This document shows, one piece after another, positions 1-64,000 of a stretch of DNA of 64,000 nucleotides. The notes below the pieces were generated by a model that was given only the letters and a program-made list of their open reading frames with translations, did no database searches and was not told the origin of the DNA. Numbering within the stretch: position 1 is the stretch's first letter; each line of letters begins with the position of its first letter. Location of the stretch: the NCBI GenBank assembly GCA_964445815.1, contig CAYULW010000002.1, positions 27,941-91,940 on the forward strand. The letters are read 5' to 3'. The DNA comes from an uncultured Flavobacteriales bacterium (GTDB lineage Bacteria > Bacteroidota > Bacteroidia > Flavobacteriales_E > Vicingaceae). The position numbers and the translations under genes were made by a program.

Positions 1-1010
1 TCCTTGTATGGATTGTCTTCCATTTGGTCGATGGCTGTGTAGAGTTCTGCCAAAGCTTTTACAGATTGATGCGGCGTTTTAAAATCAAAAGCGGCAATAA
101 TAGCATCCACTTTTTCGCCGATGACTGCACCACCTTTCACCCGTTTCCAAGACATGTCTATGTCATGAAAGAGATCTTTCTTTGCCTTGCTTCCTGCTGT
201 GTGTTTCAAATATTCCAGTTGGCTTCCTCTTGTTTTGGCTGAACCAAAACCCTGACTCCGATGCTGTGAACGACTTTCGGCAGCAATTTCAGAGTAGGAG
301 AGACCCAATATGGGATTGTATTCACCATAATCAATGACAATAAAATCATCGCTTAATTCAGCTTGTTCAGGAATGCTTTTGTCCCACCATACCGAAGTGT
401 TCCACAAAATGCGTTTAGACTGCCAGGGTTTAACCAATTTTAAGTGTTCAGGGTATTGCTTGGCATCCGCGGCCAATTCAAATGCAATCTCAGCCAACAT
501 GGCTGAGGCTGTATGGTGGCCATGACCTGCTCTTTTGTCCGGAGGAAAACGGGTAATAATAATATCAGGTTGAAATTCTCGAATGCGATACACCACATCA
601 CCCAGAACATGGTATTTGTTCCATTTTTCAAGTGTTTCAGCGGCGGTTTTAGAATAACCAAAATCAACGGCGCTACTAAAAAACTGTTCTGCACCATCAA
701 TTTTTCTTGCCTCGATTAACTCCTGTGTTCTCAATACTCCCATGGCATCTCCTTTCTCAGTTCCGATCAGGTTTTGTCCCCCATCTCCTCGGGTGAGAGA
801 AAGATAAGCCGTCCGCACTAATTTTTCATTTTCCAACCAAGCGATCAAGCGGGTATTTTCATCATCCGGATGGGCTGCGACATACAGCACATTGGCACAC
901 ACATTCAGTTTCTTGATTTCCTGATAGATGTCTGAAGAGCTGACAACGGGACGTTGGGCAAAAGCAGAAAAATAGAGTAAACAAAGACACAAGGAGAGTA
1001 GACGATTCAT
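1..1010 (-). CDS. PIG-L/LmbE family deacetylase, secreted (C-terminus cut by window edge)
   Basis: Absent from the ORF track because it runs off the window. My translation from ATG (1010-1008) gives MNRLLSLCLCLLYFSAFAQ (signal peptide) ...VLYVAAHPDDENTRLIAWLENEKLVRTAYLSLTRGDGGQN... EFQPDIIITRFPPDKRAGHGHH... with no stop through to position 1. AHPDDE and HGHH are hallmark PIG-L/LmbE motifs. Confidence 0.8.
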   Translation of the reverse strand, partial: MNRLLSLCLCLLYFSAFAQRPVVSSSDIYQEIKKLNVCANVLYVAAHPDDENTRLIAWLENEKLVRTAYLSLTRGDGGQNLIGTEKGDAMGVLRTQELIEARKIDGAEQFFSSAVDFGYSKTAAETLEKWNKYHVLGDVVYRIREFQPDIIITRFPPDKRAGHGHHTASAMLAEIAFELAADAKQYPEHLKLVKPWQSKRILWNTSVWWDKSIPEQAELSDDFIVIDYGEYNPILGLSYSEIAAESRSQHRSQGFGSAKTRGSQLEYLKHTAGSKAKKDLFHDIDMSWKRVKGGAVIGEKVDAIIAAFDFKTPHQSVKALAELYTAIDQMEDNPYK

Positions 1011-1074
1011 GGTAATTGTATTTGGAGCATAAAAATACTGCTTTGAAGGCAGGCATCTTTTGCAAAAGCGTAAT

Positions 1075-1641
1075 TTAAAACAAATTAACATCTGACCTTA
1101 ACAAACCCATATATACACTATCTATGAACCTGCCATCGTAGTAATAATTTTCTCTCAGGTGACCTTCATGCTGAAAACCGACTTTTTCCAGCAGCTTAAT
1201 AGAGGGAATATTGTCCGGATCAACATCTGCAGAAATGCTGTTGATATTCATGCTTTTAAAGGCGTATTTACAAATGTGTAAAATGCAATCAGACATCATG
1301 CCTTTGCCCCGGAAATCTGAAGAAAGACCAAAGCCAATTTCTGCTCTGAAGTGGTCTTTGAAAAAGCGCCACAATCCAATATAACCGATTAATTGTGTCG
1401 AATCCATCGGACTAATTTTCCAACTCAGATTGGTTTGTTCCTTAAATCCTTGAATATTCGATTGTACCATTTCTTCAGCTTGACTCATTGAATGATAGGG
1501 ATCCATGCCTAAGTATTTCATAAAATCTTTATCTGATCTCAAAGCATATAAAGCTTCAGCGTCTTCTTCCTGAAAGGGTAGAAGTTGCACCATGTTGGTT
1601 TTTAGTATGGGAAAACTGTTTGGGAAAAAAAAAGGCTGCAT
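1075..1641 (-). CDS. GNAT family N-acetyltransferase (RimJ/RimL-like)
   Basis: Track ORF 1075..1680. GNAT core: IGYIGLWRF...FRAEIGFGLSSDFRGKGMMSDCILHICKYAF. The start is probably an internal Met (1641 or 1593) to avoid overlapping the upstream gene. Confidence 0.7.
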   Translation of the reverse strand: MQPFFFPNSFPILKTNMVQLLPFQEEDAEALYALRSDKDFMKYLGMDPYHSMSQAEEMVQSNIQGFKEQTNLSWKISPMDSTQLIGYIGLWRFFKDHFRAEIGFGLSSDFRGKGMMSDCILHICKYAFKSMNINSISADVDPDNIPSIKLLEKVGFQHEGHLRENYYYDGRFIDSVYMGLLRSDVNLF

Positions 1642-1642
1642 T

Positions 1643-3616
1643 TTATATGGGGTATTGACTGCGGTTAATACTGGGATCAATTTGCAGGGCCTTGTCCATC
1701 CATAATTTAGCTTTTTCCTCCTGACCTAAGTTGTAATAACTTATAGCTAGGTCAATATAGTTTATGGCTAAATTGGGTTGAAGTTCTATGGCTTTATGCA
1801 AAACGGGAATGCTTTTATCAAACTGCCGGCTCAGGCCATAAACGATGCCTAAGTTTCTGTTCACCTCATAGTTGTTTGGGGCCAATTGTTGGGCTGTTTG
1901 AATAAGTTGTATGGCTTTGTTTAAGTCATTTTTATATTGACCATAGGCTCGACCAAGGTTAAGATAGGCCTGCATTTGATTGGGATTAATCTTGAGCAGA
2001 CTTTCATAAGCTCTGATCCTGTAATCAATGTCTTTTTCCTGCTCTAGGATAATGTAGCAATTGTTCCAGGTATTTTGATGGTAAGGATTAATACTTAAAA
2101 TTTTAAAGTAGTAAGGCATCGCATTTTGGGCGGATTTGTAGCGTTCCCATTGCGCATTGCCCATTAAAATCAAGGCATCAACGTATTCAGGATAAATGTT
2201 GATGGCTCTGTTCAAATGCATGATGCTTTTATCTATTATGGCCAAACGTTCTGCTTCGGTTTTGGCTTCTTTGGATTTCTCTTCCAATAATACACCTCCT
2301 GCCATGACCTGGCTTTTTGCACCATTTACAGAAATCTCAGCATCGTGGGTAGATAGGGTGTAATTGTTTTTCCATACAGCATTTCTCGTCACGGTTTTGA
2401 ATCCGTATGCCAGAAATAGTGTACCAAGAAGCAGTAATTGTAAGCTTTTATTCTTAGTAAATAAAGGTAGATACCGTGTAAAAAACAGAGCGGCAAACAA
2501 ACAAAATCCTAATGAAGAAACGTAGATGAAGCGTTCGTTCATGAACGCACCTATGGGGAAAATCAGGTTAGAAGCGATGCTCAATGTGACACCGTAAATA
2601 AGAATAGAAAAACCTAAGATGGTTCGATTTTTTATTCCCTTTATTGATAAGTAAATCAGATAAATATGAGTTATTATCGAAAGTATAACATAGGTGTTTG
2701 TCCAATTGACAATGGGAATGTGTTTCGGGTAGTAATCATAGGTTAAAGGATGGGGAAAAAAGAGCAATTGAAGATACTTTCCAAGAGTCAAAACAATGGT
2801 GGCATATTTTTCAGAAAGACTGGATTCGAGAAAAGGATCGTTCATCAGGCTATCGGCCACATCAGAGATGCCTCCACCTACTACTTTATAGCGAATTGCA
2901 AACCACACTGCCGAGGATAGCATGAGGACACCAATGACAGTGGGTATACTTTTTAGATGCTCTTTCTTGAAGAAATAGATGGTCAGTGGAAAAAGAGCCA
3001 GCCAGGTAATGGCATTTTCTTTAGAAAGTAGAGCACACAAAAAGGCAATAAAAATGCCAAGCAAATAGAGTGGCTGCTTGAAGTCCAGATACTTTAAAAT
3101 CAACCATAAAACCAATAGCTCTCCTGAAAAGGCCATGAGTTCATCTAAACCCTTGATATTCGCTACAACTTCTGTATGAATGGGATGAAAGAACCATAAT
3201 AAGCTCACAAGAAAAGGAAAGCTTAACCAAGGCAGTAATTTATTTTGTTGTGGCAATAATTGCCTTAGTACGATAAAAAGTAAAAAGCCGTTGAGTATAT
3301 AAAACAAGACATTGGTTAAATGTCCGATGAAAGGATTGGCACCAAACAATGCATATTGAATACTAAAAACAACCATAGATAGAGGACGATATCTACCACC
3401 GGAGACCAGTTCCTTTTTAACACCGTAAAATCCAACGAACTGATCGTGGGTCATTTGCTTCCATATGCCACTCCAGCCTTCTTTGGTAAAGTTATTCTCG
3501 GTAATGACCAAAGCATCATCTAAGGTGTAGTCATGTCCTAATGTGTTGCCATAGAGTAGAAATCCAAGAACAAGAAATAAACCTAAAGTCTGATATGTAG
3601 AAAGCGATTTGATCAT
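1643..3616 (-). CDS. TMTC/PMT-like polytopic membrane protein with C-terminal TPR repeats (DUF2723-like glycosyltransferase fold)
   Basis: 657 aa. About 10 predicted TM helices in the N-terminal 430 aa, then multiple TPR motifs (AYLNLGRAYGQYKNDLNKAIQ..., NLGIVYGLSRQFDKSIPVLHKAIELQP...). Confidence 0.6.
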   Translation of the reverse strand: MIKSLSTYQTLGLFLVLGFLLYGNTLGHDYTLDDALVITENNFTKEGWSGIWKQMTHDQFVGFYGVKKELVSGGRYRPLSMVVFSIQYALFGANPFIGHLTNVLFYILNGFLLFIVLRQLLPQQNKLLPWLSFPFLVSLLWFFHPIHTEVVANIKGLDELMAFSGELLVLWLILKYLDFKQPLYLLGIFIAFLCALLSKENAITWLALFPLTIYFFKKEHLKSIPTVIGVLMLSSAVWFAIRYKVVGGGISDVADSLMNDPFLESSLSEKYATIVLTLGKYLQLLFFPHPLTYDYYPKHIPIVNWTNTYVILSIITHIYLIYLSIKGIKNRTILGFSILIYGVTLSIASNLIFPIGAFMNERFIYVSSLGFCLFAALFFTRYLPLFTKNKSLQLLLLGTLFLAYGFKTVTRNAVWKNNYTLSTHDAEISVNGAKSQVMAGGVLLEEKSKEAKTEAERLAIIDKSIMHLNRAINIYPEYVDALILMGNAQWERYKSAQNAMPYYFKILSINPYHQNTWNNCYIILEQEKDIDYRIRAYESLLKINPNQMQAYLNLGRAYGQYKNDLNKAIQLIQTAQQLAPNNYEVNRNLGIVYGLSRQFDKSIPVLHKAIELQPNLAINYIDLAISYYNLGQEEKAKLWMDKALQIDPSINRSQYPI

Positions 3617-4605
3617 TACAACTGAAAACCGTTCTGAGATGGCATTGGTTCGGGGATGTTGCTGTCATTGATCATTTCTCTAAGATCAATCTCAATTCCC
3701 CGAGCAATAGTAGTAATGGGAACATCGTTGTAGGTGCCTTCAAATGGATTTTCCGAGTAGTCTCCGATCTTTTCCATCAAAAAGAAAATCCAGATCAATA
3801 AACCGGAAACAAATGGAGCCGACCAGAACAAGATCGGATGACTGTCTTTGTCAAAGATGTCTAAAAGTCCGAAAGGCATCAAAGCACAAAAGACCATTGT
3901 CAACCACAATGCAGTTGAAGCGTATTGCCTTGGAAAAGGAAAGTTTTTAATGCGCTCGGACTTGCCCTGATGCGTATACAGGTTGGAGATCAGATGATGG
4001 AATTCCATGTGACGGAAATCCTCAAAATAGTTAGTGTCTCTCAGTTCTTGAAGTCGTATGGACTGTTTCGCTAGAATTTGGGTGGCTGTATTGGACTTAC
4101 TGCTTAAGGTTTTTATTTCTTCTTCACTGATCAGTTGACTGAGTTCACCGTCTAGCTTATTGTGATAATCTTCACAAATGGTATTAATAAAACGCCCCTT
4201 GATGCGTTCATCCGTATGTTCCCATTCTCGAGCTAGTCTCAATTGATGTCTGAGTGCAGTTAACCAGGCAATGTGACGATAGATCAATTCTTTCTTCACT
4301 TCATCCGCCTTTTCTCCTTGTACAAATGCGACCGTAGCAGCAGCGAAACTTCTGCTGTCATTAACAATAGCTCCCCATATCTTTCTTGCCTCCCAGGTTC
4401 TGTCGTAGGAGCTGTTATTTTTAAAACCCAGATAAAAAGCAACTGCGATACCGACAACACTTACCGGCTGCCAGGGGAGCATGAGATTCAGGTCTAAGAA
4501 ATAGATAATGGCATAAATAACTCCGGAATATAGAACCCCTAAAATAAAAGGCTTCTTAGACCAGTTAAAGGTCATCCAGAAGCCATAGTTTCGTTTTATA
4601 TACAT
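3616..4605 (-). CDS. bestrophin-like (UPF0187/YneE family) membrane channel protein
   Basis: 329 aa. Two TM pairs. The RTWEARKIWGAIVNDSRSF segment resembles the bestrophin/UPF0187 signature. Assigned from memory of the family. Confidence 0.45.
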   Translation of the reverse strand: MYIKRNYGFWMTFNWSKKPFILGVLYSGVIYAIIYFLDLNLMLPWQPVSVVGIAVAFYLGFKNNSSYDRTWEARKIWGAIVNDSRSFAAATVAFVQGEKADEVKKELIYRHIAWLTALRHQLRLAREWEHTDERIKGRFINTICEDYHNKLDGELSQLISEEEIKTLSSKSNTATQILAKQSIRLQELRDTNYFEDFRHMEFHHLISNLYTHQGKSERIKNFPFPRQYASTALWLTMVFCALMPFGLLDIFDKDSHPILFWSAPFVSGLLIWIFFLMEKIGDYSENPFEGTYNDVPITTIARGIEIDLREMINDSNIPEPMPSQNGFQL

Positions 4606-4715
4606 GCTCTAAAATTATGGAGAACTTGCAGATAAACAGTAGAGTGCAGAGCTAAAGTTCTATATCTTACTTTAACACTGCACTTGGACTTGAGTTTTTA
4701 AAAGATTCAAACAGG

Positions 4716-5231
4716 TTATTCTTTAATTTTTCCCACTAAAAAGGAAACCCTTGTATCTGCCCATTCCAGATGGACCATTCCATCACTTATGGAATAGGTC
4801 AGTTCTTCTTTATTTTCAATTTGAACAGGTTTTACTTTCAGAACCAAGACATTTTTTTCAGGATCCATATTGTAAGCACCCCATTGCTTGGCTTCGGAAT
4901 TAAAAATGAGCTCCCAATCATCATCATTTACAGGTCTCACAAAAAAAGCATATTTGCCTGCCTCAAGTTTTTGACCATTAAGGTTTACATCCTGAGAAAA
5001 TTCCATAGTAGTGGCTTCATTGGCACCTGCTCTCCATACTTTTCCCCATTCTTCCAGTCCACCAAAAATGGTTCTGCCTCTAACCGAAGGGGAGTGGTAA
5101 TTAATGACAATAGTGGTTTCACCTACTTTGCCTTCTGTAGTTTTAGGCGGACTTTTCTTTTTTTCTTGTGCTTGTAGAGATAGTCCGCTAATCAAGAGCA
5201 GACCAATAAAAAAGGGGACTAATTTTTTCAT
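4716..5231 (-). CDS. DUF2911 family secreted protein
   Basis: 171 aa with signal peptide. Motif INYHSPSVRGRTIFGGLEEWGKVWRAGANEATTMEF is typical of DUF2911. Confidence 0.6.
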   Translation of the reverse strand: MKKLVPFFIGLLLISGLSLQAQEKKKSPPKTTEGKVGETTIVINYHSPSVRGRTIFGGLEEWGKVWRAGANEATTMEFSQDVNLNGQKLEAGKYAFFVRPVNDDDWELIFNSEAKQWGAYNMDPEKNVLVLKVKPVQIENKEELTYSISDGMVHLEWADTRVSFLVGKIKE

Positions 5232-5289
5232 GATTTATATTTTTTTCGAATTTAATTGAATATTTCCAAAATCGGTCAATAGTTCATTA

Positions 5290-6390
5290 CTATTTACCCA
5301 ATTCGTCTAAAAATTTGGCATGTCCGGCCAATGCTTCTCTAAAGCTTGGAGTATTGTGATACGGTAAGTTAAACTCTGCTGCTGTTTGCTTTACAATCTT
5401 CGCGATTGCTTTATAGTGAATATGGCAAATATTGGGGAATAAATGGTGTTCGATCTGAAAATTTAATCCTCCTACAAACCAGGATAACAAACGGTTATTA
5501 TTTGCAAAATTGGCAGTTGTCAGCATCTGATGTGTCGCAGCATCATTTTCCAATTCCTTGTCATCGTTTAAAGTAGGATAAGAAGTAGAAGGAATAACAT
5601 GAGCACATTGAAAGATGACCCCTAATATTAAACCGGCTAAAAAATGCATGAAAAACCAACCTGATACAATATAATACCAAGGGAGTTCAATAAGATAAAG
5701 CGGTAAGAAAAGAAAGACTGTAAAATAGATGATCTTACGAAAAATCAAAGCAGTAAGTTCCTTCCGATAACTTTTACCTTGTGCTTTCAATAATCCCATT
5801 CTATTGAACCTGGGCAGTTGACCAAAATCTTTAAAAGTAACCCAGATAAAGGTCATCAATCCGTAAAAAAACCAGGCATAATAAGCTTGGTATCTGAAGA
5901 ATGGTTTCAGAGGTTGATTGGGAGAAAACCGCATTACTCCAGATGGGCTGATGTCTTCATCGTATCCGTCTATGTTGGTATAGGAATGGTGTAAGACATT
6001 GTGTTGTATTTTCCAGTTAATGGTGGAACCAGCAACAAAGTTCAGGGTAGCTTGCCCTATAAAGTTATTGACCTTCTTACTCTTGGATAAAGATCCGTGA
6101 CAGGCATCATGCATTACTCCAAGCCCCATTCCTGCAATACCAATTCCCATTAGTAACCAAAGGCCATAAAAAATGAAAAGATTAAATGAAGTCCCGTAGA
6201 GGAGCAAAATAATAAACGGAGCGAGATAGAGAAGTGGCATTGCAAAGACCTTGATCCATATTCGATAGTCACCTGTTTTCGATTTATTGTTGGTTTTAAA
6301 GTAATCATTTACGCGTTTTCTCACAGTAGATCCAAATCCACTTTTTGGATTGCTCGCAAATTTTGGTGCTTGAAAGGATGTCTTTTCCAT
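5290..6390 (-). CDS. membrane fatty-acid desaturase family protein
   Basis: Three histidine boxes HDACHGS, HNVLHHSYTN and QIEHHLFP, with 4+ TM helices. Confidence 0.8.
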   Translation of the reverse strand: MEKTSFQAPKFASNPKSGFGSTVRKRVNDYFKTNNKSKTGDYRIWIKVFAMPLLYLAPFIILLLYGTSFNLFIFYGLWLLMGIGIAGMGLGVMHDACHGSLSKSKKVNNFIGQATLNFVAGSTINWKIQHNVLHHSYTNIDGYDEDISPSGVMRFSPNQPLKPFFRYQAYYAWFFYGLMTFIWVTFKDFGQLPRFNRMGLLKAQGKSYRKELTALIFRKIIYFTVFLFLPLYLIELPWYYIVSGWFFMHFLAGLILGVIFQCAHVIPSTSYPTLNDDKELENDAATHQMLTTANFANNNRLLSWFVGGLNFQIEHHLFPNICHIHYKAIAKIVKQTAAEFNLPYHNTPSFREALAGHAKFLDELGK

Positions 6391-6554
6391 GGAACTAGTT
6401 CACAATGTTAGATAAACGTTTGCTTAAAATAGTTCTTTTTGGTAGGCAGAGGATATGTTGTTTCCGTCGATAAGGACGGCCAGATTAAGATTTGTTGTCA
6501 TGTTCAATTGGAATAAAAAACGGCCATCATAAATGATGACCGTCTTACTAATTC

Positions 6555-6746
6555 CTAAACTTGTTTAACATCTATTGCATTCAGGCCTTTCTGACCTTGC
6601 TTAGTTTCAAATGTGACATGATCCATTTCATTAATTTGATCAACTAATCCTGATCTGTGAACAAATATGTCTTCTTTAGACTCTTCATCTGTAATAAAAC
6701 CGAATCCTTTTTCAGTATTATAAAATTTTACTATTCCTTTTTTCAT
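6555..6746 (-). CDS. cold-shock protein (CspA family)
   Basis: 63 aa. MKKGIVKFYNTEKGFGFITDE...IFVHRSGL. RNP1/RNP2 motifs KGFGFI and VFVH-like are present. Confidence 0.9.
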   Translation of the reverse strand: MKKGIVKFYNTEKGFGFITDEESKEDIFVHRSGLVDQINEMDHVTFETKQGQKGLNAIDVKQV

Positions 6747-6979
6747 TTTTGATTATTTTGAGTGTTTAATTTGTTTTTGTCTTTTTGAGCCTCTTCTTCT
6801 TTAGAAAGTGTTTTATTCTCAGGAGCGCTAGACCAATCTATTTCGGGTTCCGAACTGGAATTCTCTCGTCTTTGTTCCTTTTTTTCTTTCTTCATCTGTT
6901 TTTTTCTTGTTCTTTCTTTTTCTCTTTGTTTTTTTAGAAATGTATCTTGTGATCTTGCCATAAATTGATTGTAAAGCAC
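6743..6979 (-). CDS. hypothetical Lys/Glu-rich small protein (possibly non-coding csp leader)
   Basis: 78-aa ORF with ATGA overlap with csp. Low-complexity K/E/R composition; no recognisable domain. Confidence 0.25.
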   Translation of the reverse strand: MLYNQFMARSQDTFLKKQREKERTRKKQMKKEKKEQRRENSSSEPEIDWSSAPENKTLSKEEEAQKDKNKLNTQNNQK

Positions 6980-7239
6980 AACTAAGATTCTTCAACTCAT
7001 CTGTGCAGTTGAAAAACAAATTTTACTATATGATGTAACGGATAATACTTATTTGTGCCAATTTAAATAACGACACTAACAAGAAGGCTAATTTGATGTA
7101 TCGATTCTCTTCTGATTTTAGCGAAGAGACTCGGCAAAAGTACTAAAGAATAAATTAGTAGCTTGATTGATCCTGATCAAATGTGAAAGAGATTTCATTC
7201 AATCGATCATTCTAGCTTTTAATTGAAACTTAACACAGT

Positions 7240-8412
7240 TCAAATCTCGTCAAGAAGTGATTTAATAAGCTTCACTCCTTCAGAAATCTCCGTGTTTTTT
7301 ATGTTTAATGGAGGCGCAATGCGAAAAGCATTGGGCGTAGACAAGAACCAGAACAGTAAAAGGCCTTTATCCAAGGCTTGTAAAACCACTTTTTGAACCA
7401 GCTCTTCATTGTCGAGTTCTACAGCCAACATCAAACCGAGTTGACGAGTGGCTTTTATTTTAGGATGCTTTAACTGATCTGCCATCAACTGCGCTTTTGC
7501 ACCAATTTGTTGGAGCAAATTCTGACGTTTTAATTCTTTTAAACCGGCCGCCGCAGCTGCACAAACTACCGGATGCCCCCCAAAGGTGGTAATGTGTCCT
7601 AACATGGGATTTGTACTGAGTTTATCCATTAGCTCTTTTCGCGTAATTAGAGCGCCAATAGGCATGCCTGCTCCCAAAGCTTTACCTGAAGTCAAAAGAT
7701 CAGGAATGATGTCAAAATGTTCGAAAGCCCAAAACTTACCGGTTCGGCCCATGCCACATTGAATTTCATCCAAAGCTAACAATGCCCCGGTTTCATTGCA
7801 TCGTTCTCTTAAGGCTTTCATGTAAGTTTTAGAAGGGATTCGGACGCCTGCATCACCCTGCACGGTTTCTAAGATCACACCTGCTGTTTTATCAGTAATG
7901 AACTTCAGATCTTCAATTTCATTGAGTCGAATGAAGCGAATGTTAGGTAGCAAAGGCCTAAACGGACTCTTCTTCAATTCTTTATGACTAATGCTAAGTG
8001 AACCATGCGTACTGCCGTGATAGCTGCCTTCAAAGGCAATAATCTCTGAACGTCCACTTGCTCTTTTCATGAGCTTTAGGGCGGCCTCATTGGCCTCAGT
8101 ACCACTGTTCACAAAGTAATAGGCGTCCAAACTGTTTGGAAGTATTTCACTCAGTTCCTTAGCCAGTTCGTTTTGTGCTTCTTGCTCAAACTCTCCGTAG
8201 ACCATCACATGTAGGTGTTTGTCAACTTGAGTTTTGATGGCTGTTTTAACGGCTTCGTTTCCATGTCCTAAAGCACTGACGGCTATACCGGATATAAAAT
8301 CCAGATAGGCTTTGCCTGAAGTATCATAAATGTATGCACCTTCAGCATGACTGACTTTTATACCAAAGGGGAAGGGGGTAGTTTGGGCTAAAGCTTTAAA
8401 CCACTCAGACAT
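7240..8412 (-). CDS. class-III PLP aminotransferase (aspartate aminotransferase family; ArgD/GabT-like)
   Basis: 390 aa. SGTEANEAALKLMKRASGRSEIIAFEGSYHGST... LLALDEIQCGMGRTGKFWAFEHF... TSGKALGAGMPIGA (PLP-lysine region). Confidence 0.8.
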   Translation of the reverse strand: MSEWFKALAQTTPFPFGIKVSHAEGAYIYDTSGKAYLDFISGIAVSALGHGNEAVKTAIKTQVDKHLHVMVYGEFEQEAQNELAKELSEILPNSLDAYYFVNSGTEANEAALKLMKRASGRSEIIAFEGSYHGSTHGSLSISHKELKKSPFRPLLPNIRFIRLNEIEDLKFITDKTAGVILETVQGDAGVRIPSKTYMKALRERCNETGALLALDEIQCGMGRTGKFWAFEHFDIIPDLLTSGKALGAGMPIGALITRKELMDKLSTNPMLGHITTFGGHPVVCAAAAAGLKELKRQNLLQQIGAKAQLMADQLKHPKIKATRQLGLMLAVELDNEELVQKVVLQALDKGLLLFWFLSTPNAFRIAPPLNIKNTEISEGVKLIKSLLDEI

Positions 8413-8415
8413 TTG

Positions 8416-9366
8416 CTAACGGTCAAGTAAACGTTTGGCAGCCGCCACAATACTGGAACTCCCTAAGCCATATTTTTCAAATAGTTCCTCCGGTTTTCCG
8501 CTTTCGCCAAATTGGTCATTCACCGCAACCATTTCCATAGGGGTAGGAAGTTTTCGAGCTAGAAGCTGTGCGACACTGTCACCCAATCCTCCATGCATTT
8601 GATGTTCTTCGGCAGTTAATACTTTGCCTGTTTTTGCTGCAGAATTTAAAATGGCTTCTTCGTCCAATGGTTTGATGGTATGAATATTAATGACCTCGAC
8701 ACTTTTACCTTCTTCTTCTAATGCCTCTGCTGCTTTTAGACTTTCCCAAACAGAATGCCCTGTTGCTATAATAGTCAAGTCTGTTCCTTTTTGGAAGGTT
8801 ACCGCTTTGCCAATTTCAAAGCTTTGATCTTCAGGAGTAAATACCGGCCATTTTGGTCTTCCAAATCTCAGGTAAACAGGGCCTTCATGTTCTGCAATGG
8901 CAATCGTTGCGGCTTTGGTTTGGTTATAATCACAGGGGTTAATGACGGTCATTCCCGGTAACATTTTCATCAAACCAATATCTTCTAGGATCTGATGGGT
9001 AGCTCCGTCTTCACCCAAAGTTAAACCGGCATGAGAAGCACATATTTTTACATTTTTACCGCTATAAGCAATCGATTGGCGAATCTGGTCATAGACTCGA
9101 CCTGTTGAGAAATTAGCAAAGGTGCCTGTAAATGGTATCTTCCCTCCAATGGTCATTCCGGCGGCAACACCCATCATGTTGGCTTCCGCTATTCCTGCCT
9201 GAAAGAAACGATCCGGAAATTCATTTTTAAACGCATCCATTTTAAGTGAACCTGTTAAATCAGCGCACATGGCCACTATATTGGGGTTGCGTTTTCCGGC
9301 TTCGAGTAATCCTGCTCCAAATCCTGAGCGTGTATCTTTCTTTTCAGTGAAGGAATATTTTGCCAT
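8416..9366 (-). CDS. transketolase, C-terminal (pyrimidine-binding) subunit
   Basis: 316 aa. [25 protein letters not shown]... [14 protein letters not shown]... typical of split transketolase subunit B. Confidence 0.85.
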
Positions 9367-9368
9367 AA

Positions 9369-10751
9369 TTAAAGTTTTACTTGGGTACTTTGACCTGAAA
9401 TAATTTTAAATGCTTCTTCTTTTGTGTAGACACTTAGTTTGGAATTGGCAGGGCGATAGACCACCTTATAATTGCCGGGCTGAAGGGTAATGGATTGTCT
9501 GCTGATATTTTCAGCCAGATTACATACCCATACTAATTCATCACCTTCTTGCATAAAAACAGCTCCATAACCATTGGCACTTATACCTATAGATACGATT
9601 CCGGCTTGAGGAATTTCTACTGTGGTGGTATTGCTTTGAGCAATGTTAACATCATTGACGTAGGTTCTGGGTAAGGTGAGAATCTCCAAATCGTATTTGC
9701 CAACAATATAGCGTTGTTTCATGTCAAAGTCCTGAATCACCATGGTTTCTTCTTCACCTTGTTTTCTCACTATGGCCTTCAGGTCTTTGTATTCGTTAAA
9801 GCCATTCATTTTTAAAACCAGATCACCTTGTGGGGCATCAAGAGCGATCACATTGTGTTTACCTGCTTCTAAGGTAATGCCTTTTTTCTCTACGGGTGGA
9901 ATGCTATGCACTACCAAGTCGTATGAACCAAGCGGATCTATTGGAATGGTATCCGGATTCCCTCTGGAGTCTATGGTGTGGATAAAATTATATCGAACCG
10001 CTTTTGTATGACTGTCATAAAAAGTCATGGCGACATTGGTTTCGGTAGGTTTGTTGAGTATGTCCAATAGGTTAACCTGTGCAGTGGTATTATTCAAAGC
10101 TTGAGAAATCACGATGCCTAAGACATTCTTAAAGGTTTCTTCATTTTTTGCATCGTAAAAATTACCAACACATTTAAAGGCATCCATCACTTGAGGGTCA
10201 AGACCTAAGCCAATGACAAAAGGTTTAAGGATAACACCTCTTTTCTGTAAGGCTAAAGAAACGGCACAAGGGTCCCCGTCACATTCTTCTATGCCATCGG
10301 TAATCAGTATAATAACATTTCGGCAGTTGTCACATGGTGTAAAATCATTCGCTGCCTGTTCTAATGAATAGGCAATAAGTGTTGTGCCTTTAGGACGAAT
10401 GGCGTTGAGTCTGGTTTTAATCTGAGCATGGTTGTTTTTAGAGAAGGGCACTTCGAGCTTGGTGTCTTTACAATTTCTGCCGTCTGAGGTTACAGAATAC
10501 TGATGACCGTAGGCTCTAAGAGCCAGTTCAATATTGTCTACTCCTTTCAAGCTGTCTACGAGTTCTCTTAGAAGTCTGGTTGCCACTTGCATTTTAGAAC
10601 CTCTTTCCCATCTGGCGTACATGCTTTGTGAGCCGTCAAAAACAAATAGAATTCTCGTTTTCTGAGCCTGATTTTGTTGTGAAAAAGCAAAAGAAGAACC
10701 AAGGAACAGGAGTAAGAAGAAGAAGTGTTTAAATTGCTGTTTCATGTTCAT
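9369..10751 (-). CDS. secreted von Willebrand factor A (vWA) domain protein
   Basis: 460 aa. Signal peptide. MIDAS motif [11 protein letters not shown]. ...[12 protein letters not shown]. Long beta-rich C-terminal region. Confidence 0.7.
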
Positions 10752-10791
10752 TTGTTAAAAGATAAGGCTGCTAAATCAATAACCATACCTT

Positions 10792-11634
10792 TTAATAATC
10801 TCCTAAAGTTTCATTCAATTGACCTAGAGCGATTTCTTTTTGTTCGTCATTTGGAGCAACACCGTGCCAGGCATGAGTTCCCATCATAAAATCAACGCCT
10901 TGACCCATTTCGGTTTTCATGAGAATGACAATCGGTTTCCCATTTCCACAATTGGTTTTTGCTTCTTTTAGAGTGGAGATGAGTTCCTCCATTTTATTGC
11001 CGTCACACTCCAGTGTTTGCCAACCGAAAGCTTCAAATTTGGCCCTTAAATTGCCGAGACTCATCACATCTTCCACATCACCGTCTATTTGTCGGTTGTT
11101 CCAATCTACAGTAGCAATAAGATTGTCTATCTTTTGATGCGCTGCGAAAAGCAGAGCCTCCCATATTTGACCTTCCTGCAATTCACCATCTCCATGTAAA
11201 GAATACACGATGCCTGAATCTTTGTTGAGCTTTTTACTCAGTGCTGCTCCACAGGCTGCAGAGAGACCTTGTCCTAAAGAACCACTGGCAATTCTGATAC
11301 CCGGCAGTCCTTCGTGTGTAGTCGGATGACCTTGAAGCCGGGTATTGATTTTTCTGAAAGTTGCCAATTCACTGACCGGAAAATAACCACTTCTTGCCAA
11401 TACACTGTACCATACTGGTGAGATGTGTCCATTGGAAAGGAAAAAGACGTCTTCTCCAGTAGCGTCCATATTGAAATCAGTACTGTGGTTGAGTACTTCA
11501 AAATACATGGCCGTAAAAAAGTCGGCACAGCCCAATGATCCACCCGGATGTCCTGAACTGGCTCCGTGAACCATTCGTATTATGTCTCTTCTTACTTGGC
11601 TGGCAATGGATTCCAATTCCTTGATATCGGGCAT
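10792..11634 (-). CDS. transketolase, N-terminal (TPP-binding) subunit
   Basis: 280 aa. GHPGGSLGCADFFTAMYF... HGDGELQEGQIWEALLFAAHQKIDNLIATVDWN (TPP-binding GDG motif). Confidence 0.85.
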   Translation of the reverse strand: MPDIKELESIASQVRRDIIRMVHGASSGHPGGSLGCADFFTAMYFEVLNHSTDFNMDATGEDVFFLSNGHISPVWYSVLARSGYFPVSELATFRKINTRLQGHPTTHEGLPGIRIASGSLGQGLSAACGAALSKKLNKDSGIVYSLHGDGELQEGQIWEALLFAAHQKIDNLIATVDWNNRQIDGDVEDVMSLGNLRAKFEAFGWQTLECDGNKMEELISTLKEAKTNCGNGKPIVILMKTEMGQGVDFMMGTHAWHGVAPNDEQKEIALGQLNETLGDY

Positions 11635-11787
11635 CTCAAATTTGAATAAATGATGAATAAATCATTTCAAAAATAGAGCTATTCCCAAGAGAGAAAAACA
11701 TTTGTTAATAAAATGGAGATAAAGTTGAAAAGCTTTAAAAACTCCGAAATATCAATACCTTTGCCGCCTTCTTAAAATTGAATACTT

Positions 11788-12885
11788 ATGGCCTTAAAAT
11801 GCGGTATTGTCGGTTTGCCAAATGTGGGTAAATCCACCCTTTTTAATTGTTTGTCGAACGCGAAAGCACAGTCTGCCAATTTCCCTTTTTGTACGATAGA
11901 ACCTAATATTGGGGTTATCACAGTGCCGGATGAGCGACTGAATCAATTGGCAGATATGGTAAAGCCGGAGAACATAGTGCCGACCACGATTGATATTGTT
12001 GACATTGCCGGATTGGTGAAAGGAGCAAGTAAGGGTGAAGGTTTAGGCAATAAGTTTTTGGGCAATATCCGTGAAACGGATGCCATTATTCATGTTTTAC
12101 GCTGTTTTGACGATGGCAATGTTGTGCATGTTGACGGCTCTGTTGATCCGGTTAGAGATAAGGAAACGATTGACTTCGAGTTGATTTTAAAAGATCTGGA
12201 AACCATAGAAAAGCGACTGGAGAAAATCAATAGAGCAGCGAAGACAGGAGATAAAGAAGCCAAAAAAGTACAAGAGATATTGAATCGCTATAAAACACAT
12301 CTGGAAGCAGGACATTCAGCACGTTCTATGGAATTGGGCGAGGATGAGCAGAAGGCTGTCGGGGATTTATTTCTGTTGACAGAGAAACCGGTTCTGTATT
12401 TATGCAATGTAGACGAATCATCTGTCAATGCAGGAAATGAACATGTGGAGGCAGTGAAAACTGCAGTGGCTAATGAAAAGGCCGAGGTGTTGATGGTTGC
12501 CGCCGGTTTAGAGGCTGAAATCGCCGAATTGGAAGATGCTGAAGAAAGGCAATTGTTTTTAGAAGATGCAGGGCTTAGTGAACCTGGAGTGAATAAACTG
12601 ATCAGAGGAGCATATTCATTGCTGAATTTACAAACCTATTTTACTGCTGGGAAAAAAGAGGTGCGCGCCTGGACCATTAAAAAGGGAATGACAGCACCTC
12701 AAGCCGCAGGAGTCATTCACACGGATTTTGAGCGTGGATTCATTAAAGCTGAGGTCATTAAGCTGAAAGATTATCTGGAATTGGGTTCGGAACAAGCCGT
12801 AAAAGAAGCCGGTAAAATGAGCATGGAAGGGAAGGACTATGTGGTTGAAGATGGTGATGTGATGTTGTTTAAGTTTAATGTCTAA
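11788..12885 (+). CDS. ychF: redox-regulated ATPase YchF (Obg-family GTPase)
   Basis: 365 aa. MALKCGIVGLPNVGKSTLFN... G1-G4 motifs and C-terminal TGS domain. Confidence 0.95.
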   Translation: MALKCGIVGLPNVGKSTLFNCLSNAKAQSANFPFCTIEPNIGVITVPDERLNQLADMVKPENIVPTTIDIVDIAGLVKGASKGEGLGNKFLGNIRETDAIIHVLRCFDDGNVVHVDGSVDPVRDKETIDFELILKDLETIEKRLEKINRAAKTGDKEAKKVQEILNRYKTHLEAGHSARSMELGEDEQKAVGDLFLLTEKPVLYLCNVDESSVNAGNEHVEAVKTAVANEKAEVLMVAAGLEAEIAELEDAEERQLFLEDAGLSEPGVNKLIRGAYSLLNLQTYFTAGKKEVRAWTIKKGMTAPQAAGVIHTDFERGFIKAEVIKLKDYLELGSEQAVKEAGKMSMEGKDYVVEDGDVMLFKFNV

Positions 12886-12896
12886 GTCCATCTATT

Positions 12897-15455
12897 ATGG
12901 TTAAGGCATTATCTATACTGTTTCTATCTGTTTGTATTGCTTTACAGGCGATTGCCCAAGAAATTCCTTTTACCGAAGTGCCTGAATGGGTTGAGCAAAA
13001 AGACTTTGAAACGCTTGAGGTAGAAGAGGGGATTGGTGATATCAGGTATAATCTGATTCAGGTCGAAACCAATATTATTGAAAAGCTGAAGTTCAAGCGA
13101 TTGGCTTATCAATTGCTTAATCTTGATGCCCTTGAATCCAGTTCGACAATACAATTAAATTTTGATCCTGCATTTGAGCAACTGGAAATTCATTCAGTTG
13201 ATTTGATCAGAGATGGAGTTAGAACGGATAAAACCAATAATGTATCGGTTGAGGTCTTAAAAAGAGAAGAAAACCTTGAGAGCAATTTATATGATGGAAG
13301 TTTAACTGTCATTATCAGACTTGAAGACGTTAAGGTTGGAGATGTGATTGACTATTCTTATTCAAGAAAAGGGTTTAATCCCATTTTTGGAGCTAACTTC
13401 TCGGCTGTCTACGATCTTGAATTCAGTAATCAAGTTGATCATTACTTCCTAAAAATTATAAAAGATAAAGGCACCAAACTAAATATTCAAAGGTTAAATG
13501 GTGCTATAGAACCTGAGGTTAAAAGTGGTGATTTTGAGGAGTTAATATGGTCCAAGAAAAACATTGAACCTGTACTTTATGAGGTCAACACACCAAATTG
13601 GTATTACCAGCATAAATTCATCCGACTTTCTACTATTAATAACTGGTCCGAGTATATAGACTGGGCTTCCAAACTCTATCGGTACACCACGAATGTTTCA
13701 ACTATGGCGCTTGAGATTAGTGATAAAGAGGGTAAGGAAGAGCGATTGAATGATTACATAAGGTTTGTTCAGGATAAAGTGAGATATCTTGGTTTGGAGT
13801 CAGGCATTGGCGCTTATAAACCAAATCCGCCGGAAAAAGTATATAAACAACTTTATGGAGATTGTAAAGACAAGTCCCTATTGTTGATTTCCTTATTGAG
13901 ACATGAAGGTCTTGAGGCTTATCCCATATTGGTCAATACAAATTCAGGAGAGATTTTATCTTCAAGTCTTCCGCTTAATCAATCCTTCAATCATTGTGTA
14001 GTGGGATTTAATTATGACAACACAGACTTTGTCGTAGATCCAACGATTTCTTTTCAGGGTGGACAACTTAGTAATAGGCATCAACCCAATTTTCATTATG
14101 GTTTGGCTATTTCTGATCGCTTTGATGAGCTAATAGAAATAGATGAAAAGAATTTTGGAAAACTATCCATTAAAGAAGACATAAAAATGGATTCTGTGGG
14201 AGGAAATGCTTTCTTTTCAGTTGAATCTGAATATACAGGTTCTGTAGCGGATAACATCAGGGAGTATTTTTTGACAAGCTCAAAATCTGATATAGAAGAT
14301 TCTTATCTCAACTATTACAGCAGCATTTATCCGAGTATAGAACTGGTGAAGGATATTGAGTTTAATGATGATTATGAAAGCAATAGAGTCATCATTAAGG
14401 AAGATTATTACCTTCCTGAGTTTTGGGAGTACAATGAAGAAGAGGGTTATTACAGCTGTTACAGCTATCCTTTGGTCTTAGATTCCTATCTGGATTTTCC
14501 AAAATCGGCCAAGCGAGAAATGCCTTATGCTTTAGGTAATAAAATTAATTTTGAACAGGAAACTACGGTTCACTTGCCTCAGGAATGGGAGTTTATGGAG
14601 TTTAATGATACGTATTCAGACTCCGTATTTACGTATACCAGTATTGCCAAAAGAATTAGTGATGATAAGTTGTCTTTGGTGCATCAATTTCAATTGCATA
14701 AACCTCATGTTAGCGCGAGTGATTATGATCAATTTCAAAGCAAAATAGCAGACATTAAGGGTGATCTCACTTATTCTTTTACACATACCGGAGAAGATGT
14801 TGACGACTTTAGTCGAACTGATTTTGCCCCATCACTCTTCATTTTGGTTTTGATTGGTTTGTGGGTCTGGTTGGCAAGAAAGCTATACATCAGTTACAAT
14901 CCTCTTTCGAGAGCCAACTCCAGTTTTTCTTATGACTCTATTGGTGGATGGATGATTCTTCCCCTTATCGGTTTGTTCATTAGCCCCTTAAGAATGTTGT
15001 ATGATATATATGATATTGGCTATCTCAATGCAGCCACTTGGAATTATGTATACTCTTCAGGGGGAAGCATTGGCTTTTTCCTTTTCTTTATTGTAGAATG
15101 TTTGTTAAACATCGGCTTTCTTGTGTTCTCCATATTACTGTTGACTCTATTTTTTAAACGGAGGACCTCATTACCGAATTTATTCTCTATTTATTTGATT
15201 ACCAATTTTGTATTTCTGCTTTTAGATGCTTTTATCTCTTCTGAGATCTATGAAATTCCAATGGAGAAGACAGAAACAAAAGCTTTGGTTCGGATGTTCA
15301 TTGGCGCATGCATATGGGTGCCTTATTTTCAATTCTCTGAAAGAGTTAAAGACACCTTTGTCAATCTGCATGGATCGATTCCGGAAGAAGGCAAGCAGTT
15401 GATTGAAGAAGCAGGCGATGAAGATAAGTCAGAGGTTAAGGATGTTTTACCTTAA
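12897..15455 (+). CDS. DUF3857 + transglutaminase-like cysteine-protease domain protein with C-terminal polytopic membrane domain
   Basis: 852 aa. Signal peptide. Transglutaminase core Cys/His/Asp (YGDCKDKSLLLISLL, FNHCVVG, FVVDPT). About 6 TM helices in the last 200 aa. Confidence 0.7.
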   Translation: MVKALSILFLSVCIALQAIAQEIPFTEVPEWVEQKDFETLEVEEGIGDIRYNLIQVETNIIEKLKFKRLAYQLLNLDALESSSTIQLNFDPAFEQLEIHSVDLIRDGVRTDKTNNVSVEVLKREENLESNLYDGSLTVIIRLEDVKVGDVIDYSYSRKGFNPIFGANFSAVYDLEFSNQVDHYFLKIIKDKGTKLNIQRLNGAIEPEVKSGDFEELIWSKKNIEPVLYEVNTPNWYYQHKFIRLSTINNWSEYIDWASKLYRYTTNVSTMALEISDKEGKEERLNDYIRFVQDKVRYLGLESGIGAYKPNPPEKVYKQLYGDCKDKSLLLISLLRHEGLEAYPILVNTNSGEILSSSLPLNQSFNHCVVGFNYDNTDFVVDPTISFQGGQLSNRHQPNFHYGLAISDRFDELIEIDEKNFGKLSIKEDIKMDSVGGNAFFSVESEYTGSVADNIREYFLTSSKSDIEDSYLNYYSSIYPSIELVKDIEFNDDYESNRVIIKEDYYLPEFWEYNEEEGYYSCYSYPLVLDSYLDFPKSAKREMPYALGNKINFEQETTVHLPQEWEFMEFNDTYSDSVFTYTSIAKRISDDKLSLVHQFQLHKPHVSASDYDQFQSKIADIKGDLTYSFTHTGEDVDDFSRTDFAPSLFILVLIGLWVWLARKLYISYNPLSRANSSFSYDSIGGWMILPLIGLFISPLRMLYDIYDIGYLNAATWNYVYSSGGSIGFFLFFIVECLLNIGFLVFSILLLTLFFKRRTSLPNLFSIYLITNFVFLLLDAFISSEIYEIPMEKTETKALVRMFIGACIWVPYFQFSERVKDTFVNLHGSIPEEGKQLIEEAGDEDKSEVKDVLP

Positions 15456-16839
15456 ACACAAAATATTTTAATGCCAAATTGTTTTCCTGATCTTCAATGG
15501 TTTTGATCAGTTCCAGATTCGGATGCTTCATGACCTGATCGAAATTTAGACCGGACTCTCCGATGGAATACCAACTGTCCCAAATGATTAGATCTCCGGG
15601 AGAAGTTAGGTGTAATTTACTATCGTATAAAGGTTCACGAATTGTCGGGTCAAAAGGGTCTATGTCTAATAGTTCGGACAAATAGTTGTCATTGTAAAAC
15701 AATTTAGAATCTTCGGTGAGTTGACTCTGAACAAACTGACTTGCCTTTTGAGTGAGCAATTGTCGTTTAGAGAGATTGAGTTCTTCTTCCCAGTTGACGG
15801 ATGCCGGATTTGTTGTAAATAAAAATCCGATCAAATACAACAATAAGCCATAGTGGATAAATTTGAGGTATTTTCGATCTGTACTCCACTTTAGCAGATT
15901 GTCCCATCCATTAGCGGCTATCAGTGCCATAAGGGGCAAAATGGTTCCCATTACTCTGTGTAAACCCAAAGAGTTGAACAATCCGAACTTCCAGAAGATA
16001 ACATGAGCCATAAAGAATGCAGAAAAGCAGAGTAGAATGATGGTATGCGTACTAACAAGTTTTTTTACTCTGAAAGAGATAACACTAAACACTATGCCCA
16101 GAAGGAATAAAATTAATCCAGGGACACCAAGTATATAGATCAGCTTTTCGAAAAAATGAAACCAGGTGCCACTGCCATAGAGGGGGTTAATCTTAGCATA
16201 GGGAATCCTGGTGAAAACCCATAAGATACTGTCATAGTGAAACAAACCGATCAAACCCATTAATAGATGTCCGGTAGATAAAAGCAATAGTGCCTTCCAA
16301 TTTTTTCGGTAAAGAAAGATGCCGATGAACACAATCAGAAAAACCAGACCTTCTGAGCGGATAAAAGGGAAAAATGAGATAATGATAGCGGTGATGAAGT
16401 AGTTCTTGTTCTGGTAAAAGTAAATTGTTGCAGTAATGGCCAGGGCCGCGAGAGGTTCTGTAAGACCGCTAAAGGTTACGGTATAAAAAAGCGGGAAACA
16501 GAAATAGAGTAGAGAAGCTAGTAGGGGTTGCTTGGCATCTGTTTTTTTTGAGATGTTGTAAAGCAAAACAGAAGTGAGAATGGCATTGAGGCCATTGAAG
16601 ATTTTGACACCAATGATACCGAACTGAGCAAAGGGTGAAGCCAGAATGGTGTAGACCGGTTTGGCCCAATGGTCGAGAAAAAGATGAGGGTGAATCGGAG
16701 CATATTTAGCAAAAAGATAGTGGGTAATGCTATCGGCTTCCAAACCTACGCCATTGAATGAGAAGCAGATGAATAGCAAAATGCACATCTGTGCCATGAA
16801 CAGAGTTGATGCGAGGTATTTCTTATACAATAATGACAA
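15436..16839 (-). CDS. polytopic membrane protein, putative GT39/GT83-like (ArnT/PMT fold) glycosyltransferase
   Basis: 467 aa. About 11 TM helices then a soluble C-terminal domain. Converges with the upstream gene with a 20-bp 3' overlap. Confidence 0.4.
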   Translation of the reverse strand: MSLLYKKYLASTLFMAQMCILLFICFSFNGVGLEADSITHYLFAKYAPIHPHLFLDHWAKPVYTILASPFAQFGIIGVKIFNGLNAILTSVLLYNISKKTDAKQPLLASLLYFCFPLFYTVTFSGLTEPLAALAITATIYFYQNKNYFITAIIISFFPFIRSEGLVFLIVFIGIFLYRKNWKALLLLSTGHLLMGLIGLFHYDSILWVFTRIPYAKINPLYGSGTWFHFFEKLIYILGVPGLILFLLGIVFSVISFRVKKLVSTHTIILLCFSAFFMAHVIFWKFGLFNSLGLHRVMGTILPLMALIAANGWDNLLKWSTDRKYLKFIHYGLLLYLIGFLFTTNPASVNWEEELNLSKRQLLTQKASQFVQSQLTEDSKLFYNDNYLSELLDIDPFDPTIREPLYDSKLHLTSPGDLIIWDSWYSIGESGLNFDQVMKHPNLELIKTIEDQENNLALKYFVFKVKHP

Positions 16840-16845
16840 GTCCTG

Positions 16846-17652
16846 TTATTTTCTCCAGATTACTTTGCTATTGTGCAAATCTATGCTCTTCATGCTTTCT
16901 AATTCTGAAAGTTGTTTGAGAAGGTCTAAATTAATCAGGCCATCAGAGATAAACAATGTGTTTAAACTCTTGGGAAAATCATCTGGTAATGTGTCAATGA
17001 TAACATGGTTCAAAGACACTTTTTCTAATTGTTTAAACCTTGATAAATCTTCCCATTGAAGAGCGCTTGGTTTATTTCCTATAAAATGAACCTCTTTTAA
17101 GTGCTTAAAGGAGGAATCACCAAGATGAATATGCTGACAAAATTGGATATTCACATGCTCGATGGCTGTTTGCGCATACAACTGCTCTATGTTTGTGAGT
17201 TGATCTGAATAACTGATGCGCAGTATTTTGAGTTGAGGCAATGGCCCTTGTATGTATAAGGTATCATTTTGGAAACCCGAAATAGATAGTCTTTCCAGAT
17301 TTTGCATTTGAGGCAAATGAGATAGATCTTTAATCGACGTACTGCTAATGTGCAAAGATTTGACCTTATTCCAATTGTTCTGAGAAAAGGTTTTAGGCAA
17401 GGCACTTAGATTCAGGTTTAGGTGTAATTCCGGTGTGGAGTTCAAGTGAACGAGTCGAGATAAATCAGTAGTAGAGTCAATATCTATGGCTCCAAAGTAA
17501 CAGTATTGATCTGCCTTTATGCAGTTTTTGATTTGTGTAGAATCAATGTTATTGAGATTGCCGACTACTTTATCAACCCATCCCGGTTGTGCTTTTATGG
17601 AGCAATAAGTCAGAACAATCAAACTTAGACTAATAAATGATTTGATCTTCAT
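16846..17652 (-). CDS. secreted leucine-rich-repeat (LRR) protein
   Basis: Track ORF 16846..17670; probable start at MKIKSFISLSLIVL. LRR-like periodicity: LHLNLNLSALP, LHISSTSIKDLSHL, LERLSISG, LKILRISYSDQLTNIEQL. Confidence 0.55.
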   Translation of the reverse strand: MKIKSFISLSLIVLTYCSIKAQPGWVDKVVGNLNNIDSTQIKNCIKADQYCYFGAIDIDSTTDLSRLVHLNSTPELHLNLNLSALPKTFSQNNWNKVKSLHISSTSIKDLSHLPQMQNLERLSISGFQNDTLYIQGPLPQLKILRISYSDQLTNIEQLYAQTAIEHVNIQFCQHIHLGDSSFKHLKEVHFIGNKPSALQWEDLSRFKQLEKVSLNHVIIDTLPDDFPKSLNTLFISDGLINLDLLKQLSELESMKSIDLHNSKVIWRK

Positions 17653-17745
17653 GAGGTAGTTTTGAGGCATTCACTTGTCCCATTACCATTATTGTGCCGT
17701 AAATTCTAGATTGATGATACTATTGATTTATCAGTACTTCGGTTT

Positions 17746-18249
17746 TTACTCATATTGATAAGGCTCCTTAGTATGAACCATTTTCCTGATATTTTCCAGA
17801 ACTCTCTTCATGTAGATTCTCCAGAACACCTTTCCAAAAATCCAGCAAAATGGAAAAAGTAAGAGCTTATTGGAATGTAGATCATACGTATAGTTAATCT
17901 GTATTTTATTGTGTTCCAATTCTTTCGTTTCCCATTTTCCAACAAACTTGTAAAAACCCAACATCCAGGACTGAAAATGATCCACTTGAATGATCCAGTA
18001 GTGATTTTCTACTCTTTCAATAACATGGTCAACAGAAGCGAACCCTCCTTTTTGGATTAACGATTTTACGACATGTACTTTTTTGCTTGAGCCCGGTTTG
18101 CCCCAATCTTCATCTTCTGTGGTGTGGCTTACTTTAGGGATGAATCCAAATCCGGTATGAATTTTAGAAAGATCACAAAGTATTGCCGTTTTAAATGCCC
18201 GTTCAAGAGAGCAGTCATAAATGGTGGAAACGGTGATACGGGTAATCAT
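17746..18249 (-). CDS. hypothetical protein (possible SRPBCC/START-like fold)
   Basis: 167-aa ORF. No strong motif. Good codon usage continuity. Confidence 0.4.
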   Translation of the reverse strand: MITRITVSTIYDCSLERAFKTAILCDLSKIHTGFGFIPKVSHTTEDEDWGKPGSSKKVHVVKSLIQKGGFASVDHVIERVENHYWIIQVDHFQSWMLGFYKFVGKWETKELEHNKIQINYTYDLHSNKLLLFPFCWIFGKVFWRIYMKRVLENIRKMVHTKEPYQYE

Positions 18250-18276
18250 TTATAGCCTTGTTGAGTATTCTTGTTT

Positions 18277-18933
18277 TTAATTTCCTCCCAATTGCTTAAT
18301 CAGCTTAGCTGTTTCAATAAAATTTGCTGCTTCCGCCATCGATAAAACGGTTTGTCCATTATCCATTATTGAGTTAATGTTCGCCCCATTGTCAACAAGT
18401 AGCTGCACTAACTTTGTTTGCCCATTGTGAGCAGCTGAATGAAGTGGAGTAACACCATGCATTTGCTTGGCATTCACATCAGCTTCATATTGTATCAGGA
18501 GTTTTGCCATTCTCAGGTTTGAGGTAGCACAAGCTGAATGGAGTGGAGTAACTTTGAATTGGTTATTTGCCGCAGCATTCGGATCGGAGCCTTTTTCAAG
18601 CAGTTCTTGGGCTAAGTTTAGATGACCGAAAAATGCAGCAAGCCCTAATATGTTAAAACCGTCAGACGAATAAGCATTTAATAGGTCCGGGTTTTCATTT
18701 AAATGTTGTTTCACTTTTTCAACTTCTCCTAAAGTAGTTGCTTCAAAAATATCAAGTACAGCTTTGTGTTCTCTTAGAATCTGAATTGCTTCAGCATTTC
18801 TACAATAAGCGGCAAATTGCAATATTGAAATTCCTTGTTCTGTCTTACTGTTAGCAAGTGAAGAGTCTTGGTTCAGTTTATTTGCTAAGCGATTATTCTC
18901 TCCTGTTTTAATAAGTTCAATCAGCTCTTTCAT
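18277..18933 (-). CDS. ankyrin-repeat protein
   Basis: 218 aa. Repeated TPLHSA...G...LV.LL...GA(D/N)VN motifs (at least 4 ANK repeats). Confidence 0.8.
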   Translation of the reverse strand: MKELIELIKTGENNRLANKLNQDSSLANSKTEQGISILQFAAYCRNAEAIQILREHKAVLDIFEATTLGEVEKVKQHLNENPDLLNAYSSDGFNILGLAAFFGHLNLAQELLEKGSDPNAAANNQFKVTPLHSACATSNLRMAKLLIQYEADVNAKQMHGVTPLHSAAHNGQTKLVQLLVDNGANINSIMDNGQTVLSMAEAANFIETAKLIKQLGGN

Positions 18934-19141
18934 TCACTTGTATTTTGTTTTGTGGGGCCTAAGATAGGCTCAACTAGCTTTTAAGCAGCTTAGATCTCGT
19001 TGCACACTTTTTAAGTTACTCAAGATTCTCCCAAGTGGATATTCTGTTCTTTTCAATTTGTAAAACACCATAGAATATTGCTGCACCGGCAAGTCCAAAC
19101 AATGAAACGCCTGTCCACTTTGTATTACATACTTGTTTTCA

Positions 19142-20272
19142 TTATTTGCAAAACCTTTTTTTGATGTCTTTTATCAAATACTTTCGATACTTGTCTTTAG
19201 CTAATGGTGGTTCACTGACCTCACGACTTCCATTGAACCTCGTCTCACCAAATTTAAGATCATTAACATAGATAACCGTATCAAAAGGACACAAATGCCA
19301 ATCTAATGAATCTCCTAAAATAAAGGTTTTATTTCTTACAGGGCCACTCCACGTGCTGCTTGCGGGTATATCCTTAAAGTCAATCGGATTCTCGTTATAC
19401 CAATATAAATGGTTGGTATTGTATGTATCGATAAATCCTTTATCGGTTTTAAGTATGAAGTGTTTTCTCGAAATAAAAAGGGAATCTAAAAAAGCAGCTA
19501 ATGCTTGCCAGCACTTTGGAAAGTAATTTTGACTCCCAACGTATTGATAAGAATCCTCTTTGGTATGAATTTTTAGTACAACAGAACGCCCATCATGAGG
19601 AACCAATGTGCTGAAATGATTAAATAGAAATTGGCTTTGCTTAAAGATGGATTTCAAATGATCAAAGTCCGGTTTAGAAAGTCTGCCTTTAATCTTCAGA
19701 TCAGTATTTAAGCTGTACGAACCATTAGTGTAGATGGTCAATTCCTCAAAAGAGATGGAGTCCAATGAAAGCCAATTCAGGTTGTTGCTTTTTTCTATTG
19801 GGAAATACCACACTGTATCACCTTCCAGTTGATAAGGAGAGCTTGGGTGCAGTCCATGGGCCAGGGAAAAGTCTATGCCTATACTGTCTTGATTGAAGTT
19901 AATGCGAACAGTATCAGCATTGAATAAACAACTTGTCCATTTGCCGGAATTACTCTGATCATCAATTGCCCGATAAGAAATCTGCCTTTGCTTAAAACCA
20001 TTGTTTGTTGTTGTATAAAATGGTCGGGTCAAATCCTTGCAAATGGATTTCGAAAAATTGGCTTCCGATTTGCAAAAAATGGTATCTGATGGCTGATAGA
20101 TAAACCCTTTTTCAAGAATCAATGCGTTTGATGATTCTATGCTAATGCTTTGAAATCGGTTCGATACCCATGTTCCCTTATAGTCTGAAAGTTCTTGAGC
20201 CCTTAAGCCCCATATTGAACACAAACCAATTGATAACGATACAAATTTTGATATTTTACCCATCATAAACAC
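19142..20272 (-). CDS. hypothetical secreted protein
   Basis: 376 aa. Signal peptide (SLSIGLCSIWGLRAQ). No recognised domain. Confidence 0.5.
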   Translation of the reverse strand: MFMMGKISKFVSLSIGLCSIWGLRAQELSDYKGTWVSNRFQSISIESSNALILEKGFIYQPSDTIFCKSEANFSKSICKDLTRPFYTTTNNGFKQRQISYRAIDDQSNSGKWTSCLFNADTVRINFNQDSIGIDFSLAHGLHPSSPYQLEGDTVWYFPIEKSNNLNWLSLDSISFEELTIYTNGSYSLNTDLKIKGRLSKPDFDHLKSIFKQSQFLFNHFSTLVPHDGRSVVLKIHTKEDSYQYVGSQNYFPKCWQALAAFLDSLFISRKHFILKTDKGFIDTYNTNHLYWYNENPIDFKDIPASSTWSGPVRNKTFILGDSLDWHLCPFDTVIYVNDLKFGETRFNGSREVSEPPLAKDKYRKYLIKDIKKRFCK

Positions 20273-20368
20273 TTAAAAATAAGGATGTATAATTATGATG
20301 TAAAGTGATTGCCGGAGCTTGAATGCTTGCGGCTTTACTAAAGTTACCTTCAATTTTAAATTTGCCAA

Positions 20369-21169
20369 TCAATTTTTCAAACTGCTAAATTCTTTTTTCA
20401 ATAAGAAAACACCAATAATTGAAATGAGTATTGCTCCAATAGTAATTAAAATCATGCTTATCAGTCCACCATACATTTCTGAAAGTGATTTATTCATCAT
20501 TGTTTCTGCATCCATAAAAAACATTCCTAAGAAAGCAAACAAATTATTCGCAAGATGAATTAAGATGGACAGTGATAATTTTCTTGTTCTGTAATATACC
20601 CATCCTGAAAAGCTTCCAACAATTATGGCGCTAATAAACTGCCATGGATTCAAATGAACAATCCCAAAAAGAATACTTGATAGAAGAATTGATTTAAGCG
20701 GTGAATATCTTTGCAAAAGGCCTTCTAAAATAATCCCCCTAAAAATCAATTCTTCCATTACTGGTGCTACGATAACTATTGTCATAAAAGAAAAAACGCC
20801 ATTTTGATTTGCAAATTCAAGAAATATTTTTTGCATGAATTCGGGCATTGGAAGCGAATTAACTATTGGTGAAGTGATTCCTGTCTGAATTCCAATTATG
20901 GTGATCGAAACTAATCCCATTATCTTCATTGAACTCAGGCTAAAATTGTATTTATGTATTCCTGTTCGTTTATTTCTTATCAAATGACCGATACCAAAAG
21001 GAACTCCCATTGCTAATGAATAATAGATCAAAAAGGCAATCTCTTTTCCTAGTGTGTTGCTTAAGACAAGATTGACAGGACTAAATATCAGCATCGATAG
21101 TATTACAATTCCAACGATTCCCCAACTTTGTGCACTACTTGGGTAATAAATACTCATGTTTTTAGTCAT
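20369..21169 (-). CDS. CPBP family intramembrane metalloprotease (CAAX protease / Abi)
   Basis: 266 aa, multi-TM. Motifs APVMEELIFRG (EExxxR) and FGIVHLN (FxxxH). Confidence 0.8.
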   Translation of the reverse strand: MTKNMSIYYPSSAQSWGIVGIVILSMLIFSPVNLVLSNTLGKEIAFLIYYSLAMGVPFGIGHLIRNKRTGIHKYNFSLSSMKIMGLVSITIIGIQTGITSPIVNSLPMPEFMQKIFLEFANQNGVFSFMTIVIVAPVMEELIFRGIILEGLLQRYSPLKSILLSSILFGIVHLNPWQFISAIIVGSFSGWVYYRTRKLSLSILIHLANNLFAFLGMFFMDAETMMNKSLSEMYGGLISMILITIGAILISIIGVFLLKKEFSSLKN

Positions 21170-21325
21170 GATGATTTTGTTTCTGTTTTTTATTATAGCA
21201 CAATGTTTTGCTTATGAAATGCCTTCTGTAGTTCCACTTTGGTAGACAAGTTAGCCAAAAAAGTTAGCTTCCTGCGGTAGCTTACAGAGGCAAACCTTTT
21301 ATAGTTTTCCTAAACTTGTGCTGCA

Positions 21326-21931
21326 TTAATTTTTACAATCGGTGATATGCGCTGTATATTCATCAAAAAATTGATCTCTGATTTTATAGTACTCGTTTAT
21401 TGTCTTAATGTGTCGTGCCTTTGGGATTAGATTGTTAAAGTAGAAATGTACCGTTGTGTTGTTACCTGGAAACATGACATAGGTAGCCAGAGTACTGCCT
21501 TTTTCTAACGTATTTCTGTTAAACCCAAAAATTTTGTATCCGTTAACTGTAAACTCATGTAATTTGTCACTGTCCATAAACTGAGAGACGGACAGGAGGT
21601 AGTCAAGGCTTTGGATTAATGTAGTTGAATCTTCTTGGTATCGTTTTGGGTCACTCTGTTCAATTTTTAGATTAATGAATTGAGCGCCAAATTCATTATC
21701 GTACAGTATACGATAACCGTCAACCCTTGAAACTCTTTTTTCTCCTTCTTTGGTTTTAAGGTCACGAAATTTTGGTGCACTATTTGGTAGTTTATCTACA
21801 GCCGTGACTTTTAGTCCTTGAAAGCTGTCATAGTCTATCAGACATTTACTTATTTTTCCACCGCCCTTAAAACCAAGTAGAACAATAGATGAGAAGAGTA
21901 GAGTCAAAATCGAAATTTTCATTTTTTGCAT
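21326..21931 (-). CDS. hypothetical secreted protein (gene B1 of repeat module I)
   Basis: Track ORF 21326..22012. I place the start at MQKMKISILTLLFSSIVLLG (ATG ~21931) because the upstream extension lies inside the 205-bp repeat. Confidence 0.5.
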   Translation of the reverse strand: MQKMKISILTLLFSSIVLLGFKGGGKISKCLIDYDSFQGLKVTAVDKLPNSAPKFRDLKTKEGEKRVSRVDGYRILYDNEFGAQFINLKIEQSDPKRYQEDSTTLIQSLDYLLSVSQFMDSDKLHEFTVNGYKIFGFNRNTLEKGSTLATYVMFPGNNTTVHFYFNNLIPKARHIKTINEYYKIRDQFFDEYTAHITDCKN

Positions 21932-21940
21932 ATTAGGTAC

Positions 21941-22145
21941 AACGTTCTGTGTATGGGCAGTAGGGACAGATTCGAAGTGCTTCACTTTCGGTTTGCCACT
22001 AAGCCTAAACAAACGTTTTTACTTTTAATTTATATTTCAATAAACGTCAGAACTTTGTTTTGGCGTTACCTGCTCAAAGAACAGGATTTTCAATTTTCAC
22101 CAAACGCCCTATTGGCTATACACCTTGTTGTAGCACGTTTTCTTT
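21941..22145. repeat. ~205-bp intercistronic element with imperfect terminal inverted repeats, copy 1
   Basis: About 85% identical to 30331..30536. Termini TGTGTATGGGCAGTAGGGC ... GCCCTATTGGCTATACACC are mutual reverse complements (12/18). Internal arm GCCAAAACAAAG / CGTTTGTTT(A/T)GGC. Spans from gene A1's last codons to ~10 nt before the B1 start codon. Confidence 0.8.
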
Positions 22146-22853
22146 TATTTTTTCTTTTAGATTAGTTTTCTCTGTGCTAAGCGATTGCTCAGAAACACCC
22201 ATTTTACTAATCGAAACTCGGAAGAGTCTTCCATTATTAACTACAAAAAAGATTTGTCCATTAATTATTTCAATTCCCTTATGAGTTTTTGAATAGTCGT
22301 ATTGAATGGCTCTATTCTTAATGGTGACCTTCTTATTGCTGAACTGATAGCCACTTGAAAACTGATTACCTTCTAATGTCTCGACTACTGACTTGGAGTA
22401 TTTTTCTAAATTTTCAATCTCTTTTTTGTCTTCTTCTTTGAATGTTACTATTAAATCATTCGTTGAGTCAGCTATAAGGAGCATTGGTTCTTCCGAATTA
22501 TTGTCATAAACTACATCTGAAGGGAGATTAATCTTGAAGTCAAAAAAATCAATTACTGTATCAGCTTTTGTAGTGTCCGCCTTTTTTAACAGATATTCAA
22601 TAACTCCTTTATATTCAGATAACGCTTCATCAGGGTTAATTGGGGTACTATCTTGCTTTATTATGATTTCTTGAGATTGTGATTCATTTACCTTAGAAAG
22701 TGAAATTACTCCAAGAATTAGCCCTGTAGCAAGCAACCCAAGCCCTGACCACAACAATCCTTGTTTTTTTTTCTTAGAGTAGGTGACTAAAAGGCCAATT
22801 CCTGCAACTGCAATAATTATATAGTTTAATAAATCTCCAATGTTCTGAAACAT
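22116..22853 (-). CDS. hypothetical membrane-anchored protein (gene A1 of repeat module I)
   Basis: 245 aa. Two N-terminal TM helices. The last 9 codons are encoded within the repeat element. Confidence 0.55.
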   Translation of the reverse strand: MFQNIGDLLNYIIIAVAGIGLLVTYSKKKKQGLLWSGLGLLATGLILGVISLSKVNESQSQEIIIKQDSTPINPDEALSEYKGVIEYLLKKADTTKADTVIDFFDFKINLPSDVVYDNNSEEPMLLIADSTNDLIVTFKEEDKKEIENLEKYSKSVVETLEGNQFSSGYQFSNKKVTIKNRAIQYDYSKTHKGIEIINGQIFFVVNNGRLFRVSISKMGVSEQSLSTEKTNLKEKIKENVLQQGV

Positions 22854-22886
22854 ATTCTGCTTGTCTTTAATGTGCTACAACATCAA

Positions 22887-22906
22887 AATAAACGGAATTC
22901 CGTTTA
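22887..22906. promoter_or_regulatory. 20-bp perfect palindrome ATAAACGGAATTCCGTTTAT (candidate operator), copy 1
   Basis: Exact palindrome, 33 bp upstream of the gene A1 start codon. The identical 20-mer (plus 3 flanking nt) recurs at 31218..31237 in the same relative position. Confidence 0.5.
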
Positions 22907-23139
22907 TTTCTACAGTCGTAAAACTACAGAATATCACTAAGCTTCATTTTGGGAATTCCTCTTCGACTGCGGGAATGTGAATGAACTTTAGAAAGTCGGT
23001 AATAAGGGTAATGAGCTCTTGTTTGGATGCCAATGTCATAAAATCTAAGATAAATTTACGACTTTGGAGACCTTTTATAGGACATTAACTTTCAAAAGAT
23101 AAGGTTTTTAGAGGCTCTTAATGTTCCGGATTACTTTGT

Positions 23140-23439
23140 TTAATTGTTGACCATATAAACTTCGATAGAACTAAAGGCCTTTTGTCTTGCTTCTAAAAGT
23201 TTTTCATAGGTTTTGCTTTTGTATACTGCATCAAAGGCTTGTTCATCTTGAAATGAAAGTACGGATACGAAGTCCGGTTGACTATGACCAAGATAGGTGC
23301 TTTTAATGGGATATTGAGCTAAAGTTTTTACACCTGTTTTTTCATAACATTGAGTAAGTCCTTCAATATAAGTGTTGAAACTTTCCATCTCATTTTTATT
23401 AATGGTAGCGACTACAATCAGTTGAATTTCATTTGACAT
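23140..23439 (-). CDS. DUF1330 domain protein
   Basis: 99 aa, dimeric alpha+beta barrel-like. Assigned from memory of DUF1330 length and pattern. Confidence 0.45.
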   Translation of the reverse strand: MSNEIQLIVVATINKNEMESFNTYIEGLTQCYEKTGVKTLAQYPIKSTYLGHSQPDFVSVLSFQDEQAFDAVYKSKTYEKLLEARQKAFSSIEVYMVNN

Positions 23440-23488
23440 GGCTTTGAATTTTTAGTTTCAAAACTAGTCTTCACCTTTAGTTTATCAT

Positions 23489-24382
23489 CTATTCAATGTT
23501 GCGCATTTTATACTCACTGGGTGAAATTCCGAATTTATGCCTAAAAGCATTGGAAAGTGAATTGGCTTCTTTAAAACCTACTAATTCGGCAATAACTCTG
23601 ATCGGAAAGTCGGTGTTTTCGAGATGTTCTTTTGTTTTTTCTAATCGCACGGCTTTTAGCATTTCATAAGGTGAAAGGCCATAAAGGGTTTTAAAGTGTC
23701 TGATCATATGATACTGAGATAAGCAAGCTTCTTTCGATAGCTCCTCGATGCTCAATGCCGTATTGTATTCTGATAAGATCATGTCTTTTGCTATACAAAG
23801 TCTTCTTTGCAATTCTTTTTTTGTGCTCTGTTTTACACATTTCAAAGATTGCCTGCTCTGTTCCGTCCTTTGATTTAAGGTATTGAGATAGTACAAAATA
23901 TGAGCGAATGTACTTTGGTGATCGTCGTCTTCTTTTTTATTTAATGAACGGGTGACCGAATGAAAGACGGCGTCTTTGTAATGAAATTCATTGTAAAATT
24001 GGGGAAGCTCAGCTCTCTGTAGCTTTGGGTCGTCTAGAGTTTGTTCAAGTGTTTGAAAAGCCTCTACAGCAAATTGATAGTTGAAATGAAGATTAAAGGT
24101 TTGGACTTCAGTAACTCCGTCTAAGTGGTATTCAAGTTCTTGAAAAGGATTGATAATGATAAAGGTAGAATCGCAAAGTTTAAAGTAGCGGCCATCGATC
24201 TTGCAATGCGCAATTCCATTTTTATGGCTGAGTATGGTTAAGCTGGTTTCCGGTACCTTTTTGTGAAACTGGCGTTGAATTGTTTTGACACATAAATTGT
24301 CCCAAAGCAATTCATGTTCGGTCAATTGCTTGTTGACCAATTTGTTCAGTACATTCTGTGTTGCAAATTCAGTATAAATCAA
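23489..24382 (-). CDS. AraC family transcriptional regulator
   Basis: 297 aa. C-terminal double HTH: IEELSKEACLSQYHMIRHFKTLYGLSPYEMLKAVRLEKTKEHL... IAELVGFKEANSLSNAFRHKFGISPSEY. Confidence 0.85.
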   Translation of the reverse strand: MIYTEFATQNVLNKLVNKQLTEHELLWDNLCVKTIQRQFHKKVPETSLTILSHKNGIAHCKIDGRYFKLCDSTFIIINPFQELEYHLDGVTEVQTFNLHFNYQFAVEAFQTLEQTLDDPKLQRAELPQFYNEFHYKDAVFHSVTRSLNKKEDDDHQSTFAHILYYLNTLNQRTEQSRQSLKCVKQSTKKELQRRLCIAKDMILSEYNTALSIEELSKEACLSQYHMIRHFKTLYGLSPYEMLKAVRLEKTKEHLENTDFPIRVIAELVGFKEANSLSNAFRHKFGISPSEYKMRNIE

Positions 24383-24433
24383 TTTAGTTTAGAATTTGGT
24401 TGTCATAAATATGATGAATAAATAGGATGCAAT

Positions 24434-25576
24434 TTAGTTTGTTTTGAGTTTTTCACCGCCGCTTCCTTTTCGCCATAAATATTCTAATGGACCTGTTGTT
24501 TTGAAATGCAAATACAAAATGCTAAAGCCTACATTAATGCCGAAGATAAGGATTGTAATGAATACTAGATCACTAGGGCGCAATAGCCCGTATTGTCCCA
24601 GACCATAACCGTAAAAAATGAGCACACAAAAGAGCGACTGTAAGATGTAATTGCTCAAAGCCAGACGACCGGTTTTCGCTAAGGCATTGCTAATCGCATT
24701 CCTTTTTTGAAAAGCCAAGCTGAAGATAATGATATAACTGATGCCTAATGCTGTCTCAAACAGCACATTGAGAGCAATCAATATTGGTCGCCAAAGAGGT
24801 TGGGCAGTCAGGTCAAAACGGCTAAACAGGTCTGCTTTAAAGTAAATCCACACTATGCCGCTTGCAAAGAGTAAAATAGAGGAGAGGAGGTATTTGTTTC
24901 TATGGGTTCTCAGTTGTAAAAAAAAGTCATGGCGTGCTGCATAAATGCCCAATAAAAACAATCCGAAAGTTTTGGGAATGTACCATACCAGATTTTCGGG
25001 CATAAAAGCCATGAATTCAGCCATTCTCAATTGAAAAATCTCCATGTAGCTGCCTTGTCCGAAGGTCGAAATGAATGTCTTTAATTCTGCAACCTGAGCC
25101 ATGTGCACTTTTGGCCATTGCCAAAGCACCACACCTAAATAGTAAAGGGGGCGAAAAAAGATAAAGAAGCCGGCACAGATCAGAATACTTCGACCGGACC
25201 ATTTTAGCATTGGCAAAACCAACAGACCCAATAAAGCATATGAGGTCAAAATGTCTCCGAACCAGAACAGCCCGATGTGCAACAGCCCGAAGAGCATCAA
25301 CACAAGCATTCTTTTGATAAAATAGGAGTTAAAGTGATCTGCGCGTGAATGCCTTTGCAAAACGATGCCATAACCGAACAAAAAGGCAAAAATGAAGAGG
25401 AATTTCCCACCAGCAAAGTTAACCACGGCATCTATTGTCTTGGCTTGTATGCCTTCAAATGCACCATAAAACTCTCCGTAATGACTGAGTGGTGCATGAA
25501 ATACAAAAATATTGACCAGCAGAATGCCAAATAAGGCAAAACCTCTTAAAGCGTCGAGTTCAGAGATGCGTTTCAT
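24434..25576 (-). CDS. DUF418 (YeiB-like) membrane protein
   Basis: 380 aa. N-terminus ELDALRGFALFGILLVNIFVF is typical of DUF418/acyltransferase-3-like proteins. About 10 TM helices. Confidence 0.7.
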   Translation of the reverse strand: MKRISELDALRGFALFGILLVNIFVFHAPLSHYGEFYGAFEGIQAKTIDAVVNFAGGKFLFIFAFLFGYGIVLQRHSRADHFNSYFIKRMLVLMLFGLLHIGLFWFGDILTSYALLGLLVLPMLKWSGRSILICAGFFIFFRPLYYLGVVLWQWPKVHMAQVAELKTFISTFGQGSYMEIFQLRMAEFMAFMPENLVWYIPKTFGLFLLGIYAARHDFFLQLRTHRNKYLLSSILLFASGIVWIYFKADLFSRFDLTAQPLWRPILIALNVLFETALGISYIIIFSLAFQKRNAISNALAKTGRLALSNYILQSLFCVLIFYGYGLGQYGLLRPSDLVFITILIFGINVGFSILYLHFKTTGPLEYLWRKGSGGEKLKTN

Positions 25577-25624
25577 GAATTACTATCAAGGATTTGCATG
25601 TGGTATCCGGTAATTGTGTTCTTC

Positions 25625-26038
25625 TTAATAGAGCTTCTCAACTGATGCATAATTCCCGTTTACAAAATGGTCTAAATGCTCGAGTGACTTTTCAAAAGGA
25701 ATGGACCAGACATCATCAACGGTCATTTTTTCCTTTTCTCCTAATAATCCGAATAGGACTTTAAGCCTTTTGGGACGATTATACCATAAAGAAAACTCTA
25801 GTTTTTTATTATCGCTGTAATTAGCTGTTAAGCTGAAACTTTTACCATTTTCGATACAAGTAAAGTCGAGGGAAGGATTATAATGAATACGCTCTTCATT
25901 CAACGAGTTCAGAAGGTTGAGTTGTTCAATCCAAGGGTAAGTTTTAGCGATCTCAAGTACTTCTTCTCCGGACATTGGATCATTTCTGTATTCAATATCC
26001 GCTTTATCCGGATAGCAAATGGAGTATTTAAATGTCAT
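25625..26038 (-). CDS. hypothetical protein
   Basis: 137-aa ORF with no signal peptide. Confidence 0.4.
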   Translation of the reverse strand: MTFKYSICYPDKADIEYRNDPMSGEEVLEIAKTYPWIEQLNLLNSLNEERIHYNPSLDFTCIENGKSFSLTANYSDNKKLEFSLWYNRPKRLKVLFGLLGEKEKMTVDDVWSIPFEKSLEHLDHFVNGNYASVEKLY

Positions 26039-26070
26039 TTGTTATTTTTAAAATCATAATCTTCTTTTCC

Positions 26071-26541
26071 TTATTGCGGTTTAAATTCTGATAGAGGCCC
26101 AATGGTTTTACGAAGAAGAGTTTCAGAATGCCCTTTAATTATAAAATCCTTCAAGTCACCAATTTTGGAGTAGCCAAGTTTAAGATATAATCTTTCCGCC
26201 TCAGTATTGAATGACGAAACACACATGAATACATTTGGAGAAATTTGAAATATTCTTTCTTCGCAATATTTTAAAAGAGTTGTACCAAATCCTTGACCTT
26301 GGTGACTTGACTTTATTAATATGGATTGAATATAGCCCTTAAATGTTCCTTTCATTTGTAAAACAGCAAAGCCAATTAACTCTGAATTCTTCATTCCAAT
26401 AAACACTTCCTTATTGTCACCACGTACCGCATCTTTACAATTTTCAAGGTCACGATTTAGTGTCAACCAAGGTTCAGATTGACTCATTAATAATGCACAT
26501 TCATCGAGTATTTTTTCATTAATTGTCAATTCAATTTTCAT
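26071..26541 (-). CDS. GNAT family N-acetyltransferase
   Basis: 156 aa. ...SSHQGQGFGTTLLKYCEERI... (acetyl-CoA binding Q/RxxGxG/A motif). Confidence 0.75.
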   Translation of the reverse strand: MKIELTINEKILDECALLMSQSEPWLTLNRDLENCKDAVRGDNKEVFIGMKNSELIGFAVLQMKGTFKGYIQSILIKSSHQGQGFGTTLLKYCEERIFQISPNVFMCVSSFNTEAERLYLKLGYSKIGDLKDFIIKGHSETLLRKTIGPLSEFKPQ

Positions 26542-26594
26542 CTTATGTCGTTTTTCTTAGTAGCAGCATTTGCTATATACAGTTTTGGGCATAG

Positions 26595-27293
26595 TTATTT
26601 AATTTCAATTTTCTTCGATTCAAACCCTTTTGGTAGTTCTGGTTTGAAAAGATCGTGATTTACAATTATTTCTCCCTGTTTCTTCGCTTTTACTTTCAAT
26701 GTGTAGATGTGTTCTTCGGTTAATTTTCCATCACTAGCTTCACTAGAACTAGAGTATGAAGAACCCAATTGACTCAGAAAAGAGTTGTCTTTGATTCTAA
26801 TTTTATCAATTACGAATGAAGAGAAATCATCAAGTGTTATTTCATTTAAATTCATTGAGGAAGGGCTTAGGTCAGTGTTACTCTTTATAACAATTGAAAA
26901 CTCTTGACCCTTCTTTACAGATTCAGGAGTAATTATTGAAACTACGGTATCTGAAATTTCATTTACAATAGTTGCTTCAACTATATCTATTTCCAGCTGA
27001 TTTGATTCTAAATCAATGCTATCAATACTCAACTTATATGGTCCAATCGTCTTTCTACCTGAACTCGTGTAGATCACAACAATTCTCTTTTTAAACTCTG
27101 TGATATCTATTACAGTTATATCGTCACCAAGAAGGCTTGAGAGCTCTCCTTCAATTGCCTCAACGGATAACTCCAATTCAATGTTCTCACCAACTTCAAA
27201 AGTTGTATTATCACTCATTAAACTCAATTTAAGGTTCTGTCCCTCAACATTGATAAAGTTTGAAATAAGAAATGTGATGATTAAGATCCTCAT
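26595..27293 (-). CDS. hypothetical secreted protein
   Basis: 232 aa. Signal peptide. Ser/Ile-rich, beta-strand-like periodicity. Confidence 0.45.
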   Translation of the reverse strand: MRILIITFLISNFINVEGQNLKLSLMSDNTTFEVGENIELELSVEAIEGELSSLLGDDITVIDITEFKKRIVVIYTSSGRKTIGPYKLSIDSIDLESNQLEIDIVEATIVNEISDTVVSIITPESVKKGQEFSIVIKSNTDLSPSSMNLNEITLDDFSSFVIDKIRIKDNSFLSQLGSSYSSSSEASDGKLTEEHIYTLKVKAKKQGEIIVNHDLFKPELPKGFESKKIEIK

Positions 27294-27341
27294 AAGTTTT
27301 AATTATATCTGACCATTTTGCCTAAGCCATGAGTGTTTTAG

Positions 27342-28667
27342 TTAGCATTTCTTTATTTCGTTCATACGTTTAATCGCTTCTGGCTCACCTTTTTCGACAG
27401 CTTTCTTCAAGTATTTCATTCCTTTTTCTATTTCATCTTTTTTGATAAGAAAATTAGCGTAATGTAACTCCAAAAGGTCAACTGGAAAAGTTTCGGATTC
27501 AAAAGCCAATTGGAAATGGTACTCGGCTTGTTCTAATTCATTTTTAGCTAGATGATACAAAGCTAAGTTTCTGTACGTATAGGCATTGTCATTGTTTTCT
27601 GTTTTTAATGCTTTTTCAAGTTGTTGTCTTCCTTCTTCCAATTGTTCCATTTGGATTAAGGAATATCCTAAATTGTCATATGCAAAACCATAATTTGGGT
27701 TTATTTGAAGTGCTTTATGAAAATTTTGAGTGCTCTGTTCATAGTTGCCATTTCTCAATTGATAATACCCAATATTGTTATAGACGTCAGCTTTTAGCAA
27801 TTCATCTTCGGTTAAAAGCAAGATTTTTTGAAGAGTATTAATAGCTGAATCAAAATCAGCATTTTGGTATTCCTTGTCTGCTTGATCAAATAAATCATTA
27901 GCCTCCAATTCAGCTTTACTAAAAACTACCGAAGGTGATTTATTTAGAAAAGCTATAGCTCCTTCAAATTGAAGTCTAAGCTCTTTGGGTAATTCATTTT
28001 TCCAATCTGGATTGTCTTGTTCAATTAGCTTTGAAAAGGTCGCTAATCCAAAAGCCATTACTTCATTTGCCATTTCAGAAACGTAGTTCCATTTGGTTTC
28101 CCAAAAGCCGTCATCAGTTCTTCCTCTGTCCGTTAAGTTTTGAGAAAGTGGGATTCCAAAGCCGAAATAAATTCCTGCTATAAATATAAATAGGGGGGTA
28201 TCATCTCCTGTGTCGTATTGCAATTTGTTTTCAGTTAGTCGAATTTTAATGAATTCATAAATGAGGTTGAATACGAGTCGGTTTGGTCGATTAGAAATGC
28301 TTTTAGCAATGTGTATTTTGTAATTATTCTCGGTTACTTCTGTTTCAGTTTCAAACGGCTTGCCTTGCATTTCAAATGGTATTCCATAGACATCTCGTAA
28401 ATCCTTGTGTAGCTCATACGCAACTTTACTAGAGTCTAAGCTTAGCAAGTTGCATAGGTCGTCAATCAGATTTTTGACTTCTAAGTCACTAGTCGAAAAA
28501 GTCTTTGGAAAGAATTTTTCTGTAATAAGAATTTGTTCACTTTGTGTACTGGGATAGCCAAAAATTTTAATCAGCCATTTAAAATTATCCTCAACCCAAT
28601 CTCTATTTGTTTCTGTTATTCGAAACTTTGGCTCTTTTGCTTTCTTATTGAATCCGAATAATTTCAT
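27342..28667 (-). CDS. TPR-repeat protein with ~280-aa N-terminal domain of unknown function
   Basis: 441 aa. C-terminal TPRs (VYNNIGYYQLRNGNYEQSTQNFHKALQINP, AYDNLGYSLIQ..., TYRNLALYHLAKNELEQAEYHF). Confidence 0.6.
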   Translation of the reverse strand: MKLFGFNKKAKEPKFRITETNRDWVEDNFKWLIKIFGYPSTQSEQILITEKFFPKTFSTSDLEVKNLIDDLCNLLSLDSSKVAYELHKDLRDVYGIPFEMQGKPFETETEVTENNYKIHIAKSISNRPNRLVFNLIYEFIKIRLTENKLQYDTGDDTPLFIFIAGIYFGFGIPLSQNLTDRGRTDDGFWETKWNYVSEMANEVMAFGLATFSKLIEQDNPDWKNELPKELRLQFEGAIAFLNKSPSVVFSKAELEANDLFDQADKEYQNADFDSAINTLQKILLLTEDELLKADVYNNIGYYQLRNGNYEQSTQNFHKALQINPNYGFAYDNLGYSLIQMEQLEEGRQQLEKALKTENNDNAYTYRNLALYHLAKNELEQAEYHFQLAFESETFPVDLLELHYANFLIKKDEIEKGMKYLKKAVEKGEPEAIKRMNEIKKC

Positions 28668-28729
28668 TTTATTTAATTAACCTTAATGACCCCTGTATGA
28701 TGCCGTTGCGGTTTTGATAAATATACAAT

Positions 28730-28759
28730 TTGAGGTTTAGAACCAAGTAAAAACCTCAA
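28730..28759 (-). terminator. possible hairpin terminator (TTGAGGTTT-N12-AAACCTCAA)
   Basis: 9-bp stem found by eye ~120 nt downstream of the 28877 gene stop, followed on the minus strand by ATTGTATATTTATC. A second palindrome AAAATCCGCTAGCGGATTTT lies at ~28783. AT-rich stems, so weak. Confidence 0.25.
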
Positions 28760-28876
28760 AGCGGTTTTGATTCTTTGCTTTTTTACAAAATCCGCTAGCG
28801 GATTTTGCGAGGCTTCAAATAGCTTTACGAATTGCCAAAATACCATACCCACAATGCACTATATAGCCTGTTGTGC

Positions 28877-29503
28877 CTAGTTTATTTTAAGTTCTATAGT
28901 TGCAGTTGAGTCAGAACATTCAATCTCATCCGCTGCAGGATCATCTTCTTCTAGCTCTAAATCTAAATGACAAGTCTCGATGTATTTATTAATCTTAACT
29001 GACTCTTTTGTTAAACTTACAACAGAATATGTGACTTGAGAGTCACCTGCGTCTCCCCAAATTTCAGCAATCTGTTCACTTTCTTTGATCATATTCTCGC
29101 CCGAATTATATATCATGCCGTAGTATATAGGTCCATAATCGTCTTGTTGAACAACGACTAAGAAGAAGCTACTATCATTAACTTTTAACTTGCCTACTGG
29201 CTTTGCACCTGTTGACTCAGATTGCGTTTGCGGGATTTTATTGTCAAGCACAGGAAGAAATGTCAAAGGAAGACAATCACTTGGTTTAAAGGTTCTTTCT
29301 TGTGTGTATTGTTCCACTACAATTTTTATTGAGTCTTTTGGGAAATCATTGAAGTAGGAGGTTATGTCAGTATTAATCTCAACTTCTTCTATTGATTCAA
29401 TAAATTCAACAATGTCTTTATTAATAGTATCACTTGTATCGCTGTCCAATTGTCCACATGAAGCCAAAATGGCTAAACCGAGTATTACCAATAGTTTTTT
29501 CAT
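28877..29503 (-). CDS. hypothetical lipoprotein
   Basis: 208 aa. Lipobox LAILASCGQ. Confidence 0.5.
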   Translation of the reverse strand: MKKLLVILGLAILASCGQLDSDTSDTINKDIVEFIESIEEVEINTDITSYFNDFPKDSIKIVVEQYTQERTFKPSDCLPLTFLPVLDNKIPQTQSESTGAKPVGKLKVNDSSFFLVVVQQDDYGPIYYGMIYNSGENMIKESEQIAEIWGDAGDSQVTYSVVSLTKESVKINKYIETCHLDLELEEDDPAADEIECSDSTATIELKIN

Positions 29504-29587
29504 TCTCTCAAATTAGCCCCAACGGTCTGGCTAAAATGTCGTGCAACAGTTAGATTGTTGGGGCATACACTATAGCCGTTGTTGGAG

Positions 29588-30316
29588 CTAGTGGTTTTTA
29601 TTTTCTTCTTCATTTTTCAATCTCATTATGAACCATTCAAATCCATAAAGTCCTTCAAGGTTCTTTGGAATTTCGTTCAAGTCAGTTTTTTTTCCTGATT
29701 TAAAGTCAGTCAATATAATATGTTCATGTGTTCTATCATTCCATTCGTAAGAATTCAAAGTGTCCAACTTGTTTTTTGTCCATTTGAACTCATAAAACTC
29801 GGTTTGTCCGGGATGTCCGTAGGTCATGCTGTAAGTCCGAAATTGATTTGGGTAGAATGTCGGGTTTGGTATTTCCACTTTTTTTGAAAATTGATCGTTA
29901 TTGTCATCATATAAGTAGCAGTCATAAATATCTGCTAAACAACAACCTGAGGAAGGATACCAATGGATAGCCAAATCAATCACTTTGTCACCGTTAATGT
30001 CGAAAATCGAATCTGACATAAAATTCATCCAACCAAGTCTTTCGGAAAATATTGGTTTTTCATATTCGTCCTTCTCAGAGTACACTTGAATGTAGGTGCC
30101 TGAAAAGTTTGAAAGTCGTATATACTTGTGATTAATTGAGTTTGAGAAAATATGACCTTCCTTTAGAGTCAAAGAGTCATTTTTTATGTTTTCTTTTTGA
30201 CTTTGAATCAGTTTTGTAATTGTTACTGTCGTTTTAAGACTGTCTTGATCGACTTGACAAAAACCAAATTCTGCAAGTCCTAAAATGATTGATATGGTTA
30301 ATAGTGTTCTGGTCAT
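29588..30316 (-). CDS. hypothetical secreted protein (gene B2 of repeat module II)
   Basis: 242 aa. Signal peptide MTRTLLTISIILGLAEFGFCQ. The start codon lies ~14 nt downstream of the repeat element. Confidence 0.5.
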   Translation of the reverse strand: MTRTLLTISIILGLAEFGFCQVDQDSLKTTVTITKLIQSQKENIKNDSLTLKEGHIFSNSINHKYIRLSNFSGTYIQVYSEKDEYEKPIFSERLGWMNFMSDSIFDINGDKVIDLAIHWYPSSGCCLADIYDCYLYDDNNDQFSKKVEIPNPTFYPNQFRTYSMTYGHPGQTEFYEFKWTKNKLDTLNSYEWNDRTHEHIILTDFKSGKKTDLNEIPKNLEGLYGFEWFIMRLKNEEENKNH

Positions 30317-30330
30317 TTTACATTAATCCC

Positions 30331-30536
30331 AACAGTTTGTGTATGGACAGTAGGGCAGGTACGAAGCACTTCACTTTCGGTTTACCACTAAGCCAAAACA
30401 AACGTTTTTACTTTTAATTTTCTTTTTTGTTAAACGTCAAAACTTTGTTTTGGCGTTGCCTGCTCAATGAACAGCACTCTCAATTTATTATTAATTGCCC
30501 TATTGGCTATACACCTTGTTGGTAGCAGTTTTTTTT
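30331..30536. repeat. ~205-bp intercistronic TIR-bearing element, copy 2
   Basis: Aligns end to end with 21941..22145 (about 85% identity). Same termini (TGTGTATGGACAGTAGGGC ... GCCCTATTGGCTATACACC). Begins at the gene A2 stop codon and ends ~14 nt before the B2 ATG. Confidence 0.8.
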
Positions 30537-39353: not shown

Positions 39354-39390
39354 TGTCATTTCGAGTGTAGTTGTGTCATTTCGAGCGTAG
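39354..39390. repeat. tandem direct repeat TGTCATTTCGAG(T/C)GTAG x2 upstream of GIY-YIG gene
   Basis: Two 17-bp units (39354-39370, 39374-39390) separated by 3 bp, about 35 bp upstream of the GIY-YIG start. Confidence 0.5.
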
Positions 39391-39425
39391 TCGAGAAATA
39401 GACAACTTAAAAAAACAAATCAAAG

Positions 39426-39788
39426 GTGAAAAAAGAGCATCGCTATTTTGTTTATATCTTAAAATGTGCTGATGGCAGTTACTACGTAGGGCTGACCAAT
39501 GATTTAGGAAGAAGGTTACAAGAACACGGGGAGGGACATGTGAGATCAGCCTATACATATAATCGGAGGCCTCTAGATCTGGTTTATCAAGTAGATTTTA
39601 ATTACATTAATGAGGCCATCGCTTTTGAGAAGCAATTAAAGAGATGGTCGAGGAAAAAGAAAGAAGCATTAATAAGAGGAGATTGGACGAGCTTAAAGGA
39701 ATATTCTAAATGCGTGAATGGAACAAGTCATAAGAATTACAGAGCATCTTTATCAGGTTTCGACTCCGCTCAACCTGACAAAGATTAG
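39426..39788 (+). CDS. GIY-YIG nuclease family protein (UPF0213-like)
   Basis: 120 aa. YFVYILKCADGSYYVGLTNDLGRRLQEHGEG is the GIY-YIG motif. Confidence 0.85.
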   Translation: MKKEHRYFVYILKCADGSYYVGLTNDLGRRLQEHGEGHVRSAYTYNRRPLDLVYQVDFNYINEAIAFEKQLKRWSRKKKEALIRGDWTSLKEYSKCVNGTSHKNYRASLSGFDSAQPDKD

Positions 39789-39902
39789 AAAGGTAGAGAG
39801 TCTAATCAAAAAACTTAACTTTAAATGGTGAAAACCAAAGCCATAAGATACCAATTCAGGAATTAAAGAATGGTGTACACATTATAAAAGTGACCGGACA
39901 AA

Positions 39903-41423
39903 ATGAAGTATTGGGGACAGAACAAATCATTATTCAGCATTAGAATTGTTGCTTATTGCCTCATGATAGTATATCTGAGCATGCCTTTAATCGGGCATGC
40001 TCAGATTTTTAATAAGAAGTATGATTTCTATATAAATTCTGGTGCAAGTTTTAATGTTGAACAGATTGCACATGATAGTCTTCTTATTACCACATCAAAT
40101 TTCATTCCTAGTGGTCTAAGTATTTCTAGTGTTCTATTAAACTTTAATGGAGATAGCCTGCGGAAAAGAACATATCAAGACAGTTTGAAAAACTTGTATA
40201 TGGGCTGGGCAAATTCGATGAACCCAACACATGATGGTGGATTTATTATGGGAGGTGGTTATAAAGATACGGCTACTGATTATGGATACCTTGTAAAATT
40301 CAACCGATTTGGCGATACCATTTGGACTAGAACTTTTGGCGATACGGTAAACTGGTTTACTTTTCGTCAAGCCATACAAACTACTGATGGCGGTTATGCT
40401 GTAGTGGGAGAATATGCAGCAGTAGGGCGCAGGCCGGATGGGTGGTTGGTGAAAACGGATAGTTTAGGAAATCTGCAATGGCAAAAATTTTACAGTACAA
40501 CCATTGGAACCTTTGAACGTTTAAGTTCTGTCTTTCAAACTGTGGATGGGGGCTTTGTACTTGGTGGAACAGAACAGGAGTTTCCTAATCAAAACATTCG
40601 CAATTATGATCCTATTGTGATCAAAGTAGATTCTTTGGGCAATCAACAATGGCGCTACAAATACGATACACCTGGTAATGATGGTGTGGCCTATGCGATT
40701 CAAACTCGAGATGGAAACTATGTGTTTGTATCGGGTAATTCTATTCCTGAAAACCCACCATACAGTTCTGTTCCTTTATCAAAGGCATTAATGGCTAAAC
40801 TAGACAACAATGGAAGTTTATTGTGGGATAAAGAATATGGTCTGGTTAAGCGAAACCATAGTTTACAAGTGGTAAAAGAATTAGCTAATGGTGATTTAGT
40901 CGCTTGTGGAAGAAGGCGATCTTATCAAAATTCAACAATTCAAGGCTTATTGCTAAAAACTGATGCCAATGGAGATAGCATTTGGGTAAATACTTATGAA
41001 TATGATCCTAGCCAAACAAGTGCGTCCAATTACCTATGGGATTTTGTTCAAATGCCGGATGGAGGTTTTGTAGCAGCAGGAGAGACTAGCGGTAGAATTG
41101 CATCTGTTAGCTATCAAGATACTTGGCTCATAAGAGTAGATAGCAATGGTTGTATTTTGCAATCCTGCTTGGTCGGTTTGGATGATCTGCCACAAGAATC
41201 ATATGAGTTGGAACTTTATCCCAATCCAAGTTCCGGTATCGTGAATATCGAAACATCAAAACCAATAGAGAGTATTCAGATTTACAATATAAGGGGGCAA
41301 GAGGTTAAACGAATTGAAAACCCTGTTGGACAATTTGAATTACCAAGAGAACTTGGATTATATATCATTAAATCTTATTCAGAGGATGGGAGTTTCCTAA
41401 CGAAAAAACTAATCAAACACTAA
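39903..41423 (+). CDS. secreted beta-propeller-repeat protein with T9SS C-terminal sorting domain
   Basis: 506 aa. Signal peptide. Repeated T.DGGY..VG modules (TDGGYAVVG, VDGGFVLGG, RDGNYVFVSG, PDGGFVAAGETSG). C-terminal LELYPNPSSGIVNIE...YIIK... is a T9SS CTD. Confidence 0.75.
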   Translation: MKYWGQNKSLFSIRIVAYCLMIVYLSMPLIGHAQIFNKKYDFYINSGASFNVEQIAHDSLLITTSNFIPSGLSISSVLLNFNGDSLRKRTYQDSLKNLYMGWANSMNPTHDGGFIMGGGYKDTATDYGYLVKFNRFGDTIWTRTFGDTVNWFTFRQAIQTTDGGYAVVGEYAAVGRRPDGWLVKTDSLGNLQWQKFYSTTIGTFERLSSVFQTVDGGFVLGGTEQEFPNQNIRNYDPIVIKVDSLGNQQWRYKYDTPGNDGVAYAIQTRDGNYVFVSGNSIPENPPYSSVPLSKALMAKLDNNGSLLWDKEYGLVKRNHSLQVVKELANGDLVACGRRRSYQNSTIQGLLLKTDANGDSIWVNTYEYDPSQTSASNYLWDFVQMPDGGFVAAGETSGRIASVSYQDTWLIRVDSNGCILQSCLVGLDDLPQESYELELYPNPSSGIVNIETSKPIESIQIYNIRGQEVKRIENPVGQFELPRELGLYIIKSYSEDGSFLTKKLIKH

Positions 41424-41428
41424 ATCGA

Positions 41429-42331
41429 ATGAAAACATTGATATTAATGTTTTTCTTATCTGTTTCTCTATCAATCTTTACGCAGAATTATATTCCTATG
41501 CCTGATGCAAATGCGGTATGGCGAGAAAGCTCAGGAATTAGCTTTTATAATTGTCGAGAATATAATTACGTGATTGATGGAGATACAATCATTAACCGCA
41601 ATACCTACCATAAACTTAGAAATGTTGGCTACGAAGCTAGTTATCACCCAAGTTTTTGTAATCAAGTATTATTTTGGTTTAATGATTATGTTGGGTGCTT
41701 TCGAAATGATAGCGCAAATAGAATAGTTTACTATGTTCCCACCGGCCAAACAATTGAAAGAAAACTTTTTGATTTTAATGCAAACGCAGGTGACACATTA
41801 AGAAATCTCTATGTTTATCCTTCAAACGGACGAGATACTTCATTTGTAATAGCTAGGGTTGATTCTATTTTGTTGAATAACAATTATCATAGAACATACC
41901 ACGTGCAAGGCTGTAACCCTTTCCCTAGATATTCCGATTCAATATTTTTTATAGAAGGAATTGGTAGCAATCATGGATTTCTCCCTAATTATGAATGTGC
42001 TGGTTATTGGTTTACAAGTTTAAATTGTGTTAAAGAAAATAACATAACAATCTATGGTGCCACAGGCCAATGCAATATTTTAACAGAAATTGAGGCACAT
42101 AAGTTTGAACAAGGCGTTTCAATTTCACCCAATCCAAGTTCCGGTATAGTGAATATCGAAACATCAAAATCAATAGAGAGCATTCAGATTTACAATATGC
42201 ACGGTCAGATGGTTAAACGGATCGAAAATCCTAAAGAACAAATTGTATTACCTAAAGAACAGGGCTTGTATTTGCTGCAGATTGAGGATGTAGAAGGAAG
42301 AGTTTATACAAAGAAAATAGTGAAACAATAA
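41429..42331 (+). CDS. secreted protein with T9SS C-terminal sorting domain
   Basis: 300 aa. Signal peptide. C-terminal SISPNPSSGIVNIETSKSIESIQIYNMHGQMVKRI...LYLLQIE... is a T9SS CTD nearly identical at DNA level to the upstream gene. Confidence 0.7.
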   Translation: MKTLILMFFLSVSLSIFTQNYIPMPDANAVWRESSGISFYNCREYNYVIDGDTIINRNTYHKLRNVGYEASYHPSFCNQVLFWFNDYVGCFRNDSANRIVYYVPTGQTIERKLFDFNANAGDTLRNLYVYPSNGRDTSFVIARVDSILLNNNYHRTYHVQGCNPFPRYSDSIFFIEGIGSNHGFLPNYECAGYWFTSLNCVKENNITIYGATGQCNILTEIEAHKFEQGVSISPNPSSGIVNIETSKSIESIQIYNMHGQMVKRIENPKEQIVLPKEQGLYLLQIEDVEGRVYTKKIVKQ

Positions 42332-42400
42332 AACCTTACTTAACAGTATACAGTTTCGGAGTATAGCTGCTCATGTATCTCAAAAATCTAGACTTTCCGT

Positions 42401-43675
42401 TTAAACCTTCAATATAGCCTGAGCATAATTCGCCCAGCTTAGCTCTTTGGTTTTTTCTTTCACATTCTCTCCCGGTAGCGGGTCTTTTAAGAAACGCCTC
42501 ATCTGTTCGGTCATGGATGCGATATTATTCGCTTCAGCCAAATAACCATTAAAACCGTCTTCTATCGTTTCGGGAAAATGCCCCACTTTAGTTGCCAATA
42601 TGGGCAGTTGAAAATTGTAACTTAAAGATTCTATGCCTGAAGGTGTGGCATAGTCGTAATAAAGCATAACGGCATCACTCACCTGAAAATATTTATTCAC
42701 GTCTTCATTGGGAATAAATTCATTCACCACCATGCTTTGGCCTTCAAGGTTTAATTCTTTGATCAATTGTAAAGGATCATACTCCCGTTCATCGTCAGCT
42801 TTTTTCAAGAAAAGTTTTTTGGCCAAACCAAAAACGGCATTTTTTACTTTAGTACTCAACTTTGAGTTGTCTAAAGTGGCCCAAAAAGATTCTCCACAGA
42901 TGAGAAGAGAAACATCGTCACGTTCTTTAGTAAGCTCGTGAAAAGCAGGAATTAAATGATGCAAGCCTTTGTATTTTCTGATGAAGCCAAAAAACAAAAA
43001 GACATGTTCTTTTAAATTGTGTTGCGTTTTAAACTGTTTGACATCAAAGTTGGGGTCGGGCTGAAACAAATCATAAATGGGATGATAAAGTTTGAGCACA
43101 TGATCTGCTTTTTTCAGAGGGCGTTGACCATCTAAAGTGATGGTGAAGTTTTTACTTGGAAAACTTTCTTTGAGTTCTTCGGCTGTTTTGTAGGCATGCA
43201 CAATATAATTGTCAGCATTCTGTATACCATATTTGGTAAATAAGCGATCCAGCTTGCTGTTTTCTTTTTGAATGACAAAATGCAAATCAAAGATGACTTC
43301 GATATCGGCATGTTTTTGTAGTCTGGTCGCCATCCATCCTAAGGGTAAACCTTGAACGGCGATGGACCATTGAAAAATGACTTTTTCCGGTTTAAGGCTG
43401 AGAATGTATTTATAAGTCGCTCTCCAAGAAGCCGGATTGTTGTAATTGGTAATGTATTTGACTTTAATGTCTGTTCCTTCCAGTAGATCGGTCTTGCTGC
43501 TTTTATCTACAAACTCTCTGGGAATGATGGCCGGATACTGCTGTGTCCATGAAACAATATGAATTTCAGTATTATCTTGTTTGTCCAGAGCTTTTGCTAG
43601 AGAGGTATTGTAATTAGAAATGCCACCTTTAAACTGTGGGCCGGGGCCAAAACAAACAATACGTCTTATACTCAT
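42401..43675 (-). CDS. glycosyltransferase family 4 (GT-B, group 1)
   Basis: 424 aa. C-terminal GT4 signature ...ATPSGIESLSYNFQLPILATKVGHFPETIEDGFNGYL (E-x7-E). Confidence 0.7.
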   Translation of the reverse strand: MSIRRIVCFGPGPQFKGGISNYNTSLAKALDKQDNTEIHIVSWTQQYPAIIPREFVDKSSKTDLLEGTDIKVKYITNYNNPASWRATYKYILSLKPEKVIFQWSIAVQGLPLGWMATRLQKHADIEVIFDLHFVIQKENSKLDRLFTKYGIQNADNYIVHAYKTAEELKESFPSKNFTITLDGQRPLKKADHVLKLYHPIYDLFQPDPNFDVKQFKTQHNLKEHVFLFFGFIRKYKGLHHLIPAFHELTKERDDVSLLICGESFWATLDNSKLSTKVKNAVFGLAKKLFLKKADDEREYDPLQLIKELNLEGQSMVVNEFIPNEDVNKYFQVSDAVMLYYDYATPSGIESLSYNFQLPILATKVGHFPETIEDGFNGYLAEANNIASMTEQMRRFLKDPLPGENVKEKTKELSWANYAQAILKV

Positions 43676-44721
43676 TTATTTTTGTTTTCAAGTGCCTTTT
43701 CATACACTCTACGCATGCCTTCTCGAATGGAGATTTTTGGTTCCCATTCCAAGTTTTCCTTTACCCAATCCATATTACAATAACGGGAATGGACACCAAC
43801 AGGTTTGTCAAGCAGAGGTTTGATCTCGGGTTTGTAACCTGCAAAATCTGTGAAGATATCGATGAGATCTAGGAAACTGGTCAATTGCCCCTGGCCAATG
43901 TTGATGGCCGTTCCATCGGTGATTTTTTCCATGGCCAGAAGAGTGCAGTCCAAGACATCGTCGATGTGTACAAAGTCTCTGCCTTGTTTGCCACTTCCCC
44001 AAACCTCAAAAGGGTTCTCTTTATTGGCTGCTCTGGCTGCAATGGCAGGGACAGGGTAGGTGAGGTCTTGATCTTCTCCATAACCGCTAAATGGGCGAAT
44101 ACATGTCACGGAAACTCCGTAGTATTTTGCGGCAATGTGTGCTAAATATTCACCGGTCAGTTTCGACCACCCGTAGGTCATGTCCGGTTGACCCATTTTA
44201 CTAAAGTCTATATCAGATTCACTCAAAGCAATGGCATTGGTGTCTGTTTGCAAATCAACGGGATAAGCGGCACTTGAGCTTGGATACAACACTCTACCCG
44301 GCTTATGTCTACATATCCAGTAAAAGAATTCAGCATCTATGGACAGATCTAAAGCGACCATCATGGGATCGCCATCAATTTTAGCCCTTCCGCCGACTAT
44401 AGCCGCAAAATGAAAGACATCTGCGAATTTTTCAAATTCAATACCATAATTGTCTTGAAAATGATTTTCGTTTTGACTGAGGTGATGCAGGGTATTTCTA
44501 AAATCTTCTTTGATGAAGATCAAACGCTCATTTTTGCCATAAAAGGAGGCATTTTTATCAGCTCGAACGAAAGGGGCATCTAACCAAGTATTTGGGTCAG
44601 TACCAACAGACAAGTCATCAATAAAAATGACTCGATCTGATGTGTTGTTCATCAATCGTTTAACCATGTTGCGACCAACGAAACCACAACCTCCTGAAAC
44701 TAAATGCGTTTTATTCATCAA
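43672..44721 (-). CDS. NAD-dependent sugar epimerase/dehydratase (SDR family)
   Basis: 349 aa. LVSGGCGFVGRNMVKRL Rossmann motif, ...YGWSKLTGEY (YxxxK). Confidence 0.8.
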   Translation of the reverse strand: MMNKTHLVSGGCGFVGRNMVKRLMNNTSDRVIFIDDLSVGTDPNTWLDAPFVRADKNASFYGKNERLIFIKEDFRNTLHHLSQNENHFQDNYGIEFEKFADVFHFAAIVGGRAKIDGDPMMVALDLSIDAEFFYWICRHKPGRVLYPSSSAAYPVDLQTDTNAIALSESDIDFSKMGQPDMTYGWSKLTGEYLAHIAAKYYGVSVTCIRPFSGYGEDQDLTYPVPAIAARAANKENPFEVWGSGKQGRDFVHIDDVLDCTLLAMEKITDGTAINIGQGQLTSFLDLIDIFTDFAGYKPEIKPLLDKPVGVHSRYCNMDWVKENLEWEPKISIREGMRRVYEKALENKNK

Positions 44722-44736
44722 TTTTGAATCTTAATT

Positions 44737-45345
44737 TTGACTTTTAAGGTTAGCGAAATTCGCCAAAAAATGCGGCTTCAACAACCAAGTAGAAATGAAA
44801 ATAAGTGGAGACTCTTGAAGGCATTAGAAAAATGGAATGTTGACCAATCTTGGACTTTGTTTTTAGACAGAGATGGGGTGATCAATCGAAAATTAGAGAA
44901 CGATTACGTCAAGTGTATTGAAGAGTTTGACTTTATTGATGGAGTTAAAGAAGCAATTGTAAAAGCAAGAAAGCTTTTTGGAAGAATCGTTGTTGTAACC
45001 AATCAGCAGGGTATAGGGAAAGGCATAATGAGTCACAAGGACTTAGAACAAGTACATGATTACATGTTAGCTTCTCTTGAGAAAGCCGGTGCGCAAATCG
45101 ATAAGATATACTATTGTCCGGAGCTGGCATCTAAAAATGCGCCATGCCGAAAACCGAATGTTGGCATGGCAGAGGCGGCAAAAAAAGATTTTCCTGAAAT
45201 TGACTTTTCTAAATCGATAATGATCGGGGACTCAGATTCTGATATAGAAATGGGTAAGCGTTGTGGGATGAAGACTGTATTAATAAGAGATCATGATGAT
45301 TTAGGTAGTGATGCTAGAGTAGAGAGCTTATCAGAGTTGTTTTAA
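44737..45345 (+). CDS. HAD-IIIA phosphatase, D,D-heptose-1,7-bisphosphate phosphatase (GmhB)-like
   Basis: 202 aa. LFLDRDGVIN (DxD nucleophile motif), ...VVVTNQQGIGKG... YYCPE...C.CRKP, typical of GmhB/histidinol-phosphatase-like HAD enzymes. Confidence 0.65.
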   Translation: MTFKVSEIRQKMRLQQPSRNENKWRLLKALEKWNVDQSWTLFLDRDGVINRKLENDYVKCIEEFDFIDGVKEAIVKARKLFGRIVVVTNQQGIGKGIMSHKDLEQVHDYMLASLEKAGAQIDKIYYCPELASKNAPCRKPNVGMAEAAKKDFPEIDFSKSIMIGDSDSDIEMGKRCGMKTVLIRDHDDLGSDARVESLSELF

Positions 45346-45353
45346 AGATTTGT

Positions 45354-45614
45354 TTAAGAGAATATTATTAGTAGGCTTAGAAGTACCAATATAAAAATCA
45401 CTACTAAAACCTTAGCTCTTTCTTTTCTTTTTTGGTCTTTAATTGTTTCTTTGATTTTTTCTCTCGCTGATTCGCTTAGTGGGCCTTTGTAATTTAAAGA
45501 AGCTCCTTTCTTATACTTGTGCTTAGAACGATAGTACTTGTCAGTGGAGTATTTTCTTAGTCTTTCATTGTTTCTTTGACTTCCTTCACTGTCTTTTGCA
45601 AAACCAACTCCCAT
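45354..45614 (-). CDS. hypothetical small basic tail-anchored membrane protein
   Basis: 86 aa. K/R-rich N-terminus, one C-terminal TM helix. 6 bp downstream of the NHL-repeat gene. Confidence 0.35.
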   Translation of the reverse strand: MGVGFAKDSEGSQRNNERLRKYSTDKYYRSKHKYKKGASLNYKGPLSESAREKIKETIKDQKRKERAKVLVVIFILVLLSLLIIFS

Positions 45615-45620
45615 TTATAT

Positions 45621-46733
45621 CTAATGCCTAACTATTAATTTTTGACTGTAAATTTCGCCATTAAAAAAATGAACTTGAATAAAGATTATTCCATTCTTTT
45701 CACTTCTTAAATCAATGTTATCTTTTTGTTTGATTTGTCGAATCAGTTTTCCTGTTGCATTATAAATAGAAATATGACTGATTACCTTTTCTTCTAAAAA
45801 ATTGACTTCAAATTCGTCACCAATTGTAGGATTAATGAATATCTCCTTTCTAAAAGAAGTTTTTTCTATTCCAACAGTAGATGATGATCGAATAGTAATG
45901 GCATTAGGATTTATTAGCCCTAATGTCGCGGGAGCAATAAAGTCATTGATGTATGTGCCTGAGCTTGAATATTGTTTGACCGAGCTTGTTCCGCCGTTTC
46001 CGATCAAAATATTTCCATTGGGCAAGAAGGCTACTCCTTCTGAATTTTGCAGGCCTGACATAAAAATACCCTGATAAGCTCCACTTGAGTCGAAACGCTT
46101 CACAGCAAAACCGTCATAATCTGAAACCAATAAATCTCCGTTAGAGTCAAACCAGATATTTGTTGGGCCTGCGAGATTTGAATTGATAAATAGCCCTAAA
46201 TCATTTCCACTGGTGTCAAATTTTCTTACAAAATCACCATTGTATGAAGACACATATAAGTTACCAAGTAAATCCCAATCCATACCGATACTCCGATTAA
46301 CGCCTACACTTGTAAAATCTCCAAGAAAAGTACCATCTAAGCCATAGCGTTTGACCTTTCCATTACCGGCCCATTGCAAAACATAAAGACTTGAGTCTGC
46401 ACCGATTTTCATGCGTGTCGGCTGTCCGATTCCCGATGCAAAAACACCTAGATATGCTCCGGTAGTTGCATTGTATTTGGTGATGTTATTAGTATTTAAG
46501 TTGGAAATCAGAACAAGGTTAGAATCTTCAAGAAAAACAATGTCCTGAGGCCACCCCAATTGTGTATTGATAAAGACACTTGGATTTTGCCCATTTTGGT
46601 CAAACTTTAAAATCTGCCATGGAGGATTATTGAAGTTGCCGGCATCACAAACATAAATGTCAAATGATTGACTACTGCTAATAAATGAGCAGAGGCAGAG
46701 CAGTAAACTGCCGAGTAGGTAGAGGAATTTCAT
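45621..46733 (-). CDS. secreted NHL/beta-propeller-like repeat protein with T9SS C-terminal sorting domain
   Basis: 370 aa. Signal peptide. Repeated G.LY(V)..... motifs (GNLYVSSYNG, GDLLVSDYDG, GNILIGNGG). C-terminal ...ISIYNATGKLIRQI...GIIFIQV... is a T9SS CTD. Confidence 0.6.
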   Translation of the reverse strand: MKFLYLLGSLLLCLCSFISSSQSFDIYVCDAGNFNNPPWQILKFDQNGQNPSVFINTQLGWPQDIVFLEDSNLVLISNLNTNNITKYNATTGAYLGVFASGIGQPTRMKIGADSSLYVLQWAGNGKVKRYGLDGTFLGDFTSVGVNRSIGMDWDLLGNLYVSSYNGDFVRKFDTSGNDLGLFINSNLAGPTNIWFDSNGDLLVSDYDGFAVKRFDSSGAYQGIFMSGLQNSEGVAFLPNGNILIGNGGTSSVKQYSSSGTYINDFIAPATLGLINPNAITIRSSSTVGIEKTSFRKEIFINPTIGDEFEVNFLEEKVISHISIYNATGKLIRQIKQKDNIDLRSEKNGIIFIQVHFFNGEIYSQKLIVRH

Positions 46734-46822
46734 GATAGAGTAGTTGTCGTTATGCTCTAAGACAGTTCAAAGGTTTAGATTGTTGCCTTGAAACCAGCTT
46801 ACCTGAATTCTGTACTTCAAAT

Positions 46823-46972
46823 CTAAAATAGAGTATAGATAAATGGGGCTGCAGAACTTCCTCCGCCAACAACCAGAAGTAAACCCAAAAGCAAGAGAAC
46901 GAGAATGACCGGAACTAAAAACCACTTTTTGCGTTCCAGCATAAATTGAAGTAAATCCTTGAGAAATTCCAT
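46823..46972 (-). CDS. 49-aa small membrane protein, DUF5989-like
   Basis: My own translation (below the 60-aa ORF-track cut-off): MEFLKDLLQFMLERKKWFLVPVILVLLLLGLLLVVGGGSSAAPFIYTLF. It matches my recollection of the DUF5989 pattern MEFLK.LW.F...RKKWWL.PII.......APFIYTLF. The track ORF 46767..46979 in another frame is rejected. Confidence 0.5.
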   Translation of the reverse strand: MEFLKDLLQFMLERKKWFLVPVILVLLLLGLLLVVGGGSSAAPFIYTLF

Positions 46973-47010
46973 GCTTCAAATATCATGATTCTGCTTGATA
47001 TTTGAATAGC

Positions 47011-48078
47011 TTAGGATTCAAAATGAAAAGCAATCTGCGATAGACCGAGCTTTTCTTCTTGCTTTAATATCATTTTTTGAGCAACATCCTTTTCAAAGAC
47101 CTCTGAAATGGAGTTTAAAGCACCTGCCGGAATACTTTGTTTTTCAAAAAGATCCATCCATTCGGCTCTTGTTCGTTTTCTAAATTCTCTTTCCAGCAAA
47201 TCAGAGAGTTCAGCTCTCCGAGCCAAGCGGGCTTGATTGTTTTTAAACCTTGGATCTTCTGTTAATGCCTCTAAGCCAATAGCTTTACAAAGCTTGTAGA
47301 AATGTTTTTGACTCCCGATGGCAAGCACTAATGCTTTATTGTCTTTGCATTGAAAGAGTTCACCATAGGGCGCAATGTTAGGATGCAATAAACCCATGGG
47401 TTTTGCTTCATGTTGAGCGATGAGCCAATTGGTAGCCTGATTGGCCAATGCACTAATTGCAGATTCATAGAGCGAAACACTTACCTTCTGAGCACCCTCT
47501 TTTCTTTGGAGCAAAGCAATGAGTAAGCCTTCTTTTAATTGATGCGCGGCGAACAGATCAATAATTGCTACAGGAATTTTAACCAACTCTGAAGCAGACT
47601 GACCATTCATCGATAGCCATCCGGTTTCAGCTTGTAGAACCATGTCATAAGCGGGTCGCTTAGAATTCGGAAATCCGATAATTTCTCCATAAATGATGTT
47701 TGGATGGATTAATTTGATGCTTGCAAAATCAAGTCCGAATTTTTCAGCATCTCCGGACTTAAAATTGGCAATAAGGATATCTGCTTTTTTAATCAGTTCA
47801 AGCAGTTCATTTAGATCATCTCTGTCATTAAAATTTGAAAAATGATGTTGCTTTCCGAAGTTAACGGAAGAAAAATAAGCGGAGTCTGTTTTATCAGCAT
47901 TTTCTGAAGAGAGTTTCCAAGACCGAGTAACGTCTCCACCCGTAGTTTTATTTTCCACCTTAATGACCTCTGCACCCAGCTCTGCAAAGAACTGACCCAC
48001 AGCAGGGCCGGCTAGAACAGAGGCGAGCTCAACAATTTTTAAATTCTTGATCATTTCGAAGGATAAAACTAACAACAA
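47011..48078 (-). CDS. CoA-transferase family III (CaiB/BaiF)
   Basis: 355 aa (start probably MIKNLKIVELASV). ...AEVIKVENKTTGGDVTRSW... is the CaiB/BaiF signature. Confidence 0.75.
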   Translation of the reverse strand: MLLVLSFEMIKNLKIVELASVLAGPAVGQFFAELGAEVIKVENKTTGGDVTRSWKLSSENADKTDSAYFSSVNFGKQHHFSNFNDRDDLNELLELIKKADILIANFKSGDAEKFGLDFASIKLIHPNIIYGEIIGFPNSKRPAYDMVLQAETGWLSMNGQSASELVKIPVAIIDLFAAHQLKEGLLIALLQRKEGAQKVSVSLYESAISALANQATNWLIAQHEAKPMGLLHPNIAPYGELFQCKDNKALVLAIGSQKHFYKLCKAIGLEALTEDPRFKNNQARLARRAELSDLLEREFRKRTRAEWMDLFEKQSIPAGALNSISEVFEKDVAQKMILKQEEKLGLSQIAFHFES

Positions 48079-48212
48079 TTCCAGTTAAAAATAGCCGATT
48101 GATAAATCTGTTCTCCCTGAATTCAGGGAGAGGCATTTTCACTCGATACAGCGAATAAAGAAGCGGATAAGCCACGCACCTTTGAACCATCAATTAATTA
48201 AAACAAAAAGAG

Positions 48213-48599
48213 ATGAAAACTTTAGTTACAACAACATTAATCGTATTAATCACCATCAATCTTTCTTACGCCCAAAATCATTTGGGAAAAAATGAAATTC
48301 AAGTCGAGTCTATAATACAAGATGAATTGACTACCATCAATTGGACGTCCAATAAAGAAGTAAACACCAGTTATTACCTGGTTGAGCGTTCAGAAGATGG
48401 GGTTAATTTTTATACCATTGCCAAATTAAATGCCGGAAGTTCGACTTATACTCCTAAAAGCTACAGCTATGAGGATACTGAAAGAGAAAGTACAGCATCT
48501 CTTTACCGAGTCACCCTGGTTTTTATGGATGGGCAGTCGATTAGTGTTTTGTCTGAAACAACGAGTGAATTGAACATGGCAAATGCCGTTGGGAAATAA
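48213..48599 (+). CDS. hypothetical secreted protein (Fn3-like segment)
   Basis: 128 aa. Signal peptide. TTINWTSNKEVNTSYYLVERSEDGVNFYTIAKL is reminiscent of fibronectin-III-like modules. Confidence 0.45.
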   Translation: MKTLVTTTLIVLITINLSYAQNHLGKNEIQVESIIQDELTTINWTSNKEVNTSYYLVERSEDGVNFYTIAKLNAGSSTYTPKSYSYEDTERESTASLYRVTLVFMDGQSISVLSETTSELNMANAVGK

Positions 48600-48647
48600 G
48601 ACTTATTGTTGTAGGTTTGAAATTATCAATGAATTAAATATAAAAAG

Positions 48648-49328
48648 ATGAAAATGGAAGATGTAGCAATCGAAGACGTTAGGGGAATGAAAATTTCTCC
48701 CTCTGGAAACTCTGATATCAATTATTATTTCTTAATAGTGGATTTACCAATACCATCTGATGGGAATGCTCCATCCTTTGGTGGTAGCCCGGGTTATGAG
48801 TATTCTGAGGGTGTATTGACATATAATTGTGACAATATCGAAAACGAAAGTGGAGACTATTCAACATATAAAATGCCTCTTTACCTAGGGAACGAGCCGG
48901 TCACAAGTATTGTTTTAAACTGGAGTCTTAATGGTGAATCACAAGCTCAAAAAAGTGGAGATCCAGCTAAACTTAAAACAAGCACTCTAGACGCTCCGGG
49001 TTCCAATTCAATTGTCAAAGAAGACTATCAATTTAATTTTAATGTCAATTTTATTCGTGTAAAATACCTGATAAGTGAAAGTTATCCTACCATTTACTTT
49101 ATTGTTCTGTTTGTAAAAACATACGAGGGAAATTCGAAATTAATGAATGTAGAGTTAGGAGAGACAGATTCTACGATGTTGGTTTGTAATCCTGAAAATA
49201 ATACGAATGAAGGAGAGACTTATATTACCGCAGCTCATATGGTTAGGTCAACCAAAGATGAGTATACTTCAGTCCAAGTTACTGATTCAGGAACACCTAT
49301 TCCAATCAATTATCCTGAGTTGGTATAA
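48648..49328 (+). CDS. hypothetical protein
   Basis: 226-aa ORF ending 1 nt before the sensor-kinase start. Confidence 0.4.
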   Translation: MKMEDVAIEDVRGMKISPSGNSDINYYFLIVDLPIPSDGNAPSFGGSPGYEYSEGVLTYNCDNIENESGDYSTYKMPLYLGNEPVTSIVLNWSLNGESQAQKSGDPAKLKTSTLDAPGSNSIVKEDYQFNFNVNFIRVKYLISESYPTIYFIVLFVKTYEGNSKLMNVELGETDSTMLVCNPENNTNEGETYITAAHMVRSTKDEYTSVQVTDSGTPIPINYPELV

Positions 49329-49329
49329 C

Positions 49330-51243
49330 ATGCGATTTACTTTTCTGATTATTTTCTTTATTACCATAAACATCCAAGCCAAAGAGATAGACACTTCTTT
49401 TGTGATGGGAAGGGTTGTTCTGGCACATCAAATTCAAGATGAATATCCGGATTCGGCTTATACCATTGCAAAAGAAGTTCTTGCTTACTCTTCCGAAAGA
49501 GATTATGATGAGGGTATGGCCTATGCTTATTTGCGCATGGGACATTTAATGAATGTATCCGGAAAGAATGATTCTGCGCTTCATTTTGCTATGCAAGCCT
49601 ATCAACTTAGAAAAGCCAGAGAGGATTATAAAGGAGCCATTGGTGCTGCTTTTACATTATCATACATTTATAATGAGTTGGGTCAATCAGATTCGGCTTT
49701 TTCTATTCTTTATCAAGCCATTGAATTGGAGAAATCCATTTCAGATAGCTTGACATTAGCTCAATTACACCTTGAATTGGGACAATTGTTGAGAGAATAT
49801 GAAAATCACGATGCTGCCATTGAAAGCATTGAAAAGGCGAAAACATTTAATTCAACAATTAAGGATAAGTACCTCAGCATTCAAATTTATGATGCTCTTG
49901 GGTCGGTTTATTATGCTTCAAATCAAAACTTGAAGGCATTGGATGAATATTTAAAGGCGAATCAATTACTTTCTGAGGATGAATTTTCTACAAGTTTAAT
50001 GTTAAATTTAAACAACCTTGCCAATTGTTACACTCGGCTAGATAACCATGAAAAGGCAAAGCGCATTTATCTTTTAATCATTAGAGAACTTAGAGCTAGT
50101 AAGAGGTATCCTGATCTTTCATTGGCTTATTTTAACATTGGTATGCTTTATTCTAATAATGAGAATTGTGACAGTGCGATTTACTATTACAATAAATCAT
50201 ACAATATTGCTTACATGAATGATGATGTTTACCGTCAGGCAGCTTGTGAACATCAAAAGGCAAAATGTTTTCACGAATTGGGGAATCATGAGTCAGCCTA
50301 TATTCACCATTATCGGTTTAAAGAATTGAGCGATAGTCTTCTAAACATAGACAAGCTAAGTTTGATTGAGGAGTTAAATACAAAATATCAGACTAGGTTA
50401 AAAGAACAAGAAATCGAACTACTGGATAAGGAAAATAAGACTAAAACAGCTCAACGTAATGCTCTTGTCATTGGAATTTTTCTTTTGATGATTTTAGCGT
50501 CAGCAATCATCTTTTTCTTTTCTCAGAAAAACAAGATTAGCAAACAAAAACAGCAAATTGCTCAACAAAAGTTAGACAGTGTATTGGATGAGCAGGAGAT
50601 CAAAACCTACAATGCCATGATAGAAGGGCAAGAAGAAGAGCGACAACGTATTGCTAGCGATTTGCATGATCGCTTGGGAAGTATGCTCTCCACCATAAAA
50701 CTTTTGTTTTCATCATTAGAAGAGAAGATTGTCAATGTACAAAACGAGAACAAGACACAATACGAGAAAGCGACTAACTTAATTGATGAGGCTTGTGTTG
50801 AAGTCAGGCGCATTTCTCATAATTTAAGTTCGGGTTTGGTGGCCAATTACGGTTTGGTGAAAGCGCTTGAAGATTTATGTGAAACCATCAATCATAGCTC
50901 TAAGGTAGAGTGTAAGTTGTTGACGTATAACATGGAAGAAGGCTTGCCACTGCGTTTTGAAGTAGAATTGTATCGCATTGCTCAGGAAGTATTGAATAAT
51001 GCTTTAAAACATGCCGATGCAAATACGATAACCATACAGTTGGGCAGATTGGAAGATGAAATGAGCATGACCATAGAAGATGACGGAAAGGGCTTTGAGG
51101 TAGATAAAACTAAAGGAAAGGAAGGCATGGGCTTAGACAGTATGAGGAAAAGAGCTGAGAAATTAAACGGAAACTTATACATCGATTCCGATATTGACAA
51201 AGGCACGATTACCATCGTTGAAATACCATTGAATAGAACATGA
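49330..51243 (+). CDS. TPR-repeat sensor histidine kinase (HisKA_3 / HATPase_c)
   Basis: Track ORF starts at 49207. The likely start is MRFTFLIIFFITINIQA (49330). Extracytoplasmic TPR-rich domain, one TM helix, H-box IASDLHDRLGSMLSTIKL, ATPase motifs (...DDGKGF..., G-rich). Confidence 0.8.
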   Translation: MRFTFLIIFFITINIQAKEIDTSFVMGRVVLAHQIQDEYPDSAYTIAKEVLAYSSERDYDEGMAYAYLRMGHLMNVSGKNDSALHFAMQAYQLRKAREDYKGAIGAAFTLSYIYNELGQSDSAFSILYQAIELEKSISDSLTLAQLHLELGQLLREYENHDAAIESIEKAKTFNSTIKDKYLSIQIYDALGSVYYASNQNLKALDEYLKANQLLSEDEFSTSLMLNLNNLANCYTRLDNHEKAKRIYLLIIRELRASKRYPDLSLAYFNIGMLYSNNENCDSAIYYYNKSYNIAYMNDDVYRQAACEHQKAKCFHELGNHESAYIHHYRFKELSDSLLNIDKLSLIEELNTKYQTRLKEQEIELLDKENKTKTAQRNALVIGIFLLMILASAIIFFFSQKNKISKQKQQIAQQKLDSVLDEQEIKTYNAMIEGQEEERQRIASDLHDRLGSMLSTIKLLFSSLEEKIVNVQNENKTQYEKATNLIDEACVEVRRISHNLSSGLVANYGLVKALEDLCETINHSSKVECKLLTYNMEEGLPLRFEVELYRIAQEVLNNALKHADANTITIQLGRLEDEMSMTIEDDGKGFEVDKTKGKEGMGLDSMRKRAEKLNGNLYIDSDIDKGTITIVEIPLNRT

Positions 51244-51881
51244 TAAAAGTTGTAATTGTTGATGACCATCAGATATTTATTGATGGACTCAAAGAGTTGT
51301 TTAAAGGCATAGAAAACATTGAGGTGGTCGGAGAGGCGAATAATGGAGTGGATCTGATTGATCTCCTGAGTAAAAGGGCTTGTGATGTGGTCTTACTGGA
51401 TGTAAACATGCCAAAAATGGATGGTTTGGCATCTGCTAAGTATTTGGTTGAACATCATGAACAGATTAAAATCCTAATGTTGACCATGCACGATACGAAA
51501 CTGTACATTGAGAAATTGCTCAAAGCCGGTGCGCATGGTTATATTTTAAAGAATACGGGTAGAGCTGAATTAAAAACTGCCATAGAGGCGGTATACAATG
51601 GAGAAAATTATTACAGTCAATCGGTGACCCAAACCATTATGCAGAGCCTTAACAAAAATAATCTTAACCGCAAGACTGTTCAGGTTGAATTGACCGATCG
51701 TGAAAAGGACGTGTTAAAACTCATTGCCAAAGAGTTGACTTCTCATGAGATCGCTGAAGAATTATTCATTAGTCATCATACAGTAGAATCTCATCGTAAG
51801 AACCTCATTGCCAAATTGGGGGTCAGAAGTTTGGCCGGTTTGGTGAAATATGCTGTAAAAATGGGTTTGGATGAAGATTGA
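51240..51881 (+). CDS. LuxR/NarL-family response regulator
   Basis: 213 aa. REC domain (VVIVDDH..., LDVNMPKMDG) and LuxR HTH (LTDREKDVLKLIAKELTSHEIAEELFISHHTVESHRKNLIAKLG). 4-bp overlap with the kinase gene. Confidence 0.9.
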   Translation: MIKVVIVDDHQIFIDGLKELFKGIENIEVVGEANNGVDLIDLLSKRACDVVLLDVNMPKMDGLASAKYLVEHHEQIKILMLTMHDTKLYIEKLLKAGAHGYILKNTGRAELKTAIEAVYNGENYYSQSVTQTIMQSLNKNNLNRKTVQVELTDREKDVLKLIAKELTSHEIAEELFISHHTVESHRKNLIAKLGVRSLAGLVKYAVKMGLDED

Positions 51882-51980
51882 GTATTTCTTAGTGGAGAAA
51901 TAAAATCTGTTTTTTATTGTGTAACATGACTTACATAAACAACTAAACAGCACGGCTATTTTTGTCAAAAAATTAAAATA

Positions 51981-52295
51981 ATGTTCAACACCATAAAATC
52001 AATATTCGGATTAGGTACACCTGTAGATTATAAAGCCCTTAAGGAAAGTGGAGCCCTTATACTTGATGTGAGAACACCTGCCGAATTCCATGGGGGGCAT
52101 ATCAAAGGATCGAAAAATGTGCCTTTGGATCAGATTGAGAAAAAGCTTGAATCGTTTAAAGATAAAAAGCAAACCATTATTACTTGTTGTGCATCAGGCA
52201 TGAGGAGCGCTTCTGCTAAAAACATTTTAAAATCCAAAGGGTTTGAAAATGTATACAATGGCGGTGGATGGCAAAGCTTGCAGAGAAAGGTTTAG
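51981..52295 (+). CDS. rhodanese-like sulfurtransferase domain protein
   Basis: 104 aa. ...IITCCASGMRSASA (active-site Cys loop). Confidence 0.8.
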   Translation: MFNTIKSIFGLGTPVDYKALKESGALILDVRTPAEFHGGHIKGSKNVPLDQIEKKLESFKDKKQTIITCCASGMRSASAKNILKSKGFENVYNGGGWQSLQRKV

Positions 52296-52327
52296 GTTTA
52301 AATAGTGTAGGTGCTGTGGTTGTTCCT

Positions 52328-53161
52328 TTACAGGGATTTGGTGTATGTTAAACTGTGATTCGAGATGTAATCATTTACCATCTCAAGAGAAACCGCATCA
52401 AAAGCCTCATGATAAGCATGTCTTTTAAAATAGCCTTTTTCAATCAGTGCTTTTGCCTGATAAAAAGCCTCTTTAGAAAGTTTTGGAAAATCCGTCTCTC
52501 GATAGCATAAGCCTTTATAAAAATAAGCCATAGCACATTGTGGATAGTTGGCAATGGCCAGATTGAAACTCTCAATGGCTTCATTAAACTTTTCGAGTTC
52601 CATAAAACAGATTCCTCGATAAACGTAGGCATAGACATCCACATGCTCTCCTTCATAGTCAATCAAAAGATCAAATTCACGTATGGCAGAGCTATAGTCA
52701 CCCATTTGCTTGTAACAAAGTCCTTTCAGGTAATTAATGTGTTCGCCCCAGCAAAAATCAGGCTGATCTGGTGTAAAATCATCATAACGCTTTAGTCGAT
52801 CTAAGGCTCTTGGATAATCTCTGTAATAATAAAGCAGTAACCAGCCATAATAATAACCGGTTTCTTTAGGGTTAAGTTCCCATGCTTTCTCCAGCAGTGG
52901 AAAGGCAATGTGATAATCGCCGATTTTAGTATGTGCCATTGATTTTCCCTGATAATACTTAGATTCATCCGGATTAATCGCAATCAATGCATCACTATTG
53001 GCTTGTCTTTTAAGGCTGCCTTGATAGAATTTCTTTCTTTTGAGTAAAAGAGTATTTTCATCAAGTTTCTGTAAAAGGTTTGCACTTTTTTCGCATGAAC
53101 CCATCAGAAACAGTAAACCAAGTAATAGACCACTAAGGAAATATTTCAACGACTTTGCCAT
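52328..53161 (-). CDS. TPR-repeat lipoprotein
   Basis: 277 aa. Lipobox LFLMGSCEK. Several TPR motifs. Confidence 0.6.
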   Translation of the reverse strand: MAKSLKYFLSGLLLGLLFLMGSCEKSANLLQKLDENTLLLKRKKFYQGSLKRQANSDALIAINPDESKYYQGKSMAHTKIGDYHIAFPLLEKAWELNPKETGYYYGWLLLYYYRDYPRALDRLKRYDDFTPDQPDFCWGEHINYLKGLCYKQMGDYSSAIREFDLLIDYEGEHVDVYAYVYRGICFMELEKFNEAIESFNLAIANYPQCAMAYFYKGLCYRETDFPKLSKEAFYQAKALIEKGYFKRHAYHEAFDAVSLEMVNDYISNHSLTYTKSL

Positions 53162-54182
53162 TTTTAATTTTGTAGGTTAAAAAACGATAAGTATCAATCG
53201 GTTCTCTTTGTTTATTTACTCCTGCATTCCAATCGGTAAGGGTCTTGGTGAATTCAAAAATCTGTTTAGAAATGTCCTTCGGAAAGGTCTTTAAGCGGTA
53301 ATTCTCATCGAACTCCATCATCTTAAAACGTCCGGGTTTTCCTTTACAGTTGACAATAAATTCTATTTTGATGAGGCCTGATTCTGTTGAAGCTTCAGGA
53401 GCTTTGTATTGAGTCCTAAATAGCTTGTTGATTTTGTAGATGCCTCCCTTGTAAAAAGTGTCTTTATAATAATAGCGGTGATGAGGATTGTTTCTGTATA
53501 AATAGGAATTACAGGTTTGGAAATCATCAAGCTGCATGTTTTCCTGTTTTGAATCCAGAGTATAATGAACACTTTTCCATTTCCCGTTTTGCCATCTGTT
53601 CACCTTAAAACCACCCTCGTTTATCTCTGTAATGACCTCTGTAAATCGCGGATTTTTTTCACATTTAAAGACAGAACCATACTTGAGCAGAAAGGAAATG
53701 CCGTTCTTTTTCCATATTTTCCAACAGGCTTTTTCTACGCGATTTTTAGATTGGATAAGGACTTCATGATCTGAAGTGAATTGTATGGTATCATATTCAC
53801 TTGTAAAGGTCTTGTTCAGAAAATAGTCACTAGGCGCATTAATTTTTTTAGCGGAATTAACGTTAAAGTAAAAAGAAGAATAAGCATCGCGAAATTGAAA
53901 CTCCGTCTCTTTCAGGAGGTATTGTGCCGGTAAAAATTTTAGAGTATCTATATAGAGGTTTTGATGTTCCAATCGCCATTCACCTGTATCAGATGTTTCA
54001 CTTCCTACCCAGCCCATTTCTATTTCGCCATTCTCTTTAGCCCATAAATAGCGGGGCAGAGGAGTATAGAAATTCGCGTCCATCTCGTAAGCCGCACCAA
54101 TCCAAAACCCCTCAAAAGACGATTCTCTTTTACAGGAGAATAGAAGTAAAGCGATTGCTATGTAGAGAACAAACTTCCTCAT
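53133..54182 (-). CDS. hypothetical lipoprotein
   Basis: 349 aa. LLLFSCKRE lipobox. Confidence 0.45.
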   Translation of the reverse strand: MRKFVLYIAIALLLFSCKRESSFEGFWIGAAYEMDANFYTPLPRYLWAKENGEIEMGWVGSETSDTGEWRLEHQNLYIDTLKFLPAQYLLKETEFQFRDAYSSFYFNVNSAKKINAPSDYFLNKTFTSEYDTIQFTSDHEVLIQSKNRVEKACWKIWKKNGISFLLKYGSVFKCEKNPRFTEVITEINEGGFKVNRWQNGKWKSVHYTLDSKQENMQLDDFQTCNSYLYRNNPHHRYYYKDTFYKGGIYKINKLFRTQYKAPEASTESGLIKIEFIVNCKGKPGRFKMMEFDENYRLKTFPKDISKQIFEFTKTLTDWNAGVNKQREPIDTYRFLTYKIKNGKVVEIFP

Positions 54183-54257
54183 CTTGCGAAGATAAAGGAA
54201 GCCTTATTGATATTTTCCTAAGGAATGTTAATCTATAGGGTATGCGATAAACTCAAT

Positions 54258-57200
54258 CTATTTTACAAAATACTTACTTGTGAAAATGCCTTCAGGAGAA
54301 GTGACTTTAATTAAATGTAGGCCTTTGTTAAGTGTTCTTCCATGTAAGAGTTCCATCTCAAGATAAACCGTTCCTTCTTCAATAAGAAGAGTGCGGTCCA
54401 AAACTAATTTTCCTGATTCGTCTAGAATACTGATGTTGTATTTTCCCGATTTAAAATTGATGAATTCCACAAAGATGCTGTTACCGTCTCCCGGATTAGG
54501 GTAAAGTAAAACCTCACTGTCTGTCGTTTCATTAAACTTAAGCTGCCTACTTACCGCAACCGGATCAAAGCTCTCTGATTGACCATTAAAATCTGTTTGA
54601 CTTAATCTATAGTAACTGATTCCTTGATAAGGTGATTGATCTATCGTTTGATATTTTCGTTCAATATTGGAATTACCCGCCCCAATGACTTTATTAACAA
54701 ACTCCCAATGTGTTCCATTCATAGATCTTTCTACAATAAAGAAATCATTATTAACTTCTGAGCTTGTAAACCATGTGACTTCAACATTATTGTCATGATT
54801 AAATTCAGCATGGAAGCTCAGAAGCTCAATTGGTAAGGGAGTTGATATAGCATCTATAGATCCGACTGTAAATCGCTGATTATCCGAAAAGTCAATTCCT
54901 GTCCAAGAGAATACATCACTTCCAAGGTCTGTTGCACCTGAAAGCACTCCACCAGAGCCAACGGTTTCATCAATAAATAGTCCGTCATTATCGGTGTCTA
55001 TTAACAATCTTAAGTCAGATGCAGCTATTGACCCAAAGACAGATGAGAGATCAAAAGAAATATTCACAGTACCCACATCTCCTGTTTCGCTTACACGCCA
55101 AACTCTTGCTAATCGGCTTTCAATTATTAAGGGCAGGTCAATAATTCCGAATGAACTTAATGCGCCATTGTTATGTCCCCAGATTAAGTACTCACTATTA
55201 TCCATGTCAGATGCTGTATTAATACGTACTATTCCCGTACCTTGTGCATCAAGGTGATTAGTACCATCTGCTGCTTGACCAATTCCTGCAACGTCAAAAT
55301 CAAATCCATTATCATCTTCATCATAGTTGTCATTAGCATCTAAACTAAAGCCATATTTGGCAGCCATCGCATTATGCACAATTATGCGTTGTGCATCATT
55401 TAGCGGACCTGAATATATCATAACTTCTCCTAAAGAAGCATCAACCTCTCTTCCTGTAGTACTTTCCTCATTCCCAATATATAGCTCGTTGGAGTTTGTT
55501 TGCGGAGTTCGTGTTTCAGCATCTGTTTCGGTTTGATTTCCATCAATAAAAAACTCAAAGTTAGATTGATCATAATCTAGTTGATATATGCCATAATTAG
55601 AGGTTGAAAATGTTTCATCAGGTTCTGCATCGGTACTGCGTGCGGCTGTAGTATAATATACTGGATAATGAAAGTTGCCGGTTGATGGGAAGTTTGTTAG
55701 AAACTCATAGTTTTCTTGAGCATCAGGACCTTTTACAATAAATGCATTATAGTTCTTATGGTTATTAATTATTCCCACAATTAATATGCTCCAAGTTGTA
55801 AGATCCAGGCTATTGTCATCAGAAGCTGTTAAGTAGTGATCACTTCCATCAAAAGTGATAATAGGATGTGAGTTAGTTCCAGTTCCGTCATAATCCGGGC
55901 GATTACTAGCAGCAGGGGGGGTGGCATGGTTGTCATAACCTGACTGATCATCCCATTGGGTGACTTCATTAGAGCTTTCAGAAACACCTTGATTAGCGTC
56001 TAACCATAAACTCAAAGTGCCTGTACCATCAGTATCTCCCACACCTCCGGGGCCTAAATACCCTAATGTAGCTACGCCTATTGTAAAACGTTCATTATCA
56101 TCTATATCAACACCTGTCCATTCATAAACGCTACCACCTGTATTCGTTGCGCCGGAAATGACACTAGCACCACTTTCATCGCTAAAGGAACCATCATTAT
56201 CTGAGTCAATAATTAATCTGAGGTCATCAGTAGGATAGGTGCCGGATAAATTTGCCAGATCAAATGAAATTGTTATTGTTCCAACTTCACCACTTTCAGA
56301 AGCTCTCCATTTTCGAACCAAGATTTGACCAACACCAGATGGTGCATCACTACTTGTGAAACTCAATGAGCCATTATCATGTCCCCATATGATAAATTCG
56401 CTGTTGGCTAAACCTGAAGGCGATCTCATTCTTACAATTCCTGTACCCTGTGCATCCTCATGACTAGTTCCGTCACTAGCTTGTCCAATACCTGCTACTT
56501 CAAAATCAAAATTTCCATTTCCTCCATCATCTTCATCGTATAAATCATTGGAAGAAAGGCTTATGGCATATTTTGCTGCTAAATAATTCTGAATAATAAT
56601 GCGCTGTGCCAGATTAGCACTTGCCTTAAACGCAATCATTTCAGCAATTTCACCATCCATTGTTTCTGACCCTTGTCTGCCAATACCAAAGTCTGTCCAG
56701 CTTTGCAATGTCCCATCATAGGAAACTGTGCCTGCAGTAGCTCCATTGACGTATTGTGTGATGTCACTACCATCATAATCTTGTGTAATGGCATAAAATT
56801 GACCGGTAGATAATGAAGTGACCTGCGAAATGTTTCGTATTGTAACACTAGATTCAATTCCCCTTCCCCAAATATTTCCAGTTCCGGTACTGACCCACAT
56901 GCCTATTGTTTTGGTAGTTGTAGTGCCACTAAATGCATTTCCGGAGGTAGCTGCATGAATGATGCCGTCATTTGAGCCAGAGCCAAACCCATTGAGTTGA
57001 AATACGGTAAAAATGGTCGCCTCATCGTTAGTGGTTAAGCTGGAAGATAAGATGCGTTCATCAGTATCATCAAATACTACAGTAGAAAACCCGTTAACGG
57101 CATTGGTATTTAAACTTGGTCTTTCAGAAACATCAGATTCGCTGGCATGATGATCATTACCTGAAGCATCATTCCATTGCTGAATGTTTTGACCATCTGT

Positions 57201-57869
57201 AGCACCCGTAGAGCCTGCATCCGTGTAGGTATTGCCTTCTGCAACTAGCCACAGTTCTAACTCGCCTGAGCCATCTGTTTCGCCCACGCCTCCTGGCCCA
57301 TCAATCCCTAAGCTACTTGCTGTCCCTGTGACAACAATATCATCGAACAAACCTCTGTCACCCCCATCGTCATTATTGACTAAAACGGTAATGGTTAAAG
57401 AAGAGCCTGAAAGACCTGTTACTGAATTCGTAGCCGTTCCTCCGAAGTTTCCTTCTCCATTCCCGACGCCAAACTCAACATTTCCGGAACCGGTATTGTA
57501 ATAAGTTCTAACATAATCGCCATCATTATCGTAGTTAGTCTCTCCTATAAGGATAGAAATACCAATATTCGTATAACCGGTCAAATCTATACTTTCAGAA
57601 GTCCAAGTCATATCACCATCTGTATTTCGTCCGCTCATTGAAAGAGTTCCCGAAATAACATTAGCACTTTCTACACGCCACCAATTTGATGGAGTTCCCG
57701 TTTTTGTCCAGTCTACTCCAGTTGGTGAGTTATTATCTTGAGCAGTCTGATCATTGTCTGAGTATCCGGTTTCAAAATCTACACTCCAAAGGGTCACTTG
57801 ACCATTAACACCTCCAGAAAAAAACAAGAAACATACAATGATGATAATCTTGTTGGTTGAGTATCTCAT
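54258..57869 (-). CDS. large secreted protein with two tandem ~400-aa LamG/ConA-like modules and T9SS C-terminal sorting domain
   Basis: 1203 aa. Signal peptide. Internal duplication (…IDGPGGVGETDGSGELELWLVAEG… vs …GYLGPGGVGDTDGTGTLSLWLDANQG…, each followed by a …QWNDASGNDHHA… / …QWDDQSGYDNHA… LamG-like motif). C-terminal ...VLLYPNPGDGNSIFVEF...LHLIKV...KYFVK is a T9SS CTD. Confidence 0.75.
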   Translation of the reverse strand: MRYSTNKIIIIVCFLFFSGGVNGQVTLWSVDFETGYSDNDQTAQDNNSPTGVDWTKTGTPSNWWRVESANVISGTLSMSGRNTDGDMTWTSESIDLTGYTNIGISILIGETNYDNDGDYVRTYYNTGSGNVEFGVGNGEGNFGGTATNSVTGLSGSSLTITVLVNNDDGGDRGLFDDIVVTGTASSLGIDGPGGVGETDGSGELELWLVAEGNTYTDAGSTGATDGQNIQQWNDASGNDHHASESDVSERPSLNTNAVNGFSTVVFDDTDERILSSSLTTNDEATIFTVFQLNGFGSGSNDGIIHAATSGNAFSGTTTTKTIGMWVSTGTGNIWGRGIESSVTIRNISQVTSLSTGQFYAITQDYDGSDITQYVNGATAGTVSYDGTLQSWTDFGIGRQGSETMDGEIAEMIAFKASANLAQRIIIQNYLAAKYAISLSSNDLYDEDDGGNGNFDFEVAGIGQASDGTSHEDAQGTGIVRMRSPSGLANSEFIIWGHDNGSLSFTSSDAPSGVGQILVRKWRASESGEVGTITISFDLANLSGTYPTDDLRLIIDSDNDGSFSDESGASVISGATNTGGSVYEWTGVDIDDNERFTIGVATLGYLGPGGVGDTDGTGTLSLWLDANQGVSESSNEVTQWDDQSGYDNHATPPAASNRPDYDGTGTNSHPIITFDGSDHYLTASDDNSLDLTTWSILIVGIINNHKNYNAFIVKGPDAQENYEFLTNFPSTGNFHYPVYYTTAARSTDAEPDETFSTSNYGIYQLDYDQSNFEFFIDGNQTETDAETRTPQTNSNELYIGNEESTTGREVDASLGEVMIYSGPLNDAQRIIVHNAMAAKYGFSLDANDNYDEDDNGFDFDVAGIGQAADGTNHLDAQGTGIVRINTASDMDNSEYLIWGHNNGALSSFGIIDLPLIIESRLARVWRVSETGDVGTVNISFDLSSVFGSIAASDLRLLIDTDNDGLFIDETVGSGGVLSGATDLGSDVFSWTGIDFSDNQRFTVGSIDAISTPLPIELLSFHAEFNHDNNVEVTWFTSSEVNNDFFIVERSMNGTHWEFVNKVIGAGNSNIERKYQTIDQSPYQGISYYRLSQTDFNGQSESFDPVAVSRQLKFNETTDSEVLLYPNPGDGNSIFVEFINFKSGKYNISILDESGKLVLDRTLLIEEGTVYLEMELLHGRTLNKGLHLIKVTSPEGIFTSKYFVK

Positions 57870-57946
57870 TTTTTATGGAAAAAGTTCTCTTACAAAAGTA
57901 TAAGAAAAAATTTTATTTTAACAATAAATTAATCCTATTTATTTGA

Positions 57947-58150
57947 TTAGTAAGTTGCTGCGCTCTTACTTGAATCGGATTTTAATTTTGAGAGTTCAGC
58001 ACTCACATTGATCAACTGTGCTTCCGTAGCTTCTAATTTTATCTTTAAGCGTTCAATTTCCTTATCGGCTTCTGTGTTTTGCTCAGGGCAAGGCTGTTGG
58101 CAGGCGATTACTAAAAGAGTGAATATACTAATGCTGAATAGAGTTTTCAT
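57947..58150 (-). CDS. hypothetical small coiled-coil lipoprotein
   Basis: 67 aa. LLVIACQQ lipobox. Overlaps the patatin-like gene stop by 23 bp. Confidence 0.35.
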   Translation of the reverse strand: MKTLFSISIFTLLVIACQQPCPEQNTEADKEIERLKIKLEATEAQLINVSAELSKLKSDSSKSAATY

Positions 58151-60383
58151 TTAAGAGTTGTTTGAGTTTGTGTTCTGTCTGCTTATTGCCTTCCAAAGAT
58201 ACACTTTCATAAATCTGTTTTTTCTCTTTTGAGGTCAAATGCCAGCTCAAAGAGATGTATTCCTCTCCACTTTTATTGAGCTCATAATCCAAAACATGAA
58301 CCTCTCCCTTATAGAACGATTGCAGGTAAATGAGCAGTTCTTCATTTTGAAAGTCTTGAATTTGGAAAAGATTCCCGTATAAACTCCCAAGGGGAGATAA
58401 CAGCTCTGAAGCCAGACTTTGTTTATGCTTTCTTTTTCGACTGGCCATTACCTCTTTGTCTCTGATTTGTAAAATAATCAGTCCGGCGGTGTTTTCCTCC
58501 AGCCAATCTTTCATCTCAAATACATAGCGAGAAATGGTTTTAATGCCGTAATTGTCTCTCAGTCCGCTATCAAATAACTCCATTTTTGGTTCGGTAGGCA
58601 AACTAACAGTGGGTAAGATGTATGGGAAAGAAGAGTTGCTTCTCAATATACTTAAGTAGCTGGTAGCAAGCGCATCTTCTTTACCGAAGAGAAAATGAAA
58701 ATCTAAGTTTTCTTTGTTTTTAGCTGTTTGAATACCGGAGTTTGACAAATAAGAAAGCCCCATGGATGAAATTAACAGGCGTCTCCCGTCTTCAACTGCT
58801 GAAGGAGTAAATACCATCATTGGAATTTGTCCATTTTCTACAGGTGTTTGATAATGACCAAGTGTATGGTCAAGAATGCCGTTGCTTATTTTATTCAGTT
58901 CGTTTTCGAAAGCATAACCTCGATCCTTCCAATAGCGCTCTCCTTTAATTTCAAAGCTTTTGGTCTTAACGAGCATGTCATTCACCACTAAGTTGAAAAA
59001 CACGCGATTGAGCATGTCTTTTTCCATGTTTTGATAGGCTCCGGGATGAATGGTTTTGTTGCTTTGCATTGCATTCAGCTTTAAGGCTCGGTAATAAGCC
59101 GCTCCGATCATTCCTCCAGAAGAACCGGTTTTGAGTATGCATTGGTCATACAATTGTCCTTTGGTCAAGCTATCAAGTCGCTGTAATGCATAAGCAGACC
59201 ATAACATGGCTCTTGAACCACCACCGCTATTGGCCACAATAACTGCATAAGGTTTGGGCTTATTTGTATTTAAGCGCCAATTGTGCAGTCGTTTAAATTC
59301 TTCCTTCTTGTCCCTTAAAATGCTCTTTTCCAGATTCTTGTTTACCTCTTTTAAATCACAAACATTATCATATTGGAGGCCATACAATTTATTGACATAA
59401 TAGAAGTGATCGTATTTACTCAATTCATTAATGATAAAAAACAAAGCGATGATGGTCATCAATGTCCATCCTCTCAGCCATGATCTGAGGGCACTACTTG
59501 CCATTAAAATCATGGTAATGAGCAGGAGTACGGTAGCTGCAGCAGGAATAATGAAATAATCAATTTCCCTAAAAATACCAAGTAAGGCAATGGAGATGAC
59601 TGTCGCAATTTCAAAAAAGGAGGCATTGACATGGTTTTGTCTAAAGACAGCAGAAAGCATGTCGAAATCATAATGACTAAAAGGACGGGTGTTTTTAATC
59701 TTGAATTGACTTCCTATATAAGAATCAACCCTCCAAGACTTTTCATTACGCCGCTTTGAAAACCAGTTGCTTTCTTTTTTATGAAGTAACAATCGTGCAG
59801 GCTCATCACCATCGGTGTCGGAACTGACCACTTTAGTGATGTCTTTACCAAAGAGTTTTTCGAGGTCTTTGTTAGTCGCCATAAAATAGGCCAGAGACAA
59901 TGAAATGAAGGTCATATAACCGAATAAATAGCCCATCATTCTCAAGCAGACTTCAAGAAGATCAAACGATTCATTTTGTAACAAGAAGGATCCGGTGACC
60001 CATACGTAAGAGATGAGGTAGGAGAGAGGAATCAATGAGTTGTTGATGCAGTATTTTAAAAAAGGCTTGGATAAGGTGGCCAAAAAAGGAAACCGGAAGC
60101 CATTCATAATATAACTGGAGATGTTAAAAGCCATCACAAAACCACCAAAGGCAAAGCCCAGTATAAGATAGCTCCATAAGCTTAGTTGACCAAGATACTC
60201 AGGCTCTATAAAAAGCAAAGGGATACCGTATTTATTGCCAATTTGCCCAAAGAGTACCAGAAACAGAAACAACCAGAAGAGTAGTAATTGCTGGTTCTTC
60301 TTCAAGTGAACAAAAAGCAATTGAACCGGAAAAAAGTAGACCATCTTCTGAAAAAAGCTACGATGTGATGGTCTTTTAGGCAT
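58128..60383 (-). CDS. patatin-like phospholipase with ~330-aa N-terminal polytopic membrane domain
   Basis: 751 aa. About 8 TM helices, then VIVANSGGGSRAMLW (oxyanion GGGxR) and TGSSGGMIGAAYY (GxSxG nucleophile). Starts 2 bp after the ftcD stop. Confidence 0.7.
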   Translation of the reverse strand: MPKRPSHRSFFQKMVYFFPVQLLFVHLKKNQQLLLFWLFLFLVLFGQIGNKYGIPLLFIEPEYLGQLSLWSYLILGFAFGGFVMAFNISSYIMNGFRFPFLATLSKPFLKYCINNSLIPLSYLISYVWVTGSFLLQNESFDLLEVCLRMMGYLFGYMTFISLSLAYFMATNKDLEKLFGKDITKVVSSDTDGDEPARLLLHKKESNWFSKRRNEKSWRVDSYIGSQFKIKNTRPFSHYDFDMLSAVFRQNHVNASFFEIATVISIALLGIFREIDYFIIPAAATVLLLITMILMASSALRSWLRGWTLMTIIALFFIINELSKYDHFYYVNKLYGLQYDNVCDLKEVNKNLEKSILRDKKEEFKRLHNWRLNTNKPKPYAVIVANSGGGSRAMLWSAYALQRLDSLTKGQLYDQCILKTGSSGGMIGAAYYRALKLNAMQSNKTIHPGAYQNMEKDMLNRVFFNLVVNDMLVKTKSFEIKGERYWKDRGYAFENELNKISNGILDHTLGHYQTPVENGQIPMMVFTPSAVEDGRRLLISSMGLSYLSNSGIQTAKNKENLDFHFLFGKEDALATSYLSILRSNSSFPYILPTVSLPTEPKMELFDSGLRDNYGIKTISRYVFEMKDWLEENTAGLIILQIRDKEVMASRKRKHKQSLASELLSPLGSLYGNLFQIQDFQNEELLIYLQSFYKGEVHVLDYELNKSGEEYISLSWHLTSKEKKQIYESVSLEGNKQTEHKLKQLLNENSIQH

Positions 60384-60385
60384 AT

Positions 60386-61390
60386 TTATTCTTTTTGAAA
60401 GAGAACGTATTCTAGTATACGTTTATTAGGGTCGAAAGGTACAAGATAATTTAATCCAAGTCCTTTAATAGAAGACTCTATTTTCTCCTTTTCAGTTGCC
60501 CCTTTTTGCTGATTATAATATTCTCCAGCAGCTAGAATGGCTTCTTTAGGTATCAAGCCGATCAATTCAGACCCTCTTGTTTCTGTTTGGTATTTAGTGG
60601 CGATTTTTTTAGTATTCTCAAACACTTCGTGAATAGGAGCTTGTTTATAGTCCGTTATATTAATCGAGACTTGAGCCATCTCGAATTCGGGAATGTACCA
60701 CCCAATAGCCTTTACATGTGGCATTAGCCCTTTTTGATAAACGGTCCTTCCATCTTTCTTTCCAACAGGTCGACCAAGTGCTCTAAGGTCATAGGCAATC
60801 TCTTTGGCAATTTCAACATCCTTAGTATTCAGGTTGATGTTATAGGCGACCAAGAAATTTCTGGCTCCGCAAACCATTCCTCCGAATTTTGGATTAAAGC
60901 TTTGTCCAAAATCCGGTTGAGCTAAGCCTTTTTGCATTCGATTTTCCAAAGCTTCGTAATTGCCAATGCGATGTTTAGCAAGGTTTCGCCTTTCTTCAGA
61001 TGTGGCAGAAGCTTCGTATAAAAAAACCGGAAAACCAAAGGTGTGAGCTACTCGTTCGGCAAAACGAAGGGTGTGAGGAATAAGTTCCTCCAGTGTAATA
61101 CCGGAAACAGGGACGAATGGACAAACATCACAGGCACCAATTCTCGGGTGCTCGCCTTTGTGTTGGCGCATGTCTATCAATTGATCGGCGACTTGGATGG
61201 CCTTAAACGCCGCTTCAAAAACGGCGTCTAATTCCCCCGCAAAGGTATACACTGTGCGATGTGCTGAAAAACCGGAATCTTGATGCAACAGTTTGACTTC
61301 GGGCGTTGAACGTATAGACTCAGCAATGACTTCAATGACTTTTGGGTCTTGACCTTCACTAAAATTGGGTACACATTCAATAATGGGCAT
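60386..61390 (-). CDS. ftcD: glutamate formimidoyltransferase
   Basis: 334 aa. MPIIECVPNFSEGQD is the characteristic N-terminus of the FtcD formiminotransferase domain. Confidence 0.85.
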   Translation of the reverse strand: MPIIECVPNFSEGQDPKVIEVIAESIRSTPEVKLLHQDSGFSAHRTVYTFAGELDAVFEAAFKAIQVADQLIDMRQHKGEHPRIGACDVCPFVPVSGITLEELIPHTLRFAERVAHTFGFPVFLYEASATSEERRNLAKHRIGNYEALENRMQKGLAQPDFGQSFNPKFGGMVCGARNFLVAYNINLNTKDVEIAKEIAYDLRALGRPVGKKDGRTVYQKGLMPHVKAIGWYIPEFEMAQVSINITDYKQAPIHEVFENTKKIATKYQTETRGSELIGLIPKEAILAAGEYYNQQKGATEKEKIESSIKGLGLNYLVPFDPNKRILEYVLFQKE

Positions 61391-61398
61391 AATAAATA

Positions 61399-62394
61399 TT
61401 AATCTACGCTGAGGTAGCCTTTTGCAAAATCGGTGACTAAATAAGAGAGGAGTTTACCAACTTGTTCTTCAGAGCCCTCAACCAAGCGAGGAGCAGCCTC
61501 CGGTAAATGCAGGTAGACAACTTGTTCAGATCGAGCCATTTGATAAACATACTGTCGAGCCTCGTTTGCACTAATTCCTGAAGGGCTTTGAGCAGAGCTC
61601 GGTACATCTTGTATGCTATCCATGTCTAATTCTATACCATAAAAAGAGTTGCTTACCGTCTTTAGGCTTAATGCAATGGCCTTTTCAAAGTCGATTTCCT
61701 TTTTCAAAAAGATGGATTCAAAACTGATGTGTTTGACACCATCATGAGCCATTCGATCCAACATGTCTTGACTGTTGTAATTTTCATGCAGGCCTAAAAC
61801 CATGTATTCACCAAGAAAGCCTTCTTCTCTGGCATAACTGAAGCCATTTCCTGAATGTCTACCCTCCAAGGCACGATAATCCGCATGTGGGTCTAAGTTA
61901 CAGGCATTAATGGCTTTTTTAGACACCATACTGCACCCTTTTAACAGACCATATGCATTATTGTGTCCGCCTCCAATCAGGATCGGAATCTTTCCTGTCT
62001 GCCTGATCATTTCAACCACTTCACTTACTTTTTCATCGATATTGGATACGGCCTTTCTCAACTTGTTCAAATCAGTGCTGCCTTGTCCTTCTAAATCTTT
62101 GACATCCAACTTTCCAAGTACGATAAATTGATTACCGGGTAACCGACGGCTGTGCTGAACATTCAAGAACTTCGATAAAAAAGCTTCCCAAGCCGAATCG
62201 GCACCGCCTTTGCCGCAATTGGCTCTTGGACCCACATCTTCTGCTACGCCGAAAACAACAAAGGGGGCGGGACATTGTTTTAGGTCATCAATCACTTCAA
62301 ATCCGGCAAACACCTGCTCACCCAATTTGGTTTCACCTTCTCTCCGTGAAACGCGTTTTATGAGATCATCTGTATGGTAGAGGTGGAATTGCAT
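61399..62394 (-). CDS. hutG: arginase-family hydrolase, formimidoylglutamase (HutG)-like
   Basis: 331 aa. Arginase-family metal-binding motifs LIGGGHNNAYG, NLDPHADYR, GIELDMDSIQD. Embedded in the hut gene string. Confidence 0.6.
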   Translation of the reverse strand: MQFHLYHTDDLIKRVSRREGETKLGEQVFAGFEVIDDLKQCPAPFVVFGVAEDVGPRANCGKGGADSAWEAFLSKFLNVQHSRRLPGNQFIVLGKLDVKDLEGQGSTDLNKLRKAVSNIDEKVSEVVEMIRQTGKIPILIGGGHNNAYGLLKGCSMVSKKAINACNLDPHADYRALEGRHSGNGFSYAREEGFLGEYMVLGLHENYNSQDMLDRMAHDGVKHISFESIFLKKEIDFEKAIALSLKTVSNSFYGIELDMDSIQDVPSSAQSPSGISANEARQYVYQMARSEQVVYLHLPEAAPRLVEGSEEQVGKLLSYLVTDFAKGYLSVD

Positions 62395-62395
62395 G

Positions 62396-63622
62396 TTAAT
62401 GTATTTTACCGTTTAAGATCACTTGATCGATATGGTCTTGCCCAAAAGAATAGGGTATAAAGCCTACACTTGGAATCTCCTTTGTAATAATTAGGTTGGC
62501 CCTTTTACCTTTGGTGATACTGCCCATTTCTTGCTCCAATTCAAGCGCAAATGCCGCATTTATTGTTGCCGCATTAATGGCTTCCTCCGGCGTCATTTTT
62601 AGCTTGATACAAGCCAAAGAAATGACAAAACCCATTCTTCCGCTTGGTGTTGAACCCGGATTATAATCTGAGGCTAAAGCAACAGGAATACCTGCATCAA
62701 TTATTTTTCTTGCGGGTTGATAAGGATCGTTTAAAAAGAAAGGAGCTGTTGGCAGAAGCGTAGCAATCGTATTGCTGTTTTTTAAGACTTCTATTTCAGC
62801 ATCATTGATCACCTCTAGATGATCTACTGAAAGGGCATTGTGTTTGACGCTCACCTCAATTCCTCCCATGCAATTGAATTGATTGGTATGGATTTTTGGC
62901 TTTAAACCATGCTGAACACCGGCTGCAATAATGCGATCTGTTTCTTCAGCAGAAAAGGCCACTTTTTCACAAAAGGCATCAATATAATTCGCTAAACCTT
63001 CACTTTTTATAATCGGAAGCATTTGATTGATAATCAAATTGATATACTCTTCATGATTTGATTTGTATTTGTTAGGGTAAAAGTGGGCGCCAAGGAAACT
63101 TGCCTTGATTGGGATTGGGCTGTCTTGCTTTAAAGCTTGAATCACTTTTAGCATTTTCAATTCGCCCTCAAGACTCAAACCATAACCGCTTTTAATCTCT
63201 ATGGCACCGGTTCCCATTTTGATCACATCTGCCAATCGCTGTTTTGCATCCTTGAGCAAAGTGTCAAAATCTGTACGGTTCAATTTTTCAGCAGAATTCA
63301 AAATGCCACCTCCGGCTTCAGCAATTTCTTCGTAAGTCTTTCCATGTAAGCGCATCACAAACTCTTCTTCACGACTGGCAGCAAATACTAAATGGGTATG
63401 GGAATCTACAAAAGAAGGAAGCACCAGTTTTCCACTGCAATCGATCGTTTCACCTTCATAATCAGGAAGGTCTTGCATAGAGCCAAAATCATAAATACGG
63501 TCATTTTCTATCCTTAGCCAGGCATTGTCTATACAAGGCAAGTCTTTCAAAGCAGTTCCTTTGATCGGTTCATTCAGATCTTCTCGCACCTGAACCAGTT
63601 GTTTGATGTTTTTTAATAACAT
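62396..63622 (-). CDS. hutI: imidazolonepropionase
   Basis: 408 aa. Amidohydrolase motifs SFVDSHTHLVFAASREEEF, ...KASFLGAHFYP..., ...LASDYNPGSTP. Confidence 0.9.
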   Translation of the reverse strand: MLLKNIKQLVQVREDLNEPIKGTALKDLPCIDNAWLRIENDRIYDFGSMQDLPDYEGETIDCSGKLVLPSFVDSHTHLVFAASREEEFVMRLHGKTYEEIAEAGGGILNSAEKLNRTDFDTLLKDAKQRLADVIKMGTGAIEIKSGYGLSLEGELKMLKVIQALKQDSPIPIKASFLGAHFYPNKYKSNHEEYINLIINQMLPIIKSEGLANYIDAFCEKVAFSAEETDRIIAAGVQHGLKPKIHTNQFNCMGGIEVSVKHNALSVDHLEVINDAEIEVLKNSNTIATLLPTAPFFLNDPYQPARKIIDAGIPVALASDYNPGSTPSGRMGFVISLACIKLKMTPEEAINAATINAAFALELEQEMGSITKGKRANLIITKEIPSVGFIPYSFGQDHIDQVILNGKIH

Positions 63623-63708
63623 ACTTCTCTTCCTTTCTGCAAAGTAATTAAAATCAAAAGGATTGATATTAATTCTATTTGCTAATCCTAAAAAGTTATT
63701 TTTGTTTT

Positions 63709-64000
63709 ATGGCAGGAAATAGCTTTGGGAAAGCCTTTGTTTTAACCACATTTGGAGAATCGCACGGAGAAGCTATTGGTGGAATTATTGATGGCTGTCC
63801 TTCGGGCTTAGAGTTGGATCATGACTACATTCAGCTTCAGATGGACAGGCGTCGACCCGGGCAATCGAACATTACGACACAACGTTCAGAAGCAGATCAG
63901 GTGCAGTTTCTGTCCGGTATATTTGAAGGCAAGACAACAGGTGCGCCTATTGGTTTTCTCATTCAAAACAAAGATGCCAAATCCAAAGACTACGATCATC
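63709..64000 (+). CDS. aroC: chorismate synthase (N-terminal part; continues beyond window)
   Basis: My translation from ATG 63709: [87 protein letters not shown]... This is the canonical AroC N-terminus. Confidence 0.9.

Follow-up and report, generated by a model that had tools for sequence, protein, structure and literature searches.

The window analysed here, a 64-kb stretch of DNA from an uncultured Flavobacteriales bacterium, carries several copies of an element of ~205 bp, and we conclude with good confidence that each such element serves a mobile single-gene cassette as its recombination site, playing an attC-like role in a rAID-like platform of Bacteroidota served by a Xer-like tyrosine recombinase. 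This reading draws on the structure of the element and its strand asymmetry, on cassette boundaries and on brackets that pair across each cassette, and on arrays that lie next to the recombinase in other genomes, all of which were observed.

An earlier note on this DNA had pointed out two copies of the element, W1 and W2, aligning end to end at about 85% identity between unrelated genes. Both statements hold: blastn aligned 21940-22147 with 30330-30537 at 85.4% identity over 212 columns, the likeness ends abruptly beyond both edges of the alignment, and the proteins encoded on the flanks show no kinship between the copies (E = 0.6 and 0.095). A larger segmental duplication, the event that could have undone the claim, is contradicted by the differing genes. 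The imperfectly complementary termini noted at that time were also recovered, with four matches against 0.13 expected. The neighbouring genes are on the minus strand throughout, as are all long ORFs from ~16.8 to 36.2 kb. The functional unit is slightly longer than first stated (21934-22136 for W1, 30324-30527 for W2), because AAC and GTT triplets and 7-nt brackets belong to it. Similarly, the element had been said to begin at or inside the stop codon of the upstream gene, which is true of W1, where the last codons of the upstream ORF and its TAG stop (22116-22118) do come from the element stem, but not of W2, where the TAA stop (30535-30537) lies 8 nt beyond the bracket. The gap between the AAC triplet and the next start codon is indeed short, measuring 9 nt for W1 and 14 nt for W2.

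The two copies are real but not alone in the window (Table 1). Using an iterated nucleotide profile, we found a diverged long-type element, W3, and separate left-end and right-end profiles revealed a short form, situated between the genes 28877-29503 and 29588-30316, together with a weak right-end remnant that had also been noticed by eye. All five lie on the same strand. In W3, AAT replaces AAC, which suggests decay, and the bracket GTTGTGCCTA has only an imperfect partner at 29514-29523; this copy is probably decaying. A 59-aa ORF listed within W3 was judged spurious, and a second supposed right-end remnant seen by eye (18250-18285) received no support from the end profiles.

Table 1. Positions of elements, cassettes and hairpin sites in the window and of associated features in other loci.
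Feature	Locus	Position	Strand	Details
Long-type element W1 (copy 1)	Window	21941-22129	+	AAC 21941-21943, GTT 22127-22129; profile 207 bits; folding (bottom) strand is plus
Long-type element W2 (copy 2)	Window	30331-30520	+	AAC 30331-30333, GTT 30518-30520; profile 233 bits
Diverged long-type element W3	Window	28672-28879	+	full-length profile match span 28657-28897; nhmmer 51 bits, E = 1.6e-14
Short-form element, ~90 nt	Window	29510-29601	+	left AAC 29521-29523, E = 0.012; right TGTT 29580-29583, E = 0.44
Possible right-end remnant (weak)	Window	26562-26606	+	end profile E = 0.14
C1 element-side bracket	Window	22127-22136	+	GTTGTAGCAC; perfect reverse complement of 22872-22881
C1 far-side bracket	Window	22872-22881	+	GTGCTACAAC; ends in AAC, the cassette end
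C1 gene, 245 aa	Window	22116-22853	-	no Pfam match; last codons and TAG inside element stem
D5a, attI-like minimal hairpin site	Window	22882-22921	+	6-nt spacer, then ATAAACGGAATTCCGTTTAT; abuts C1
C2 element-side bracket	Window	30518-30527	+	GTTGGTAGCA; pairs with 31202-31211
C2 far-side bracket	Window	31202-31211	+	TGCTACCAAC
C2 gene, 217 aa	Window	30535-31188	-	no Pfam match
D5b, second copy of attI-like hairpin site	Window	31212-31251	+	abuts C2
Group II intron	L040	~6486-6893	-	
Group II intron	L068	~8700-10463	-	
Group II introns	L038	from 3423 and 4982	+	
Group II introns	L070	from 14167 and 17137	-	
Group II intron	L069	15680-17534	-	
Divergent ~125-129-aa gene	L059	9531-9908		
Divergent ~125-129-aa gene	L060	660-1037		
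Divergent ~125-129-aa gene	L061	9534-9914		
Divergent ~125-129-aa gene	L071	9521-9901		
Divergent ~125-129-aa gene	L072	9531-9908		
Divergent ~125-129-aa gene	L068	6336-6725		
Mobile context of recombinase/array	L059	4367-8538		
Mobile context of recombinase/array	L072	5702-8508		
Mobile context of recombinase/array	L061	3274-9417		
Mobile context of recombinase/array	L068, L069			plasmids
Simple hairpin repeat	L069	10107; 12202-12239; 14583-14620; 17689		

An Rfam scan, which the earlier note had proposed, assigned the elements to no family: at gathering and at permissive thresholds alike, matches over them stayed at chance level. A scan of the window for σ70 promoters and terminators, a method ill-suited to Bacteroidota, gave background levels. 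GC content is 32-39% at 20-32 kb of the window, compared with ~37-42% in its flanks. Several further features of the window were recorded. Its sole Rfam match is a small SRP RNA of the Bacteroidales type (RF04183, 37614-37720, minus strand, 109.7 bits), which fits a Bacteroidota host. A 149-nt direct repeat of 81% identity (41215-41363 and 42123-42271) falls in the 3' parts of the adjacent genes 39903-41423 and 41429-42331, both of which encode a T9SS C-terminal sorting domain (Por_Secre_tail) and so look like tandem paralogues. Leucine-rich-repeat (LRR) and ankyrin-repeat proteins, classes that are counted as immunity proteins in heterogeneous polyimmunity loci (PMC3482391), are encoded at 16846-17670 and 18277-18933 in the same run of minus-strand genes, with no element confirmed beside them. 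A gene for an SOS-response-associated peptidase (SRAP) lies near the cassette region (33433-34155, minus strand), and another lies near the recombinase and array of L061 (1621-2271, minus strand).

The element is strongly structured. A consensus of 34 pairs, built on 28 diverse copies, has 94.2% of its cells paired, compared with 36-48% when the partners are slid, and its helix 3 is the internal 11-bp arm pair that the earlier note had picked out in the two copies. Covariation, suggested in the earlier note as a check, was found as well, with compensatory double changes in 19 of the 34 pairs and a score that none of 500 shuffles equalled. Read along the plus strand, the element consists of n7'-AAC, a 4-nt spacer, a 16-bp stem, three internal hairpins, the returning stem, a 3-nt spacer and GTT-n7, with AAC and GTT invariant or nearly so at the ends. 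A conserved T-run after the closing stem is part of an att frame that holds the stop-codon region of the cassette. Both in the window and in all arrays, the gene of the cassette is found upstream, on the strand opposite to the element. That non-coding DNA is here conserved beyond its surroundings was rightly noticed, and this DNA is both structured and tied to mobility.

The two strands of the element are not equivalent. Counted over the consensus, 93 G·T wobbles fall on the plus strand, antisense to the genes, as opposed to eight on the gene strand, and two positions of the 16-bp stem are conserved wobbles. Fold z scores for copies 1 and 2 are -5.0 and -6.8 on the plus strand and -1.6 and -4.4 on the gene strand. 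The wobble excess argues for a structure that is selected on the strand that is not mRNA. One of the two readings given in the earlier note was a cis-acting structured RNA that couples or regulates expression of the downstream gene, weighed here as a terminator, attenuator, processing site or stabiliser in a polycistronic mRNA. The element does fill intercistronic gaps on the transcribed strand, and the gene-strand RNA of copy 2 folds well, but copy 1 folds poorly as mRNA, the wobbles favour the other strand, the downstream genes are unrelated among copies and no Rfam family matches; moreover, the brackets, AAC breakpoints and recombinase link described below would go unexplained. We therefore regard a cis-acting RNA as very unlikely. 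The attC sites of integrons affect expression of downstream genes, so that the element may plausibly act at the RNA level as well, in a secondary role.

An antisense RNA would fit the strand asymmetry just as well. An independent sRNA gene of ~200 nt on the plus strand, ending in the closing stem and T-run and repeated between genes, would account for the better fold of that strand, for its G·U wobbles and for the conserved T-run. Such a gene is nonetheless highly improbable: no conserved promoter-like sequence lies 5' of the element on the plus strand, where the next gene has its variable start, the T-run is part of the att frame, and an sRNA does not account for brackets, breakpoints and intron insertions, all of them features of the DNA. 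For the recombination site that we favour, the folded bottom strand (here the plus strand) would, by analogy, be the substrate of the recombinase. The interior of the element, ~200 nt at ~95% identity across orders, exceeds what a pure recombination site would seem to need and hints at an additional or different function.

The limits of the cassette emerge from comparison between genomes. Sediminicola (L005) and Cellulophaga (L039) have in common 963 bp at 97% identity, made up of the element and exactly one gene. The homology starts right after the AAC at the plus-strand 5' end of the element and ends at an AACGTT with which the next element, a different one, begins, so that the breakpoints between genomes fall between AAC and GTT. 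In arrays, the site is split at the crossover. The GTT-n7 at the other end of the element is the reverse complement of the n7-AAC at the far end of the gene. A perfect 10-mer partner for this bracket was found for 35 of the 71 elements with room to test (49%), compared with 0.8% of controls in which flanks were borrowed from other elements, and a partner with at most one mismatch was found for 82%, compared with 12% of controls. When the cassette ends are joined in a modelled circle, the outer stem becomes a perfect 11-bp helix with a gain of 4-6 kcal/mol, and the bottom strand is more stable than the top in every folded configuration. The complete frame, which extends a few bases beyond the element and its two brackets, is kept around four unrelated genes of 245, 235, 193 and 139 aa, indicating that the brackets are part of the site. 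A naive search of the whole window for GTTn7...n7AAC was dominated by chance (10 found against ~6 expected), and only the two element-adjacent pairs are meaningful.

These boundaries also bear on the other reading in the earlier note, a MITE-like mobile element, taken here as a non-autonomous transposon in which the 205-bp unit with its terminal inverted repeats would move alone into intergenic gaps by means of a transposase supplied in trans. Imperfect terminal inverted repeats are present, and the element is multi-copy and near-identical across distant taxa, with assemblies breaking within it. Direct target-site duplications are absent, however, and the unit common to genomes includes the gene and ends at AAC. 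The inverted complementarity of the flanks spans the adjacent gene and not the element: pairing of an element's own flanks, as in a simple hairpin or TIR, leaves 4-8 mismatches in 12 positions, and pairing across the cassette is preferred. Copies are strictly co-oriented with genes in arrays, the stems show covariation between subfamilies, for which inverted repeats bound by a transposase would have no need, and the associated enzyme is a tyrosine recombinase and not a DDE or HUH transposase. An independently mobile MITE is thus extremely unlikely, and the unit that appears to move is a cassette of one gene with its site.

In the window, the two intact cassettes, C1 and C2, each abut a copy of a ~45-nt site (D5a and D5b) that consists of AAC, ~6 nt and an A/T-rich perfect hairpin. 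In many loci, terminal cassettes have a site of this class at their far junction, and the site after the stop codon of the L005 recombinase matches it; a copy 86% identical to D5a also occurs with a different cassette gene in a Cyclobacteriaceae MAG (L054, 3192-3242), the surroundings of which are distantly syntenic with the window (DUF418, AraC-like). On these grounds, we interpret D5a and D5b as attI-like hairpin sites of the chromosome, each occupied by a solo cassette. No bracket partners were found downstream of W1 and W2, as befits solo cassettes and not members of a long array. The brackets of C1 and C2 are perfect, whereas those of the middle array (W2, the short element and W3), a small older one that appears to be decaying, carry 2-3 mismatches. 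Neither a recombinase nor a transposase of any kind is encoded within the 64-kb window, and a recombinase would thus act on C1 and C2 in trans.

A D5-type site without a cassette would read AAC followed directly by ATCAAAATAAACGG... A search for such an empty site by way of the neighbouring proteins returned only contigs of the same strain, which end inside the element, and it recovered no circular junction either. Short-read contigs of the window organism (L064-L067; Logan SRR15635848/57/58) stop ~60-110 nt past the cassette genes, inside the element, as is expected of a repeat.

Copies beyond the window, the absence of which would have counted against the element, proved abundant. An exact search with the most conserved 18-mer in a species-representative genome set returned 58 loci, in Flavobacteriales, Cytophagales, Saprospiraceae, Balneolaceae and marine Bacteroidales such as Ancylomarina and Mangrovibacterium; the 18-mer was not found in a viral contig collection. 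About 50 of the 58 loci hold a full-length element (>200 bits, ~95% identity) in unrelated contexts; in all, some 55 species across Bacteroidota carry it at ~95% identity, often in co-oriented arrays. Diverged copies form co-oriented arrays at a spacing of 0.7-3 kb, with six copies in L001, five in L029 and five in L039. The gene content around the elements is almost never common between loci, and the cargo is highly heterogeneous: 77 cassette proteins matched 40 different Pfam families, and most matched none.

Individual loci offered further observations. In L038, an element of the main family is split (5921-6055 and 7813-7896) by an insertion of ~1.76 kb. In three MAGs of different orders, a homologous gene for a homocysteine S-methyltransferase (metH-like) is situated a few kb away from an element (L034 3213-6850, L047 5281-6291, L057 897-4557), which may reflect a common chromosomal hotspot or coincidence. 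A Chryseobacterium plasmid (L069) carries a different repeat, a perfect simple hairpin (GTTGGGAAAAATC...GATTTTTCCCAAC), which recurs at intervals of 2-3 kb downstream of a homologous recombinase. This repeat gave no match to the element profile and was set aside; it could represent a further family of sites within the system.

Near the arrays only one protein recurs, a tyrosine recombinase of about 372-375 aa. It is encoded directly upstream of the array in L005, L013, L059, L070 and L068, co-oriented with the cassettes, and the first GTT, which marks an attI-like site, lies ~40 nt past its stop codon. The clearest example is Maribacter sp. MJ134 (L059), where the first GTT 40 nt after the recombinase stop is followed by six perfectly bracketed cassettes, each ending in a long element; the same layout of recombinase then array was found in L005, L070 and a 15-kb Chondrinema plasmid. 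The enzyme scores above the cutoff of the NCBIfam model NF040815 ('site-specific tyrosine recombinase/integron integrase', XerA-like), but below that of the IntI model TIGR02249 (205 bits against a cutoff of 265). Its alignment with archaeal XerA (4a8e) is continuous, while IntI residues 186-241 are reduced to 14 residues in the alignment with VchIntIA (2a3v), and it has a unique N-terminal extension of ~105 aa. The family has thousands of members, mostly with generic annotation. We infer from its position that this recombinase catalyses recombination of the adjacent cassettes; since it lacks the IntI-specific insertion, its use of single-stranded DNA would be an analogy only.

Two features recur around the recombinase. 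In six loci, it is directly preceded by a conserved gene (~125-129 aa) in divergent orientation, with no Pfam match in the five loci for which precomputed results were shown and annotated as hypothetical in L068; the product may assist the platform as an accessory factor or regulate it. Recombinase and array also occur beside a relaxase, a NikA-like gene and a CTnDOT-type integrase, beside Tra genes, or on small plasmids, from which it appears that the platform is often carried on conjugative or mobilisable elements.

A Xer-like enzyme without the IntI insertion raises the alternative that the genes are flanked by inverted double-stranded Xer sites, as in the pdif modules of Acinetobacter plasmids, with no folded strand involved. 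Each gene is indeed flanked by inverted copies of a sequence of ~25 bp (stem arm, GTT and n7), and the AACGTT at the crossover is palindromic. A Xer/dif site, however, is a conserved duplex of ~28 bp with sequence-specific arms for XerC and XerD, whereas the would-be binding arms here vary and covary between subfamilies and n7 is specific to the cassette, a pattern that fits recognition of structure and not of sequence. Inverted duplex sites moreover predict inversion, but all cassettes are co-oriented, and neither the strand-asymmetric G·T pattern nor the targeting by introns would be expected of purely duplex sites. We consider duplex modules quite unlikely and favour a site that is recognised in its folded form.

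The targeting by introns concerns group II introns that lie antisense within arrays and begin with GTGTGCC at their 5' end. In L040, L068 and L070, this end is joined to the 3' end of the element's bottom strand, immediately after ...TTGT, and the L038 introns are joined to element-like stem ends; Rfam detected group II intron domains in L040 and L068. TTGT^T is the insertion motif known from integrons. Group IIC-attC introns, which lie antisense to the cassettes, enter attC on its bottom strand and can part a gene from its attC (PMC3001079). The array introns resemble them in being antisense, directly 3' of the bottom-strand stem and between gene and site, a match of geometry. This geometry suggests in vivo access to the bottom-strand stem.

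Integrons are the standard example of cassette capture, which is thought to need an IntI-specific domain that reads the folded attC. The system described here is like an integron in its single, promoterless-looking ORF followed by an imperfect-palindrome site, in the conserved AAC...GTT triplets at the ends of the site 3' of the cassette ORF, in the better folding of the strand antisense to the ORF (bottom), in its co-oriented arrays of unrelated cargo and in the group II introns antisense at the ORF-proximal end of the site. The crossover, which falls at G|TT in integrons, is likewise ORF-distal, with the first bases of the cassette complementing its own inverse core; its position was found by comparison, from the AAC breakpoints and the perfect brackets (49% against 0.8% of controls). 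The differences are equally clear. Classical attC sites span 57-141 nt and are variable in their interior, whereas the element spans ~205 nt (75-130 nt in short forms) and is highly conserved and multi-branched inside, with a cassette-specific outer stem of 10-11 bp. Strand asymmetry, which in attC stems from demonstrated extrahelical bases, derives here from conserved G·T wobbles together with an internal loop of 4x3. The recombinase has no IntI-specific insertion, possesses the ~105-aa N-terminal region and is co-oriented with the cassettes, whereas intI is divergent, with attI and the Pc promoter in between. Given no IntI-specific domain, a co-oriented recombinase and a site about twice the length of attC with a conserved interior, the system is integron-like, but not an integron by definition. 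According to IntegronFinder surveys, Bacteroidetes are essentially devoid of integrons (PMC9024848).

The closest published concept is the rAID-1 or polyimmunity locus of gut Bacteroidales, rAID-1 denoting recombinase-associated acquired interbacterial defence (Ross et al., bioRxiv 10.1101/471110; 10.1101/2025.05.03.651265; Zhang et al., PMC3482391). Its architecture is present in L005, L059, L070 and L068, with at least two co-oriented downstream genes at a GC content of at most 41% in L005, L059 and L070. Repeats lie between genes in the loci found here; for rAID-1, conserved repetitive intergenic motifs are described, the MEME sequences of which are not given in the text. By contrast, rAID-1 has been published only in Bacteroidales, while the loci found here are mainly from Flavobacteriales, Cytophagales, Saprospirales and Balneolales, and the window has no recombinase. 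rAID-1 is also defined by immunity-gene cargo; here, no dominant immunity family was seen, with most cassette proteins lacking a Pfam match and no Imm or SUKH family among the 25 listed Pfam families. The rAID-1 and polyimmunity papers give no site anatomy, crossover, strand or cassette limits (10.1101/471110; 10.1101/2025.05.03.651265; PMC3482391). Our literature search, with subscription journals outside its coverage, found no description of such a system outside Bacteroidales. Finally, the element is like MITEs and the REP/ERIC palindromes in being a short, structured, multi-copy intergenic repeat with inverted termini, but differs from them in that it shows no target-site duplication, travels with a gene and forms ordered arrays tied to a tyrosine recombinase.

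A mechanism consistent with these results can be proposed. Each cassette spans from the end of one AAC to the end of the next. Because its far-end n7-AAC exactly complements GTT-n7, the hairpin of an excised circle would be closed by an outer stem of 10-11 bp without mismatch. The array recombinase would cut between AAC and GTT on the folded, single-stranded bottom strand, cassettes would leave as circles, and these putative intermediates would enter either short attI-like sites (AAC, ~6 nt and a hairpin) or other elements. In the window, the solo cassettes C1 and C2 would have been placed in this manner at the two copies of the D5 hairpin site.

More tentatively, and with rather less assurance than the assignment of the element itself, we consider it possible that this is a second integron-type system of gene capture, perhaps of independent origin, which uses a Xer-like recombinase without the IntI I2 domain but with a unique N-terminal extension and very large folded single-stranded sites, extends throughout a phylum that is regarded as almost integron-free, places solo cassettes in trans and includes the gut rAID-1 as one branch. 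If so, single-gene cassettes are stockpiled on chromosomes, ICEs and plasmids throughout Bacteroidota, and solo cassettes are dropped in trans at terminator-like hairpins far from any recombinase. Our finding points to a parallel platform across the phylum, with a different recombinase and a much larger site that lends itself to precise modelling. The element explains why metagenome assemblies of these taxa break at these repeats, and a model of its sequence and structure would permit automatic annotation of thousands of cassettes, solo ones included. The finding would also supply a mechanistic anatomy, in terms of site, strand, crossover and cassette limits, for the ecologically important rAID and polyimmunity arrays of gut and marine Bacteroidota, and would offer a natural test of whether single-strand hairpin recombination has arisen more than once among Xer-like enzymes.
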